Source: a virus
Lineage: Duplodnaviria > Caudoviricetes
Reading direction: 5' to 3' (one strand)
Virus record (IMG/VR): IMGVR_UViG_3300035507_000199
Location: 12,201-76,200 of that record
DNA: 64,000 nt
The notes beneath the pieces are model-generated. The model was not told the DNA's origin. It ran no database searches and worked only from the letters and a program-made list of their open reading frames with translations. The position numbers and the translations under genes were made by a program. This document shows positions 1-64,000 of this stretch, piece by piece (position 1 is the stretch's first letter; every line of letters begins with the position of its first letter).

Positions 1-3000
1 AGTTACCTTGATTCAACCAAGAATCAATATATTCCAAACGATTTGTTAAGAACTGCTGTCTACTTAAGGAACGATCTCCTTGTAATGCATAGAAGTAAGT
101 TCCATTTGCATCGTATGTATAATCTCCAGTTGTGTTACTTGCGATATGACCTGTAACTCCATTCTGGTAACTAGAACTATTACAAATTGTAATATATTTA
201 TAATACTCATCCAAGTTAGTAGCAATTAAAGGTCTTTCTCCTAATTTAGCAAAACTTTGAATCTTCTTAGCATTGTTATTAGTTGTCATAACCTCTTCAC
301 TACAATAAGGATTAGTTGTATACCAATTCTCAATTCTATCTACACTATAGAATGGTGCGTGCTCAAGTTTTGTCCAAGAAACTCCATCTGTAACACCTTT
401 AAGATGTTTATATTTCATAACGATATAAGAATCTTTGAAATATTTATAGAAGTTATTCCAAAGGACACTATCTGATGTAGAGAAGTTTCCATCTTCTGTT
501 GCATCCACGTTATACTCGAATGAAGGAATACCAGTATTGTTAATACCTAACTGAGTATCAAGATCATAGAAGATTGGATACCAGATGTAATCTCCACCGG
601 CTTTTTGTGGACCCCAAGAAGCCATCATACAGTTCTTTCCACGAGAGTCATAACATTCCATAACCTCAGTAGCTACGAAATAAGTTGCTACATATTCAAT
701 ATCAAAGTGAGAAGATAATTCATAAACGAATTTATCTGCACGATATTCTTTTGTATCAAACTTATAAACATGTTTACCATAAGTAACATCTTTTCCGATA
801 TAATACTTACCAGGTTCATAAGTATCTTCTGTTACTTCAACTACCTTAGTAGCTAAGTCAGAACCAGTTACAGAACCATCATAAATATAATATGTCTGGC
901 TTGGATCAAATGTTTCATCATTGCAAACTTCAACAAGTCTATCTGCGATTTTAGCTAATTCTTCATCACTGAAATCAATTAACTTGTAATATGTTTCAGA
1001 TTCATCAAATTCACTAGTTTCACCAGATAATACGTATTCATCATTAACGATTGTATAGAATGTACTTACCTTGAATAAATTCTCTGATGAACAAGCATGC
1101 GCGTTCACATAAGATCCATCATCAGATTGTGAATAATATGTTAAAGAATCATCGCATTCTTTTGCAGTTGAAATAACATAATCGTTTTCTGTTTCATCAT
1201 AGATATAGAATTTATTAGGTTGATAGAGCTGTGTTCCTACGTTAGTTTCAACGTAATTACCTTGACTCTTTACATTTTCAGTACAGGTTGACCATACCCA
1301 TTTAACAGCTTTTTCCCAGTTGCTGTATAAGTCTAATAGTAATTCTTGTCCATCTGTTGGATTCTGTTTAATGTAGTAGTCTGGGAAACTCTCATTAACT
1401 GTTTTTTCATCTTCATCAGATGCAGAACTTAAAGCAACAAGAATATCAAGAATGTCATCATTTGCATTATAACGATATTCAAAACTATCGGCAACTACTG
1501 GCGCATTAGCTGAAGTGAAACCACTACTTCCTGCGGTATCTGGAGCTTTGAAGGATAATTCTCTTCTTCCCCAAGGATCTCTGAATGAACAGAATCCACG
1601 AGCGTTATTTTCAAATTCCCAACATTCAGCTTTCTTACTAATTGCTTTATTCTTTAAGAATTTCTGTGTAAGAGTTTTATCTGGTTTAAATCCATAAACT
1701 TCATCAGATCCTTTATCCAGAAGCATGTTATACATACCAATGTACTGATAGGTTCCATCTGATTTCTTATGGAAAGCTAAAACTCTATAACCTGTAATAC
1801 AAGTTCTATAATCATCAAGATCTGTAAATGTATAATCCTCATATTTTGGATTAGATACATAATAATTAGTAACATTACTTGCATCTACTGTATCTTTTGT
1901 CTTAGAATACTTATTAGAAGATGCATCATACTGATAATATGTTTCGTCCTCTTTAAAGCTTGTAGCTTTATCATAATTTTCAACTTGCTTCTGGAATGCT
2001 CCTGCATCGTTGTAATCTTTTAGAGGATGCTTAGAATAACCATTATGGATTAAGCTTGTAAAGCCCATATTGTAAGTTCCAGAAGACTCCATGTAGTCAA
2101 TCTTCATAGTGAACTTAGTTGTACCATTTGTATAGTTATCCATGTAGAAGAATTTCTGACGAGTATTCTCTGAATCTTCTGCATAATCTGCCGCGAATGG
2201 ACCTTTATGTAAGAAGATATGAATTCTATCTACACCATCTTTATCTGTATTCTTAGTCTTTAATTTATAGTTACGTCTTGGATAGAACTCTGAAGATGTT
2301 CCTTGAACAGCCATGCTGATATTATCGCCAATGAAGCTTGGGCAATGATGCTGATAATATTTTTTAACAGCTGCTTCTTTTTCTTCTGCGCTAGAATTAG
2401 CGGTACATAAACCATCTTCAATAGCATATTTCTCTAATTCACCATTAGCATATGCTCTATCAAGACCAGTATTAATGAATTCCACGCCAATATTAATCTT
2501 AGTTTTCTTAGAATAAGAAAGCTTATCATTATTTCCAGTTGCGCTTGTATCAAAAATGATATAAGGCATTAAAGGAGCACTTGGATGTTCATCATTATAC
2601 TTAATCATGTTATCATATTTAAACTGATACTCATGAATTGCAGTATTTTCTTCTGCAAGTTTATTTTGATCGTAAATAGTTACATTTTTTAAATCTACTG
2701 AGTAGTTAGTAACAATATCATTTACATTTAAGTCTGTATTATAAACTCTAATTTTGTATAAGTCAATATCGCAATAATTAGAATTAAATACAATTTTATT
2801 TGAGTTAATTGTGAATAGACCGATTGTTGATTTAATAACACCAGTTAGAACACCATTAATATAAATATACATCATCTGGTCGCTACCATGAGAGTATACC
2901 ATAGAAATATTGATTAACTGATCCTCAACATAACTTACGTTTACAGTATTTGTTCCATTAGAGAAGAATGCATCTTGCGGTCCAAGACAGATTCCTACAG

Positions 3001-4891
3001 CTCCACTTTCGTCACCTGAGTAATAACTACAAGCAACTCGATTTAAGCTAATCTCTTTCTGAACTCTACTAAACTCAAGATCATCATAATCTACCTGTTG
3101 ATCTTCACTTACAGTTGCATTGTAAAGAGGAAGGTAATAATGAAGGAATGAATCGTAGTTAGTGTAGTAAGACTGCGCCTTAAATGCTGTATAGAATTTA
3201 TCATCACCATTGTAACGTGTTACATTATGAATCAAGCTTGAGTAATCCTGTACATTACGAACTCTGAATTGAATTTCAATAGAGTTAGACTGTTTAGAAA
3301 TATCAGTTGAACCATAAGTTAATGTTCCAATAGGAATAGAAAATTCTGCTCCATTGCTAATACGTAAACAAGTATTATTATCATCATCAAGAACCCAACC
3401 ATTGTTATACCAGTTGAAATCTTTAAATGTAGCTTTAATAGAGCCATCATCAGTAGTCCATGTCTCACGATTAACTGCGGATTCACTATTTGAACGACCT
3501 TTTGCGTCAAAGTTCAATTTCAAGGACTCTTGTTTAACAACTTCCATTGTTCTGTTCGGGTCTTGAACTACAGTAAAGGTAATATCTCTTGTTGTGTCGC
3601 CGCAAGAAATAGAATATCTATTTACCATATCCAAATCTGCATCTGCGATTTCGAAGATATTCCAAGAGCTCATTGTAGTAGTATCAATATCACGAGGAGA
3701 ACTTGCGATTTCTTTACCATTCTTTCTTAATACGATGTGCGCAGAAGCTGTGCTTGAAGGATCGTATACTAAGAATGGAATTTGAATTGTATCATAATTA
3801 TAATACTCTTCATTATAAGTTCCCAACCAAATTACCGGATCTGTATTGCCTGTTGCGAATACACCTATTTCAAATTCTATTGGATCTACCATCAATCCTC
3901 TAGACCATGTATTACTTACTACAATGGCTTGATATAATTCAATACGAACTGAATGATAACCATGGGTTGCATAACTAGAACTTACAGTATAACTCTGGAA
4001 GTTTTCAGATGAAGAAGTTAATTTTTTAGATTCAACTAAAGTTCCATCAAAATAGAAATCAAGAATTTTATTCATGCTTCCGATTGCATTACACTGTAAC
4101 TTAACATTATCTGGTGTATAACGTGCGGTTGCTGAGAAGTTCTGAGACTGGGTTAATGATAATTGTCCAGTAACAACATCAACGCTCTTAGAAGCACTCT
4201 CACCACTATTAATACCAGTAGCATACATAGTTAAACGAGATGATGTTGATTCTCTTAATTTTTCACCCAATTCAAATTCTGTTAATTCACCAGAGTTAAC
4301 ATCCATTTGGCCTTCACTATATTTAATATAAGTTGAATCAACTTTTTCATATAGAGTCCAATGAACTATTAATTTATCATCCATAACAGAGCCATCATAA
4401 TCAACTCCAGAATTTGCAGTAAAGTATACTCCGAAAGACTGACCATTAATTAGATTACTTGTTGATAATGGCTGAATGGTAATACCAATTTTTTTAGATA
4501 AACTAGATGTACCACCGCTACCTGATCCACCACTTCCGCTTACCGCAAGAACTGCACAAAGCATAGACCGTGAATCAGAATCCGCTTCCATAACTCGATA
4601 AAAAATTCCATCTTTATTTAAGATAAGATCTCCTTCTTTTGGAGTTACATCATCCTCAAGATCATCAAAACTCAAAGTATAAAAACCTTGTTCATCTGGA
4701 CTAATAGTATCAGCTTTACCATATAATAAAGCAACTCCACTACCACCCATAGAAATACGAGTATTTTGATCTAAGTCTAAATAAATTTTTCCGGTATCAG
4801 TTGCAAAATAAACATATCCTGGCGTTTTAGCAGCGCTTAAGATTTGCTCTTCTGTACCGTTGACCGGTCTAAATTTAGTCTTATCTGTCAT
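1..4891 (-). CDS. Giant tail-associated protein (3'-truncated at window edge, >1600 aa) with LamG/ConA-like and CotH-kinase-like domains
   Basis: Not in ORF track because it runs off the edge. ATG at 4891 with AAAGGAG RBS; read by hand as open to position 2 (MTDKTKFRPVNGTEEQ...NRLEYIDSWLNQGN). LamG-like motif MYIYINGVL..DIDLYKIRVYNTDL at ~2720-2880. CotH-like motifs VQGTSSEFYPRRNYKL, YIGMYNMLLDK, DSRGKN, WYPIFYDLDTQLG. Confidence 0.8.
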   Translation of the reverse strand, partial: MTDKTKFRPVNGTEEQILSAAKTPGYVYFATDTGKIYLDLDQNTRISMGGSGVALLYGKADTISPDEQGFYTLSFDDLEDDVTPKEGDLILNKDGIFYRVMEADSDSRSMLCAVLAVSGSGGSGSGGTSSLSKKIGITIQPLSTSNLINGQSFGVYFTANSGVDYDGSVMDDKLIVHWTLYEKVDSTYIKYSEGQMDVNSGELTEFELGEKLRESTSSRLTMYATGINSGESASKSVDVVTGQLSLTQSQNFSATARYTPDNVKLQCNAIGSMNKILDFYFDGTLVESKKLTSSSENFQSYTVSSSYATHGYHSVRIELYQAIVVSNTWSRGLMVDPIEFEIGVFATGNTDPVIWLGTYNEEYYNYDTIQIPFLVYDPSSTASAHIVLRKNGKEIASSPRDIDTTTMSSWNIFEIADADLDMVNRYSISCGDTTRDITFTVVQDPNRTMEVVKQESLKLNFDAKGRSNSESAVNRETWTTDDGSIKATFKDFNWYNNGWVLDDDNNTCLRISNGAEFSIPIGTLTYGSTDISKQSNSIEIQFRVRNVQDYSSLIHNVTRYNGDDKFYTAFKAQSYYTNYDSFLHYYLPLYNATVSEDQQVDYDDLEFSRVQKEISLNRVACSYYSGDESGAVGICLGPQDAFFSNGTNTVNVSYVEDQLINISMVYSHGSDQMMYIYINGVLTGVIKSTIGLFTINSNKIVFNSNYCDIDLYKIRVYNTDLNVNDIVTNYSVDLKNVTIYDQNKLAEENTAIHEYQFKYDNMIKYNDEHPSAPLMPYIIFDTSATGNNDKLSYSKKTKINIGVEFINTGLDRAYANGELEKYAIEDGLCTANSSAEEKEAAVKKYYQHHCPSFIGDNISMAVQGTSSEFYPRRNYKLKTKNTDKDGVDRIHIFLHKGPFAADYAEDSENTRQKFFYMDNYTNGTTKFTMKIDYMESSGTYNMGFTSLIHNGYSKHPLKDYNDAGAFQKQVENYDKATSFKEDETYYQYDASSNKYSKTKDTVDASNVTNYYVSNPKYEDYTFTDLDDYRTCITGYRVLAFHKKSDGTYQYIGMYNMLLDKGSDEVYGFKPDKTLTQKFLKNKAISKKAECWEFENNARGFCSFRDPWGRRELSFKAPDTAGSSGFTSANAPVVADSFEYRYNANDDILDILVALSSASDEDEKTVNESFPDYYIKQNPTDGQELLLDLYSNWEKAVKWVWSTCTENVKSQGNYVETNVGTQLYQPNKFYIYDETENDYVISTAKECDDSLTYYSQSDDGSYVNAHACSSENLFKVSTFYTIVNDEYVLSGETSEFDESETYYKLIDFSDEELAKIADRLVEVCNDETFDPSQTYYIYDGSVTGSDLATKVVEVTEDTYEPGKYYIGKDVTYGKHVYKFDTKEYRADKFVYELSSHFDIEYVATYFVATEVMECYDSRGKNCMMASWGPQKAGGDYIWYPIFYDLDTQLGINNTGIPSFEYNVDATEDGNFSTSDSVLWNNFYKYFKDSYIVMKYKHLKGVTDGVSWTKLEHAPFYSVDRIENWYTTNPYCSEEVMTTNNNAKKIQSFAKLGERPLIATNLDEYYKYITICNSSSYQNGVTGHIASNTTGDYTYDANGTYFYALQGDRSLSRQQFLTNRLEYIDSWLNQGN

Positions 4892-4931
4892 ACGGATTTT
4901 ATTCTCCTTTCTATCATTATATATCATATAT

Positions 4932-4968
4932 AAAAAGAAAAAGCCGAAGAGAGATAATCTCTTCGGCT
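4932..4968 (-). terminator. Intrinsic terminator
   Basis: Stem AGCCGAAGAG/CTCTTCGGCT followed by a U-tract on the minus strand. Confidence 0.75.
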
Positions 4969-5011
4969 CCTCATCTCTCTAATTGATCTAAAAATTAAAA
5001 ATTATAGATTA

Positions 5012-6679
5012 TTAGAAACTGCCCCAAACCATATCAATTTGTAGACCTGATCTTGCTGTAGAGCTTGATGAACTTTCACCAATAGTATCATTATCAGTAA
5101 TAGCTAAACTACTACTAACAATATTTACATAAGCTGTTCCAGTAGTTGTTGCGCCAAGGCTATCATTTAATTTAATTTCAGTCTTAACATTACCAACATT
5201 TGTTCCACTTTTTGTGAAAGCTGTAGTTGTAACTGCTGGAGTACCCATAGATGCATTAGTATCTTTTAATGTGTAGTTTGTTGTTTGAACTGCGGTTACG
5301 TGTCCAGTTTCATCAGATGTTACTCCTGTAACGACCGGAATAGTGATTGAACCTTTCGCAGTTTGTGTTTTTGCATCACCAGTAGTATCAGTACGAGTTG
5401 TATTCGCGTGAGTTACTGTGATAGTCTGAGAAAGTGGATCAGTTGTACTATTATTACCGCTTACTGTCATCTTAGTGCCAGAAACTACTTTAACAGTACC
5501 AACACTTCCACCAGTACTAGCTTTTAAGGTAAATCCTGCACCATTAGTTACAGATTCATTAACTAAACGATAAGTTGTATCTGTATCATTTGTGGCTTCA
5601 ACAACATCATAAGTTAATTTGGAAGCATCAATATAGCCACTACTATTTTCTGTTCCATCTGTACTACGTGCAATTAATAAAGCACCTTTAGTTAATTTTG
5701 CAGAACCATATACTAGATCGCTACAAACTAAGAAAGTGTCTCCAATAGATACGCTAGAGGTTGGTACTGATGTACCTGCAGTACCATCAACACCTATAGT
5801 ACCTTTATATGTCATTGCATTAAGGGCTTTCATTGTATCATCAATTTCACCCTTAGTATAGATATCTAAAGTAGCTGTACCACTTTCAAATTCAACTGTA
5901 ACTGGTGTTTTACCGTATTTAATAATTGGAGAAAATGTTCCTTCAACTTTTGCTCCAGTAGAATCTTTTACAGATACTTTAAAACCTTTAGTTTCGTTAG
6001 AAACTGTTACAGATGAGTTCGTAGTATCTTTTGCGGCAATAGTTACAGTTTTATTTGTAGAATCATTTGTTAAAGTAACATTAGAACCTTGTTTTAAAGT
6101 TACTTTAGTATCATTATCAGTATTAGCTGAATCAAGTTTAATGTCAACTTCACCAGTATTTGTACCTGCGGCATTTGATAAAGTATATTTATCTCCTGTG
6201 ATAGTTAACGCAGATCCGGTCCCAGTGATTTTAATTCCATCTTTTCCTGTTACTGTGAAACTAGCTGGTTTACTAGCTCCATCGCTGCTCTTAATAGTAT
6301 GTGTAACGGTACCAACATCATTTGAAGCACTTACAGTAGCTGTGTGTTCAGATACTGTAGTATTTGTATTTGAGTTAATTTGAACCCATTCAGATCCGTT
6401 ATATACACATAAAATATTAGAATCAGAAACATAATAGAATCTACCAGTATTTGCAACTTTATCTGTTGCAGTTGTAAGACTTGGTAAATTACTAATACTA
6501 GCAACAGTTACGACACCTTCATTAACAGGAACTAGGGAAGTATCAGCTTTACCAATATATAGACGATTAGTATCTGAGGTTAAATAAAAACTACCTTCTA
6601 CGGCACCCGCACTGGTACCAGCAGCAATAAGTTCATCAACCTTAGATTGTAGACCAAGTTTAAAACCTACATTAGCCAT
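5012..6679 (-). CDS. Putative tail fibre / tail-associated protein (555 aa)
   Basis: Thr/Ser/Gly-rich beta-type sequence; N-terminal GSFYLTSDTNRLYIG motif; SDETGHV fibre-type motif; located in tail module. Confidence 0.65.
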   Translation of the reverse strand: MANVGFKLGLQSKVDELIAAGTSAGAVEGSFYLTSDTNRLYIGKADTSLVPVNEGVVTVASISNLPSLTTATDKVANTGRFYYVSDSNILCVYNGSEWVQINSNTNTTVSEHTATVSASNDVGTVTHTIKSSDGASKPASFTVTGKDGIKITGTGSALTITGDKYTLSNAAGTNTGEVDIKLDSANTDNDTKVTLKQGSNVTLTNDSTNKTVTIAAKDTTNSSVTVSNETKGFKVSVKDSTGAKVEGTFSPIIKYGKTPVTVEFESGTATLDIYTKGEIDDTMKALNAMTYKGTIGVDGTAGTSVPTSSVSIGDTFLVCSDLVYGSAKLTKGALLIARSTDGTENSSGYIDASKLTYDVVEATNDTDTTYRLVNESVTNGAGFTLKASTGGSVGTVKVVSGTKMTVSGNNSTTDPLSQTITVTHANTTRTDTTGDAKTQTAKGSITIPVVTGVTSDETGHVTAVQTTNYTLKDTNASMGTPAVTTTAFTKSGTNVGNVKTEIKLNDSLGATTTGTAYVNIVSSSLAITDNDTIGESSSSSTARSGLQIDMVWGSF

Positions 6680-6701
6680 ATATTTTTACTCCTCTCATTT
6701 T

Positions 6702-7556
6702 TTATTCTTCTTCAACTAAGTCTTGCCATTTTAATCTTTCATCAATAGCATCAACTCGTTTATCTAAGTCATCAAATTCTTCACTTAGATTTCCAATAGT
6801 GGTTTGTAAAACACTAAAGTTGGCAACCAGACCTGGATTGTCATCTGTGCCATCTCCATATAATTCCACTTTTAAATTGGATGTAATAGCGACTAAACCT
6901 TCAGTCTCATCATTTCCATTAACAATTAAATCTAAACTCTCAACTTTTTTAAGAATATTAGATAAATCACTAACTTCTTCATGCTCTGAAATCCAATCCG
7001 AAATTTCTTTTAAAGTATCAAAATCCTCTGGCGCATTCGCCACGATTTTTGCAACTTCAGAAGCAGCTATTTCTCGAATTGTTTTGCCAGTATCACTGCC
7101 AATTAATCCATTTATAGTTGCGGTCAATGTTGATGTAGGATCAGCCCATTCTCCATTTCCTTGTAAGAATAATGTTTCTTGACCGGCTTTAGGAGTGGGA
7201 ACTAATCCAGATTGGCCATCTGTTGTAGAAGTGGCTCCTCGCATTACTGAAACTACATCATAAAGAATAGAAGTTAATGGTTTATTTTCCCATTTTCCAG
7301 TTGTATCATTATAAACAATAACTGAATTTCCAGGAATTGTTGTAGCAAGTGCCACATCTGATAAATCTTTTAAAGAAGAAGAACCAGAAATGGATCCACT
7401 AATTAACTTTTCTCCAAGGTATAGTTTTCCAGTAGTAGCATCTGTCTCAGAAATAAAATAAAGAGTATCTTTATCTTTCTCAGTCAGGCTATTCCAAGCT
7501 TCAGGAGTTCCACGTAAAAATTTTACATATCCAGTATATTTAGGTACATATGCCAA
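6702..7556 (-). CDS. Putative tail fibre-associated protein (284 aa)
   Basis: TTG start with AAAGGAGG RBS; N-terminal KFLRGT..LYFISE..GKLYLG; GLVPTPKAG..FLQGNGEW and APEDFDTLKEISDWI motifs common in phage fibre proteins; C-terminal coiled coil. Confidence 0.6.
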   Translation of the reverse strand: MAYVPKYTGYVKFLRGTPEAWNSLTEKDKDTLYFISETDATTGKLYLGEKLISGSISGSSSLKDLSDVALATTIPGNSVIVYNDTTGKWENKPLTSILYDVVSVMRGATSTTDGQSGLVPTPKAGQETLFLQGNGEWADPTSTLTATINGLIGSDTGKTIREIAASEVAKIVANAPEDFDTLKEISDWISEHEEVSDLSNILKKVESLDLIVNGNDETEGLVAITSNLKVELYGDGTDDNPGLVANFSVLQTTIGNLSEEFDDLDKRVDAIDERLKWQDLVEEE

Positions 7557-7618
7557 AATATTTTCCTCCTTTACTGCTCTCTCCTAATAATTATTAAAAC
7601 TAAAGCTTATAAATTAAA

Positions 7619-7646
7619 TAAGCCTGACCAATGATGGTCAGGCTTA
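7619..7646 (-). terminator. Hairpin / probable terminator
   Basis: Perfect 12-bp stem TAAGCCTGACCA/TGGTCAGGCTTA just after the stop of 7654..13359. Confidence 0.65.
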
Positions 7647-7653
7647 ATAATTT

Positions 7654-10600
7654 TTATTCTTCTTCTGTTTCTTCCACTTCTTCTTCTGTTGATAATTTTA
7701 ATTCTAATTCTTGTATTCTTTGTTCAAGAGAATAAACTTTTTTAAATAACCATTCGATTGTTGTTTTTGGCTCATTATTTTCAGGATTATCAGAATCACT
7801 ATCTTCAAGATTCTCAGATTCATCATCATTAAGATTCTCAGATTCATTATTTTCGAGATTCTCCGATTCGCTATCTTCAAGATCTTCAAATTCACTATAA
7901 TCAAATACTGCATCTGAAGCAATAAAATCTTCAATATCTTTTGAAACAATAGTTCCTAATCCTTCAATCGGTTGATAAGTATTTTCAATTTCTTTTTTTG
8001 TTAAATAATTTTCTACACTTTCAGAAGCCATTGTTCCAGTTGTGTCAATCTTACTTAATGGAATATTATCTGGAAGTTTTTCTACCGTTAATTGAGGAAT
8101 GTCTTCTACAAGTAAATCTCTAACTGATGCACTTACTATACCATCTTCTTGAGATACTGTTGCTATTATCTGGCCGGTTCCGGCTGAAACAGCCGTCTTA
8201 TCAAGATTTTGTATTGCTGTTTTTCTAGAATCAATTTCATCTAAAATAGCTTTTTCTAAAGAAGCTAATGCAGTATTTAATGAATCTGTATTAGATAATA
8301 AAGTTGCTCCAGAATAACTATGTGTAAACCCTGTAATTGATAAACTTCCAATGTAAGCTTTAGATTCTGCAAAAGCACCAGTAGAAGCAGTTAATGTTAA
8401 ATTAGTTACTACATTACCATTTTCATTATTTGATAAACTTAAAAGAGGAATTTTAACAGTATGATCTGCTAAATTTTTAACATGACCCATCTCATCAATT
8501 CCAATAGAAGGAACTTTAAAAGTTATTCCAAAATTAGGAGTTTGATCACTGGTATCTCCTTTTGAAGTAGAAGCAACTCCAGCACTTGCATGTCCAATAG
8601 TTAAAGTATCATTATTTGCATCAGCTTTTAATGTAATCCATCTATTGCCCGGATTAATAGTTAAAGTATCTGTAATACTATCAGCTACAATATTCCCAGC
8701 AGAACTTGAACTTTCAGTCGTTAATGAGCTTGCGCTTCCGATTGTAAAAGTTTTAAAACTATTTGGCAGAGTATAAGTACAAGTTGCTTTTGAGGTTATA
8801 TGTCCTGCATCATCATAAGATAAAGTAGGAATTGAAAAAGTGTTTCCACTTGCACTTGCATTAAAGTCTACTGTTGAAGTACTTGTGGTAATGGTATGAA
8901 TATCATGGGAGAATGTTAATGAATTTGTTGTTCCATCAACAGTATCAATTCTAATCCATTTATTACCAGAGTTTAATGTCAATGTATCTTGAGTATTATC
9001 TGCTTCAACTGTTGTAGTTGTTGGTGAAGTGGTTGCATTTATTTTCTTATTCTTATCTTCGTCATCTTCACGTCCATTAGTTTTAATATACTTAAAACCA
9101 TAAGGTAAAGTATAAGTATGAGGCTGATTATTTGTCGCATGACCAGCATTATCAAAAGCAATATCATTAATAATAATAGTATTTTGAATGACATTTTCTT
9201 TTAGATTGTTTAAGTTAGTTGTTAATTCATCAGTATTTATAGAATGAATTTCATGCCCAATAGTTAAAGTATCACTATCTACATTAGCTCCTAAAGTAAT
9301 CCATTTATTACCAGAATTAATAGTTAAAGTATCTGTAATACTATCAGCTACAATATCTCCTGCTAAATTTAAACTTTTATCAGTTAATGAACTTGTTCCG
9401 ATTGTAAAAGTTTTAAAACTATTTGGTAAAGTATAAGTACATTTTTCTTCTGAAGTTATATGTCCTGCATTATCATAGGATAAAGTAGAAACTGAAAAAG
9501 CGCTTTCAGTTTTATTAAAATCTATTTCTGAAGAGCTAGTAGCAATTTCTTCTTGCTGATAATGAGTTAATGTGATTTTTGGTTCATTAACACTACTGTC
9601 AATTATAAAAGGTAACCATTGATTAGTTTCAAATTTTGCGCTATGAAGTCTTCCATAATCGTCTACAATCATAATCTGACCAGGAACCATTTTATGGAAT
9701 CTTGCAATAATATCTTGTAAATAGTTAATACATCCATTTACAGTTCTAGTATCACGTGTTAAATCATCATCATATTCAAGCACTTGATTTGTCTTTAAAA
9801 TTAATCCATTTTGAGTATTAAGATTTTTTGCATAATCTTTTAATTTTACCATATCCCAAGCATCAGTTCTTTTTCCAAGAACTATTGTAGCTGGTACTTT
9901 TTTAGCCTCAAAATTCCAAATAGCTCCCTTGTTATAAGTTCCAGTTTCATCTTCCATAACATAAAGAGAATCTCGCTTATAAAGAGTTGTTTGATCTGAA
10001 ATTGTATCATCCTTAACTAAAGTATAATTATCTTCTCCATTTATCGTTTCTTTTTCATAATATTCATAAGGTTCATAAACATCTTTTAACTCTACCTTTT
10101 CAGCATCTATTAAAGTGAAATATGGAGCTCTATCTTCCATGTAAGATTTATTTGTTGCTAAAAGATAACTTCCATCACTTTCATAATGATAAACTCCAGA
10201 TTGATAAAATTCACTTTGTTGAGTAAAAGCTTTATCACTTTCTTCCAAATCTTCTTGTTTAATACTACCAGTTTCTTTATTATATCCTAATATGTAATAA
10301 GTAGTATCTTTTTTCGGATCGATATCTGTTTTTCTTACTACATCAAAGCTTTGTGATCCTGTAGATACTTCACTTGAATATGTATAAAAAAGACCATCTA
10401 CAAAAGAAATTAAGTTTAAAGGTTTTCCTAAATCTAGTACAATAGAGTTTGTTACTGGCTCTAATTTTTCAGTTTTTCGATAATATTGCTTTGATGCATC
10501 ATAAGGATCTGAAGATAATTTATATATATTATTATCATAAATATAATATAATCCGCTTATATAATTTGTTTCATCAACATCAATTTTTTCATATACAGTT

Positions 10601-13359
10601 ATAACTTGATATTTGTTACCATCTTCAACAGTCTGACTTGCTATTGCATAATAAACAGTGTCTGATTGAGCTTTCTCATTTTTATCTAAGACATAAGATA
10701 CTGTAGCAATACTGTATGATGAACTCTTATAAGCATCTTCTAGAACTGATTCTGCAGTAAATTCTGTGCCGTCTTCTCTTGTTCCGCCTTCAATCTCAAA
10801 CCAAGAAGGAGATCCACTGGTTTTTTGATAATATTTCACTCCATTAGCAAGATTTCTTTTAAGATCACTTAATTCTATGTTTTTATCAACCACATTATAT
10901 TGCGCATAGTAATAAACTCCAGGAATATAAATTCCATTATAATCATGTTCTGGAATTTTTGTTATTTCTATTGCATTTTCTGGATGATAAATTAAATAAG
11001 TTCTATTTTTGGTAACAGATAAAGAGTTATCTATTGTATATCCTTCTTTAGATGTTTGTTGTTCACCTTCCCACTCATCTTCTTTTTTATACCAATAAGT
11101 TTTTGGCGCATATTCGGCAGATAAACTAACAGGATCACTTATAGTAACATTATAATAAGTTTTTCCACTATAATATTTTGTATCATAAATATAATCAGAA
11201 TGCAATTTTATATAATTTGCTTTTGCAGCTTCTTTATCTGCATCTCCTTTAATACCTTCATAAATACTATCCGGAATATCTATGTTTCCAGTATAATCTC
11301 TATATCTGCATATTATTTCTTGTCCATTACTATCTTGTAATGTTGGTGGGAAAGGATTAAGATTAACTTCAGAATATTCATTCTCTACATTAAGATATCT
11401 TTCATAATACGGACCTTTACTTTCCTTTTCTGCTTGAACGTATGTATTATCATCTTTTTTAATAAAATATTCTAAAATATTTGCATTACTTGGTAAAGAA
11501 GATATTTCTTTATATTCATAATTCTTTTCTGAAAGTTCTGTATATTCATAAGTTTTATGTTTTCTATAATATTCCCCAGTAGACTTAACACAATAAATTC
11601 TATCTTCATTAAAAGCACTTATAGAATTATTTATATTTTCTGGATCAATAGAATCACTATCATTCACAGGAGCAATAATCATACCCATTAAATCATGTGC
11701 TGTATTAATAGATCCTGCTAATGTATTAACCGCAGCTGTATTGTATATGCTAGTACCATGTCCAACTAATCGCAGTCCTTGACGATTTAGAGTATTTTTT
11801 GCGTCTTCCCAAGAAATATCCATATTTCTTTTACTGGTTTTCTCAATTTCACTATTGGTTGCTCTACCTCCATAAACAAGATCCCAAACATGCGCTATAG
11901 TATCTCCAACACCTGGAAGCATAATAGAAAGTTCTTGAATATCTTCCATTGGTTTTAAATCTATAGAACCATCATGTGGATTATATACGGTTCCACTTAA
12001 TCCCGTAGGCAATAAAGAAATATTATCTTTTTGATCCCAGTCTACATTAGGATTATAATGGTTTCTTCCTGATACAGATAAATCTTCACTATAACTAATA
12101 AATTCAGAGTCAAAGCCATCTTTATTAAAATAAATTGCTGCATCTATAAAATTTTTATCAGTTCCCCATAATGAATTTGCTTCATTATAATAAGTTTCTA
12201 TTTTTTTATTTTCTGAACTAGAATAATAATCTCTTTTCCAATAAGTCTGTTGATCTGATGGATAAAAAGTTTCATCAGAAGTTAGTAAAGTTGAAGCATC
12301 TGATATCCAATTACCATTTTGATCAATTTGCGCTCCTTTTAAACCGCTATTCGCGGCTTTAATTCTTACGCCCCATTGAGGCTGCCAATGAACTTTATAA
12401 TAAACATTTGTGCTATCTGTATCGAAATGAGGAACGATTGGCAACATTGTTGGTGCATCTGCTGATATTGCAAACGTTGGTACAACAGTATTTAATTCTG
12501 CAACCATTACATATTTTTCTGAACCACTTGAATAAACTTTCTGCCAAACAGTTGAATCAAACCCTCTACTATCTCCATACCAAGCAGTATCTATTGCATA
12601 ATTTGTTGTATAATATGAAATAGAATCTCCATTATTGCTTGAATTTGCTGAAATTTCCTTCCACGTTATAGAATAATTCTCTCCTTGTCCAGAATTTGCA
12701 CTATCTGAAGTTACGCCTTCTTTTAAAGTGACAGAAGCAATCCAATATGTAATAACAGTATTTGTTGAATAACAATTTCCTGCTATTATAGGTAAAATTG
12801 TTCCACTTTCTGTATAACTTGAAAGGATATATAATAATCCATTTATCATATAAGTTTGATTCTCTTGCTGTAAATTAACTGGATCATAATTATCTTCTCT
12901 AGATTCTTTATATTTTTTAAAATCGTTTTCTGTTGCCCATGTGTAAGAATAAGAATCCCCTGCGGGGGCATTAACTTTTACATATAATGTATCTGTATTA
13001 GCATCAAAACGTCTACTATACGCAGGAACTCTTGCAACGGTTTTATCTTTAACAATATTTCCTGTTGTCGTTGCGCCTCCTACAACTTTAGTCTTAAATT
13101 CTTGTATAATAATAACATCATTTATTTGAGCAGTATTCACTCCTGAATACATGGTTTTGTCATCACAAAAAAATTGTTGAAAAACAATAACATCTTGTTT
13201 TTCAGCATATGTTGCACTATCATATTCAACTAATACAAATCTACCTGCATAAACTCCATCAAGTCCACAACTTAAATCCATTGTATATCTATTTGGATAC
13301 GTTTTATCAAACTGAAATTGAGTTCTTGATGTATTTGTTATATTACCATAAAATCCCAT
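7654..13359 (-). CDS. Large tail fibre / baseplate-associated protein (1901 aa) with internal repeats
   Basis: Tyr-rich repeats centrally; three to four YDxAGHI..TYTLP..ADxxxDTLTIN.GNKW repeats; acidic C-terminal repeat; tail-module context. Confidence 0.65.
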   Translation of the reverse strand: MGFYGNITNTSRTQFQFDKTYPNRYTMDLSCGLDGVYAGRFVLVEYDSATYAEKQDVIVFQQFFCDDKTMYSGVNTAQINDVIIIQEFKTKVVGGATTTGNIVKDKTVARVPAYSRRFDANTDTLYVKVNAPAGDSYSYTWATENDFKKYKESREDNYDPVNLQQENQTYMINGLLYILSSYTESGTILPIIAGNCYSTNTVITYWIASVTLKEGVTSDSANSGQGENYSITWKEISANSSNNGDSISYYTTNYAIDTAWYGDSRGFDSTVWQKVYSSGSEKYVMVAELNTVVPTFAISADAPTMLPIVPHFDTDSTNVYYKVHWQPQWGVRIKAANSGLKGAQIDQNGNWISDASTLLTSDETFYPSDQQTYWKRDYYSSSENKKIETYYNEANSLWGTDKNFIDAAIYFNKDGFDSEFISYSEDLSVSGRNHYNPNVDWDQKDNISLLPTGLSGTVYNPHDGSIDLKPMEDIQELSIMLPGVGDTIAHVWDLVYGGRATNSEIEKTSKRNMDISWEDAKNTLNRQGLRLVGHGTSIYNTAAVNTLAGSINTAHDLMGMIIAPVNDSDSIDPENINNSISAFNEDRIYCVKSTGEYYRKHKTYEYTELSEKNYEYKEISSLPSNANILEYFIKKDDNTYVQAEKESKGPYYERYLNVENEYSEVNLNPFPPTLQDSNGQEIICRYRDYTGNIDIPDSIYEGIKGDADKEAAKANYIKLHSDYIYDTKYYSGKTYYNVTISDPVSLSAEYAPKTYWYKKEDEWEGEQQTSKEGYTIDNSLSVTKNRTYLIYHPENAIEITKIPEHDYNGIYIPGVYYYAQYNVVDKNIELSDLKRNLANGVKYYQKTSGSPSWFEIEGGTREDGTEFTAESVLEDAYKSSSYSIATVSYVLDKNEKAQSDTVYYAIASQTVEDGNKYQVITVYEKIDVDETNYISGLYYIYDNNIYKLSSDPYDASKQYYRKTEKLEPVTNSIVLDLGKPLNLISFVDGLFYTYSSEVSTGSQSFDVVRKTDIDPKKDTTYYILGYNKETGSIKQEDLEESDKAFTQQSEFYQSGVYHYESDGSYLLATNKSYMEDRAPYFTLIDAEKVELKDVYEPYEYYEKETINGEDNYTLVKDDTISDQTTLYKRDSLYVMEDETGTYNKGAIWNFEAKKVPATIVLGKRTDAWDMVKLKDYAKNLNTQNGLILKTNQVLEYDDDLTRDTRTVNGCINYLQDIIARFHKMVPGQIMIVDDYGRLHSAKFETNQWLPFIIDSSVNEPKITLTHYQQEEIATSSSEIDFNKTESAFSVSTLSYDNAGHITSEEKCTYTLPNSFKTFTIGTSSLTDKSLNLAGDIVADSITDTLTINSGNKWITLGANVDSDTLTIGHEIHSINTDELTTNLNNLKENVIQNTIIINDIAFDNAGHATNNQPHTYTLPYGFKYIKTNGREDDEDKNKKINATTSPTTTTVEADNTQDTLTLNSGNKWIRIDTVDGTTNSLTFSHDIHTITTSTSTVDFNASASGNTFSIPTLSYDDAGHITSKATCTYTLPNSFKTFTIGSASSLTTESSSSAGNIVADSITDTLTINPGNRWITLKADANNDTLTIGHASAGVASTSKGDTSDQTPNFGITFKVPSIGIDEMGHVKNLADHTVKIPLLSLSNNENGNVVTNLTLTASTGAFAESKAYIGSLSITGFTHSYSGATLLSNTDSLNTALASLEKAILDEIDSRKTAIQNLDKTAVSAGTGQIIATVSQEDGIVSASVRDLLVEDIPQLTVEKLPDNIPLSKIDTTGTMASESVENYLTKKEIENTYQPIEGLGTIVSKDIEDFIASDAVFDYSEFEDLEDSESENLENNESENLNDDESENLEDSDSDNPENNEPKTTIEWLFKKVYSLEQRIQELELKLSTEEEVEETEEE
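8594..9502. repeat. Intragenic direct repeat (~245 bp; copies 8594-8842 and 9257-9502)
   Basis: Visibly similar copies sharing an identical 41-mer at 8653-8693 and 9316-9356. Confidence 0.85.
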
Positions 13360-13363
13360 TTAA

Positions 13364-13714
13364 TCAGTCCTCCCCATTATCATAAATAATATCCACTATT
13401 AGATATGCGTTATTATTTTCTGCAATTAATTTCATTGAATTTGCATCAAAAGAAATTGCACTAATTTCAGTTTGTTCATTTAAGTCTAATTCATAGATTC
13501 CTGTGCTACCTATAATGATAGGGTCAACCCCATCATTAAGGTAGAACTTAGTCCCAGGAAGTGCCTGAATACCTAACTGAAGAACTGGAAAATTATCTCC
13601 AAAAACAGAACCAGAAACAAAACTTGAACGCTCTGCATTTGTAGGCTGATTTGTAGATAGCCCTGTACCTGATGGCTCATTATAGTAACGATATTGTTTT
13701 ACTTTCTTTGCCAT
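13364..13714 (-). CDS. Hypothetical tail-module protein (116 aa)
   Basis: RBS and tight packing; LGIQALPGTKFYLN..IIIGSTGIYEL resembles MMPGSMIFID..IKIGATGSY in the 877-aa protein. Confidence 0.6.
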   Translation of the reverse strand: MAKKVKQYRYYNEPSGTGLSTNQPTNAERSSFVSGSVFGDNFPVLQLGIQALPGTKFYLNDGVDPIIIGSTGIYELDLNEQTEISAISFDANSMKLIAENNNAYLIVDIIYDNGED

Positions 13715-13729
13715 ATTCTCCTTATCCTC

Positions 13730-16624
13730 CTAATATATTCTATCTACAGCTTTAGTCGCTGTAATTGACATTGTCCCATTATAATTTAATGGTAAGCTAA
13801 TTCTCGTAATAATATACTCACCATTAATACCACTATTATCATCTCGTATAAATATTCTTGTATTTGGTTGAAGATAATACACTGGTAATGCATTAATAGT
13901 AATTGTTTCTGTACAATAAGAATATTGATAGATAAAATCATCTAATGCATCTTGCGCAGATTTTCCTTGAGAACTAATAGTAAATAAATTTTCTAAATAA
14001 CTTTGTAATTTAAAAAATGTATATCCAGGTTTCAAGTCTTTCTGCTTATCTATTTCTTCCTGTATTTTTTCTTGGATTTCTTCTTCTGTTAATGGCCCTA
14101 AAGTATTATCTTTAGCCATTTCAACTTCCCATGCCTCTCTAATATCATCTTCAATCTGCGCAGGATCCAAAAAAATAACAGTCGGAGTATCTCTAAAATA
14201 AATGGCTTTTACATCAGAGTCATTAACAGATTTAGGCCTATCTCCAACATTATGAACTGAATATTGTGAAAGATCTCCACCATCATTATCTAAAAAATCA
14301 AACCAGAAATTTAAACTTTCTGGAGATTCTTTTACAGTTTTACTCCAATAAGACTCTTTATCAAACTCATCTTCAACTTTATAATAATAAATTCTATCAA
14401 GGTCAAAGGCATCACTAGAACTACCTTGTTTTAAATAATAAAAACTTGTTTTATTTTTATTAAAAGTCTCCTCTGAAATTTTTCTTACTGTATAAGTTCC
14501 ATATAATGTTAATGAATAATATTGATTTTTTGAATTATATTCATCATCTTCAGTGCATTGAACATACCAATAATAATCACTTGGATTACTTTCATATGCA
14601 GATTTATAGCATCCAGATATTGAATAGGTATAAGTATAATCTGGGTTATATAAATCCCTCCAGAAAGAATATAAATCAGTATAATATATTTCATATCCAG
14701 TATATCCACTAGAATAAAAATTTGGATTATTATTTGCAATATTTGATATAAAATCATCTTCTTTATGATGTTGCATATAATCAACTGCCATTTGATAAAT
14801 AATTTCACGCCAATCACAAATAGTAGCTTCCATATTTGCAAGTTTGTCTTTTACTTCATCAGTAATTTCTGATTCTGGTAATTTAGGTTTATAAATATAT
14901 GAAGTCCAACCTTGTTGATATTTACTGTTTAATAATTGTTTATAGGTATGATAGCAAGACATATGATTTGTAGTCACATCAACATATTTACTTGGATTGT
15001 GCGCTGTATAAGCTAAATCATTATCAGAGTTAACATCAAATAAAAATAAAGGTCTATCTGCATCCCAGCTAAGTCCTGCGCCTGTTCCAAAATATTTAGT
15101 CAAATCAATTTTTGTATATTCTGTCCAATAATTACTTAAAGTTTTATCTGGAAGTTCACCAGTTAAATATTCATAATATTTTGCCCAGTCTTCAATCTCC
15201 CACCAATCATCATTTAGTCCCTCTGGCATTACATGCGTCCTAAAAGTTTCTTTAGTAATAGTAGAAGATCCAGAAGAACCAAGATTATCCATATTTTCAT
15301 AATACTCTTGTGTCATATAAATATGTCCACCTAAAGTTTTATAAATATAAGGCTTTTTATCTATTGCATATCTTAAATGAACTGGAAGTTCTGAACCGCT
15401 TACTGATGTGCGCGTTCCCCAAATTGAAAAATCATTTTTTAAATTTGCTAAATTCGGAGAATTTGAAAATGAAGTAATTAAATTACTATCGTCAAATGAA
15501 TAATCGTCCGCAGATAAATAGGCTGAATTTTCTACATATGTTTCATCATTTGTAGTAATAATATTATTCCATGATACATTGGAATATGTCTTTTTTCTTT
15601 GAAATATAAATCTACCATCAATATCATAAAAATATTCAAAATCACCTAACATACTTACAATTTTATCAAGACATGAAGAAGTTAATGACTCTCCTACATT
15701 TCCAATTAAATCTCCTGCATAAGTTAATGAAGTTTCTCTATATCCAACTACATCTCCATAAGTGACCCTAATCACTGAATACGGAGTGCGTGTTGAATCT
15801 TGATTTACATAAATATAAGTGGGATTATTTATAGTTGTATCTAAAGAAATTCTATGATCATAACTGCCTTGTAATTCTTCAATATTTCCTAATGTTATAT
15901 TCTTATAAAGAACTCCGTTTATATAGCCATAATATCCGCCTTGATTTTCATTAAAAGACATACCCGTTACTTCACTAGTGTTTTGATTTACAATAAGAAA
16001 CATATCAGTTGAACCTCGATATTCCAAAAGTTCAACACCACAATCTTCCAAATCATTGATTACAATATTATGATAAGGTTCTTGCGCGAATTCATGCACT
16101 ACCTCTCTAATAATATCTTTAATTTCAATAGGCTCATTAACAGTATCACCTTCTGCGGTAATGTAATCCATCGTACCAAAATCATATGTTAATGAATATA
16201 TAGAACCTCCAATATCTCCATTCAACAAACACATTTTATCTTTTCCGGAAATTGAAATAGTATAAGAAGATGTTCCTTGAGATGTACTAAATGAAGTAAT
16301 TAAATAAACACCTTGTGGAAACCAAATAATATCTGGATATTCACTATTTATTTTATTCTTCATTCCAACAGCAAGTTTGAATTTTGTATTCATGCCCCAA
16401 TAATATTCATGAATATTCATTTCTTGCGCGACCATAGATAAGGAGCATGTGCGGCGGACCGCAGAGGTTCCATCAATGCTGACAGAACCTTGCGTTACTC
16501 TACCTGATACTTCTTCTACTGGATTTTCATTCAAATCTAAGGCAATAATTTTAGTATATATTTCACGCTCTTTTTGATTATCCAATTCTTTTAAGAAGTC
16601 TTTATCGTATAAAGGATTTCTCAT
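13730..16624 (-). CDS. Putative tail tip/hub protein (964 aa)
   Basis: N-terminal GSVSIDGTSAVRRTCSL and EYFYDIDGRFIFQ; C-terminal PVYYLQPNTRI..GEYIITRISLPL typical of Tal/hub-like proteins; synteny. Confidence 0.6.
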   Translation of the reverse strand: MRNPLYDKDFLKELDNQKEREIYTKIIALDLNENPVEEVSGRVTQGSVSIDGTSAVRRTCSLSMVAQEMNIHEYYWGMNTKFKLAVGMKNKINSEYPDIIWFPQGVYLITSFSTSQGTSSYTISISGKDKMCLLNGDIGGSIYSLTYDFGTMDYITAEGDTVNEPIEIKDIIREVVHEFAQEPYHNIVINDLEDCGVELLEYRGSTDMFLIVNQNTSEVTGMSFNENQGGYYGYINGVLYKNITLGNIEELQGSYDHRISLDTTINNPTYIYVNQDSTRTPYSVIRVTYGDVVGYRETSLTYAGDLIGNVGESLTSSCLDKIVSMLGDFEYFYDIDGRFIFQRKKTYSNVSWNNIITTNDETYVENSAYLSADDYSFDDSNLITSFSNSPNLANLKNDFSIWGTRTSVSGSELPVHLRYAIDKKPYIYKTLGGHIYMTQEYYENMDNLGSSGSSTITKETFRTHVMPEGLNDDWWEIEDWAKYYEYLTGELPDKTLSNYWTEYTKIDLTKYFGTGAGLSWDADRPLFLFDVNSDNDLAYTAHNPSKYVDVTTNHMSCYHTYKQLLNSKYQQGWTSYIYKPKLPESEITDEVKDKLANMEATICDWREIIYQMAVDYMQHHKEDDFISNIANNNPNFYSSGYTGYEIYYTDLYSFWRDLYNPDYTYTYSISGCYKSAYESNPSDYYWYVQCTEDDEYNSKNQYYSLTLYGTYTVRKISEETFNKNKTSFYYLKQGSSSDAFDLDRIYYYKVEDEFDKESYWSKTVKESPESLNFWFDFLDNDGGDLSQYSVHNVGDRPKSVNDSDVKAIYFRDTPTVIFLDPAQIEDDIREAWEVEMAKDNTLGPLTEEEIQEKIQEEIDKQKDLKPGYTFFKLQSYLENLFTISSQGKSAQDALDDFIYQYSYCTETITINALPVYYLQPNTRIFIRDDNSGINGEYIITRISLPLNYNGTMSITATKAVDRIY

Positions 16625-19254
16625 TCTATGCCATTCTCCTTCCTATATGTCGTAATAGCTGAATCTAGGCTACGAATAAAATCTTTATAATATTGTTTTA
16701 CATTACTTCTTGCCAGCTCTACGTCACTCTCTTCTTTATTTACATCAGATTTAACTTTTTTATACTCTGAAAGATACGTATTATAATCACCTTTTGCAGC
16801 AATTACTTCAGATTCACCGCTTTCGTCACTTTCAAATGAATAGGTTGAAATTTGTTTTGAATATCCTATTTCAGATATTACTCCATTTTGAGGAATAATG
16901 ATTTTAACATCATCTAAAGAAGATAGTTCATATTTTTCAGTTTCAGTTATATCAATAGCTTCTCCATCAATAAAAATCTGGAACAAATCATCTGTTATTT
17001 CCACCGGCATTTGATCTAAGCCTTTTTGTCCATCAAGATAATAATTTAAATAAGGTGAAAATATTGCTGAATTTGCATCAACATAGACTCCCTCTCCTGG
17101 AATTTTTCTTTCATCCGTTCTTTTGCATCTAATTTGATAAAGCTTTAAAGTATCTAAGGAAGTAACTATATTATTACATCCTGCATCACTATAATAAGTA
17201 TATTTAGTATTTGGATTAAAATCTTTTTCACTTGTAGCTTCACAAAAAACATATTCAACATCTCGTTTTATAAATCTTGCCATAGATAATTTTAAAACTG
17301 TAGTTTTAATATCTTGAATATATGAATATATATCAGTAATTTCATATAAATCTTTATTTTCTTTTGATGGGGCTTTTACAACTCCAATAAGTTGCTGACA
17401 AGGAACATCTTCAATACTGATTTGTTGAATAAGACCAAATACACTAACAGCTTTAGTTTGATAACTATAAGTTAATAATCCATAAGAGAGAGAATCTGTA
17501 GCGACTTCAATTTTACTAAAAGGTGTTGTTGTAGCTTGCGCTGAATATGATCCAGTAGCTCCAATCTTGATAGGTTCTCCGTCTATAAAAATCATTGATC
17601 CTGGCATCATATCCACAAAAAATACTGAATAAGCTACTTTATCATTTATTTGAATTTTTTCAACTCCAGAATTATAATTATCATCTTTTGAAATATCATA
17701 CTTACTTGTATCAATCTTTGTTAAATCAATAGTAGTCCATCTTGTCATAGTTTTAAGGTTTTCTGTCGGATCAATAAGACCATAATATTCAAGATTGTCT
17801 GTTGTATAATCGGCAATCTCATATGCAGTACAACTAAATGTATGGAGCATGCGGCCGACCGTATCATTTGGACTCAAAGATACATTCATTAATCGAACAA
17901 TAAAGTTACCTTCTGTTGGAGACCTAAATATCTTTGCATTACCATCTGTAAGCCATTCTAAAACAGCTGTCTTAAAGATTCTTTCAGCCGTAATATTTTC
18001 ACCAGTTAAATCTGTAATGTTTGAGGAAATCCCCAACTCTTCCTTGGTCATGAATAATTCTGCTTCGTCCATTTGATAAGAAATTAGTCCAGAAAGAGCT
18101 AACTCAACATAGTTAACGTTTCCATTTCTTGTTACAAATGGATGTTTACTTCCCATTGTTTCGGTTTTAGTTTCAAGTATATCATGCTTAAAAGTTGAAA
18201 CTTTAGGATTAAAACGAATCTTTAATTGGCGTTCGCCATCATATAAAAAAGCATCTTCAAAGTCAGCAAAAATGTCTTTAGAACAAAGTCTATCTGAGTA
18301 AATTCCATTTTCATTATATTGCTGTAATGAATATCTATATGTCGCTCCTTGCTCAATCGTACAATCAAGAAGACTCCATTGATCCGGAATCATTGACTGA
18401 AGATTAAATCTTCTAAATTCTTCCCAAGCATATCCATTTAAACTACTTGCACGAGAAATTAAGAAAGTTCCAGAAACGACACTATCAATAGTATCATTCA
18501 TAGTTAATAGAATGTTCCCATTATCTGGGTCTAATGTAGCAACTAATTCAGCATTAATTTCTGGATTAATAGATCTTCGTTGCATTATTCTATATCTATT
18601 AGAACTTTTTTCTAACCCATTTGTTGTGGTAACAGAAAATTGAATATAGTATGAAGTGTCAAGATTTAAATCCATAGATAATACAAATTCTTCTTGAGAT
18701 TCATTAGGAATAATATCATTATTTATATTATGAATAATCTCCCCAGAATCTTTTATGATATTATCATCATTATCATAAACTTTAAATCTTGATGAATACA
18801 TTTTTTCAGTTGAATCTTGACCATCGCTTGCTTGACTATAAACTCCTACATATCTATAATTATGCATATTAACAGAACCAAAAGTCAATCCACTAATTTC
18901 TACAACTGGTTCAGTTGTATATTTTACAACTCCAACAGTAGAATAATAGCCAATTACACTTTGCTTATTAATATAAGCTAACTGTATTTTATAATATTGC
19001 CCAATATTTAGTTGACTTTGAATTGAGCTTACATTAAATTTAACATACATATCTGACTGAATATCATAATCAGTTGAATTTAAGGTTCCTAAAACCGCAA
19101 TCTGATTTCCACTTACAGTCTTTATTTTTAATTTAAATCCAGCTACTTCTATTCTTGACACTGCTCTATTCATAGAAAACGGGACCACTAAAGTGGTCCC
19201 GCAGAAAGCCGGAATTGTGCCTCCTATGCTAGGCGGGTACAATTTTGTAGCCAT
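16621..19254 (-). CDS. Putative baseplate / distal-tail protein (877 aa)
   Basis: Beta-rich N-terminal half then a Dit-like segment (ETMGSKHPFV..KIFRSPTEGNFIVRLMNVS); 4-nt overlap with next gene; synteny. Confidence 0.55.
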   Translation of the reverse strand: MATKLYPPSIGGTIPAFCGTTLVVPFSMNRAVSRIEVAGFKLKIKTVSGNQIAVLGTLNSTDYDIQSDMYVKFNVSSIQSQLNIGQYYKIQLAYINKQSVIGYYSTVGVVKYTTEPVVEISGLTFGSVNMHNYRYVGVYSQASDGQDSTEKMYSSRFKVYDNDDNIIKDSGEIIHNINNDIIPNESQEEFVLSMDLNLDTSYYIQFSVTTTNGLEKSSNRYRIMQRRSINPEINAELVATLDPDNGNILLTMNDTIDSVVSGTFLISRASSLNGYAWEEFRRFNLQSMIPDQWSLLDCTIEQGATYRYSLQQYNENGIYSDRLCSKDIFADFEDAFLYDGERQLKIRFNPKVSTFKHDILETKTETMGSKHPFVTRNGNVNYVELALSGLISYQMDEAELFMTKEELGISSNITDLTGENITAERIFKTAVLEWLTDGNAKIFRSPTEGNFIVRLMNVSLSPNDTVGRMLHTFSCTAYEIADYTTDNLEYYGLIDPTENLKTMTRWTTIDLTKIDTSKYDISKDDNYNSGVEKIQINDKVAYSVFFVDMMPGSMIFIDGEPIKIGATGSYSAQATTTPFSKIEVATDSLSYGLLTYSYQTKAVSVFGLIQQISIEDVPCQQLIGVVKAPSKENKDLYEITDIYSYIQDIKTTVLKLSMARFIKRDVEYVFCEATSEKDFNPNTKYTYYSDAGCNNIVTSLDTLKLYQIRCKRTDERKIPGEGVYVDANSAIFSPYLNYYLDGQKGLDQMPVEITDDLFQIFIDGEAIDITETEKYELSSLDDVKIIIPQNGVISEIGYSKQISTYSFESDESGESEVIAAKGDYNTYLSEYKKVKSDVNKEESDVELARSNVKQYYKDFIRSLDSAITTYRKENGIE

Positions 19255-19259
19255 ATTCT

Positions 19260-19463
19260 TTACTCCTCTTTTTCTGTTTCAGTTTCCTCTTCTGCAATCG
19301 GAACCTCTTCAAGTTCCACTCCGAGAGATTTTGCGGTCTCAGAGATAATTCCCTGTAAAGCTTCAAGGCATTTAGCCATCATAAGTGTGTCTTTTCCTTT
19401 TGTTGAAATTAATAAAAGGGTATTATATGTTTTAATAAGTTCTGAAATCTGTTCTGTAGTCAT
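19260..19463 (-). CDS. Hypothetical protein (67 aa)
   Basis: Start moved to ATG 19463 behind AGGAGGAG RBS. Confidence 0.6.
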   Translation of the reverse strand: MTTEQISELIKTYNTLLLISTKGKDTLMMAKCLEALQGIISETAKSLGVELEEVPIAEEETETEKEE

Positions 19464-19467
19464 TATA

Positions 19468-19857
19468 TTACTCCTCCTCTTCTGGTTCTTCAATCATAAA
19501 AAGAATAGCCTGCATCTGTTTAGTTGAAATCTGAGTATTATCAAATGCATCAAGTTTAATAGGATAAATCTTTACTTCCTGCTCAAGATTAAAAAGATCT
19601 TCAAGTTCTTTACTTGCCTGTTCAATATTCTCTGGTGGAATCTGAAATCCTTGACCGTCTTCATTTAATTCTCCATAATGCTGAGCAATCTTCATACGAG
19701 ACTCCTCAACCGATTTCGCCAACTCTGTAAGAGTAGTAATATTTTTCTGTAAATAGAAATTTACCTTAATTGGAAGGTAAAGTTCCTCATCATTAAAAGC
19801 ATCTCCTAAAAGAGTTGCATAATTATAAATTTCATTGTTTGTAAAAATTTTTGTCAT
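19468..19857 (-). CDS. Hypothetical phage protein (DUF1617-like, possible tail chaperone; 129 aa)
   Basis: Start moved to ATG 19857 behind AAGGAG..AAGGA; FTNNEIY..LPIKVNFYLQKN..ELEDLFNLEQEV pattern. Confidence 0.5.
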   Translation of the reverse strand: MTKIFTNNEIYNYATLLGDAFNDEELYLPIKVNFYLQKNITTLTELAKSVEESRMKIAQHYGELNEDGQGFQIPPENIEQASKELEDLFNLEQEVKIYPIKLDAFDNTQISTKQMQAILFMIEEPEEEE

Positions 19858-19873
19858 ATCCTTTTTCTCCTTT

Positions 19874-22800
19874 TTAACTTTGTTTTTTAAATTCAACTCC
19901 AGTAATTTCTAAAGATATATCTCCAGAAGCATTCTCACTACCATCTAAAGTAACTTCTTGACTGCCAGTCCCTTCAATTTTTAATCCAGTAGAGCTAATT
20001 AAGTCATAAACATCTACAGTCTTTTCTGTTCCAATTATATTTACTGTAGTAGCGCTACTATATGTATACGCTGGAGTATTAGTTGAAAAACTTTCACCAA
20101 CTTTTAAGTTGTGTGAATATCCATTTTCTACTATTGTGCAATAATCTTCTCCTATATAAGTGCATTTTATAGAAATGCTTTTTTGCGTCATACCTGTATA
20201 ACGAGTTATTGAAGCTCCTTTAGTATAATAAGTTTTTTGAGAATCTGATTTAGTATAATAATCACCTTTAAAAGTTCCTTTCATAGTTATATTAAACTTT
20301 TTTTTTAAGTCATCTAAGAAAGCTAAAGCCCCTAATGTTTTACCATTAAAAGTCACATTAGCCTTATCTGGTAAAGCACAAGATAAGGCTCCACTTGCCG
20401 CTAAAGTTCCGCCACTATATACTGTTAATTTTGAAGCTCCGACTTCTCCTCCTGCAGGAGTCAATAAATTTGGTGCTTGAACAACTCCACCACCTATTGA
20501 AATACTATCTGATCCAATTGTTAAACCATTAGAATTTAAAGTAATATCTGATCCAATTGTTAGTCCGGTTGATGATAATGTTACATCTGATCCAATTGTT
20601 AATTGACTTGAAGTTAAAGATGTTCCGCCCTTCATGCTTAATCCGCTACTACTTAATGACCAAGGACCTATTGTTCCAGCTGTTGCATTAATATTATTAA
20701 AAGTTGCAAGACCTTCTTTGGTAACACTCCAACTGTTTCCTGTTATTTTTCCTTTTAAATCCATATCACCAGTAACTGTTAAACTTCCTGAAATTTTTGT
20801 AGTGCCTGCTAAATTAGAAGTTCCATTTACAAGTAAAGTATATTGATTATTATTAGGGGCTGTTCTAATCAATAAATCTGGAGTACCTGAAGTATCTGAA
20901 ACACTAAACCCAGATTTTCCTAAATAAACTCCTAAACCACCCAATGAAGCACTATTTGTCCAAAGCTTATCTGAATCAAAATAGAAAGGTCCAATCTGTC
21001 CACCTGTAGTAGCAGCAATATAAGAAGCTGATATTCTTCCACTCCATGAAATTTTAAAATAAGGGCCAATCTTTAATGGATATTGACTTGCTCCACTATC
21101 GATTATTATATAGCCTTCTTCAGTTTTTGTTTCATTATTTTCTGTAACTGTAAAAGTTCTTCCAGAAGCATCAATCTTAAAATCATAAGATTTAAGAATT
21201 CCAGTCTTCATATTTAAACAAGTTCCAGTTTTATAACTTGAACTCCAATTTTGAGATTTTAAAGTAAAATTATTTGTAGTGATATTTACTAAATCAACAG
21301 TTGCTGCTGTGGTTTCTTTCAAAATATAATAAGCAACATCGCCTTTAGACTCATTCGCTTGCACAAAATCTCCATTTTCATCTATATAATAGTAAGTCTT
21401 ATCAGATGACCATGTAGAAGAATCCCATTTATAATAAGATTGTCCACTATTTTTATAATAGATTTTAAAAAATGGACTTCCACTACTATCCATTTGAATA
21501 TAAGATCCTGCATAATTTCCAGTTGATTGAATAGCTTTAATCGAAAAATCATAAGCAGTTATTTTGCCACCAGTTAAACTTAATTGAACTCCTGATCCAT
21601 TTTTATCTGTCGTTTCTTGTTGCCAATTTTGACTTTGAATAATAAACTCTTTTTTTCCAATATACATTAATTTAAGATCTCTTAAAACCTTATTATCTTC
21701 AGTATATTTTTGATAAACTTCTAAATAAGGATTTCCATCACTGGCGATTTTTACGTATGAACCAGCATATTCACCTTCTGTTTCTTTGGTAAAAAATTCA
21801 AAATTATAACCAGTTAATTTACTTCTACTTAAATCAAATCTAACTCCTGCTTCAGAACCAGATGTTGAACAAAAATCATCTGTTTGAATATACATGTTTG
21901 TAGAAGATATATTAATTAGCTTATTTCCATTACAACTTTGAACTAGAAAATATGGATTACCATAAGTATTATCATTCTCATCTGCACTTGGAGTTGGATC
22001 TATTTTAATCATTGCTTGACTAGTTTTTTCAATCTCTTTTCCAGACTCTTCATCCCAACTAAAGCTTATTGTTTCAGAAAATTTTGGTCCTTTAGAGATA
22101 AGAATTCCAGTATTAAGATCAATTTTCATTCCTTCAGAATTACTTTCATAATTCTGACTTTGAATATATCCTTCATTACCATCAATCTTAATTCTTCCTT
22201 TTCCAGATTTTCCTAAAAAAGCAGTTCCATCTATTAAGAATCCAAAAGATTGCGCGCCCTCATGGTATCCATAAAGCCCAATCTTTGATGCAGAACTATC
22301 AGCTAAAGAAGCCTTGCCCATCAGAACCCCATTAAATTGGTTCTGCTCATTTTTTTCTCCAGCTCCTATCATTGCTGATAATATTGTACCATTATCTTCG
22401 TCAAAAGTCAAACTACCATCCCAAGAGTTTAGCATTAAAGAGGAATAAGTATTTTGATGAATGTAAATTGGTTGTGTCCAAAGAATATTCTCAGCACTTC
22501 CGCCTTCAGTTGCATCAATAGAAAATCTAACATCATTACCTTGAATATACATTGATGGAACAGTAATAATTCCATCTATCGAAACTTGTGGATAATATCT
22601 TTCATCAAAATTTGAATCTCCACTAAAAGTTCTCCAATAAACATTTTCGCTATAAGGTGTTGATCGACCTTCTTCATATTTATATAATTGATATTTATTT
22701 TTATAATAACTTGGATTTACACCAGAAGAATCATAAGCGATTTCAGTCGTTCCGTCAAAAGTAATAAAATCATCTGAGCTTCTTACCGCGATTGGTAAAA

Positions 22801-25800
22801 TTGTACTTAAGCGAACATTCACAGTAGAAGTCTCTGTAATTTCATTTCCTTCTTCATCAACACCCGTTGTATCTTTTTTAGTAACACTTTGAACTAATTG
22901 GTTTGTTTTTGCTTTTAAAATATAATAACGACAATTTGAAATACTTGCCCCATCCACAGTAGAAATAACACAATTATTTCCGCTTGAAGTTTCCATTTTT
23001 AGTCCGCCATTACCTTCAGAATACCAACTAAAATCAAATCCATCTGTGAAAGTTGAAGTAATGTCATTATTTTCATTATCATAGACCTTCGGAACTACCG
23101 TTACACTCTTTCCATGAGTAAGAGCTAAACTTTTGTCTTCAAATTCAAGAGTAAAAGTATAATCAGTTCCATTCGTTCCATGAGGTCCAAAAGTCAAAGT
23201 CGTTTCAGCAGAATAAGTTACATTATTCTTTATAACTTCACATTTAATTGTATTATTGATTGCGCTTTGACTATATTGAGTTTTAATTCTAAATAATTGC
23301 TCTGTTGAGTCTGCCTCTTCAAGTCCTGGCTTTTTACCAACCTTTTCAGTTCCTCTTCGAGTAATTTTAAAATAGCCATTTTCCTCTGAGATAATTAAAT
23401 CTTTTTCATCTAATTGAACATAATATCTAGTTAATGGCGAATAGCTATCACTTTTTTCAACTTTTGCATATTTGCTATCTTCATCATCTTTGCTTGATAA
23501 AAGAACACCATTTATTGTCTTAGTATATAATTGTTCTGGATAAGCTTTAAATTCATCTTCATCTGCAACATTAACCATTTTATAATAATCGTACTCATAT
23601 CCAAGTGTTGGCGGATATATCATAGTATTTTCTGTTGGAATATACCAAGTAATTTGCTCTGCGGTATCCAGCTCATCTTCACCAGATATTAAAGAAGTAT
23701 AAGTTGCAGTTAATGTTCTTAATTTGCTTCCTTCAGAGGAAGACATTATTTTTCCGGTATCATCATAGATTTTATAATTACCATTATAGCCTGCGGTATC
23801 GCATTCAATCGCCAAGCCTCTAATTAAATCTATTGTTGCTTTATCAGCAACTTTTTGTTCATTCGTTAAAATTAAAACATCAGATTCGTAATAATTAACC
23901 ATTCCATCTAACTCAGCTTCTTTGCTTTCATATTCAGTTATGGCATTATTCATTTCTTCCGTTGTATAAGGCTTACCTATAAAATATAAATCAACCCCAA
24001 CTAAATAATTATAAGATTTAGAAGATTCAACATAAACTTCTGCAATTTTTAATTCTGCGTCATGTTGATTATTTAGATCATTTAATTTTTTTGCTTTTTC
24101 TCCACTTAAATTATTGCCAGCCGCAATTAAATTATCATAATAAGTATTAAGATCAGCTACTTCTGTGTTCTGCTGATCTTTAAGATTTTGCGCACTTGAA
24201 TTAATTTTGTCTCTGTTTATTACGCTTGCATTTGAACCGTCTTGTTTTCCAAAACCTAAATTCTTCAATAAATCATTTGCGATATCTTCTGATGTACAGA
24301 CTTGATTCATAATATCTACTAAAAGTAAAATATTATCTGAGCCTAAATCTAGAATTCTTTGTCCTTCAGATAAGCCATTAATTGCAGCTAAAAGGCTACT
24401 TACCTTTTCTTTTAATTTTTTAAGCTCTGTATCATTTGAATCGCCAACTATTTCATCAAGAGTAGTTGCGCCTTCTTTACAAAGATTATAAAGAAAAAGT
24501 TCATTTCCTTGCCGCATACTTCCATAGCGCAATAATGTTTCATCAATACTCTTTAAGAATTCAACATACTCTCTTGAAGGGTATTCAAGAATGGCTTTTA
24601 CTCTTTCATACTGTTCAGTAATATCAGGATCAAATAAAATAGAAAATTTATTTTTCGCTTCTTCCATTTCTTGATAAAAAGCCCCTGCTAACTCATCTTC
24701 AACTCCATTAGCGAGCTTATAACGATACCAATGGATAATTCCTTTTTGAGTAATACCGTTTGTTTCATTTTCTGGATAATCTGATTCTGGAATAGTCTCT
24801 AATGATTTAAAAACTTCAGTATTTTCATCTAAATGAATCCATCTTAATTGAAGTGTTTTTCTGTTCACGTTCTCTGTTAAATATTTATTCACTTCTTCTG
24901 GATTATTTAAATCTAGTTTTAAAAATTCATTTTCTTCTTTAGTTAAAAATTCATATTCTATTTCATTGTCTTCTGTTGCTTCTTCATCAATAGATTCTAG
25001 TTCATCTTCTGTTTCCTCTTCTTCTTTTTTATTTTCTTCAATTTTCTTTTGAATTCTATTTTGAAGAGTAGTTAAATCCGTTCCATAAGTCTCAGAATCT
25101 AAAGTAAATAACATTAAAGTATCTTCTGTAAAATCACTTAAATCATAACCTACACTAATATAGGCATCTTGAATAAAAAGATTATCTGGCAAATCCATTT
25201 TTAAATCACTATCATAATTTGGAATTAATTCTTTATCACCATTATAAAAATCACTGTTTTGATAAAAAACAACTCGCATTGTATCAATAGTACCTAATCC
25301 AGATATATCAACAACTTTTTCTTGATTATAAAAAGTTTCAAAATTGTATGGACTACCATACATATCTGATTCTGAATCAAGATTAAAAGAATAATATTTA
25401 TATTTATTAGTTTCTTGAGTTGTATTATTCTCAACAACTCTTATATCAACTCGTAATCCATAAGAACCAGAAATACAATTCATAGAATTAAGCCAAGCTT
25501 TAAAATTAGCTTTAATACCTAATCTGTCATAATCCTTTAAATTTAAATCTTTTGCACTCCAAATTGTTATTCCTGCACGATCTCCATTAGCTAATAAACT
25601 AGCTTCTTGAGATCCTTCTTCAATCAAATTATGAGTTATATCTATGTACGTTTCCATTGGGGAAACATAAGTAAAATATTCTGTATCATCGCTGGTACAT
25701 TTACCAACAATCATTTTTTGTTCATTAAAATCTCCATTTGGAATATTTACATAAACATAAATGCCCTCTTGGTAATCAGTGTTTTCTGAATATGCTTTAT

Positions 25801-25972
25801 AGCTAGATGCGCCATCTGAGACTATATATTCTCCTTTTTCGGCATTATCAGTATTTACAATAGAGCACTTTATTGTTCTGTCATAAGGTAATGCTTCTAA
25901 TTGTTTTGCAACTATAACATCAACACTTTTAAATAAATTATCCACTAATTCTGAATAATCTTTAACTGCCAT
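19874..25972 (-). CDS. Large tail protein (central spike/fibre-like, 2032 aa)
   Basis: First gene after tape measure; C-terminal Gly/Ser-rich beta repeats including a 13-aa LTIGSD repeat (39-bp period at 20507/20546/20585) and repeated IQSQNW..G..L..G.I..YDF units. Confidence 0.6.
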   Translation of the reverse strand: MAVKDYSELVDNLFKSVDVIVAKQLEALPYDRTIKCSIVNTDNAEKGEYIVSDGASSYKAYSENTDYQEGIYVYVNIPNGDFNEQKMIVGKCTSDDTEYFTYVSPMETYIDITHNLIEEGSQEASLLANGDRAGITIWSAKDLNLKDYDRLGIKANFKAWLNSMNCISGSYGLRVDIRVVENNTTQETNKYKYYSFNLDSESDMYGSPYNFETFYNQEKVVDISGLGTIDTMRVVFYQNSDFYNGDKELIPNYDSDLKMDLPDNLFIQDAYISVGYDLSDFTEDTLMLFTLDSETYGTDLTTLQNRIQKKIEENKKEEEETEDELESIDEEATEDNEIEYEFLTKEENEFLKLDLNNPEEVNKYLTENVNRKTLQLRWIHLDENTEVFKSLETIPESDYPENETNGITQKGIIHWYRYKLANGVEDELAGAFYQEMEEAKNKFSILFDPDITEQYERVKAILEYPSREYVEFLKSIDETLLRYGSMRQGNELFLYNLCKEGATTLDEIVGDSNDTELKKLKEKVSSLLAAINGLSEGQRILDLGSDNILLLVDIMNQVCTSEDIANDLLKNLGFGKQDGSNASVINRDKINSSAQNLKDQQNTEVADLNTYYDNLIAAGNNLSGEKAKKLNDLNNQHDAELKIAEVYVESSKSYNYLVGVDLYFIGKPYTTEEMNNAITEYESKEAELDGMVNYYESDVLILTNEQKVADKATIDLIRGLAIECDTAGYNGNYKIYDDTGKIMSSSEGSKLRTLTATYTSLISGEDELDTAEQITWYIPTENTMIYPPTLGYEYDYYKMVNVADEDEFKAYPEQLYTKTINGVLLSSKDDEDSKYAKVEKSDSYSPLTRYYVQLDEKDLIISEENGYFKITRRGTEKVGKKPGLEEADSTEQLFRIKTQYSQSAINNTIKCEVIKNNVTYSAETTLTFGPHGTNGTDYTFTLEFEDKSLALTHGKSVTVVPKVYDNENNDITSTFTDGFDFSWYSEGNGGLKMETSSGNNCVISTVDGASISNCRYYILKAKTNQLVQSVTKKDTTGVDEEGNEITETSTVNVRLSTILPIAVRSSDDFITFDGTTEIAYDSSGVNPSYYKNKYQLYKYEEGRSTPYSENVYWRTFSGDSNFDERYYPQVSIDGIITVPSMYIQGNDVRFSIDATEGGSAENILWTQPIYIHQNTYSSLMLNSWDGSLTFDEDNGTILSAMIGAGEKNEQNQFNGVLMGKASLADSSASKIGLYGYHEGAQSFGFLIDGTAFLGKSGKGRIKIDGNEGYIQSQNYESNSEGMKIDLNTGILISKGPKFSETISFSWDEESGKEIEKTSQAMIKIDPTPSADENDNTYGNPYFLVQSCNGNKLINISSTNMYIQTDDFCSTSGSEAGVRFDLSRSKLTGYNFEFFTKETEGEYAGSYVKIASDGNPYLEVYQKYTEDNKVLRDLKLMYIGKKEFIIQSQNWQQETTDKNGSGVQLSLTGGKITAYDFSIKAIQSTGNYAGSYIQMDSSGSPFFKIYYKNSGQSYYKWDSSTWSSDKTYYYIDENGDFVQANESKGDVAYYILKETTAATVDLVNITTNNFTLKSQNWSSSYKTGTCLNMKTGILKSYDFKIDASGRTFTVTENNETKTEEGYIIIDSGASQYPLKIGPYFKISWSGRISASYIAATTGGQIGPFYFDSDKLWTNSASLGGLGVYLGKSGFSVSDTSGTPDLLIRTAPNNNQYTLLVNGTSNLAGTTKISGSLTVTGDMDLKGKITGNSWSVTKEGLATFNNINATAGTIGPWSLSSSGLSMKGGTSLTSSQLTIGSDVTLSSTGLTIGSDITLNSNGLTIGSDSISIGGGVVQAPNLLTPAGGEVGASKLTVYSGGTLAASGALSCALPDKANVTFNGKTLGALAFLDDLKKKFNITMKGTFKGDYYTKSDSQKTYYTKGASITRYTGMTQKSISIKCTYIGEDYCTIVENGYSHNLKVGESFSTNTPAYTYSSATTVNIIGTEKTVDVYDLISSTGLKIEGTGSQEVTLDGSENASGDISLEITGVEFKKQS

Positions 25973-25998
25973 TTAAGGGCCTCCTTTCTCTCACTTCT

Positions 25999-26027
25999 AT
26001 TATACCTAAAAATTTTCGCAAAGTCAA
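25999..26027 (-). promoter_or_regulatory. Sigma-A-type promoter upstream of the 2032-aa tail gene
   Basis: TTGACT-N17-TATAAT on the minus strand. Confidence 0.7.
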
Positions 26028-26048
26028 TTAATTTTAATTGGCCAAAAC

Positions 26049-26078
26049 AAAAAATAGGGTGGAATAAATCCACCCTAT
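26049..26078 (-). terminator. Intrinsic terminator after tape measure gene
   Basis: Stem ATAGGGTGGA/TCCACCCTAT plus U-tract. Confidence 0.75.
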
Positions 26079-26082
26079 ATTT

Positions 26083-29000
26083 TTATTTACGATTTGCATA
26101 TTGAGATGCAAGATTTATAACATTATCAAAAGCTTCTAAGATTTCATCTTTATTAGTTGCATTCGGGAATTCGGCAGTTATATGAACTTCCTGTTCTAGA
26201 GTTTGATCACTAGTTTTTCCAATAGAAGCAGCTAATATTTGACCTAAGCCGCCACTCGCAGACATCGCATTTAAATCAATTAAATTTGAAATTTCACGAA
26301 CCATATTAATTGCATTTAAGAAGTTTTCAGTATCATCTGCGTTAAGAACAATTTCCTTTTGGTGTAACATTGCAAATTTACCTTCATTACTTCCCCATTC
26401 TCCTGTATATCCACCAGTATCAAACTTACTATAATAGTATTGTTTTAATTTGCTTCTCTTACTTGCCCATTCTTTATAAATGTCTCCATTTGCGGCATGA
26501 GCATTGATATAAGATTGAATCTCAGATCCTTTTGAACCAAATTTTTCTTTAAACCTTTTAGCTCGATATGGATCATTGCCCCAACCAGAAGCATCTCCGC
26601 CATCCATCCAGATAGCAGCTGCGATACCTTTCTTTATTGCATTTGTAAGCTTTTTACCTTTTTCATCATCAGAATTGCCTTTTCCATCATCTCCTGTTCC
26701 ACCAGTTTCTCCTCCAGTTCCGCCGGTTTCACCACCTGTTCCACCAGTATCAGTTTGAACTGTATCATTTTTAGTTTCAACCTGATTCCAAGAGGCCAAT
26801 AACGCATTAAATGATGCAACAAGCGCTTCATTCTTAGCAAGAATTTCATCAATGGTTTTACTGTAATTAGATTGGAAAGTTTCTACTTTATCTATTATTC
26901 CTTGGAAATCTTCTTCTGCTTGTTCAGCGGTTTCTGAAATACTGTCTTTAAGGGCTTCAGATTCCTCTTGTACCTCATCTAAATCTTCACTCATCTGTTT
27001 ATCAAATGCATCTGCGTCGTAACCCATTTGAGTTAAGTCATCTTGTATATTACTAGCATATTCTGCTGAAGCATCAGCCGCAGTTAAATACATATCTTTA
27101 GCAGATTGTACATAAGCATCTTGATATTCTTCTAATCTTCCATATCCAGTAGCAATAGATAGTTGAGTTTGACTAAAATCTTCAATATAATCTTCATCTG
27201 CAAGAGCTTTATTATCTGTCGCTTTTGCATAAGTAGCAACATCATCCTCATATAATTCTTTGTTATTTTCAATAACAATGCCCATTTGCTCAGAAGTATA
27301 TCTATTTTTTTCTGCATAATAAGCTTGTAATTCAGCTGCCGCCTTATTAAAGCCTTCTACATCGCCTTGATATTCATCTGCTAAACTAGCTAAAGCATCT
27401 GCTTCTTCTTGTCTAAGTTGAATCATTTGCTCTTGAAGAGTATTTATATAGTCTGCGTTTAATTGTTGCATTTCATATAATTTATCTTCATAATTTTGTT
27501 CAGCGTCTTCTACCTGAGAATCATCAGCAGTATAAACATATCCGTAATTACCTTCGGAATCTTGCGTTAAACGAACTTGACTTTTTGCATTTTGAGCTTC
27601 TGATAAAGCTAATTCTGCAACTTTCAATTCATATTTCTTTTGAAGATATTCAAGTTCATATTCACTCATTTCAACGCCTTTTTCCTGTTTAGCGTTAATC
27701 TCTTCTAATAATTTATTTAATTCTTTTTTACCTTTAATATTACTTGTATTATCAATACTATTATTTACTTGCCTAGTTAATTTAGTTAATTCATATACTT
27801 TTTGATATTCAGGAATATATTCTTCTTCAATATCTTGACTTCTTTCAAATGATGCTTGTAATTCATCTATATTGCCTGCAAGACCTGCGCAAGCTTCTTT
27901 AAAAGCATCAACTGCGGAAGTGATTTCTTGAACAAACTGCGCAACTGTAAGTTCTGCAATACTGGATTTAGCATCTTCAATATTATCTTCCGTAGTCTCT
28001 AATGCATCATTAGCTGCATCGATTTGCTCTTGAAGTTCTTTAACATTAGTACTATTTTCATTAAAGCCCAGATCGATAAGCTGCTGTTTAGCTTCTTCCA
28101 TCTTTTTGATTTCAGATTCTTGCATTTCTTTTTTAGATACTAATGCATCATATTCATTTTTAGCCTGTAATCTTTGTGTTTCATAAAGCTTATTCATTGT
28201 ATCATTAGAAACACCAAGATTTTTTTGACCATAAATATCCACTAAATTCTTATAAGTTTCAGTTACTTTACCTAATCTTTGAAGCTTATTAATTTGTTTA
28301 TCTAATTTTTCATCATTATCATCAAAAGCTTTTCCAATATCTTCATAAATTTGAGCTTGAATTTGAAGTAAATTATTATTTTCTTCAAGCAATTTAGCAG
28401 TATCACTTTTTAATTGCTCTTTTTGTTCATCAGTCATATTCTCCTGAAGACTTTTCATATCTTCATCGCTCAATGTTTCACCGTTCATTAATTTCTGAAC
28501 TTTTTTATCAACATCCGTTACCCCAGCTTTTGTAAGTGCATCAGTATATGTATCTTCCATATTCTGAGTTACTGCACTAATTGTGCTTAAAGAATTATCT
28601 GCTTCTTTTGATAAAATTGTGATAGCTTCAGCGATGTCATAAATGTCATCTCCTAAATTATTAAGATAATAATCTAATAATTTTAATTCTTCTTCATTAA
28701 CTTCAATTTTTAATTCAAGTTTAGTATTTGTAATTTCTATTATAGTATCATAAGCATCATTAGCAGCATCAGTTAAATTTTGCTCTTCATCTTGTACTTT
28801 TTCAACCGTTTCTTCATATTGAGATAAAAATTTTTGAAAAGCTTCATATTGCGCTTGTGCTTTTTCCCAAGCTAATTTAGCAGCATCATCATCAGTATTA
28901 GATTGAATATATTTCTTTCTAGCCTCTTCAAGTTTTTTATCATTAGCCGCTGTAAGTTCATCGTAATTAGAAATATTATTATTTTCATCATATTGAACTT

Positions 29001-32000
29001 TCATCCCTAAATAGCCTTCAGCACTAGCATTAACTTTATAATCTTTACCATCAACATTAACAGTTGTTGTTCCAGTAGAATCAAGTTTTTTCTTATCTGA
29101 TTTAAGATATTCTTTAGCTTGTTTTAAATATTCTTCTTGAGTTTTAACTATCGCCTGTTGAGTTTTTAATTCATCTTGAAGATTTTTTAATTTAGATTTT
29201 CCAAAAGCACGATCTTTTGCTTTAGAAATGGCATCATACTGCTTTTCTAGGGTAGATAGAGTTTTACTAATTTTATGATAACGCTCTGCACTAGGATCTT
29301 TCTTTTCAGCTGAGTTTCTTCTAGTAGTGCTTCTACTTCCACTGCCGCTTCTACCTCTACTTCGGGTTCCGCTTCCACTGCTTCTTCTACTTCCACCACC
29401 AGCAGATGAGTTATTATATTTAAAATTTCCTCCTGATGACTTATTTGCAGAAGTAACTTTTAATGCAAAAGCAGAAGTTGTATTTTCTTCAGTCCCTGTT
29501 TGAGTTACAGGTTCTGCAGTCTCTTCATAGACTGTAACTGGTAGATCTATATCTTTGGTAGACATCCCATCTCCAGTTCCTACTGGGACAGTTGCAGAGC
29601 CTTTTTCAGTAACAGGATTTAATGTAGAGTTCCATCCAAGTACTTCTTTTGCATCTTCTGTAGTAGTTTCTACTTGTTCAACTTGAGCATCAACACCCAT
29701 ACTTGATAAATAATCAGTAGCTTGTTCAGCAGTCATACCCGCTGCATTAATCATTTGAGTTAAACCATTTAAGAAATCTTCATTATCTAATGAAGCTCCA
29801 ACTTCAAGATCATCAAGTAATTCCTCATTTGCAGTTGCAGCTGTTGATTCAATATAATTTAAATCTTCATCATATTTGCTTGTATCAATTCCGCATTGTA
29901 CTAATATGTCTTTTGCAGCTGCTTCTTGTAACTCTTCATATGCTTCTTCACTGCCATTAGCAGCTTCTTGTAACAATTTAAGATTTTCAGTACTAGTTAA
30001 GAATCCATCTGAAAGTGAACTAGCATCAATATCAAGTAAATCACCATAAGTATTTGCTAATTCTTTTCCAACTTCAGCTTGTTCTTGAAGATCACCAGCC
30101 TCCAATGCCGCCATCCAATCATCATAATTGTCTGCAACATCTTCTAAAGCTGAATTATAACGAAGTAATGATTGAGCAACTTTTTTAACTTGCTTTTCAT
30201 TACTACGCATATCTTTATCTAAACCTTCGATTTCATTATCTGCGTCTTCAATATAATCTACAAGATTCTCAAATTCATCTGTATCAATATCATCGTCTAA
30301 AGTTTCTTGTAAAGATTGAAATAAAGCATTTTGAGTTTCAACACTAAGATTTAATCTTTCTGCGGCATCTTGTAAATCTTCAAAAGTCTTAATTCCTAAC
30401 GAACTTGCTCCACCATATTGTTCAACAAGATTTGCCACGGCTTGTGTTGCTTGTTCAGTAGTTAAAGTTCTTCCTTGAACAGCAGCTTCTAATTCTGGAC
30501 CCATCTTATTTATAACTGCATCTAATTCATTTAATTTAGAAGAATCAAATCCATCTAATGCAGTTAATTCAGCTAATCCATTAACAAGAGTTTCAATACT
30601 AATTGAATTATCTAAAAATGCTTGAGATAAGTCTTCTATTCCAGCTCCATTATTAATAATATCGTTTAAAACAATAGATAATTCTTGAGCAGGAGTAACT
30701 ACATCATTTACATCATCTTGAAGTTTAATCCACTGTAAATCTTGTATTGTTAAATCTTGAGTTTCTTCTTCAATAATTTGTTTCAGTCTTTCTTGTGCAG
30801 CTGTTCGTTCAGCTTCACTTCCAGTTGAAAAAATTGTATCCCAAGAACTTTTAAGTTCATCTAATGATTCAGCCCTAATAATTGCTGCTTCTTTTTCAGC
30901 AATTATTTGTTGCAATACTTGTTCATCATCTGCATTAGTAGAAAAATCATTATATTCTTTAGCCTTATCTGTAGCAGCCTGTTCTGCATCTTTTAATTCT
31001 TGCCACTCTTTAATATCTTCCTCTAACCCTAAAGTGCTTATTTCTTCTTCACTTAAATCACTAATTTCTTTACCATTAGTTTTTTCTTTTATATCATCTT
31101 CTTTAGCATTAGCTTCAGATTCTTTTGAACTAGCCTCTTGCTCATATAAACCAGCAATTTCGTCAGCTGCATCTTTCGCGACATCTCTTTTTTCTTTTAA
31201 GTCGTTTTCTAATCCATCTAAATATTTTTGAAGAGTCTCTTGTTGTTCTTCATATGATTGCTTCATAAAATCATTCAAAGAATCAAAACCATCTTCCCCA
31301 AAAGTTATTCCTGCTTTTTCAGCCCAGTCTAAATAACTCTGTTGATCAGTTCCCATATCTTCGAAATTATCTCCAGAATTATCTCGAACTGCTTGAGTTT
31401 TAACTAATATTGTTTCATAATCAGCTATTTTTTGAGCTTTATCAATTTGATCTTTAACTTGTTTATCAAGATCACCATCTTCATTTATAAGACTTAGATC
31501 TACTTTAAAGAAGTATTCTTTTTGTGCATCATCAAGACTATCATATATATTAGTTAATTCTGTTTGATAAGCTACTAATTCATCATCATCTAAATCTTCT
31601 CCACTAGATTGAATTAACTGTAAAGTAGCTGCATATATATCTGCAAAATTTCCAAGTGAATCATCAGCTGAATATAATTGAGTAACTAAATTTTTTACAA
31701 ATTCATTAAAACTTTCATCATCAAAATCAAAAATTCCAAGATCTTCAGTATCTTCTTTAATTTTATCTGAAACATTTTTTACCATATCTTCAAAAAATGC
31801 TTCGTAATCACTTAAAGTCTTAATCGAAGACGCTTCTTTTTGATTTTCAGGCGTTAAAGAAAGAGCTTCACTAATATTTTCTCCATATTGCTCTTTTAAT
31901 TTTTCTATATTCTCGGCATAATCAGAGTTAGCATCATAAAAAGCAACTAAATCTTGATATTGAGAATCTAATTCTAAATCTGCATCAGAATATTGATCTT

Positions 32001-35000
32001 GAGCTGCTTCAATTACTTGTTTAGCTTCTTCGACACTGGCTAAATATTGTCCAACACTTTGAGCTTTATTAATTAATTCTCCATCCTCATTAAAATCTAA
32101 ATAAGAAGATTCTATTGAATCTAAAATAGGAGATAAAATATCACTTCCATAATTTTTAGTTTCATAATCAACGGATATAAAATCATCTATTAATAAACCA
32201 TAATCATTAGTTAATTCTTCTTTTTCCTCTTCTGAAGCAGATGTTAATTTATTGGCTAAATCTGATAAAACTTCTTTAACAGTAGATTCTGCATTTAAAT
32301 TATAATTTGTAACATAATTTTTTAATAATTCTACAATTTGTTCTTCATTATCAATAAGAAAACCAGATAATGTTTCATCTGTTACAGATAAATCTTCAAC
32401 GGGAAGATATGATTGAATCCAAAAATTATTATTATAATCAGGATCAAGCGTATCTGATGAATAGCCTAAAGCTTGAAGATTGCCACTTTTAGTATTACCA
32501 TCTTGACTATATGAATATAAAGGAATATCTTTATTATTGGATAAATCTGACTGTGAAATTATTCCAGTTGTTAATTGACCATCTTTCCATTTATTTTCAT
32601 AATTATCTGCTTCGTCTTTTACTAATTGAGCTTCATCTTGAAGCGCATTTTTAGCAGAAGTAGCTGCAGCATTAACTTGTGCTTCACGTTTCTCTTCAAT
32701 AGCTTTTGTTAAAGCTTTATAATTTTCAGTTAAAATTAAAAGTTTTTCATTTTCTAATCCATACTGCTCTAATAATGCTTCAGTAGCACTAGTTAAATCT
32801 TCTTTACTACCTGTTCCATCATTATATGCTTGTAATGCAGTTTTATAATTTGAGTATAATTCTTTTGCAGAATCTGCCTCAGATTGCGCCTCTTCTGCGG
32901 CTTTTTGACTAGCTTCTGCATTTTCTTTTAATTTTTCAGTATTTTTTTCTGTTATACTATTAAGAGCAGAAATAGCTGCTACTGCTCCTAAAATTGCCAC
33001 TGCTAAAACAGCAATAACTGGATGTGTATACCATACAGCTGCATTTGATCCAACAGCTATACTATTTCTTTCTATTGCTGCAGTTTCAGCATCCGTAAAA
33101 TTAGCTTCAGTATTAGTAATTGCGGCTTTCGCAGTTTTAAAAGCAATGCTAGCGCTAATAGCTAAATTATTAGCCTTTTCTGCAGCAATTTGAGTTAAAG
33201 TAGCTCCTGCTTCTTTAACTCTTAAAGCCGTAATAGCTTCATCTAATGTTTTTTGTGCTTCTCTAATTGACTTATATGCTTGAATGGCAGTATTTAATGC
33301 CATAAAACCAGAAACTACTTTTTGAATTCCACTCGTTTCATCATCAAAAAGTTCACTTCCGAAATTAGATATTGTACTTAATGCCATCGCATAAGTCATT
33401 CCTGCTCCCGCAACTTTAACAAAACCTTCAGATAAAGAAGCAGTTTTACCCTGTAAGCCCTCTATTGCTTCACCAGCTGTTTTTGCAGCATTTCTCGAAT
33501 CTGCAAATTTTTGATTTGCATTATATATTTTTGCTCCAAGATTATCTGCAGAACCAACAATATTATCAACTACTTGTTTAGCTTGCTCTGCATCTCCAGT
33601 ACTATCTCTTAAAATTGCTTCAGCTTCATTAAATTTCTCTAAAGCATTTGACCCAACCGTTTCAACAGCCTTGTCTAAGTTTGAAAGACCTTGAGAAACA
33701 TTAGTAACATCTTCACTTTTAATATCCTTTAGTATCTCGTTAATTTCTTCTAGTTTTTCGGTATCTATATTTCCAGTTGATTGAAGAGCTTCATAATAAT
33801 CTGTCACATATTGTTTTGCTTTTTGTAAATCTTCTGGATTATTAATGTCAATATCTCCAAGCCTAGATTGCAACCCTTCTAAAACTTTATATTCATTTTC
33901 TAATTCTTTAGCTTCTTTAATTGTACTTTCAAATTGTTTACTATTTTTATTTTTTGTCTCCTGATCTGTCGTTGTTTGCGACCTTAATATTGATCTTTGA
34001 GCTTGTCTAGTTTGAGATTTTACAATAGCTTCCTGTTCTTCTTTATTTTTAACTAATTGAAGATATTGATCTCCAAGTTCTGAGCTAATATCCATCAAAG
34101 ATTGAACCCTTTTTAAATCATTCTCAGAAACTTCTTTACCTGCGGCTGCTAATTGTTTAGTTTTTTCAATTAATTGATCTTGTAAATCTGCTTGTTGAAT
34201 ATATATATCTGCTGTAGCAGCATTAGAGCCTTTATCAGTATCCATCATCATATCTCTTAAAGCTTGATTTGCTTCTTTTCTCTGGTTTAAAATTTCTTCC
34301 ATACCAGCTTGAGAATTTACTTTAAGATTATAAATCATATTATCAATACCAGTAGAAATATCATCACTAAACATATTTAATAATAGTCCACCAACAGCCG
34401 GAAGAATGCTTGATAAACCGCCAAAAGCATCAATTAAACCATCAATTCCATCAACAATAGAATCTATAACATTCAATACAGCAATAAAAGCATTATCATC
34501 TATTAAGTCTGAATAAATTGCCTCTAATGAAGCTCTTACTCTTTTACTCGCAGCTTCCCAAGATTCCTCATAAATTTCAGCTTGTTCAGTTAAAGTGCCT
34601 TCTGAATCTTGTGCAACTGCTAAGTTTTCTTTCATATAATCCCAGTTATTCATTAATGCCATTAACTGAGTATATTGTCTTGTTCCTGCAACAGCTTGTG
34701 CAACTGCTAATTGAGTATCATTTGATAAAGTTCCCCATTTATCTCCTAACTCATCAAGAACTGTATCCATGTCTTTTAGCTCTCCACTGGCATCTTTAAT
34801 ATCAACACCGACTTTTTCAAGAGCTTGAGAATAAGTTCCTAAATCAGTTCCATCATCAAGAGTTTCTCCTAACTCTAAGTCTTGAATACGAGCAAAAATA
34901 GTTTTAAAAGCATTACCAACAGTATCTGCTGATTCTCTTGTTTTTGCTACTACAGTAGCTAATGCAGATGTTGCATATTCATAACTTAATCCAGCAGTTT

Positions 35001-35880
35001 CTGCTACTGCGGAGAATTTTGAAAGACCTTCTGCGATTTCAGATGAACTTGATGCAGTTGCAGCACCTAATGCAGTAATAACATCACTATAATGTTCAAG
35101 TGAAGTAGATCCATCATCAAAGTTATTCCAAATAGCTGTCATATAAGAGGAAACTTCAGTTGCAGCATCTCCAGTTGCTTGGGCCATTTTAATAACAACA
35201 TTAGTTCTATCTTCAACCTCTTCATCATCCAAACCTTGCTGATAGAAAATAAGAGCCGCATCGGTATAAGCGGTAGTAGTTGTACTTAATGACTGTGCAG
35301 CTTTATTTGCTTTTTCTGCAAAAGCAGCCATCTCATCTGAAGATTGTCCAGTTACAATTCTAATATTAGTTAAAGATTCATTTAAATCTTGCGCATATCC
35401 ATAAGCAGATTGCAAAGAACCCATAAAGCCATGTAAAATGCTAGATGATAATTGCCATCTTGCAGTATTCTTTAAAGTTGTAGAAAATTCTGATAATAAA
35501 GAACTTGTTCTCTTTAAAGGAACTTCTGCTGTAGAAATAGACTTCGCAATTTGTGAAAAAGCTTGAACTCCTTCTGGACCTAAATTAGTTAAATCCTTAG
35601 CATAATCTCCAATCTTTTTTCCACTATCTTTTAAAGCTTGATTAAATTTGCTTAAGTCTAAAGATCCAGTAGAAGTGGTTGATGACTGTAAAATACTTTT
35701 TAATTCATTAGCTGCTTTAATTCCATTATTAATTTCTTCTGTAATTCCTAAATTAGAAAATTTTCCAGAAGAAGCTGAACTAGCTAATTGAGTTAATTGA
35801 CTTTGTAAAGACTGAATTTGCGCTTTCGCATTACTAGTATCTGCGGTAAACGCTAAATTCACATTTAATTGTTTAGCCAT
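26083..35880 (-). CDS. Tail tape measure protein (3265 aa)
   Basis: TP901-type core (LTNIRIVTG..AKTRESADTVGNAFKTIFARI..AGTRQ), long helical/coiled-coil body, hydrophobic segments, C-terminal FDTGGYTG..LHQKEIVLN motif. Confidence 0.92.
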   Translation of the reverse strand: MAKQLNVNLAFTADTSNAKAQIQSLQSQLTQLASSASSGKFSNLGITEEINNGIKAANELKSILQSSTTSTGSLDLSKFNQALKDSGKKIGDYAKDLTNLGPEGVQAFSQIAKSISTAEVPLKRTSSLLSEFSTTLKNTARWQLSSSILHGFMGSLQSAYGYAQDLNESLTNIRIVTGQSSDEMAAFAEKANKAAQSLSTTTTAYTDAALIFYQQGLDDEEVEDRTNVVIKMAQATGDAATEVSSYMTAIWNNFDDGSTSLEHYSDVITALGAATASSSSEIAEGLSKFSAVAETAGLSYEYATSALATVVAKTRESADTVGNAFKTIFARIQDLELGETLDDGTDLGTYSQALEKVGVDIKDASGELKDMDTVLDELGDKWGTLSNDTQLAVAQAVAGTRQYTQLMALMNNWDYMKENLAVAQDSEGTLTEQAEIYEESWEAASKRVRASLEAIYSDLIDDNAFIAVLNVIDSIVDGIDGLIDAFGGLSSILPAVGGLLLNMFSDDISTGIDNMIYNLKVNSQAGMEEILNQRKEANQALRDMMMDTDKGSNAATADIYIQQADLQDQLIEKTKQLAAAGKEVSENDLKRVQSLMDISSELGDQYLQLVKNKEEQEAIVKSQTRQAQRSILRSQTTTDQETKNKNSKQFESTIKEAKELENEYKVLEGLQSRLGDIDINNPEDLQKAKQYVTDYYEALQSTGNIDTEKLEEINEILKDIKSEDVTNVSQGLSNLDKAVETVGSNALEKFNEAEAILRDSTGDAEQAKQVVDNIVGSADNLGAKIYNANQKFADSRNAAKTAGEAIEGLQGKTASLSEGFVKVAGAGMTYAMALSTISNFGSELFDDETSGIQKVVSGFMALNTAIQAYKSIREAQKTLDEAITALRVKEAGATLTQIAAEKANNLAISASIAFKTAKAAITNTEANFTDAETAAIERNSIAVGSNAAVWYTHPVIAVLAVAILGAVAAISALNSITEKNTEKLKENAEASQKAAEEAQSEADSAKELYSNYKTALQAYNDGTGSKEDLTSATEALLEQYGLENEKLLILTENYKALTKAIEEKREAQVNAAATSAKNALQDEAQLVKDEADNYENKWKDGQLTTGIISQSDLSNNKDIPLYSYSQDGNTKSGNLQALGYSSDTLDPDYNNNFWIQSYLPVEDLSVTDETLSGFLIDNEEQIVELLKNYVTNYNLNAESTVKEVLSDLANKLTSASEEEKEELTNDYGLLIDDFISVDYETKNYGSDILSPILDSIESSYLDFNEDGELINKAQSVGQYLASVEEAKQVIEAAQDQYSDADLELDSQYQDLVAFYDANSDYAENIEKLKEQYGENISEALSLTPENQKEASSIKTLSDYEAFFEDMVKNVSDKIKEDTEDLGIFDFDDESFNEFVKNLVTQLYSADDSLGNFADIYAATLQLIQSSGEDLDDDELVAYQTELTNIYDSLDDAQKEYFFKVDLSLINEDGDLDKQVKDQIDKAQKIADYETILVKTQAVRDNSGDNFEDMGTDQQSYLDWAEKAGITFGEDGFDSLNDFMKQSYEEQQETLQKYLDGLENDLKEKRDVAKDAADEIAGLYEQEASSKESEANAKEDDIKEKTNGKEISDLSEEEISTLGLEEDIKEWQELKDAEQAATDKAKEYNDFSTNADDEQVLQQIIAEKEAAIIRAESLDELKSSWDTIFSTGSEAERTAAQERLKQIIEEETQDLTIQDLQWIKLQDDVNDVVTPAQELSIVLNDIINNGAGIEDLSQAFLDNSISIETLVNGLAELTALDGFDSSKLNELDAVINKMGPELEAAVQGRTLTTEQATQAVANLVEQYGGASSLGIKTFEDLQDAAERLNLSVETQNALFQSLQETLDDDIDTDEFENLVDYIEDADNEIEGLDKDMRSNEKQVKKVAQSLLRYNSALEDVADNYDDWMAALEAGDLQEQAEVGKELANTYGDLLDIDASSLSDGFLTSTENLKLLQEAANGSEEAYEELQEAAAKDILVQCGIDTSKYDEDLNYIESTAATANEELLDDLEVGASLDNEDFLNGLTQMINAAGMTAEQATDYLSSMGVDAQVEQVETTTEDAKEVLGWNSTLNPVTEKGSATVPVGTGDGMSTKDIDLPVTVYEETAEPVTQTGTEENTTSAFALKVTSANKSSGGNFKYNNSSAGGGSRRSSGSGTRSRGRSGSGSRSTTRRNSAEKKDPSAERYHKISKTLSTLEKQYDAISKAKDRAFGKSKLKNLQDELKTQQAIVKTQEEYLKQAKEYLKSDKKKLDSTGTTTVNVDGKDYKVNASAEGYLGMKVQYDENNNISNYDELTAANDKKLEEARKKYIQSNTDDDAAKLAWEKAQAQYEAFQKFLSQYEETVEKVQDEEQNLTDAANDAYDTIIEITNTKLELKIEVNEEELKLLDYYLNNLGDDIYDIAEAITILSKEADNSLSTISAVTQNMEDTYTDALTKAGVTDVDKKVQKLMNGETLSDEDMKSLQENMTDEQKEQLKSDTAKLLEENNNLLQIQAQIYEDIGKAFDDNDEKLDKQINKLQRLGKVTETYKNLVDIYGQKNLGVSNDTMNKLYETQRLQAKNEYDALVSKKEMQESEIKKMEEAKQQLIDLGFNENSTNVKELQEQIDAANDALETTEDNIEDAKSSIAELTVAQFVQEITSAVDAFKEACAGLAGNIDELQASFERSQDIEEEYIPEYQKVYELTKLTRQVNNSIDNTSNIKGKKELNKLLEEINAKQEKGVEMSEYELEYLQKKYELKVAELALSEAQNAKSQVRLTQDSEGNYGYVYTADDSQVEDAEQNYEDKLYEMQQLNADYINTLQEQMIQLRQEEADALASLADEYQGDVEGFNKAAAELQAYYAEKNRYTSEQMGIVIENNKELYEDDVATYAKATDNKALADEDYIEDFSQTQLSIATGYGRLEEYQDAYVQSAKDMYLTAADASAEYASNIQDDLTQMGYDADAFDKQMSEDLDEVQEESEALKDSISETAEQAEEDFQGIIDKVETFQSNYSKTIDEILAKNEALVASFNALLASWNQVETKNDTVQTDTGGTGGETGGTGGETGGTGDDGKGNSDDEKGKKLTNAIKKGIAAAIWMDGGDASGWGNDPYRAKRFKEKFGSKGSEIQSYINAHAANGDIYKEWASKRSKLKQYYYSKFDTGGYTGEWGSNEGKFAMLHQKEIVLNADDTENFLNAINMVREISNLIDLNAMSASGGLGQILAASIGKTSDQTLEQEVHITAEFPNATNKDEILEAFDNVINLASQYANRK

Positions 35881-35932
35881 CTATTTTGCTCCTTTCTCTC
35901 CAATTTATATTATTTTTTTTATTTTGCAAAAT

Positions 35933-35971
35933 AAAAAAGAGGGGAAAGAGTTAAAATACACTCTTTCCCCT
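35933..35971 (-). terminator. Intrinsic terminator upstream of tape measure gene
   Basis: Stem AGGGGAAAGAGT/ACTCTTTCCCCT plus U-tract. Confidence 0.75.
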
Positions 35972-36007
35972 TAACTCCTATTACAAATAAAAATTTTAAT
36001 AATAGGA

Positions 36008-36535
36008 TTAGCCTAATTTGGTTAATACATCTTTCAATAAAGAAAGCGAATTAGGATCATTCATTTTCTTTTGAAGCTCTGTAGCATCTAATTCTAAATT
36101 AGAATAATCTGTACTAATGGTTTCTAAAATACCAAGAACTGAATTTCTATAATCATAAACAGAATCAATACTATCATAAATACCATCAATTAAAAAATCA
36201 TACTCTTCTTGCGGAATAGCATCAATGATTTTACCAATAACTCCATTTGATGATAATAAATCATAAAGTTTTCCCGGATCTTCTCTTTGTTTATCTGTAA
36301 AAGTTAAATTAGTATAATATTGAATAATCTGTAATGATGCAAATAACATTATTTTTAATGGATTAGCAAAATTATTTTCGTCGGCAGAATCATTTATTAC
36401 ATTAGAAATAAGTACCAATTTTTCATTAATTGGTAAATATTGTTTTACTTCAATTTCAATATCATCATTAATTTTTACAATTTTAATATCATCTTTCTTT
36501 TTAAGTCCTAATTTACTAAAAGAAACTTTTGCCAT
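36008..36535 (-). CDS. Putative tail assembly chaperone (175 aa)
   Basis: Immediately upstream of TMP; IEVKQYLPINEK-type N-terminus; synteny. Confidence 0.5.
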   Translation of the reverse strand: MAKVSFSKLGLKKKDDIKIVKINDDIEIEVKQYLPINEKLVLISNVINDSADENNFANPLKIMLFASLQIIQYYTNLTFTDKQREDPGKLYDLLSSNGVIGKIIDAIPQEEYDFLIDGIYDSIDSVYDYRNSVLGILETISTDYSNLELDATELQKKMNDPNSLSLLKDVLTKLG

Positions 36536-36568
36536 TTATATAGCCTCCTTTATCTCTCTTTTAATATT

Positions 36569-36597
36569 ATTGTACCAAAAAAATTTTCTTTTGTCAA
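36569..36597 (-). promoter_or_regulatory. Sigma-A-type promoter
   Basis: TTGACA-N17-TACAAT upstream of 36535. Confidence 0.65.
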
Positions 36598-36602
36598 GTT
36601 AA

Positions 36603-37634
36603 TTAATCCTTTATTTTAAGCACAGATAATAATTTATCTATATCTTTTTCAACATAATCTTTAAGATGCTGATCAGCTTTATCTGTTAATTGTTGAATAA
36701 AAATTGCTTGTAATTTGGAAGATATGCTTTCTGCATTAATCTCTCTTAATCCTTCTATAATTAAGGGCATTTGAGTTACAATGGCAGCCATAGAAGTTAA
36801 AGCTACTTGATTACCAAATTTATCTTGCTCAGATAAAACATCTCCACCTTTATAATAAGCTAGATTACCTTTTCTAACTTCTTCATAAATCGATTGTAAA
36901 GCTCCATCTGAAAATTCAATTTGATTTAATTTCATATAGCGGTAAGTTTCCCATAAATGGCCCATAGCAAAAGTTTTTGACCTCCATTTACCGTCTCTAT
37001 TTTGATATGTATGTTTATGAGATGATGTATAAGCTATAATTTCATTATATAAAGGATCATCAGACGCTTGCTGAGTCATTTTCTTTTCTTGTAATTCTTT
37101 TATAACTTCTTTTAAATCAACTTCCAAACGAGCAAAATTAATATCTGACATACGGATACGAGTTGATAAAGACATAGTTCCTTCTAAAATATCTTCTAGA
37201 GTTAAATTACTAATATATTCAACATTTTTATCTGAATCTCCATAAAAGCCCACTGCATAGGTAATAGGCTCAAATAAAATATCACGAATTTTATTAATTA
37301 AATAATATCCAATAGCCATTTGAGATAATAATTGAGTATATAAAATAATTGCTTGAGCATCAGAAGCTGATTCATCAAAATTATTTTTCATAAAATCTTC
37401 CATATTAGCGCTATTAATCTGACGACGATAATTTTTTACAATCGTATTTTTTAATTGTAAATTTTCAATTTGCGCTTTAATACGCATAAAATTTCCTAAG
37501 AAATCATCAAGACTATTTGCTAAAGTATGGAGAACCGATAATACTTGATCTTGAGTTTCAGCAGAAGCTAATTCGCTTCCAGCTGTCTCCATTATTTCCA
37601 TTGCCCAATCTTTAGTATAAAGATCTTCATACAT
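36603..37634 (-). CDS. Hypothetical protein (343 aa)
   Basis: Start moved to ATG 37634 (AAAGGAG RBS); the ORF-track start lies inside a terminator. Confidence 0.65.
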   Translation of the reverse strand: MYEDLYTKDWAMEIMETAGSELASAETQDQVLSVLHTLANSLDDFLGNFMRIKAQIENLQLKNTIVKNYRRQINSANMEDFMKNNFDESASDAQAIILYTQLLSQMAIGYYLINKIRDILFEPITYAVGFYGDSDKNVEYISNLTLEDILEGTMSLSTRIRMSDINFARLEVDLKEVIKELQEKKMTQQASDDPLYNEIIAYTSSHKHTYQNRDGKWRSKTFAMGHLWETYRYMKLNQIEFSDGALQSIYEEVRKGNLAYYKGGDVLSEQDKFGNQVALTSMAAIVTQMPLIIEGLREINAESISSKLQAIFIQQLTDKADQHLKDYVEKDIDKLLSVLKIKD

Positions 37635-37654
37635 AATATTTTCTCCTTTAACAC

Positions 37655-37689
37655 AAAAAAGGGGAAATGCGGTTTCCCACATTTCCCCT
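37655..37689 (-). terminator. Intrinsic terminator after major tail gene
   Basis: Stem AGGGGAAATG/CATTTCCCCT plus U-tract. Confidence 0.75.
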
Positions 37690-37722
37690 AATTTTTTTTA
37701 ATAATTAATTGCTAAACCGCAA

Positions 37723-38727
37723 TTATAGCAATGCCTCATGATCAGCTTCATGAGAAGTACTATGACGATGTAGATCTTGACTTCTACCATCTTTAATAAT
37801 CTGAATAGCTGCTAACACTTTCTTACTATGATCAAATCTTGTATAATCTGGGAATGCATCCATAGTAAATGTAAATGTACTTGGATCTCCAGAAGATGCC
37901 ATAGTAAATGTGAAATTAGATTGAATCTTGCAGTTAGGAATAATAAATTCTGCTGGTAAGTCTACACCATTCTGATCTCTGAATAGAGTAGAAGCTTCAA
38001 GATAATAGTTACCACCAAATTTATCTGCGGTAATTTCAATCTGTTGTGCATCACTTTGACGCTCTACATAATAATCAACAAGAACGCTGTCAAACTCTGT
38101 AGTAATATCTGGTACATTACCATCTCCAGAAATAATATATTTACTATTTCCTTCTTCCTCAGAAGCATCATAGCAATCATGATAATTAACTTTAATTACA
38201 TAATTTCCATCTTCATCTACAGTAAGCTCTTTACCATGCTCTGGAATATAAGGTTCTGAAATAATGTCTCCATCTTTCATAAACATTACATAAGCATAAT
38301 TACCATTTTTATCACTTGGAAGATATGGCTGATTTGAAAGTGGAATGTAAACAGTTACATCTTGAGTTCCATCACTTTCAACAGTAACCACATTTCCATC
38401 AATGGTTTCAGTTACGTGCTGATAAACTGGTTTGCTACCAGAAGCTTCAATAAGTCCTGCACCAGACAGAATCATAAATCCTTCTGGAGAGATAAGCGCA
38501 TCCTCCATAGTGAAGGTTACTGTACGCTCACCTTCCCATGCAACCAAACGAGAGTTACCACGTCCACCTTGAGCATATACTGTTGTAGCAGCACCTTCCA
38601 TACTGGAAGTCTTCAAGGTATCAAAGTAGATAACAGGTTCATTTGCATAGAAGATTTTATTACCAATCTTAGTTGCTGCTTTAGCTTTTAAAACAACATC
38701 GCAAATTTCACGAACACCAAACTTCAT
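37723..38727 (-). CDS. Major tail (tube) protein
   Basis: TVYAQGGRGNSRLVAWEGERTVTFTMEDAL and FTMASSGDPSTFTFTMD motifs; followed by a terminator; synteny. Confidence 0.75.
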   Translation of the reverse strand: MKFGVREICDVVLKAKAATKIGNKIFYANEPVIYFDTLKTSSMEGAATTVYAQGGRGNSRLVAWEGERTVTFTMEDALISPEGFMILSGAGLIEASGSKPVYQHVTETIDGNVVTVESDGTQDVTVYIPLSNQPYLPSDKNGNYAYVMFMKDGDIISEPYIPEHGKELTVDEDGNYVIKVNYHDCYDASEEEGNSKYIISGDGNVPDITTEFDSVLVDYYVERQSDAQQIEITADKFGGNYYLEASTLFRDQNGVDLPAEFIIPNCKIQSNFTFTMASSGDPSTFTFTMDAFPDYTRFDHSKKVLAAIQIIKDGRSQDLHRHSTSHEADHEALL

Positions 38728-38751
38728 AGTGTATATTCCTCCTTGTTTTTT

Positions 38752-39474
38752 TTAATGGATATCTTTCATCCAGTTGTCGGGCTGAGAATCAGGTTTTCCG
38801 CCCGCAAGTCGTGTGCGGATATCTATATCCCAATTAGTATATAGTGAATATCTTTCCATAAGATCATATATTTGAAACATAGTTAAGTTGGTTAACTCAG
38901 CCATAGACATTGGCAATCCAACAGAAAGAATAGAAAGATACTTACTAAACACGCTAGAATTAGAGCCACCTTTTTGTGCGGCAACTCTTTGACGACCTCT
39001 CATTAATTTTTCCGCAATTTCTCTAGCTTTTTCATCAACAGGATTAAAAGCTTGTTGATCCATTGATCCACTATTGGAACAAAAGATTTGTCTAAGATAA
39101 TCTTGAAGAATCTCAAAATTCGATTCATCAATAGTAACTGCAATTTCTCCCTTTTGGAGTATTAATGAGCGTGGAGTAAAAAGAGCTTTAAAACCAGGAA
39201 ATAGAATAGATAAAACTTGTATTACACTAATCTTTTTTTCCTTCTCTTCTTTACTCATCACTACTGTCATAAATATCTGAAAATTATTTACTTCATCTAG
39301 AACATTTTTGTCCTCTATGAACATACTTTTATATAGACAAAGACATTGTACGCCAACAAAAAAATCATTTTCTCCTATCATAGAAATTTCTTTAATAGTT
39401 GGTTGATGAATTGCAATTTGGCATTCTGGAACTGGTATATCTACTCCAGTTAATAAAGCTAATCTAATATCCAT
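38752..39474 (-). CDS. Hypothetical neck/tail assembly protein (240 aa)
   Basis: Conserved-looking phage ORF between neck genes and tail tube. Confidence 0.55.
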   Translation of the reverse strand: MDIRLALLTGVDIPVPECQIAIHQPTIKEISMIGENDFFVGVQCLCLYKSMFIEDKNVLDEVNNFQIFMTVVMSKEEKEKKISVIQVLSILFPGFKALFTPRSLILQKGEIAVTIDESNFEILQDYLRQIFCSNSGSMDQQAFNPVDEKAREIAEKLMRGRQRVAAQKGGSNSSVFSKYLSILSVGLPMSMAELTNLTMFQIYDLMERYSLYTNWDIDIRTRLAGGKPDSQPDNWMKDIH

Positions 39475-39478
39475 TTAA

Positions 39479-40066
39479 TTAAATAATAGGATATTGATCC
39501 CTAAAGTCTTTCTCAAAATTAGCTTGATCTTTTGGATTTGCCATTGGACTCTTATCTTCTTCTCCATGAATAGCTGAATACATTAAACAAAGTCCAGCAT
39601 ACTCATTTGTCAATACAATTTGAGTCGCTCCAGAAAATTGCAAAGTACCAATACCTGTTAAATGCTTATTATTAAACATAGAATCAATTTCAGCGGCAAT
39701 CCGATATGGACGTAATTGAAAATCTTGTAACATCCATTGATCAAAATGACAAATAATATCAAATTCAATCATGTTATCTCTAAATTCTGTATTTGTAATA
39801 TTTGGAGTAAAATTATCAAATCTAATATTAATATAATTTAATACAGATCCATCAACAACAAGTTTAGGAATAATTTTAATATTTTTCCCAAACATATCTA
39901 AAGACTGTTCTTCCGATATATTTGGTCTACTAATTGCATCTTTTGAATTATAAAAAAGAAGCCTTTTAAGACGCTCACTTTTTAACATTTCATTTGTAAT
40001 TAATGCCATATCTTTTTCTACTGATAGAAAGCTTGATTTTGGCTCTTTATATCTTTGAATCTTCAT
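39479..40066 (-). CDS. Putative tail terminator / neck protein (195 aa)
   Basis: IEFDIICH..LRPYRIAAEIDSMFN pattern; synteny. Confidence 0.5.
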   Translation of the reverse strand: MKIQRYKEPKSSFLSVEKDMALITNEMLKSERLKRLLFYNSKDAISRPNISEEQSLDMFGKNIKIIPKLVVDGSVLNYINIRFDNFTPNITNTEFRDNMIEFDIICHFDQWMLQDFQLRPYRIAAEIDSMFNNKHLTGIGTLQFSGATQIVLTNEYAGLCLMYSAIHGEEDKSPMANPKDQANFEKDFRDQYPII

Positions 40067-40088
40067 TTTCAGTCTTCTCCTTTATCTC

Positions 40089-41195
40089 TTAAAATAATGA
40101 TTCTACAACAATCTTTTTAGTAAAATTACCAAAAGTAAGATTAAATTCTCCACTGTAAGAACTATCCCATTTTACATAAGCTTTTAAAGGATTCTTTTCA
40201 TCAATCCTTAAAGTCAGAGGATATTTTTTATCAACACTCCATTGTCCATTATTAAGACCAGAATAAGTATATTCATAAGTTCTTTTAGGTTTAATGAATG
40301 TTTCTCCAGAAATCATTATTTCTTCTGCTTCAGTATTAGGTGACTCAGGTTTTACTATTAATCCACCAACAAGCCCTTTCTCCAAATCATCTTCTGTTTC
40401 ATTAATATAATATTCAACAGCATTTACTTCAAGTATTCCAGGAGTACTAATCCAATCAGTAGCTTCAACTCTCCAACAAACTTGCGGAGACCCCTCATCA
40501 GCACCTTGTAAGTAAAATTTTGAATATCTTCTAAAATATTTTAATATTGCCTCTGTTCTAGGAAGTAATATATTTAAAGAATAATTTGGTGTATCAATAC
40601 TGATATCATGCTTTTGAATATAATTAATTTTTGTTTCTACTGGACCCTTAACTGCCGCATAGGTAGAATGATATCCATCTTCATCTTCCCATGCAATTTC
40701 ATAGGAGCATCTTCTAATATCTCCTCTAAAGTATGCTAATTCAGTTAAATCCTGTAAATATATAAGCCAATGAGTGTTAGTTCCTAACCATTCAAATACA
40801 TCTCCAGGTTTTAATCCAGTCTCTTTATGTACAGATATGATTTTATCATCATAATCTTGTTTCAATTTATCAGGATTAATCAAACATCTAATAGGTTTAT
40901 CAGATACATCAGCTTTTATATTAGCTGCTTGATAAGAATATTTTAAAGCTCGATCAAGAGATCTCCTCTTATCATATATCATTCGATCTTGTTGGGAAAA
41001 CCCACCATTAATACCTAATAAAACTGCTTGATTTTCAACCCCTACTAGATTTGAACTAGTAATAGATTGAATCTTTTTTTGATTCTTATCATCTACTTCA
41101 ACGCCCAATCGCTTAGCCATTAAATTTAAAGAAGTATTACGACTTTTTTCTTCATATCCTGTCATTAGATTAGCCCCTGTATCAAATTTATACAT
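40089..41195 (-). CDS. Putative head-closure (stopper) protein (368 aa)
   Basis: GLKPGDVFEW..HWLIY beta-barrel pattern; synteny after adaptor. Confidence 0.5.
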   Translation of the reverse strand: MYKFDTGANLMTGYEEKSRNTSLNLMAKRLGVEVDDKNQKKIQSITSSNLVGVENQAVLLGINGGFSQQDRMIYDKRRSLDRALKYSYQAANIKADVSDKPIRCLINPDKLKQDYDDKIISVHKETGLKPGDVFEWLGTNTHWLIYLQDLTELAYFRGDIRRCSYEIAWEDEDGYHSTYAAVKGPVETKINYIQKHDISIDTPNYSLNILLPRTEAILKYFRRYSKFYLQGADEGSPQVCWRVEATDWISTPGILEVNAVEYYINETEDDLEKGLVGGLIVKPESPNTEAEEIMISGETFIKPKRTYEYTYSGLNNGQWSVDKKYPLTLRIDEKNPLKAYVKWDSSYSGEFNLTFGNFTKKIVVESLF

Positions 41196-41458
41196 TCAAA
41201 AATTGTTTTTCGGTATAGCTCAAATTCTGTCTCTTTAACTCGCAATCCTTCTAATTTACTTAATAATTGTAAAAATGCTGGACTTTGTAAAATTTCATAA
41301 AGTCCAACAATCTCTAAAATAACAGTATCTAACTGTTTTTCCCAATCTTCTTCATGTTCGCGCATAGGAATTAATTTCCATAATTGGTTGGTTAAACGAC
41401 GAACATTCTTAATTATTGCATCATCTTCAATATCAATTCCATATTTATTTAAGAGCAC
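41165..41458 (-). CDS. Hypothetical protein (97 aa)
   Basis: Overlaps both neighbours in the head-completion cluster. Confidence 0.55.
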   Translation of the reverse strand: MLLNKYGIDIEDDAIIKNVRRLTNQLWKLIPMREHEEDWEKQLDTVILEIVGLYEILQSPAFLQLLSKLEGLRVKETEFELYRKTIFECINLIQGLI

Positions 41459-42041
41459 TTCGTTCTCTCAATGAAGACCAGTTAGAACGATAAATTCCAT
41501 CGTCTCCAAGCTTTCTACGTTTATATAAACGTTGCATGTGAAATGATTCTCTTTGTGCTTCACTTAATAAACTCATAAGTTTAGATAAATGATTTGCTTG
41601 AGAAGTCATTTTAAAATCTGATCCCGTATATTTCATACGAGTATTTTCAATAGACGCTACTTGTCTTTCAACCCAACCCTGTTTCATAAGTAACGCAAGA
41701 ATATTAATTTCTTCTGAAGATAATGTAATTTTAAAAGAAGATCTATCGACTAAAGCATTTGGCGCTTCCATTTCGCCATCTTGTGGAAGTTCACCCCATA
41801 AAACAGCTAAAATAAAATCCCCTGGTTTAGCATCAGCTTCATTTATAATTTCTGTTTTTATCTCATAATTTGTCAAATCAACTCTAGGAAACTCGAAACC
41901 TGGAATTGCATCTATCAAGAGATTCTGTAAATCTCTAATAGTATCTTCTGGGGTCAACTCCATATACATATCATCAGTAATTTTACCAAGAAAGCGATTA
42001 TAGATAGTTGCAAATCTAGTTCCTTGATCTTTTACTTCCAT
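41445..42041 (-). CDS. Putative head-tail adaptor (198 aa)
   Basis: FATIYNRFLGKITD..LSSEEINILALLM..DFKMTSQANHL pattern; synteny. Confidence 0.55.
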   Translation of the reverse strand: MEVKDQGTRFATIYNRFLGKITDDMYMELTPEDTIRDLQNLLIDAIPGFEFPRVDLTNYEIKTEIINEADAKPGDFILAVLWGELPQDGEMEAPNALVDRSSFKITLSSEEINILALLMKQGWVERQVASIENTRMKYTGSDFKMTSQANHLSKLMSLLSEAQRESFHMQRLYKRRKLGDDGIYRSNWSSLRERSALK

Positions 42042-42062
42042 AATTCTTTCTCCTAACTTTAA

Positions 42063-42650
42063 TTACTGTTCAGTCGCTACTGATTTTGTCTGAGTTACTT
42101 TATACTCAGGAAGAGTTGTTCTGCGACCTTCTTCTTTCTGCTCTTCTTCAACTTTTACACGTCTTGTAGGCTGTTCGTTATTAGATACAATCTGATCTTC
42201 AAGTTCTTCCTCAACGTGTGTAAGAGCTGCATTTACATCAAAACCAGTTTTTTCTTTAAGAGCTCGTCTCTTCTGAATATCATTCAATGGTAAGCTAACT
42301 GAAAGCTGTTTAATTAAGTCAATTACTCCAGTAGGCGCAAAATCTAAAGCATCAAGGAAAGAGTCTAATGAACCTTCCAAAAGAAGCTTAACAACATCTT
42401 CTTCTGACATATTATATTCTGGTTCTGTTGAAATATTTAAATCTTTTGTTGCTTCAGCGCTCTGGATCTGGAGATAATTAGCCATCATCTCTCGACCGCC
42501 CTGCTGGAATGAAAGTTTTTCTAATTCATCATATGTGATTACTTTCGTCTCACCTGGCGCGAACTCTCTACGAATATTATATTCCGGAAGTCTATAAACA
42601 ACCATTCCGGCACTTCTATTTTTAACATTAAATTTTGTATCTTTTTCCAT
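42063..42650 (-). CDS. Hypothetical head-associated protein (195 aa)
   Basis: Follows capsid terminator; AAGGAG RBS. Confidence 0.55.
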   Translation of the reverse strand: MEKDTKFNVKNRSAGMVVYRLPEYNIRREFAPGETKVITYDELEKLSFQQGGREMMANYLQIQSAEATKDLNISTEPEYNMSEEDVVKLLLEGSLDSFLDALDFAPTGVIDLIKQLSVSLPLNDIQKRRALKEKTGFDVNAALTHVEEELEDQIVSNNEQPTRRVKVEEEQKEEGRRTTLPEYKVTQTKSVATEQ

Positions 42651-42679
42651 AGTTTTCTAAAGTCTCCTTTTTCACAAAT

Positions 42680-42715
42680 AAAAATAAGGGGAGAGGGAAA
42701 GCTCTCCCTCTCCCC
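42680..42715 (-). terminator. Intrinsic terminator after major capsid gene
   Basis: Stem GGGGAGAGGGA/TCCCTCTCCCC plus U-rich tail. Confidence 0.75.
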
Positions 42716-42748
42716 CAGTCTGTTTATATTTAAAAATCTGAGTTATGA

Positions 42749-43843
42749 TTAGGAATTAACCGTTCCGGTATAATCCTTAATATTTTTGTTAGATAAACTC
42801 CAAGTCTTTAACTGACCTACAAGAGAAGTATCAACATAAGCGCAGATGTTATTAGCTAACATACAAACTACTCCAACTTTCTTGTAAACCTGAATTTCAC
42901 GAGAACGATCTCCAGGATTATTGAATTCATCTACGATAGTATTTCCTTCAAAAGCGATCTTAACTGGCTTTCCATCAGCGCCTGTAGGAATAACCCAAGC
43001 ATAACCAGGATCGATTACTTTTGTACTGTTGGTTTCATCTTCGAATCCCTGCTCAAGGATAACTACTTTATGTCCTTTATATGTTGCAAGACGACCAGTA
43101 TTCCAAAGCTCAGTCTTCATTGCTTCAGTATATCTCCAAGCTTCCTGTGGAATCATCTTAACAGCAAATTCATAAGTACAATAAATAGTAGGTGTGCCAT
43201 AAGCAGAAGCGATAGTTAAAAGAAGATCCATAGCATCTTCATCAAAACCATTAGCAATAACTCTATTTGCAGGTGGTAACTGGTTGATTGAAGCCTTCAA
43301 AGCAGCCGCAACTTCTTTGTAGATCAATTCATCCATACCTTCCATAATAATACGAGTAACTTCTGCGAAGTCTACACGACCATCAAGGAACTCCTCAAAT
43401 CCGATCTGAGCAGCGCCACCAATAGCACTTGTACGAACTTCAAAAGCCTCTTCGTTCTTACCAAGTTTGAATACTTCATAAATACCTGCAAGTCCAACTC
43501 TGGTAATGAACTGTTTAGCTCTATTATTAGATGTAAGTTTACGACGGAACAGAATCTTATCGCCTTGTGCGAATGTACGAACCTCAGCAAACTGATCATA
43601 TTGTTCTACTACTTTCTTTGGTAGAACTTCATCAAGAGTTTCCTCAATAATTGAGAAAATTAAATTTTTATTCTCACGATATAGTGAGTATGTTCCTGCC
43701 AATTCATTCAGCTCTCTACGAAGTGTTTCATTTAATGCCTCATAGCTTAGATTCTCATTTCCAAAACTATAAGCCACCGGAGCGGAAGGATCAGCTTTTG
43801 CAACTTGCTTCATTAAAGCAACTAAATTAGCTCTATCTAGCAT
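42749..43843 (-). CDS. Major capsid protein (HK97-type, inferred)
   Basis: 364 aa; position after protease/scaffold and head gene; IFSIIEETLDEVLP..FAEVR..FLDGRVDFAE; strong terminator follows. Confidence 0.8.
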   Translation of the reverse strand: MLDRANLVALMKQVAKADPSAPVAYSFGNENLSYEALNETLRRELNELAGTYSLYRENKNLIFSIIEETLDEVLPKKVVEQYDQFAEVRTFAQGDKILFRRKLTSNNRAKQFITRVGLAGIYEVFKLGKNEEAFEVRTSAIGGAAQIGFEEFLDGRVDFAEVTRIIMEGMDELIYKEVAAALKASINQLPPANRVIANGFDEDAMDLLLTIASAYGTPTIYCTYEFAVKMIPQEAWRYTEAMKTELWNTGRLATYKGHKVVILEQGFEDETNSTKVIDPGYAWVIPTGADGKPVKIAFEGNTIVDEFNNPGDRSREIQVYKKVGVVCMLANNICAYVDTSLVGQLKTWSLSNKNIKDYTGTVNS

Positions 43844-43861
43844 TATATTCTTCCCTCCTTA

Positions 43862-44644
43862 TTAGACAATACGCATAATCTTTACGCCTGGCTGGTGATC
43901 TGGCATTGTATAAACTTTAACTACCTGCCATACCATTGCTTCACCATCAATACTCTCTTTCTTCTCAAGAATTCCTTTTTCACCAGGAACAAGAGTATCA
44001 CCAAGTTCAACAGATTCTTCGTTAATCATATTTGTAGTAAAAATGTCGCCCACATTGGTCTTGAATACACGAGGAACCATTGTGGTACCTTCTGGCATTC
44101 TAGCCTCTTTGTACGGCCCAAGAATGTGGAATGGATCCTCATTGTAATGAATCTCGTACATATCTGGAGCAGCGGTAACATCATCATAAGAGTATTCATT
44201 TTCGCCAACTTTGATACTTGAGCTACCTTCAGCATCTACTCCATTGTAATATCTAGACTGTCTACTCCAATCGTCATCAACAGTATGGTTACCATCCTTG
44301 TCAACTCCATAACCGAATGGACTATAAATACGAGCCTGATAATTGTCTTTTAGCATTGCAAATTCGCAATCATCTTGATGCTCACGATACAATTTAATTT
44401 CATTGTAAACAAGCATCCACTCGCCTTTTCCTTCAAAATTAACAAGACCGCTTGCATAATCATATTTTACAAACTGACCTTGCTCTAGTACATCAATATC
44501 AGCAGCCGCAGGCAACTGAGCATAAACCTGTGCGGTTCTCTGCGCAGACAGATGGTTAGGTTCAACCTGGCCATATCCGTATCCATTTGTTTGGATAAAC
44601 TTTGCCTGACTAGTGATATGTTTCTTTAAGAAATCACTAAGCAT
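43862..44644 (-). CDS. Putative capsid decoration / head structural protein (260 aa)
   Basis: GYGQVEPNHLSA..AQLPA and VGDIFTTN..YTMPDHQPGVK motifs; between scaffold and capsid. Confidence 0.55.
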   Translation of the reverse strand: MLSDFLKKHITSQAKFIQTNGYGYGQVEPNHLSAQRTAQVYAQLPAAADIDVLEQGQFVKYDYASGLVNFEGKGEWMLVYNEIKLYREHQDDCEFAMLKDNYQARIYSPFGYGVDKDGNHTVDDDWSRQSRYYNGVDAEGSSSIKVGENEYSYDDVTAAPDMYEIHYNEDPFHILGPYKEARMPEGTTMVPRVFKTNVGDIFTTNMINEESVELGDTLVPGEKGILEKKESIDGEAMVWQVVKVYTMPDHQPGVKIMRIV

Positions 44645-44667
44645 TATATATCCTCCTTAAAAGTTTT

Positions 44668-46236
44668 TTAATTCATAGTTTTCGCAACATCCATAGCAGC
44701 TTTAATCCAAGCTGGGGTATTTGTATCAGTGAACTGATCATTCAAATTATAAGTGGTAGGATCTTTATGATCATTATCATCATCAAGGTTAAAGCTTACC
44801 TTGTTACGAACACATAAGATAGAAAGTTTTGCTTCAATATCATCCAAAGAATATTTATCGATGTTAGCAACAACATCAGCTTTATCTTCATCAGATAACA
44901 TATAAAAGCTCTTAATCATTTCCTCTTTTTTCTCTTTTTCAACTTGATTTCTGAAATTGATAAGAGGTTGTAACTGAGCTTCTAAAGCAGCTTTTTCCTG
45001 GGTTAAAGTATTAACTGTAGTCTGCAATGCAGAGAATTTGGTTTGAAGCTCAAGATATTCTGGAATTTCTTCTAATGAATATTTTGCCTTTTTGCCATCT
45101 TCACCAGTTTTCTTTTTCTTTTTTTCATCTTCATCAGGATCTTCTTTTGGATCCTCTTCAGAATCATCAGAAGTGTCATCTTTTTCCCCTTCTGTTGTAT
45201 CATCAGTTTTATCGGAATCAGATTTTCCTTCTTTGTCCTCTTCTTCTTTCTTTTTCTTATACTCTGTTTCAAAAGCTTCAACATCTGCTAATGCAAACTG
45301 CGCTTCTTCTGAAGGAGTAAAAGAATCTGTAATATCAGCGACAGCTTCTGCTGGAACAAATTCCTCTTTATCATTAAATGAAAAATCTAAACGAGAATAT
45401 TTTTCTCCATTTTTAAGAACAGCAAATTTTTGATTATTGTCTTCATAAACTCCAACAATAGTACTGCCATTCATTTTTTCATCTACATGACTATAAAGAG
45501 CATTCCACAGAGAATCACCAACTGTAACTGCATATGTAGTAAACACTTGCGTTGTTCCTCCTTTTTCCTGTAATAATTCTTTCAATTCACTTATCATTGA
45601 GAATAACTGCTCTTTAAAGTCATCTGCAAAAGAGAATTGAATTTGATCATTGGTAACACTGGAACCCTCAAAGCAAGGTTCATAGTCCTCACCTAAAATG
45701 CAAAGTTTAGAAATAATTGCTTCATTAATAATAAAAAATTGAGGTTTTCCATTACTATCGTTTGTCCAATTTGCATCTAAATGATTTTTATCAAGTTCCA
45801 TTGATTCATTATTTCCTTTATCAACAGCTCTTTGACACTCTGGATACTGACCTGTCCACAAATATCCTTCAGTTACAAGATATTCTCTTTCAATAGTATC
45901 ATCATCCAAATATTTTTGAAACCATACCTTTGCATTTAAATCAACAAAACCATAAGGTCTTGTAGCATCCTTAATTTCAAGTTTACCATTTTTAATATCT
46001 AAAGTTCGATTATGTTCTTCAAAATCGCCAGTATCCTCATTAAAGAATCCTACAATCGGACTACCAGGAAGACTGTTAGCCATCTGTCGCGCAACATCTT
46101 TAGTAATAACACTTCTATTGCGATTAGGCTCATCTCCAACATAACAAACTTTAATCTGGCATTTAGAAATTAGAGGATTAACAGGGACTACGTTAATAAA
46201 CTCACACGGAGTCTCTAAACGCACACTTTTATGCAT
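44668..46236 (-). CDS. Prohead protease / scaffold fusion (522 aa)
   Basis: N-terminal NRNRS..PIVG..GYLWTGQY..SMEL..LCILGEDYEPCFEG protease-like domain, charged linker, C-terminal coiled coil. Confidence 0.7.
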   Translation of the reverse strand: MHKSVRLETPCEFINVVPVNPLISKCQIKVCYVGDEPNRNRSVITKDVARQMANSLPGSPIVGFFNEDTGDFEEHNRTLDIKNGKLEIKDATRPYGFVDLNAKVWFQKYLDDDTIEREYLVTEGYLWTGQYPECQRAVDKGNNESMELDKNHLDANWTNDSNGKPQFFIINEAIISKLCILGEDYEPCFEGSSVTNDQIQFSFADDFKEQLFSMISELKELLQEKGGTTQVFTTYAVTVGDSLWNALYSHVDEKMNGSTIVGVYEDNNQKFAVLKNGEKYSRLDFSFNDKEEFVPAEAVADITDSFTPSEEAQFALADVEAFETEYKKKKEEEDKEGKSDSDKTDDTTEGEKDDTSDDSEEDPKEDPDEDEKKKKKTGEDGKKAKYSLEEIPEYLELQTKFSALQTTVNTLTQEKAALEAQLQPLINFRNQVEKEKKEEMIKSFYMLSDEDKADVVANIDKYSLDDIEAKLSILCVRNKVSFNLDDDNDHKDPTTYNLNDQFTDTNTPAWIKAAMDVAKTMN

Positions 46237-46249
46237 TATATTAATCCTC

Positions 46250-47869
46250 CTAACTCATAGATTCTTTATTAGCAATAGTCTTTTCACTCTTCTCATCATC
46301 CGATTTTTCTGGACGTCCTGCAGTACCATCACTATTGGAACTGCTTTGAGAAGATTTTCCCTCTGAATTACTTTGATTATTTGAAGATTTTGATTCATCA
46401 TTTTTACCCAAAATATCTTCACCATTTAAAGTTGAACTCATTAATGGAGGAATCATAATTTCACTCAAATGAAGAATCTCATTCTCAAAGTAAGCAGTAT
46501 GAATAATAGAACTCTGCGAATGACCCATTGCGATTTGAGGTAACATTTTAGAGTAACCATTCTGGACTTGCTCTTTATACATTTTTGCACGATCAGTATA
46601 ATTATACTGAGTCGTATCTAACATATAAAATCTAAATTTGTATTTTCTTTTATTATTACATTTTGACTGAACTACTCTGTCATAAAATATATGGAATTGT
46701 AAAAGTAAATCTCTTATATTTGACTCATCGTTTAAAATTGATTTCTCAAGAGATAAATTTCCATCTGTATTAAATAAATTTTGAGAAGTACCAAAAGCAT
46801 TATAAACTGCACGTTCCATCTTCTCTAAATCATCTGTTGTAGTAGTTGTATTACTATCAGCCATATCTTCTACAGTAATATCTGCAAATGTTGTTAAAAC
46901 ATCTACTCCAATAGCATGTTGTAACATATCAACCGCATTATTATGAATATCTCTTGCTTCATCAACGTCAAATACTAAATCACCATTTTTATCTAGTGGT
47001 AATTTTTGAATAACGACTTTTAATAATTGCTGCATCTGTTTTCTACGATCTAACTCTTGTGCGGCATCCAAATCTAAAATCTCTGGAATCGCATTAACAA
47101 ATAGCGGAATATCACTATTATGAAAATTAAATTTAACCGTAGATTGCGGATCTAGTAAAAACCATGTTCCAAAAGGATCACCCATGTTATCAATCGGAAG
47201 TTTGCCCTGTTTATATTTCAAATATCCCTCTTGGAATTCTTTTGGGAACATCTTTAAGACTTTTAAACGATAATTTATGTCTCTGAAATTATCATCAAAA
47301 AATCTCATGTTAAATTCTACTGCGGGAAAATCTCCAACAAAATATCTTGATCGACAATAATTTATAGGTAATTGTTGTAAAATAATTCCATCCTCAGAAG
47401 GAACCATATAACCATAATAGGCCCCATTTTTAATAACCTCTAAAGCAATATCACCACATTGCTTTTTAATATGAGTATTATCTAAAAAACTCAAAAGATT
47501 ATTAAATTCTTTTAAAACCTTTTCTTCTTTTACTGTATCATCAAGAATTTCTGGAACAATATACCAATCATATCTATAAAGAAAAGCGGTATAATTACAC
47601 ATTCTGGAGTAAATACCATTAGTAGAATAAAAGTAATTTGAAATTTCTCTTAATAAAGGTAGATTTCGTTCACCTAAAGCTCTAAGAACAACTTGCTTAT
47701 TTCCATAAGTTCTATGTGCTTTTCGTATAGATCCTAGATTTAAAATAGCATCATCAAGAGTTTTTGTTCCAACTTTAATTTTACCATAATCTAATGGATC
47801 AATATGATCGCGATAAGTGTCATTCATATTAAAACCTTTAGCATGAATTTCTTCCTGTCTATTTTCCAA
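46250..47869 (-). CDS. Portal protein (539 aa)
   Basis: Size and position after TerL; C-terminal PPLMSST..AGRP tail typical of SPbeta-like portals; TTG start with AAAGGAGG. Confidence 0.8.
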   Translation of the reverse strand: MENRQEEIHAKGFNMNDTYRDHIDPLDYGKIKVGTKTLDDAILNLGSIRKAHRTYGNKQVVLRALGERNLPLLREISNYFYSTNGIYSRMCNYTAFLYRYDWYIVPEILDDTVKEEKVLKEFNNLLSFLDNTHIKKQCGDIALEVIKNGAYYGYMVPSEDGIILQQLPINYCRSRYFVGDFPAVEFNMRFFDDNFRDINYRLKVLKMFPKEFQEGYLKYKQGKLPIDNMGDPFGTWFLLDPQSTVKFNFHNSDIPLFVNAIPEILDLDAAQELDRRKQMQQLLKVVIQKLPLDKNGDLVFDVDEARDIHNNAVDMLQHAIGVDVLTTFADITVEDMADSNTTTTTDDLEKMERAVYNAFGTSQNLFNTDGNLSLEKSILNDESNIRDLLLQFHIFYDRVVQSKCNNKRKYKFRFYMLDTTQYNYTDRAKMYKEQVQNGYSKMLPQIAMGHSQSSIIHTAYFENEILHLSEIMIPPLMSSTLNGEDILGKNDESKSSNNQSNSEGKSSQSSSNSDGTAGRPEKSDDEKSEKTIANKESMS

Positions 47870-47883
47870 AATTCCACCTCCTT

Positions 47884-48240
47884 TTAATATCCAGCCTTCT
47901 TCATAATGTAATCGTATGAAATGAGGTTCTCTTCAGTGTATGGAATTTCAATTAATTTAAAATCATGTAACGCACAAAATCTTCGTTTCTTATTATCATT
48001 AAATTGCTGTTGGTAGAAACCTCTTTTACCACCAAATTTTTGACTAGGCTCATAATGTTGTTTACCTTGAAATTCGATAATAAAATCAATATTTCCATCA
48101 TCATCAAAGACTACAAAATCGAAACGAAGGGGCCGCCCATTTGGGCTCCGCAAATCTGGAAAAATATATTCCATCTTAAATGGCAATCCAGATTCTGTCA
48201 AAATTTCTTCGATTTTAATTTCACCTCTCGACGCGCGCAT
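47884..48240 (-). CDS. Small PD-(D/E)XK (Vsr/DUF559-like) endonuclease
   Basis: SRGEIKIEEIL..LRFDF..IEFQGKQHY..KKRRFC..LIEIPY. Confidence 0.75.
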   Translation of the reverse strand: MRASRGEIKIEEILTESGLPFKMEYIFPDLRSPNGRPLRFDFVVFDDDGNIDFIIEFQGKQHYEPSQKFGGKRGFYQQQFNDNKKRRFCALHDFKLIEIPYTEENLISYDYIMKKAGY

Positions 48241-48259
48241 ACAACCCCTCCTCTCATGC

Positions 48260-49993
48260 TTAATTTAAGAATCTCCATTCCTTAGCATTAAACTTTTTCT
48301 TCTTTTTCTTATTATCTTCTTCTTGTTTTATATAATATAATCCATACTCAAAGGCAGAAAATTTATCTTTTCTGATACCTCTATTTGCTTGTTTTAAGAT
48401 AATATTAACACCTTCATTCTCCTCACGAAGGTTCATCATCTCTTCCTTTAATATGGAAGTTAAAGTAAATGGTTTTAAATATTCTGCCCTTTCTTCTGGT
48501 TTCATATTCTGACCTACTTTAGTTCCCAATAATTTTGTCTTAGCAACACGCTCATCAATTAAGAATTTAACCTTTCCAGAAGAAAGCTGAGTTTGCGCAT
48601 TTGCATGTGCCTCAGTATTAATCGGAGCGTTAGCCTTTATAACATAAATTGCATCTTGTTCACAATCTACAGTTCTATATTTTTTATAAAAACCTTCATC
48701 ATCATTATAAACGCCAAAGTCTGGATAGAATTCATTAGTTTCTGAATCAGTTTGTGGCTTAACCATATAATCCAGAAGTCCAATACCCATACCATTACCA
48801 TCTATAACAAGACGCCTTGCTTTATATTTATAAAATAATTTTTTAACTTTTATAGCCTGATCTTCAAAATGCTCATCAGACATTGTATAAATATTAACTA
48901 ATTGTTTTGTTGAAACTCCTTGTGGTTGCGGTGTTACTTTAAAAATACATGCAACAGAATCACAGCCCTTACGACCAACGTCAAGCGAAATAATATAAAA
49001 ACTTGATTTACCAATTCGACCAGATGCTTCTTTTTCTGGCTGTTTAAGGATTCTATTTCTATCAAATGTTTCAGCATTAAAGAAAGCATCTTCTACAGTT
49101 CCTGACCAAATACTTTCATATTCTCGATCAAATGAAGACTCATTGAAAGTTCCATCCATTTTCAGATCTCGAATAAAATTCTTATCAAGAAGTTTTACTA
49201 AAACTGGAATACGATAAGTTCCGCCTAAAACCATAGATTTTTCTGGTTTAACAATTTGCCATACCAGAAGCTGAATTAATTTATCATAAGGAAATGTATT
49301 TTTCCATCCCGCAGTCGTAATATAAATCTGAGATTTATTTAATTGTTCTTCTGGATGCGTAGAACCATCCATACACATACGAGAAATATTCATGGTAGGA
49401 ATAATAACTTCAGAAAGAATCTTTCCATCTACACCTACGCACTCCTCGATTAGACCGCCATGTCGACGCTTACCACGAGAACTTTCTCTAGCCGCAATAT
49501 TATCAAAATAAGATCCATTATTAAATACATACTTACAATAATCTTTACCTTCAAGGGTTACACCACGGCCCCAATTAATTTCTCGCTTAAAGGCCGGTAT
49601 TAAAGTGCAAATTTCTTGAACTTTTTCTTTTACGATACCCGCAGCCTGCTCTTTACCACCAGAAGTAACGAATAACTTACATTTTGGATAAAGAATACAT
49701 CTACACATTAAAACCATGATAGACAAAAATGATTTACTATAAGCTCGAGGAAATACTGCATAAACATACTGATGCCGCATCGCCGCGCGCAAAAATACTC
49801 TCTGATAAAAGAAGAAATGGAAATCCTGTGGATTTCCGCCTTTCTCTAATAAAAAATCAATAAATAAGTCTGGATACTCTCTCCAAAAGGAGATATATTC
49901 TCTAGCTACTGGGACAATGGCTCGCACACGTTCTTCGGAAAGACCAATCTTTTTTTGATTACCTGATAGGTCTATTAAATCCTGTAATGCCAT
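48260..49993 (-). CDS. terL: Terminase large subunit
   Basis: Walker A-like PRAYSKS, RGKRRHGGLIEE Walker B, ITTAG motif III, RNase H-like SLDVGR..DS and DKFSA. Confidence 0.9.
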   Translation of the reverse strand: MALQDLIDLSGNQKKIGLSEERVRAIVPVAREYISFWREYPDLFIDFLLEKGGNPQDFHFFFYQRVFLRAAMRHQYVYAVFPRAYSKSFLSIMVLMCRCILYPKCKLFVTSGGKEQAAGIVKEKVQEICTLIPAFKREINWGRGVTLEGKDYCKYVFNNGSYFDNIAARESSRGKRRHGGLIEECVGVDGKILSEVIIPTMNISRMCMDGSTHPEEQLNKSQIYITTAGWKNTFPYDKLIQLLVWQIVKPEKSMVLGGTYRIPVLVKLLDKNFIRDLKMDGTFNESSFDREYESIWSGTVEDAFFNAETFDRNRILKQPEKEASGRIGKSSFYIISLDVGRKGCDSVACIFKVTPQPQGVSTKQLVNIYTMSDEHFEDQAIKVKKLFYKYKARRLVIDGNGMGIGLLDYMVKPQTDSETNEFYPDFGVYNDDEGFYKKYRTVDCEQDAIYVIKANAPINTEAHANAQTQLSSGKVKFLIDERVAKTKLLGTKVGQNMKPEERAEYLKPFTLTSILKEEMMNLREENEGVNIILKQANRGIRKDKFSAFEYGLYYIKQEEDNKKKKKKFNAKEWRFLN

Positions 49994-51186
49994 TATACGT
50001 CTCCACCTTTCAGAAATTCATTGATAGTTTCATCACTAATCTCTTCATCTTCAAGGAATTGATTATAATCTTCAAAATCTTGATCTTTTAATTCATCAAT
50101 TTCATCATAGCTTAATTCATCTTCAATATCTTCATCCTCTTCCTTAGATTCCTCTTTTGCCATTTCTTTAACGGCAGATTCAATTAAGTTACCAAGATTC
50201 ATTTCTTCTACGATAAGAGAATGAGTATAATTCTTTAAATCTGCTAAAGTTTCATCAACTCTATCTTTTGGTCCATCTACATAATATCTAGGGATAAATC
50301 CTTCTTTTTCACAAACCTCAACTAGTTCAGAAATGCAATTTACAAATTCACCATTTTCAGCTTTATTCTGAGCCGCAGTAAATTTACCAGACTTCATTAG
50401 CGAATCATACATTTTAACCATCTTTTGGGCGCCATCCACATCACCGATATCCAAAAGCTGATTAGCTTTAATAGAAGTCTTACATACAAGCTTCAGAATA
50501 TCCTCATGTCCAGCTCCCTGGACATCGTATGATTCAGTCATACGAGTGTAAAGCTGTTCCAGCTTTACCCACTCTTCTGGTTTATAAGTTTTTCCCCATT
50601 TTAATCTTAAATAAGTTCTATCTTCATCGGTTAAGTCTAAAGAATCATCTCCATTAGACCGATCAAAATAATCCTCATCTTCATTTGCAGTATAATATTG
50701 CGGCACTGCGGGTTCTTCATATACAGGTTCAGCATATCCGCCTTCTGGAACTGAAAGCTGTTTTTCTGAAATAACTTGCGCGATTTCAGCCGCATCATAC
50801 CCTTGTCGTTTCATAGCTTCTTCAATTTTATGATTAGCTAATTCTTGTAAAAACTCAGTATGCTCCCAACGATAATCTTTAAATTGTTTTAATTTCATTT
50901 TAGATAAATATCTACCTAAAATTGTCATACCAGTAACTTTACTGGGGTCGCGCGCATACGAAGCTAACAATTTATCCCATTCATCTGGAATATAAGGAAC
51001 ATCGCATTCTTGTAAAATCCACAAAAATGATTCTGGGTTCCAGTTATCCACATGCATGGTAATACATTTTTTACATTGATTTAATTTTCCATTTGGATAT
51101 TTTATTAAATTGTTCGAGCCATAGAATTCATCAGCCCGCATAGTTTTCTTACATTTATCACAATAGAAAACTGAATTTTCTGCCAT
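49993..51186 (-). CDS. Putative terminase small subunit with N-terminal Zn finger (397 aa)
   Basis: CDKC..CKKC; 1-nt overlap with terL start; acidic C-terminus; synteny. Confidence 0.5.
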   Translation of the reverse strand: MAENSVFYCDKCKKTMRADEFYGSNNLIKYPNGKLNQCKKCITMHVDNWNPESFLWILQECDVPYIPDEWDKLLASYARDPSKVTGMTILGRYLSKMKLKQFKDYRWEHTEFLQELANHKIEEAMKRQGYDAAEIAQVISEKQLSVPEGGYAEPVYEEPAVPQYYTANEDEDYFDRSNGDDSLDLTDEDRTYLRLKWGKTYKPEEWVKLEQLYTRMTESYDVQGAGHEDILKLVCKTSIKANQLLDIGDVDGAQKMVKMYDSLMKSGKFTAAQNKAENGEFVNCISELVEVCEKEGFIPRYYVDGPKDRVDETLADLKNYTHSLIVEEMNLGNLIESAVKEMAKEESKEEDEDIEDELSYDEIDELKDQDFEDYNQFLEDEEISDETINEFLKGGDV

Positions 51187-51228
51187 ACTAATTCCTCCTT
51201 TTAAAATTATGAAAATACCAGGAGCAAA

Positions 51229-52287
51229 TTAAGCTTTCTTGGCCTTTGTTTTTGAATTTCTACAGCATTTACAAATAGAATAAAAACCATCTTTACTTGT
51301 TTTATTCTTACTAAAATATTTATTATGCGCCAATTTAATCTCGCCGCATCTACTGCATCTTTTATATTTTCCTTTTTCTTGTGTTAAGAAATACCAATCA
51401 AGGGTTTCATCTTCAGCTTGAGATGCTATTAAATTTGGAATTTTCTTTCGCCAAAGAGATGAAATATATTCTAGACTATGCGTAACACCAAATTCATCTT
51501 TGAGTTCCTTTTGGATTTCAACATTTTGTAATCCATCAATCTTACACTCAACGATTTTTCTATACATCGGATATTCTTCAAGGGCTCGCCCAGAGATTGA
51601 ATCAAAATCATCCATGAGATACCATAAATCACTATCATGGTGGCCCCAAGAATCTTCTTTTAGTCTTGAATAATTACATAAAATAGCAGAGCAGACTTTT
51701 GAATCACATAGCGAAACACCTTCTGGAATAATATATCCATCAGCATCAAAAGAAAATGATTCTTCTAATTTTGTCGGCATTTTTGAGCGGACAAACTTTG
51801 TCATCGTTATTGGTTTACGATACGCATTTTTAATAATATATTGGTCTTTGCGCATCTCAATTAAAGCTTTCTTTATAATAAAAGCATCCTTGCCCTCTGC
51901 TCTTTTTAGTTTTGCTTCCCAAATATCTATGGCTTCTTTTAGTTGTCTTAAGGGTTGGATTTCTTCTAAATCTTTTTTAGTTATCTTTACTTTTGGTTGA
52001 AAAATTGTTGTTTTACTTTCGTTTATTAAATTATAAATACCATCTTCGCCATTTTCAAGCTGGGAAACAAGCCCCTCGAATGATGTTTCTCTTTTATTAA
52101 CTGTAGTCATTCGATTTTCCGTAATAATTTTACGTTCTTTCTTTTCTTGTTTCTCCATACAAAGAACTAAGTAGTCGGCAAGAATTTCTAAATATTTATC
52201 ATTTGGTTCTGGATTTTCTTCCAGAATTTGTTTTACCAACTCGTTTCGTTCTACAGGAGTTTCTAATGTATAATCTAACTTTATTAT
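51229..52287 (-). CDS. Putative transcription regulator: sigma-region-4/LuxR-like HTH plus C-terminal Zn finger
   Basis: KIVECKIDGLQNVEIQKEL..YISSLWRK helix-turn-helix pattern; CSRC..CKCC; likely ATA start at 52287 (ORF track uses TTG 52239). Confidence 0.55.
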   Translation of the reverse strand: MIKLDYTLETPVERNELVKQILEENPEPNDKYLEILADYLVLCMEKQEKKERKIITENRMTTVNKRETSFEGLVSQLENGEDGIYNLINESKTTIFQPKVKITKKDLEEIQPLRQLKEAIDIWEAKLKRAEGKDAFIIKKALIEMRKDQYIIKNAYRKPITMTKFVRSKMPTKLEESFSFDADGYIIPEGVSLCDSKVCSAILCNYSRLKEDSWGHHDSDLWYLMDDFDSISGRALEEYPMYRKIVECKIDGLQNVEIQKELKDEFGVTHSLEYISSLWRKKIPNLIASQAEDETLDWYFLTQEKGKYKRCSRCGEIKLAHNKYFSKNKTSKDGFYSICKCCRNSKTKAKKA

Positions 52288-52314
52288 GTTAGGTCACCTC
52301 CACTCTCTAATTTT

Positions 52315-52377
52315 AGTATACCAGAATTTTTGGGCAAAGTCAAATTTTTTGACAAAACCCAAAATTTTTGTTATAAT
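52315..52377. promoter_or_regulatory. Back-to-back divergent sigma-A promoters at the strand switch
   Basis: Minus: TTGACT(52343-38)-N17-TATACT(52320-15). Plus: TTGACA(52349-54)-N17-TATAAT(52372-77). Confidence 0.8.
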
Positions 52378-52408
52378 AAAAGTAAGAAATAGGAAGGGAG
52401 CTTACAGT

Positions 52409-52639
52409 TTGAAGGAATTTATTTTCATAGAAATTTTATGGCTCATTATTTCATGTATTGTATTATTGGAATATGCACCAATAATGGCAGAATTATCTTT
52501 AAAAGATAAGATTATAGTATTCTTTATTTTTATTATTGGAGGTCCTTTTTTTGCAATAGTAAATATATTAGAAGCAATTTTAAACGCTATTTTCCCAGAG
52601 GGGTGGGATGATGATAGTGGAGGAAACATAAAATGGTAG
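52409..52639 (+). CDS. Small membrane protein (76 aa)
   Basis: TTG start after GGAAGGGAG; two hydrophobic segments. Confidence 0.6.
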   Translation: MKEFIFIEILWLIISCIVLLEYAPIMAELSLKDKIIVFFIFIIGGPFFAIVNILEAILNAIFPEGWDDDSGGNIKW

Positions 52640-53013
52640 TATTAAGTGGAAGTGGAGCCGCAAGAGTAAAATATAGTAGTGATTTTAAAAAAGTCGCTAA
52701 AGAGAAAAATATTGCAAATCCATTTTTTAAAAATTTATTTGGAAAAGAAAAAGAAAACAAAGATGATGGTAAAATTAAAGTTTCAACAGAAGAATATATT
52801 AAAATGAGAGATGAATATATTGCGCGCAGAGTTTTCGAGGAATGGGGCTGGGACAGCATGATGTGGGATATCAAGACTGCGCATAATCACTGTCTTGACT
52901 TCCTCTTGGAAGAGCTTCACCCTTGTGAAGGCTATGGAGGTCAATGTAATTTAAATTGTAGTCTATTTAATAAAAAATGTTGGACATTGAATGAGAAAAA
53001 GGAGAATGGATAA
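52633..53013 (+). CDS. Hypothetical protein with C-terminal Cys cluster (126 aa)
   Basis: GGAGG RBS; C..CxxxCxxxxxxC at C-terminus. Confidence 0.6.
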   Translation: MVVLSGSGAARVKYSSDFKKVAKEKNIANPFFKNLFGKEKENKDDGKIKVSTEEYIKMRDEYIARRVFEEWGWDSMMWDIKTAHNHCLDFLLEELHPCEGYGGQCNLNCSLFNKKCWTLNEKKENG

Positions 53014-53276
53014 TGGTAGTAGTTAAACCGGAAAATGTAGTAAAGAAAATTGATGATTTAGGAAGGATTACAATTCCTAAAAGTTTGCGGGCGCGCATGT
53101 ATATAAATTCAGAAAATAATCAGATGGAATTTTTTACCGCAGAAATTGAAGGAAAGGATTATATTTTGCTGGCGCCTTATGGATCGGTAGATGGAAAATA
53201 TTTGGCAGCCGCAGAAGTTTTAAAAGAGCTTGGCGCAGAAATTCCAACTGAGCTACAGGAGGTTATTGAAGGATAA
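53013..53276 (+). CDS. AbrB/SpoVT-family DNA-binding protein
   Basis: VVKKIDDLGRITIPKSLR is the AbrB swapped-hairpin signature. Confidence 0.8.
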   Translation: MVVVKPENVVKKIDDLGRITIPKSLRARMYINSENNQMEFFTAEIEGKDYILLAPYGSVDGKYLAAAEVLKELGAEIPTELQEVIEG

Positions 53277-53819
53277 ATGAGAGCAATGATAACCGGGCAT
53301 AGACCTGGAAGATTAGCCGGTCATGAATGGTATGTTAGAAATTGGATTGAAGATACTTTGAAGGAGATTAGACCGGAAGAGTTTTTTACTGGAATGGCGC
53401 AAGGAGTAGATCAAATTGCGGCAGAATGTGCAAAGTATAATAAGATTCCTTACACATGCATTTATCCAAGTTGGAGAAAAACTTTCCATGATAAAGAAAT
53501 TAATTTAATGGAGAGTGCTAGGAATGTAATTTTTTTATATCCGCAATATAATGATGGAAAAGACCCTTATGGCTTTAGAGATAAGTGGATGGTTGACCAT
53601 TCAGATGTTTTGATTGCGGTTTGGGATGGCGTTGAAGAAGGCGGAACATATGAAACGATTGAATATGCAAAAGAAAAAGGAATTAAGATTTTTTTGTATC
53701 CGCATTGGGGCCGAGAGATAGAGGATTTAGTATATCAGGATAGGGAACCTAATTTCAAAAATCCTGAAATTGATAAAATTTATTATGTAGATAAAGAAAA
53801 TCCAGAAGAGGGGAAATAG
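53277..53819 (+). CDS. SLOG-superfamily protein (YspA/DUF1273-like)
   Basis: ITGHRP, TGMAQGVD, RDKWMVDHSD.LIAVWDG..GGT. Confidence 0.8.
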   Translation: MRAMITGHRPGRLAGHEWYVRNWIEDTLKEIRPEEFFTGMAQGVDQIAAECAKYNKIPYTCIYPSWRKTFHDKEINLMESARNVIFLYPQYNDGKDPYGFRDKWMVDHSDVLIAVWDGVEEGGTYETIEYAKEKGIKIFLYPHWGREIEDLVYQDREPNFKNPEIDKIYYVDKENPEEGK

Positions 53820-54168
53820 GGTTTTGAAAAAGATAATATCGTAATCTCGTTTCTGAAATCGATTTGGTGGGAATTATGTCCAGAGGAATATCAAATTCAA
53901 AATGAAAAAATTTTTTCTCCCGAAATACACCCCCCATCAAGCATCATTCAGTCTGGTGACTTTTTTTATTTTAAAACTATCTCGGAAAAAATGTCTAAAA
54001 CGTATTGTCGCGTTTTCTGAGAAGCGTGTCGCGCGAGCGCTGCGCACCGGGCCATTGACGCAGGAGATGGACCGAGTTTTCGATTGAAATGATGGCTCAA
54101 TATTTCTCGATCCAAGAGGCTTGCAGGCTTGCTAATCATCAACTTCCTATAATTTGGCAATTAGCGAG

Positions 54169-54228
54169 TGTCAATCGGCAGAATGCACAAACTTCATCAC
54201 GCATCTTTGTGCAATCTGCCAGTAGACA
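54169..54228. promoter_or_regulatory. TGCACAAA-N14-TTTGTGCA inverted site flanked by -35-like hexamers
   Basis: tgtcaa-N9-TGCACAAA-N14-TTTGTGCA-N9-tagaca. Confidence 0.6.
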
Positions 54229-54287
54229 AAGAGCAGTGTGTGCTATAATGTCTATACAAGGTAAAGAAAGAAAGGAGCCGATAGATA

Positions 54288-54548
54288 ATGATGAAGGCGG
54301 TATTGATAGCAGTAGCAATGATGATGGCAGGTAACACAGGACACACTTACACAGTAGATGCTACAGTGTATGAGGTCAATGAGTATGATGGTGTACAGTA
54401 TGTAGGGCTGGAAGATACAGATGGCTATCTCTGGGCAATGGAAGATGTAGACATGAGCATGGGCGATAAGGTAACACTGGTCATGGACAGCATGGGCACA
54501 GAGGACATCACAGATGATGAGATAGTGACATACACAGTGACACACTAA
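54288..54548 (+). CDS. Small acidic protein with N-terminal signal-like segment (86 aa)
   Basis: AAAGGAG RBS; MMKAVLIAVAMMMAG then a beta-rich acidic domain. Confidence 0.65.
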   Translation: MMKAVLIAVAMMMAGNTGHTYTVDATVYEVNEYDGVQYVGLEDTDGYLWAMEDVDMSMGDKVTLVMDSMGTEDITDDEIVTYTVTH

Positions 54549-54559
54549 GCAAGAGCAAA

Positions 54560-54586
54560 AGCTTGCTATCACAATGATAGCAAGCT
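54560..54586 (+). terminator. Intergenic hairpin
   Basis: AGCTTGCTATCA-CAA-TGATAGCAAGCT 12-bp stem. Confidence 0.5.
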
Positions 54587-54603
54587 AAAGAGAGGATAAT
54601 ACA

Positions 54604-54780
54604 ATGAGAATAACACTATTAAAGAGTGATGAATGGGAAAGAGTAATGGATGTAGATTCAGGAGAAGTACTGGTAGAAAACCATGTTGTCTCAGTAGAGG
54701 ACCTTTTGCGAGTGTTAAATAAGAGGGGGATACTATCTGGGGTACAGATTAAAGAGGTTTCAGAAGAAGAATTATTGTAA
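54604..54780 (+). CDS. Hypothetical protein (58 aa, not in ORF track)
   Basis: GAGAGGA RBS; MRITLLKSDEWERV...EVSEEELL*. Confidence 0.65.
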   Translation: MRITLLKSDEWERVMDVDSGEVLVENHVVSVEDLLRVLNKRGILSGVQIKEVSEEELL

Positions 54781-54871
54781 GAATTAAAAGAAAAGTATTG
54801 ACTTTTACCAAAAATTATGATATTATAATAATGTAAGGAAGAAAAGAATAACCAGAAAAGAGGAAAAAGAA

Positions 54872-55084
54872 ATGAGTGAAAAAACAAGGGTTAAAATCAT
54901 CGTTATTATTTGCGTAGTATTAGGAGCTGGTATTGTATGGGGCTATGCAGGGCTGTCTATTAAGTCACTTTTGGTTGGGGGTATTTGCGGATTCGTATTT
55001 AGCGCGGTTTCAATTCATCTTGAATACCTGTTTGATGAATGGATGGAAGCGGCGAAGCTGATTGACCATGAGTGGGAAGAGTAA
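54872..55084 (+). CDS. Small membrane protein (70 aa)
   Basis: Two hydrophobic helices; own promoter and terminator. Confidence 0.65.
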   Translation: MSEKTRVKIIVIICVVLGAGIVWGYAGLSIKSLLVGGICGFVFSAVSIHLEYLFDEWMEAAKLIDHEWEE

Positions 55085-55119
55085 AAAGGGGGCGGAGAAA
55101 AACCGCCCTTTTGTTTTTT
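55084..55119 (+). terminator. Intrinsic terminator
   Basis: GGGCGG-AGAAAAA-CCGCCC followed by T-tract. Confidence 0.7.
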
Positions 55120-55286
55120 CTTGTACGTGCGGTTTTAGGGTCAGCGAAGCGAGATTGTTAAAAATTTAACACAGTGCAACTTGCACAAAAACGTATTGTT
55201 TATTTTGTACAAAATTATTGTTGACAAAGCGCGCAAGCTGTGCTATACTAATACCATCAAGAGAGATAAGAAAGGACATGAAGATA

Positions 55287-55703
55287 ATGAAAAAGATTTA
55301 TAATTATAGAGTTTATGTAAGATTTGAAGGTGAAACAGAATGGAGAAAAACTAGCATGTTTAGGCATCTTCATTACATGGAAGAGGAAGAGGCTATTCAA
55401 AGCAGTTATGAAAGCATTAAAATTACAAGCTTTGAAGATGCTAAGGAAATAGTAGAAAGCAACCTCATTATGAATGCGGAGATGGGCAAGACTTTCTTTA
55501 CAAAGAAACCTGTTCTTAGATTCTCAGTGCTTGACTATTTCGATGGAGTTGTAACCTTTACTGAAAAACAGTTTAAATCATTTGAATACAAGATCGCGTA
55601 TGAAGAAGAAAGTAACCTTAGCATCAAAACAGTTATGGAATTACTCACAGCAGATGAATTTTGTGAGTATCTCAAAGATAAAGGAATCGAAAAAGTTTTT
55701 TAA
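55287..55703 (+). CDS. Hypothetical protein (~138 aa)
   Basis: Start moved to ATG downstream of promoter 55221 and AAAGGA RBS (55278 alternative). Confidence 0.65.
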   Translation: MKKIYNYRVYVRFEGETEWRKTSMFRHLHYMEEEEAIQSSYESIKITSFEDAKEIVESNLIMNAEMGKTFFTKKPVLRFSVLDYFDGVVTFTEKQFKSFEYKIAYEEESNLSIKTVMELLTADEFCEYLKDKGIEKVF

Positions 55704-55786
55704 AAAATTCTCCAAAAGGGGTTGACAAAAGGTCAGCCCCATGGTATAATAATTACATCAGATGAGGAAAGGAAAGGTAAATAAAA

Positions 55787-56023
55787 ATGAAACTTATTAA
55801 ATCAGAAAATAAAATCGTATCACTGGAAAACGTTATTGAGGTAGAAAAGAGAGTATCTGAACACACTCACACTTCTTACGGAAAGAAATACAGCTTGTAT
55901 GACGTTACAATTTTTATCAAATACAATAGCGGTCAGACTGCTAGAATTGATTTCGCTGACCAGAAGGACGCAAAGCAGGGCGAAGAATTATTCGACAGAA
56001 TCTTTTCAATTTTATCAGAATAG
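55787..56023 (+). CDS. Hypothetical protein (78 aa)
   Basis: Own promoter and RBS. Confidence 0.65.
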   Translation: MKLIKSENKIVSLENVIEVEKRVSEHTHTSYGKKYSLYDVTIFIKYNSGQTARIDFADQKDAKQGEELFDRIFSILSE

Positions 56024-56086
56024 GGGTTGACAAACAACCCCTTTCGGGGTATAATAGTTATAATTCCAAGAGAGGAGAATAAAAGA

Positions 56087-56560
56087 ATGGAAGCAATTAT
56101 AATATTTTTTACATGTAGTTTAGTCAATGTAATGTTATCTACAATGAAATCAATCTTAACTGTGCGTGCAGGCAAAAAGACCGCGGCGGCAATCAATGCT
56201 TTATCCTACGGGTTCTATGCAGTTGTAGTAAAGCAATTAGCAAGCCTTGACTTAGGCATCACAGTCACAGTAACAATTTTAACAAACTTAATTGGAGTGT
56301 ATGCATCAATCTGGCTCATGGAAAAATGCAAGAAAGACTGTTTGTGGAAAATTTCAGTTACTTCAAAGGATAAAGGACTAATTCACAAATTAGAACCATT
56401 CTCAGTCAGCTACACTTGCGGTGAAGTAATTTACAAGAATGAAACCTATTACAATATTGACATTTTTAGCAAAACCAGAGAAGAAAGCGCTATTGTAAAA
56501 GATATTTTGCAGAAATACCATGTGAAATACAATGTAACGGAAATCAACAAGAAATTATAA
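56087..56560 (+). CDS. UPF0316/DUF5698-like membrane protein (157 aa)
   Basis: LVNVMLSTMKSILTVR..AAAINALSYGFY..NLIGVY transmembrane domain plus soluble C-terminal domain; start corrected to ATG after GAGGAG. Confidence 0.65.
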   Translation: MEAIIIFFTCSLVNVMLSTMKSILTVRAGKKTAAAINALSYGFYAVVVKQLASLDLGITVTVTILTNLIGVYASIWLMEKCKKDCLWKISVTSKDKGLIHKLEPFSVSYTCGEVIYKNETYYNIDIFSKTREESAIVKDILQKYHVKYNVTEINKKL

Positions 56561-56623
56561 TTTCTTGTTGACAACCTAACATTTTGGTGTTATAATAAAA
56601 GAAAAAAGAAAGAGGTTGGTAAA

Positions 56624-56923
56624 ATGTTAAAAGGTATTGTTATTGGAGCGCTTGCGGTGTATGTGATTGGTTATTTAATGGATGAAGAAGTTTTCTACTT
56701 TCCAGTGCTTGCACTGGTGGATGCAGGAAGGTATTTAGTTCAGACTTTCCTCTTTGTTAGAACTTTTCCCTTCTTAATAAAAAGAAAAATCAATCCTTTT
56801 TCAATGAGAGTAAAGCAACTGCAAGAATTGTCTCTAGATGACCAGAAAAAATTTGTTTCTTTGATTCCTGTGAAATATCAAAAAATTTGTAAATGGAAAT
56901 TTAAAATAGGGGTTGACAACTAA
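56624..56923 (+). CDS. Hypothetical membrane-anchored protein (99 aa)
   Basis: Hydrophobic N-terminus; own promoter. Confidence 0.6.
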   Translation: MLKGIVIGALAVYVIGYLMDEEVFYFPVLALVDAGRYLVQTFLFVRTFPFLIKRKINPFSMRVKQLQELSLDDQKKFVSLIPVKYQKICKWKFKIGVDN

Positions 56924-56969
56924 GTCAATCCCTGCTATAATAAAAGAAAAAAGAAAGGAAATACAAATA

Positions 56970-57227
56970 ATGAACTTAATAAATTTTTTTAAAGCAAAAG
57001 GTTTCTATGATGAGGTTGGAGAGTTAAAACTTTATAATGAAAAATGTCAGACTTTTGGAGAAGCTTTGGAGGAATGGGCAGAGCTTGAACAGTTAAACTA
57101 TGACATTTCGCATGAATGCGTTCTTGAAACTCCAAGGTTTGATGTTGATTGTTATGCATTTAGCTGGATTGATGATGAGGGTTCAGTCAATGTAGAACTT
57201 TTCAAAGTTTATTTAAAAAGATATTGA
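56970..57227 (+). CDS. Hypothetical acidic protein (85 aa)
   Basis: Start corrected to ATG after AAAGGA. Confidence 0.6.
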   Translation: MNLINFFKAKGFYDEVGELKLYNEKCQTFGEALEEWAELEQLNYDISHECVLETPRFDVDCYAFSWIDDEGSVNVELFKVYLKRY

Positions 57228-57284
57228 CAAGCAAATCAGATTCTGTTATAATAATAGTATCAAAAGAAGAAAGGAACTGATAAG

Positions 57285-57437
57285 ATGAAGAAAGTGTATT
57301 GCCCTGTGAATGGTTGGGATTGTCCCTATTGGAAGAAAGATGGAACTTGCGTGATTGATAATCCAATAGAAGAGTGTGATGATTTTGCGGCATTCTGGGA
57401 TGAAGATGAAGAGTACTGGGAGACAGAAGATGATTAA
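57285..57437 (+). CDS. Small Cys4, acidic/Trp-rich protein (50 aa, not in ORF track)
   Basis: Own promoter and RBS; MKKVYCPVNGWDCPYWKKDGTCVIDNPIEECDDFAAFWDEDEEYWETEDD*. Confidence 0.7.
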   Translation: MKKVYCPVNGWDCPYWKKDGTCVIDNPIEECDDFAAFWDEDEEYWETEDD

Positions 57438-57503
57438 AACTAGGGGTTGACAAACTCAACCCCTTCTGTTATAATAGTATCAAAAGAAAGAGAGGTTGAT
57501 ACA

Positions 57504-57749
57504 ATGGTTTCAAGTACAAAGAGACAAGAAAGCGCACTGAAAAGAATTAATTATGAGAAACTGCAATCAGATATTCTTACTTTCCTGTCTTTGAATCCAA
57601 TGAACAGCTACACTGCGAGAGACATTGCTAATGTTTTCTATGGAAGATGTAATGCACAGAAATGCAGTGTAATGTTACACAGGTTAGTACAGACTGGCAA
57701 AGTGCGCAAACTGATGCATAATCAAAGAAGTTACTTTACTGTTCGTTAG
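57504..57749 (+). CDS. Winged-helix DNA-binding protein (81 aa)
   Basis: ILTFL..YTARDIA..AQKCSVMLHRLVQTGKVRK..RSYF. Confidence 0.65.
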   Translation: MVSSTKRQESALKRINYEKLQSDILTFLSLNPMNSYTARDIANVFYGRCNAQKCSVMLHRLVQTGKVRKLMHNQRSYFTVR

Positions 57750-57853
57750 GCTGGGGTATCAAGCCCCAAACCTAACACGTGCAAAACACCTATTGACAAT
57801 TACCAAAAAATATGATATTATAATATTATCAAAAAAGAAAGAGAGTTGATACA

Positions 57854-58042
57854 ATGAAAATAACAATGGAAGAACTCGAAAAGCTGTGTAATTATTTGCG
57901 GGTTGTCAAAGGTGCTACCGAAGTGCAGATGTTTGATATTTTCAGAGATGTGGTTAGATACAAGACAGCTGATGGAAAACTAGTTGGAAGATTCATCACA
58001 TCAGTTTTTCAAGAAATGAAAGAAATAGGGGTTGACATTTAG
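57854..58042 (+). CDS. Hypothetical protein (62 aa)
   Basis: Own promoter and leader. Confidence 0.6.
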   Translation: MKITMEELEKLCNYLRVVKGATEVQMFDIFRDVVRYKTADGKLVGRFITSVFQEMKEIGVDI

Positions 58043-58094
58043 TCGACCCCATGTTATAATAATACTATCAAAAGAAAGAAAGGAATTGATGAAC

Positions 58095-58397
58095 ATGACA
58101 TTCGAGCCAAAGATTAGCGGAACTAAGGTAACAGGATTTGACATTGAACCATTGTTTAATGGACAGGTAGTAACATTGAGAGAGGTTATCGCAATGGATT
58201 TATCACAAGAATCAATGAACTGGATTCTTGACACGCTGAGGTTTTACAAAGGAACTAATCGTGAATGGGTAACTACAATGGACTATGATAGTATTTACAA
58301 ACTGTCAGTCAATGAGAACTATCCAGAGTATGTGGAAGAGTTCAAAAAGCAGTTTGGCGAAAACTGGATGAATCACTACATTAGGTTTGGGCATTAA
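58095..58397 (+). CDS. Hypothetical protein (~100 aa)
   Basis: Start corrected to ATG after AAAGGA (58089 alternative). Confidence 0.6.
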   Translation: MTFEPKISGTKVTGFDIEPLFNGQVVTLREVIAMDLSQESMNWILDTLRFYKGTNREWVTTMDYDSIYKLSVNENYPEYVEEFKKQFGENWMNHYIRFGH

Positions 58398-58485
58398 GCC
58401 CAAACCTAAAACGTAAAAAAGTTATTGACAATTTCTAAAAAATAGGTTATAATAACATTATCAAAAAAGAAAAGAGGTCGATACA

Positions 58486-58899
58486 ATGATTTATTTAGCA
58501 AGTCCATGGTTTAAAAATAATGAAAGAGTAATGTATGTTCAGATTCTCCAGAAGATGCGCGCGCAAGGTTTGGAAGTTTACGCTCCAATAGAACATGAAA
58601 TTGAAAATGCATGGGATTTAGATAATGCAACATGGGGTAGGAAGGTTTTCCAACAGGATGTTGACGCAATCGACAAAGCTGATGAAGTATGGGTTCTCAA
58701 CTTCGGGATGTATTCAGACAGCGGGACAGCATGGGAATGCGGTTATGCTTACGCAAAAGGTAAAACTGTAAGACAGCTTTTGTATGGATTTGGAGATAAA
58801 GAGTATTCTTTGATGATGATAAATGGCTGTGAAGAGACAGACTTCATGTCAAACTACTTGTATGATAGAAATGATGATTTTAACATCAGTCAGAAATAA
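58486..58899 (+). CDS. Nucleoside 2-deoxyribosyltransferase / N-glycosidase family protein
   Basis: IYLASPWF, DVDAIDKAD, DSGTAWECGYAYAKGK. Confidence 0.85.
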   Translation: MIYLASPWFKNNERVMYVQILQKMRAQGLEVYAPIEHEIENAWDLDNATWGRKVFQQDVDAIDKADEVWVLNFGMYSDSGTAWECGYAYAKGKTVRQLLYGFGDKEYSLMMINGCEETDFMSNYLYDRNDDFNISQK

Positions 58900-58974
58900 T
58901 TTTAAAAAAGGGGTTGACAAATGTCAGCCCCTATGATACAATAACATTATCAAAAAGAAAAGGAGTTGCATACA

Positions 58975-59118
58975 ATGACAATCGAAAGAAGCGACGATAA
59001 AAATTATCCATACACAATTAAAGGCGGTTGGGGCGATAAGGTTTACTGTGATTTAGAAGATTTAAAAGAAATCAAAAACCTCATTAACAAGATTCTTAGA
59101 GAGGAGAAGGAAAAATGA
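58975..59118 (+). CDS. Hypothetical protein (47 aa, not in ORF track)
   Basis: Promoter 58914, AAGGAG RBS; MTIERSDDKNYPY...REEKEK*. Confidence 0.6.
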   Translation: MTIERSDDKNYPYTIKGGWGDKVYCDLEDLKEIKNLINKILREEKEK

Positions 59119-59264
59119 GCATTGAACAAATTGAACAAGATAACGGAATTTTCTATGTTTGTGATTGCGAACACGCCATTGAGATTGGAACAATAGATGA
59201 TGTAAAAGACTTAATAGAACTGTTACAGTTCACTGTTAAGAAAGAGGAGGAGCGCAATGTATAG
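59115..59264 (+). CDS. Hypothetical protein (49 aa, not in ORF track)
   Basis: ATGA overlap with the previous gene; MSIEQIEQDNG...EERNV*. Confidence 0.55.
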   Translation: MSIEQIEQDNGIFYVCDCEHAIEIGTIDDVKDLIELLQFTVKKEEERNV

Positions 59265-59505
59265 CAAGGAAGAAATAATAGAAATAAGAGTTCATTTACT
59301 CCAACAGATGGAGAAATACGTAATGAATACAGAGTGCCAAGAAAGTATTGACACTTGGAGAAAATCAGGTATCCCAGAGAATCCAACAGAAGAAGATTTA
59401 TTAGTCTATGCAAAAGAATCTTTAAAATGGTCTCATGTGATTTATTTTTTCGCTGATGCGTGTTTATTTGAACCTGTAAATAGAACAAGAAAAAAGCTTG
59501 ACTAA
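59257..59505 (+). CDS. Hypothetical protein (82 aa)
   Basis: GAGGAGG RBS; translationally coupled. Confidence 0.6.
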   Translation: MYSKEEIIEIRVHLLQQMEKYVMNTECQESIDTWRKSGIPENPTEEDLLVYAKESLKWSHVIYFFADACLFEPVNRTRKKLD

Positions 59506-59633
59506 TAACCAAAAGTGTGGTATTATTAAATTATCAAAAGAGAGGTGTCGGGAGCCAAAAGTACCAGTGTTGTCTTGAACACAAGGCGATGCCGAGGAAA
59601 GGCTCCCAGCTTCCAAAAGAAAGGAGAAAAAAC

Positions 59634-59804
59634 ATGATTGCATTAGTAGTTTTAGCATTAGTGGCGGATTTCTTTATTACTGCGGGCCTGCTTTGGCTTC
59701 TGCTGTTTGTCCTTCAGTTCGCCGGGGTATTCATTACATTCACCTGGAGTCTGGCCTTTGTGGTTTGGGTTGCGGTGATAATTATTAAGTTGATGTTTAA
59801 GTGA
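59634..59804 (+). CDS. Very hydrophobic two-TM peptide (56 aa)
   Basis: Start corrected to ATG after AAAGGAG; preceded by a structured leader. Confidence 0.65.
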   Translation: MIALVVLALVADFFITAGLLWLLLFVLQFAGVFITFTWSLAFVVWVAVIIIKLMFK

Positions 59805-59832
59805 AAGAGCTAAGTAATTAGCTCTTTTTTTT
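59804..59832. terminator. Intrinsic terminator, possibly bidirectional
   Basis: AAAGAGCTAA-GTAA-TTAGCTCTTT plus T-tract. Confidence 0.7.
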
Positions 59833-59880
59833 GTTTCAATTTTGGCCGGCCGCGCACTGTCCTTGCGGCCGGAATTTTCA

Positions 59881-59909
59881 ATTATACCACCACCCCGCAA
59901 TTTTGTCAA
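59881..59909 (-). promoter_or_regulatory. Antisense sigma-A promoter
   Basis: TTGACA-N17(ending TGG)-TATAAT on the minus strand; no credible gene downstream. Confidence 0.7.
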
Positions 59910-60030
59910 TAGACAGATTGCATAAATATTTGGTAGTAAAAATCCTGAAATTTGTGCAATTTTTTTGCTTGACTTCTGGAATGGGCGGTGGTATAATGAT
60001 ATCATCAAATGAAGGAAGAGGAACTTGAAA

Positions 60031-60237
60031 ATGAGATTATTGACAATAGAAGAGTTTGACACCATGAAGATGTATGAATTGCCGAATGGAATTTACAATA
60101 CTATCGAAAGGGAAATGATGAAGACTTTACCAGATGCTATTGTTAAAAAAATCATGTTGAAGTTTTTATCTAAAACAGTTAGAGAATTTTCTTGCAATAG
60201 TTACGTTAACATTATGAATTGTTTTCAACTAATTTAA
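60031..60237 (+). CDS. Hypothetical protein (68 aa)
   Basis: Promoter 59969; GAGGA RBS. Confidence 0.6.
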   Translation: MRLLTIEEFDTMKMYELPNGIYNTIEREMMKTLPDAIVKKIMLKFLSKTVREFSCNSYVNIMNCFQLI

Positions 60238-60305
60238 AAAAAGTATTGACAAATGAACGTAAAGGCGTTATAATAATACTATCAAAAGAAAGAGAGGTAA
60301 ATAAA

Positions 60306-60752
60306 ATGAGATTTGAGGAAATGATGAATGCAAGACAGGTAAAGAGAGAGCACGTTGTTAGAGAATGGTGGAATGAGAATGGCTACAAGGTTATGAGAGT
60401 GGTTCTGTATCCTCTCTATGTCGGATACCGAGTAGTTGAAAAATATAAAGAGAAACAGGGCGAAAAACTTGTATGGTCTGAGGAACAAGCTAAAGAGGTT
60501 CTTGACAGAAACATTCCAAAAATTTGTGAGACTTTTGATTCTAATGGTCTGGAAGTTAATACAAGAATATTCCTCTGGAATAATAAAATGAAAAAATTCA
60601 CAAGAAAAGATAGAAAATGGGTTCATAAATTTAGAAATCAGTTAGTTGATTATCTTATTAACGACTATGAAATTGAAAATAGTGACAAAAAATTTGATGA
60701 TTGTTTCGGCGGTTATCGTGAAGGTTATGTAATTTTTACAGAAAAATTTTAA
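60306..60752 (+). CDS. Hypothetical protein (148 aa)
   Basis: Start corrected; promoter 60246 and GAGAGGT RBS. Confidence 0.65.
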   Translation: MRFEEMMNARQVKREHVVREWWNENGYKVMRVVLYPLYVGYRVVEKYKEKQGEKLVWSEEQAKEVLDRNIPKICETFDSNGLEVNTRIFLWNNKMKKFTRKDRKWVHKFRNQLVDYLINDYEIENSDKKFDDCFGGYREGYVIFTEKF

Positions 60753-60821
60753 AAAAAAAGGTTGACAAGTTCAATCCCTTCTGTTATAATAAATGTATCA
60801 AATGAAAGAGAGGTAAACAGA

Positions 60822-61025
60822 ATGTATTACGGATTAGTCAAAATTACTGGGGATTCAAATAATTATTTTATTAAATCAAAATATCCAATTCGGAATAAAC
60901 AGCAGATGCTTAATAAAATGGCGCTTAAGTATGATAAATGGAATAAAGAAGATTTTGTAATGCGTCCATGCACTTTTGCAGAATATTATTTGGGAATTTT
61001 ACTTGACAAAATTGTAAATAAATAA
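60822..61025 (+). CDS. Hypothetical protein (67 aa)
   Basis: Start corrected; promoter 60762. Confidence 0.6.
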   Translation: MYYGLVKITGDSNNYFIKSKYPIRNKQQMLNKMALKYDKWNKEDFVMRPCTFAEYYLGILLDKIVNK

Positions 61026-61095
61026 AAAAAAGTGTTGACAAACCGCACGTTCAGTGCTATAATAACATTATCAAATGAAAGAGAGGAAATCAAAA

Positions 61096-61551
61096 ATGAC
61101 AAAACAGACAATGATTAAAAATTATAGAAAGTTCAGTGCGGCAGATGCTTACATCTTAGGTTTTATTTACAAACACTTCGTTTACATGATTCAGGTTGAT
61201 GAAATCATGCCGAGGTTCATGCGAGTAGAACATGAATCCAGTAAAAAAGGTGGCGCTGAAAAATTACAGTTCAGGCTTCCGCAGAAATACCAAGAACAGC
61301 TTATTAAAAAAGGTGCTACGTGTTTAGGTTCAGAAGAAATTTTAAATGGCAGATACAACAAAGGCGTTGAGTTTGAAAGAATCATTTCTGAATTAAACGG
61401 GCAGGAATTTAGAGGTAAGGACAATGTTCCATTCTACGTTGAAGGTGACTTGAACATCAATGGGAAAGAAGTACAGGTAAAATTCAATGGTGCACAGATT
61501 GTTTGTGTAAGAACCTTGAAAAAATTACAGAAAATGCAGAAAACCGCTTGA
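61096..61551 (+). CDS. Hypothetical protein, possible PD-(D/E)XK-like fold (151 aa)
   Basis: NKGVEFERII..GDLNINGKEVQVK resembles an E..D..QxK nuclease motif; start corrected. Confidence 0.5.
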   Translation: MTKQTMIKNYRKFSAADAYILGFIYKHFVYMIQVDEIMPRFMRVEHESSKKGGAEKLQFRLPQKYQEQLIKKGATCLGSEEILNGRYNKGVEFERIISELNGQEFRGKDNVPFYVEGDLNINGKEVQVKFNGAQIVCVRTLKKLQKMQKTA

Positions 61552-61602
61552 CAAGCGGTTCTGCATCTGCTATAATTAGTATCAGAAAGAGAGGTAAATG
61601 AA

Positions 61603-61722
61603 ATGTCAATCTTGTACACAACTAAGGAAGCTTTTGAGAAGGCAGAAAAGTATTTAAAAGAAAATCAGTTCTTGTATGTGGTAGAAAAGGACGCTAATGG
61701 CTACAAAATAATTTTAAAATAG
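61603..61722 (+). CDS. Hypothetical peptide (39 aa, not in ORF track)
   Basis: Promoter 61548, GAGAGGT RBS; MSILYTTKEAFEKAEKYL...KIILK*. Confidence 0.55.
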   Translation: MSILYTTKEAFEKAEKYLKENQFLYVVEKDANGYKIILK

Positions 61723-61802
61723 TTAAAAGAAAATACTTGACAATTACCAAAAAATAGGTTATAATAATATTATCAAAAGAAAGAAAGAAAGAGGTAGATA
61801 AA

Positions 61803-62243
61803 ATGACAAGAACAATTTATTTCGACATGGACGGAACAATCGCAAACTTCTATGGAGTAGAGGGATGGCTGGAAGATTTAATGAACTCGAACACAAGACC
61901 TTATGAAATTGCAAAACCGCTTTTAAACTTTTCAAGTTTCGCAAGACAGCTTCACAGATTGCAGAACAGCGGTTACAGAATCGGAATTGTATCGTGGCTT
62001 TCCAAGAGTGGCTCACCAGAGTTCAATGCAGAAGTTACCGCAACAAAGCTGAAATGGCTTGCTAAACATCTTCCGAGCGTTGAATGGGATGAAATCAAAA
62101 TTGTTACTTATGGAACACCAAAAAGTTCGGTAGTATCTGACAGAACAGGTTTCCTGTTCGATGATGAAGAAAGAAATAGAACAGAATGGGGCGCAAATGC
62201 TTTCGATGTTCAGAACATCATGGAAATTCTCAGAAGCTTCTGA
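61803..62243 (+). CDS. HAD-superfamily phosphatase (5'(3')-deoxyribonucleotidase-like)
   Basis: IYFDMDGT motif I, IVSW motif II, K motif III, LFDD motif IV. Confidence 0.85.
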   Translation: MTRTIYFDMDGTIANFYGVEGWLEDLMNSNTRPYEIAKPLLNFSSFARQLHRLQNSGYRIGIVSWLSKSGSPEFNAEVTATKLKWLAKHLPSVEWDEIKIVTYGTPKSSVVSDRTGFLFDDEERNRTEWGANAFDVQNIMEILRSF

Positions 62244-62309
62244 GAATTTCCCCTTGACAAGGGGCGCCAACAGTGGTATAATAAAGAAAAAAGAAAAGAG
62301 GTTGATACA

Positions 62310-62519
62310 ATGAAAAGAATTTACGTTTGGGATAGCGATGGAGACATTGGAGCGTACGCAACAAAAGAGTTAGCAATGCAAGCCTTTGAAACCTATTATT
62401 TAAACTATCGGTTTAAAGAGAGCGAGGAAAAAGAAAAAGAAGAAGCGCGCCAACAGATGGAAGAAGAAGGCTATTACTACGATGAGCAGATTTATCCAGT
62501 GAATTTTTACGAGGATTGA
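62310..62519 (+). CDS. Hypothetical acidic protein (69 aa)
   Basis: Own promoter and leader. Confidence 0.6.
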   Translation: MKRIYVWDSDGDIGAYATKELAMQAFETYYLNYRFKESEEKEKEEARQQMEEEGYYYDEQIYPVNFYED

Positions 62520-62533
62520 AAGGGGGCAAACAA

Positions 62534-62737
62534 ATGTTCTGGGTTTTGCGGTTTGTGGATAGTGTTGATGATCATTATTTTCTGGAATGGGATAATGCAG
62601 TAAAATACTTTCGGGAGAATATTCTTCTGGGAGTAGATAGAAAAACAAGACTGGAAGCATTAGACAATATAGAAAAGTATGGCGAGTGGCAAGGCTGGTC
62701 TATTTATCTTGATGAATTTGAGGATGGTGAGAAGTAA
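62534..62737 (+). CDS. Hypothetical acidic protein (67 aa)
   Basis: Start corrected to ATG after AAAGGGGG. Confidence 0.6.
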   Translation: MFWVLRFVDSVDDHYFLEWDNAVKYFRENILLGVDRKTRLEALDNIEKYGEWQGWSIYLDEFEDGEK

Positions 62738-62859
62738 AAAGTCAAGAGTCAAGTTGCACAAACTTGACTCTAAATTTTTGTTTAAATTACCTATTGACAA
62801 ATTCCAAAAGATGATGTAAAATGGCGCGCCGGCCACGCACCTGGGCCGGCGAAATTTCC

Positions 62860-62888
62860 ATTATACCACACGGCTCAGCTTTTGTCAA
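62860..62888 (-). promoter_or_regulatory. Antisense sigma-A promoter
   Basis: TTGACA-N17(ending TGG)-TATAAT on the minus strand; homologous to 59881-59909. Confidence 0.7.
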
Positions 62889-63168
62889 GCGAAAAGTTGC
62901 ACAAATTTTCTCGCTTAAATTCTCCCGAAATTGGGCACTTTGCTATTGGACCTGTGTCAACTGGCAATCTGCACAAACTTTTTCTGTTATCTTTGTGCAG
63001 ATTGCCTATTGCGCTTTTGATCAAGATGGCTTATAATAGGTTTATCAGTTGAGGGGAACAGAAGTCAAGAGCAAACAAAAAAAAAATAAAAATAAATAAA
63101 AAAAATGCTTGACAAGCTTCCTACTCCATGATATAATAAATACATAAAGAACAGAGAGGTAAAAAGAA

Positions 63169-63867
63169 ATGGAGCAGAAAAAAATCGACAGAAGAATTAG
63201 TTACAAGGTAGTTTTAGATTGTGAGAGTTGTCCGCTTGACAAAACTCTGGAAGGTGTACTTCCTAGCAACATGTTTTCCTATGATGTGGGTTGGGCGGTA
63301 GTTGATAAAAGGGGCTTTGTGTATGTAGTGAGAAGCTTTGTTGTTGATGAAATTTTCAACAAAGAAAAAGAGTTGATGCAGTCAAGCTATTATGCAAAAA
63401 AAATTCCGATGTATAAAAAGGAAATTGCAGAGGGCAAAAGAATTGTTGCAAGTTTCTATGAAATCAGAAAACAGCTTGCGGATGACATGAAACTCTATGA
63501 AGTTAAAGAAGTCTATGCGCACAACATGCGTTTTGACTATGGAACTTTAAACAATACACAAAGATGGTTGACAAAATCAAAATATCGGTTTTTCTTTCCT
63601 TATGGAACTGAAATTTGCGATACTTTGAAAATGTCAAGACAGGTTATTGGAAAAATGCCAACTTATCAGAAATTTTGTGAAGAAAATGGTTATTTAACCA
63701 AAAATGGCAGACTTCGGTTTACCGCTGAAATCCTTTACAGATTTATTTCAAAAAACAATGAATTTTCTGAAAACCACACTGGTTTAGAAGATGTTTTAAT
63801 TGAAAAAGAAATTCTTGCATACTGTTTTAAACAGCACAAGAAAATGGTTCGGAAGTTGTGGGCTTAA
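63169..63867 (+). CDS. DEDDh 3'-5' exonuclease (DnaQ-like)
   Basis: VVLDCES (ExoI), AHNMRFD (ExoII), HTGLED (ExoIII). Confidence 0.85.
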   Translation: MEQKKIDRRISYKVVLDCESCPLDKTLEGVLPSNMFSYDVGWAVVDKRGFVYVVRSFVVDEIFNKEKELMQSSYYAKKIPMYKKEIAEGKRIVASFYEIRKQLADDMKLYEVKEVYAHNMRFDYGTLNNTQRWLTKSKYRFFFPYGTEICDTLKMSRQVIGKMPTYQKFCEENGYLTKNGRLRFTAEILYRFISKNNEFSENHTGLEDVLIEKEILAYCFKQHKKMVRKLWA

Positions 63868-63879
63868 ACAAGCCCACAA
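63856..63879 (+). terminator. Hairpin overlapping the exonuclease stop codon
   Basis: TTGTGGGCTT-AAAC-AAGCCCACAA. Confidence 0.55.
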
Positions 63880-64000
63880 GGACGGCAAAAAAAATAAAAA
63901 AAAAGCTTGACAAACAAGTCAACCTGTGGTATCATTAAAGAGTAGCAAGGGAAGGAAAGTCAAGAGCGAAATAAAAAAAAGAAAAAAAAATAAAAAAAAA

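Follow-up and report, generated by a model that had tools for sequence, protein, structure and literature searches.

Repeated cassettes of a backward promoter and a G+C hairpin between early genes of large gut phages: possible antisense boundary devices

Background

The oop RNA of lambda and the sar RNA of P22 are short antisense RNAs, each made from a promoter of its own and ended by its own terminator. Both are encoded in a single copy and overlap a defined target in its coding or ribosome-binding region, and the sar promoter faces another promoter. In switches of the P2 and 186 type, face-to-face promoters each drive genes, lytic versus lysogenic. In T4-type phages, the PeSLs, found between small early ORFs, are composite motifs in which a strong sigma-70-like promoter is combined with a stem-loop, and module insulation and an aid to shuffling are proposed for them (PMC2839356, PMC4122927); the stem-loop is placed just upstream of the promoter and the motif is co-directional with the genes (PMC4122927). 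For Firmicute mRNAs, a review gives at least 2 unpaired 5′ nucleotides as the requirement of B. subtilis RppH, and 5′ stem-loops with fewer than about 2–3 unpaired 5′ nt are expected to block RppH and 5′-exonuclease (PMC3997798).

The cassette described here lies in the window, a 64,000-nt stretch of the phage record IMGVR_UViG_3300035507_000199. As in PeSLs, a strong host-type promoter is joined to a stable G+C stem-loop, and the motif is repeated between small early ORFs without known function in a plastic region. Unlike in PeSLs, the promoter is antisense to the flanking genes and the hairpin comes 0–3 nt after the predicted start site, 7–8 nt past the -10; host and phage group differ too, with T4-like myoviruses for PeSLs and a Clostridia-type siphophage here. 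The ordinary forward promoters of the window, with GGGG...CCCC stems over the -35, are nearer look-alikes of PeSLs than the units are. In literature searches on convergent promoters and stem-loops of phage early regions and on phage non-coding RNAs with early promoters, no description of the element was found, and the large family to which it belongs appears to be previously undescribed.

Results and discussion

Organization of the two units

The two homologous units reported by the first-pass annotation were recovered both by sequence and by a covariance model built from relatives and run with filters off, unit 1 at 59823–59913 (80.8 bits, E=1.6e-16) and unit 2 at 62803–62892 (60.3 bits, E=4.3e-12), both on the minus strand. 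Each has a minus-strand promoter with the sequence TTGACA-17-TATAAT and a TG preceding the -10, which scored 12/12 in the promoter scan in agreement with its description as perfect, and in each the predicted start is followed after about 1–4 nt by an 8-bp all-G+C stem. No ORF was found downstream of either backward promoter, as had been claimed.

In unit 1, the backward promoter occupies 59881–59909, with the -35 at 59909–59904, a 17-nt spacer and the -10 at 59886–59881 as read from the sequence. The RNA would start near 59874–59876, just ahead of the hairpin at 59846–59872 (minus strand), which is made up of the stem CCGGCCGC/GCGGCCGG and an 11-nt loop and is followed by CCAAAA on the RNA strand; read on the gene strand, the hairpin is followed by AATTTTC. 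Further on lies the terminator hairpin of the preceding gene (59634–59804), at 59803–59828, which is terminator-like on the plus strand. In the folded minus-strand RNA 59876–59798 this element formed the 3′ hairpin (-27.9 kcal/mol, z -4.7), and on that strand it is where the unit 1 RNA is predicted to end. This RNA would overlap only the terminator and no more than a few final nt of the gene. On the other side of the promoter, an operator-like inverted repeat without strand, TGCATAAA-N24-TTTGTGCA (59919–59958; halves at 59919–59926 and 59951–59958), separates it from the divergent forward promoter of the next transcription unit at 59969–59997 (plus strand, TTGACT-17-TATAAT with TG, 11/12), which probably drives gene 60031–60237 downstream. 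This layout recurs in relatives.

In unit 2, the backward promoter is at 62860–62888 (-35, 62888–62883; -10, 62865–62860) and the hairpin, with the stem CGCCGGCC/GGCCGGCG and a 9-nt loop, at 62827–62851 on the minus strand, which puts the likely RNA start near 62853–62856. Behind the stem the RNA strand reads CGCC and then, four nt beyond the stem, AUUUUAC. This short U-run 3′ of the hairpin is the minus-strand reading of the -10 of a second, head-on promoter on the plus strand (62794–62822, TTGACA-17-TAAAAT); that promoter, already noticed in the first pass, scored 11/12 and is conserved in relatives, a facing -10 being present in 50 of the 133 distinct units of the family. The predicted starts of the two promoters are about 25 nt apart. 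As in the P2 and 186 switches, promoters would fire at each other at a distance of a few tens of bp, so that only one should be usable at a time; unlike in those switches, the backward promoter would drive a hairpin only, and the arrangement recurs in many copies. The unit 2 RNA is predicted to end at the bidirectional terminator at 62745–62771 behind gene 62534–62737, which is terminator-like on both strands and has TGCACAAA in its loop. Such an RNA would overlap this terminator and the first ~25 nt of the facing transcript.

The claim that an N24 operator abuts each unit held completely for unit 1 and in part for unit 2. There, TGCACAAA at 62898–62905 lies 9 nt from the -35, a distance identical to that in unit 1, and its partner, ~25 nt further, is degenerate. 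The unit 2 operator region (62898–62999, no strand) also contains an inverted repeat at 62970–62977/62992–62999 (family D12, inverted repeat I16). Shortly beyond this repeat, a weaker forward promoter was read by eye at 63009–63037 (plus strand, TTGCGC-17-TATAAT). The operator motif stands next to promoters in relatives too.

Position in the window and rejected candidates

Both units lie at the junction of two successive early transcription units, beside a TGCACAAA-type operator, with a divergent forward promoter adjoining them at these borders. Three canonical plus-strand terminators were observed in the window (55086, 59803 and 62745). Behind every one of them comes a regulatory region of the operator type, and the units are in two of these three regions. 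Among 17 promoter sites scoring 12/12 in 53000–64000, the only ones on the minus strand were those of the two units. GGCCGG occurred 7 times in the window versus 1.64 expected (0/100 shuffles got to 7), five of the seven being inside the two unit hairpins, and TGCACAAA occurred 11 times versus 3.79 expected.

A third copy had been suspected at 54048–54174. With filters off, the model matched no full unit there and only the island 54048–54074 (4.9 bits, E=4.4), and the candidate -10, TATAGG, is ~70 nt from the G+C island versus 7–8 nt in the units; on model score and promoter distance the stretch was rejected as a unit, and it may be a decayed relic of one. Among other candidates, an ORF of 3265 aa considered as a virion RNA polymerase was assigned to a tape measure protein (Pfam PhageMin_Tail), and an N4-type hairpin promoter was rejected within the 76 kb covered of the ~176-kb genome, the hairpins being flanked by full host-type promoters. 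Mimicry of a solitary CRISPR repeat by an RNA anti-CRISPR was discarded, as the copies in a single genome have unlike stems and loops. At its tail, unit 1 (…ATTGAAAC) resembles the end of some CRISPR repeats, but this tail is not common to other units, and the likeness to a CRISPR handle was dropped.

Distribution of the cassette in relatives

Searches with the covariance model gave 123 matches in 62 of 100 loci, and the family comprised 133 distinct hairpins. Related gut phages of 100–200 kb carried 3–8 copies per genome, spaced 1–3 kb apart and clustered in one region of 8–13 kb in whole-record searches. A near-identical complete relative (G001) had 3 strong and 2 weak copies, G003 had 6 strong copies, and the fragment G002 had 4 strong and 3 weak copies; within each of these records the best matches were all on one strand. 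In an 18-kb stretch of G003, six of seven perfect backward promoters preceded model matches and the small genes ran opposite, and the cassette was antisense to small early genes wherever gene direction was examined. Many IMG/VR contigs of 100–200 kb had it as well, as did 79 genome-bin stretches, of which 52 bear Clostridia-class names as judged by reading them. From these sequences, the cassette is widespread among large phages whose hosts are Clostridia of the gut and rumen.

Against GenBank phages, blastn gave no match for unit 1, only a weak one in phAss-1 for the unit of a relative, and only short promoter-like stretches for the 3.8-kb unit region; three weaker units were found in phAss-1 by the covariance model. 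Rfam 15 had no match at gathering thresholds across the whole window, and its permissive search of 59700–63050 returned 7 weak matches, all far below the gathering score and none over the G+C hairpins.

Alignment of the window with G001 revealed cassette-sized indels and replacements in the unit region: gene 62534–62737, adjoining the unit 2 terminator, is missing from G001, and ~50 nt are added in the unit 1 operator. Such plasticity is in line with a PeSL-like regulatory and recombination cassette, acting mainly as DNA or as a gene-strand signal: its hairpin would insulate neighbouring early modules, the conserved block of promoter, hairpin and operator would offer a patch of homology at which modules are shuffled, and the backward RNA would be a by-product. 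T4-type PeSLs are described as terminating, promoting and mediating shuffling (PMC2839356; PMC4122927). Most of the indel breakpoints, however, were at ordinary forward promoter or RBS cassettes and not at units, and since stem sequences vary between the copies of one genome, the homology on offer is short. This explanation is considered rather unlikely, and the hairpin variants discussed below bear on it from both sides.

Conservation of the hairpin and its strand

The first-pass annotation had set hairpin conservation in relatives as a test, and the stem was indeed kept with compensatory changes. All 8 pairs covaried, with changes on both sides of every pair. In alignment A2, which was fitted to the model's own structure, 89.5% of cells paired versus 66.4% in shuffles (0/500 as high), and slid controls reached at most 49%. 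On the backward-promoter strand G.U pairs exceeded A.C pairs by 28 to 6, counts which are not independent because the family sequences are related; the outermost pair carried most of the excess, and without it the counts were 12 to 6.

The distance from -10 to stem was bimodal among 258 promoter-hairpin pairs, 7–8 nt for the backward promoter (122 pairs) and 2–4 nt for the facing one (118 pairs), and hence only the backward transcript should bear the whole hairpin at its 5′ end. At 22 of 98 distinct sites in viral loci, hairpin and facing promoter were present without a backward -10, so the hairpin can persist without a backward RNA. These copies have a T-run directly behind the hairpin on the gene strand, as a PeSL-like signal might; because the facing start would be inside the stem, read-through would stop there and new transcripts would not. 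Against such a role, the common forms have no T-run on the gene strand, and on the RNA strand just 6 of the 83 units that lack a facing -10 had TTTT within 14 nt (20 of the 50 that have one had it within 10 nt), which argues that the hairpin is not a plain terminator. In units 1 and 2, likewise, no immediate U-run follows the G+C stem. Furthermore, a by-product would not need a full-consensus promoter at a fixed offset of 7–8 nt.

On the backward-promoter strand the loops contained G at 0.37 and C at 0.27, while the G>C skew of the early region is on the other strand. The loops were non-random (G+C 0.64 in a genome of ~0.32), with CG in 113 of 133 and CGT (CGU in the RNA) in 69 of 133 versus 19 of 133 for the reverse, TGC. 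The word CGCAC, supposed to be a conserved loop sequence, was absent as a family-wide feature, CGU being commoner. Together with the strand-biased wobble pairs, the full-consensus promoter, the 5′-terminal hairpin and the several isoforms per genome, these loops would suit trans-acting RNAs, abundant and stable G+C hairpins with a 5′ triphosphate whose target, to be bound or saturated, would be some protein of host or phage, for instance an enzyme of RNA decay, a defence factor that senses RNA or an RNA chaperone. That reading is nonetheless judged unlikely: stems and loops vary between copies, which leaves no single sequence-specific target, the remainder of the RNA is set by the adjacent terminator or promoter, and no Rfam family matched. 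Pairing of the loops with the 5′ region of the divergent gene was rejected, since no excess complementarity was observed (mean -9.30 kcal/mol for own and -9.03 for other units; Wilcoxon p=0.25, 129 units). In a more specific form, distinctly unlikely in our estimate, the cassettes would be a new class of anti-host RNA genes whose 3–8 very stable 5′-triphosphate hairpin isoforms flood the cell at the onset of infection; no less doubtful is the accompanying proposal that a host factor of RNA decay or of RNA-sensing defence recognises their G-rich, CG-containing loops and is thereby saturated or blocked.

The strand bias would equally suit the non-template DNA strand, and strong convergent or divergent promoters around a structure-prone G+C element beside repeated putative protein-binding sites could mark a replication signal, the promoters priming or opening an origin or an extruded non-template-strand hairpin acting as the priming signal. 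This is very improbable, given that 3–8 copies per genome at a spacing of 1–3 kb are unlike origins, that an RNA hairpin would disfavour a stable RNA-DNA hybrid, and that no replication gene is linked to the units within the window.

Predicted transcripts

Unit 1 is predicted to yield a product of ~75 nt and unit 2 one of ~120 nt, each with a 5′ hairpin, and in silico they adopt a two-hairpin fold with a terminator-like 3′ end. Across the family, 65 of 133 units had a terminator-like site no more than 160 nt downstream, versus 19 of 123 same-strand control stretches, giving a median predicted length of 109 nt; by the same simple rule, 68 of 133 had no recognisable terminator within that distance. 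The enrichment of bidirectional terminators just downstream suggests that the RNA is meant to be short, which argues against promoter-proximal antitermination, in which polymerase would pass terminators under the influence of the nascent hairpin, with or without the help of a phage protein, so that backward transcription sweeps and silences the early block and continues into the minus-strand sigma-factor and structural genes. The hairpin does lie at the very start of the transcript and the backward promoters do aim toward the minus-strand late block, which starts at 52239 with the sigma-factor gene; with hairpin sequences too diverse for one protein site, however, antitermination is very unlikely.

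In size (~70–120 nt), in having no ORF, in starting at an intergenic promoter directed against early transcription and in ending at a terminator, the predicted RNAs resemble oop and sar. They differ in occurring as 3–8 paralogous copies per genome, each with a 5′ G+C hairpin, and in the kind of sequence overlapped, for the most part the terminator lying upstream or the beginning of a transcript that comes from the facing promoter. With few unpaired 5′ nt predicted, the hairpin also resembles the Firmicute 5′ stabilisers, but known ones head protein-coding messages and this one heads a predicted non-coding transcript.

Five gut metatranscriptome runs contained 5–14% of the sampled words, and four were compared as Logan contigs of relatives 90–99% alike, which are unstranded and may include DNA carry-over. 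Several early genes were covered by such contigs, which carry no strand, start or end. A 507-nt contig (X4, record 29), likewise unstranded and open to DNA carry-over, covered 59385–59887, running through hairpin 1 into the -10; unit 2 was spanned by none of the listed contig pieces.

A local role at early-gene borders

The explanation we prefer, at somewhat less than even confidence, is that the units give rise to short, 5′-protected antisense RNAs and act locally as boundary or interference devices; the anatomy suits an insulator working by transcriptional interference no less than it suits a trans-acting small RNA. Each unit would be a small non-coding gene bordering two early transcription units, in which a full-consensus promoter of the host sigma-A type is directed against the early genes, back to back with the operator-flanked forward promoter that opens the next transcription unit. 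Its RNA would begin just ahead of the very stable 8-bp G+C stem, which should shield it against 5′-end-dependent decay, and, carrying no ORF, would stop at the bidirectional terminator of the preceding gene, in unit 2 after crossing the facing forward promoter. The geometry suggests local interference: polymerase sitting at and firing from the backward promoter would counter read-through out of the upstream block and, where a facing promoter exists, oppose that promoter as well. The RNA could also base-pair with the message upstream at its 3′ terminator region, and the unit 2 RNA with the start of the facing transcript as well. A protein binding the TGCACAAA sites would govern all these effects.

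Backed by covariation, the cassette can now be put forward as a family of RNAs or regulatory motifs. If the local reading is true, it would be a candidate insulator part for synthetic biology in Firmicutes and would account for conserved 'empty' intergenic DNA, arguing against spurious ORF calls there. For the phages themselves, it would represent a compact natural device which separates and times early transcription units, and may help to explain how uncultured gut phages take over their hosts.

Genome context of the early region

The window comprised the final 64 kb of a linear phage contig, 76.2 kb long, that had no terminal repeat and, by the record's own completeness estimate, covered 39% of the genome. 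Large genes occupied the minus strand of nt 1–52239, including those for the portal protein and a phage sigma factor, the latter (51232–52239, minus strand) heading this block at its point of divergence from the early block; a 3265-aa ORF (26083–35880, minus strand) encoded the tape measure protein, the size of which points to a very long tail. From 52.3 kb onward, the remainder of the window was a run of small plus-strand genes, mostly each with its own consensus promoter. The G+C content of the window was about 0.32, and at 52 kb the excess of G over C passed to the plus strand. Portal similarity placed the contig nearest, among named records, to phAss-1, a gut phage (40%), and to large siphophages of Enterococcus, Lactococcus, and Bacillus. 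The phAss-1 paper describes the group as long-tailed and predicts Clostridia as its host, and promoters, hairpins, or terminators were not mentioned in its main text on a word search (PMC10607447).

Three early genes (58486–58899, 61803–62243, and 53277–53819) were assigned to nucleotide handling. Their predicted products were a nucleoside 2-deoxyribosyltransferase (E=2.7e-19 in Pfam), a 5'-3' deoxyribonucleotidase (E=1.5e-12 in PHROG), and a SLOG/YpsA-like protein (E=2.4e-17 in PHROG; under the Pfam cut-off), which together hint that the phage remodels the nucleotide pool of its host. In a comparison of nt 61103–61586 with G001 (stretch L129), the complete 175.6-kb genome of a near-twin of this phage, gene 61096–61551 was found to be swapped for unrelated DNA, and gene 62534–62737 was missing from G001. 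The flanks of both changes shared 94–98% identity, a pattern of clean modular mosaicism.

Two antisense promoter-hairpin units

Two homologous non-coding units, each a promoter running against the early genes (backward promoter) and firing into a G+C hairpin, had been proposed in the first-pass annotation, and both were present at the positions claimed when the sequence was read directly. In unit 1 the hairpin was located at 59846–59872 and the promoter at 59881–59909, and in unit 2 at 62827–62851 and 62860–62888, respectively, all on the minus strand. The promoters were as perfect as claimed (TTGACA-17-TATAAT with TG before the -10) and were the only two on the minus strand among 17 perfect sites found by a promoter scan of 53–64 kb. 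The 8-bp all-G+C stem began 7–10 nt past the promoter and enclosed a loop of 11 nt in unit 1 and 9 nt in unit 2; GGCCGG occurred seven times in the window versus 1.64 expected, five of them inside the hairpins of the units. An ATG with a ribosome-binding site was not found after either backward promoter, in agreement with the proposed absence of an ORF, and the plus promoter said to meet unit 2 head-on (facing promoter) was located at 62794–62822 with a score of 11/12. Of the adjoining operator, one TGCACAAA-type word was located 9 nt ahead of the -35 of each backward promoter. A degenerate third copy was not borne out, the covariance model giving no support: with filters off, it returned only a G+C island at E=4.4. 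This island (54030–54075), which may be a decayed unit, lay within a long non-coding stretch (53820–54287), with an operator pair and a degenerate backward -35 (54169–54174) downstream of it.

Words of the TGCACAAA type numbered 11 in the window versus 3.79 expected. The TGCACAAA / TTTGTGCA sites formed inverted repeats, spaced by 14 or 24 nt, and lay 8–10 nt upstream of the -35 in a subset of promoters (54184–54213, 55182–55213, 59919–59958, 62755–62762, 62898–62905, and 62970–62999); one was situated inside a terminator loop. Canonical plus-strand terminators at 55086, 59803, and 62745 each preceded such sites and a forward promoter driving the next genes, and a unit was present at two of these borders. 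Followed along the gene strand, a border comprised, in sequence, terminator of the preceding gene, optional facing promoter, hairpin, backward promoter, operator repeat, and forward promoter with the next genes. In relatives, the operator word was found 8–10 nt upstream of the -35 at all three promoters, and among 133 distinct units, TGTGCA itself occurred within 24 nt upstream in 36 and a looser form of it in 68. The first early operon encoded an 87-aa protein (53013–53276) with a sub-threshold match to a MazE/AbrB-type DNA-binding fold (E=0.0011), which offers a lead, and only a lead, to a candidate operator-binding regulator.

Distribution in related phages

A pattern derived from both units gave 63 matches in IMG/VR contigs, many of them 100–200 kb long, of which 29 had the full arrangement; a second pattern scan gave further matches. 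The covariance-model search that the first-pass annotation had proposed was run over whole records with a model (R1) built from 41 units, and matches were obtained in four records: three strong and two weak copies within about 8 kb in G001, six strong copies in G003 (197.6 kb), four strong and three weak copies in the fragment G002, and one copy in G004. The best matches lay on a single strand per record, grouped in one region of 8–13 kb. As the ends of G001 overlap, so that its first kilobases continue the window, more copies are placed about 1.2–3.4 kb past the window end. In G003, seven perfect promoters opposed the direction of the small genes, and six of them were model matches.

Three weaker units were observed in the small-gene region of phAss-1 (OQ749652.1; 11066–11149, 12711–12809, and 14914–15000), a TAG-recoded phage. 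One of these overlapped, at its start, a CDS annotated as "hypothetical protein" (12699–13643), which is therefore possibly a doubtful call. A single scan over genome bins yielded 79 stretches, with a handful expected by chance on a rough estimate, and a simple script found the promoter-to-hairpin pair in 67. Counted by eye, 52 of the 79 bin titles named Clostridia-class organisms; since bins can hold phage contigs, these titles suggest a host range. Family counts were drawn from related sequences, and the hairpin and terminator rules were simple scripts.

Hairpin structure and strand of the signal

Stems differed among copies of one genome (CCGGCCG, UCGCGCGCC, CGGCCCGC, CUGGCCGC, and others), being 7–11 bp long and nearly pure G+C. 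In a first, narrow alignment variation was confined to the inner pairs; in a wider one, comprising 123 model matches from 62 of 100 sources, all eight stem pairs varied on both sides. Pairing cells amounted to 89.5% in the latter, versus 66.4% after shuffling (reached in 0 of 500) and at most 49% with slid partners, figures that are tilted towards the structure, since the model's structure guided the alignment and the sequences share ancestry. Conservation in the family is of structure, not of sequence. Loops were 6–15 nt long, with modes of 9 and 11, and G-rich on the backward-promoter strand (G 0.37 versus C 0.27); CG was present in 113 of 133, and CGT in 69 versus its reverse in 19.

On three counts, the strand that carries the signal appears to be the one read from the backward promoter. 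G.U exceeded A.C pairs on that strand by 28 to 6 (12 to 6 without the outermost pair; 8 to 4 in a smaller de-duplicated set), and the excess of G in the loops opposed the local skew. The distance from -10 to stem was bimodal, 7–8 nt for the backward promoter and 2–4 nt for the facing promoter, so that only the backward transcript should start just ahead of a full hairpin; the start of the facing transcript should fall within the first arm of the stem. Because the non-template DNA strand would carry the same bias, RNA is favoured but unproven. A replication origin is considered a very improbable reading of the unit.

Predicted transcripts

The predicted RNA of unit 1 (59876–59798, minus strand; -27.9 kcal/mol, z -4.7) folded into a 5' G+C hairpin, an A-rich linker, and a 3' hairpin that was the preceding gene's terminator in reverse. 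That of unit 2 (62855–62733, minus strand; -35.7 kcal/mol, z -3.2) consisted of the 5' hairpin, the facing promoter region, and a bidirectional terminator at 62771–62745. In unit 2, the hairpin was followed by CGCC and then AUUUUAC, the facing promoter's -10 in reverse, a run also listed by the scan as a weak terminator. A facing -10 was present in 50 of the 133 units; in the 83 without it, an A-run followed the hairpin within 14 nt in 50 and a T-run in six. Terminator-like sites lay within 160 nt downstream of 65 of 133 units versus 19 of 123 control stretches, and the median predicted RNA length was 109 nt. These counts indicate that the hairpin is in general not a terminator; on this model, the RNA would usually end at the neighbour's bidirectional terminator. 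An antitermination signal has very little probability as a reading of the unit, and a decoy RNA acting in trans appears quite improbable. For B. subtilis RppH, two unpaired 5' nucleotides are given as the minimum needed (PMC3997798), and a start 1–4 nt ahead of the stem would leave few, or at most two.

Relation to known elements and possible role

No Rfam match to the units was found. The nearest described elements, by analogy, are the promoter-early stem-loops (PeSLs), reported as a strong promoter and a stem-loop between small early ORFs of T4-type phages (PMC2839356). In a PeSL, the stem-loop precedes the promoter, and the promoter is oriented like the genes (PMC4122927), whereas position and direction differ in the units, which thus lack a defining PeSL feature. 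Many ordinary forward early promoters possessed a short G+C stem-loop, often GGGG...CCCC, enclosing or abutting the -35 (55714–55750, 56027–56055, 57442–57475, 58024–58060, 58906–58942, 61540–61576, and 62246–62282); this terminator-promoter fusion, seen here in a siphophage of Firmicute type, is more PeSL-like than the units. Most of the cassette-sized differences from G001 (insertions, deletions, and replacements) had their breakpoints at these forward-promoter cassettes.

Recurrent variants were observed in stretches of relatives, in which the backward promoter had lost its -10 and its -35 immediately adjoined the hairpin (L128, 4439–4523; L126, 2204–2293 and 11449–11513; L127, 2489–2556 and 6473–6539); on the gene strand, their hairpin had become a terminator with a T-run, and the facing promoter's start lay inside the stem. 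In such copies, upstream transcription could stop and restart from the embedded promoter without a backward RNA, which leaves a PeSL-like cassette as an alternative, if unlikely, reading.

Tentatively, and with somewhat less than even confidence, the unit is taken to be a short non-coding antisense gene serving as boundary marker for an early transcription unit. What was observed is the anatomy of the units together with their conservation, covariation, strand bias, and position; the mechanism is inferred, and in it the full-consensus backward promoter would be bound by host polymerase and would yield a 5'-protected RNA ending at the neighbour's terminator. Its occupancy and firing would oppose upstream read-through and, in unit 2, also the facing promoter, where the predicted starts are about 25 nt apart, so that both polymerases could not sit together; an operator-binding protein would tune the balance between the promoters. 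Functional analogies are provided by the lambda oop and P22 sar RNAs and by the face-to-face promoters of P2 and 186. The units belong to a widespread, conserved, and covariation-supported cassette family, for which the function described here is put forward as a proposal.
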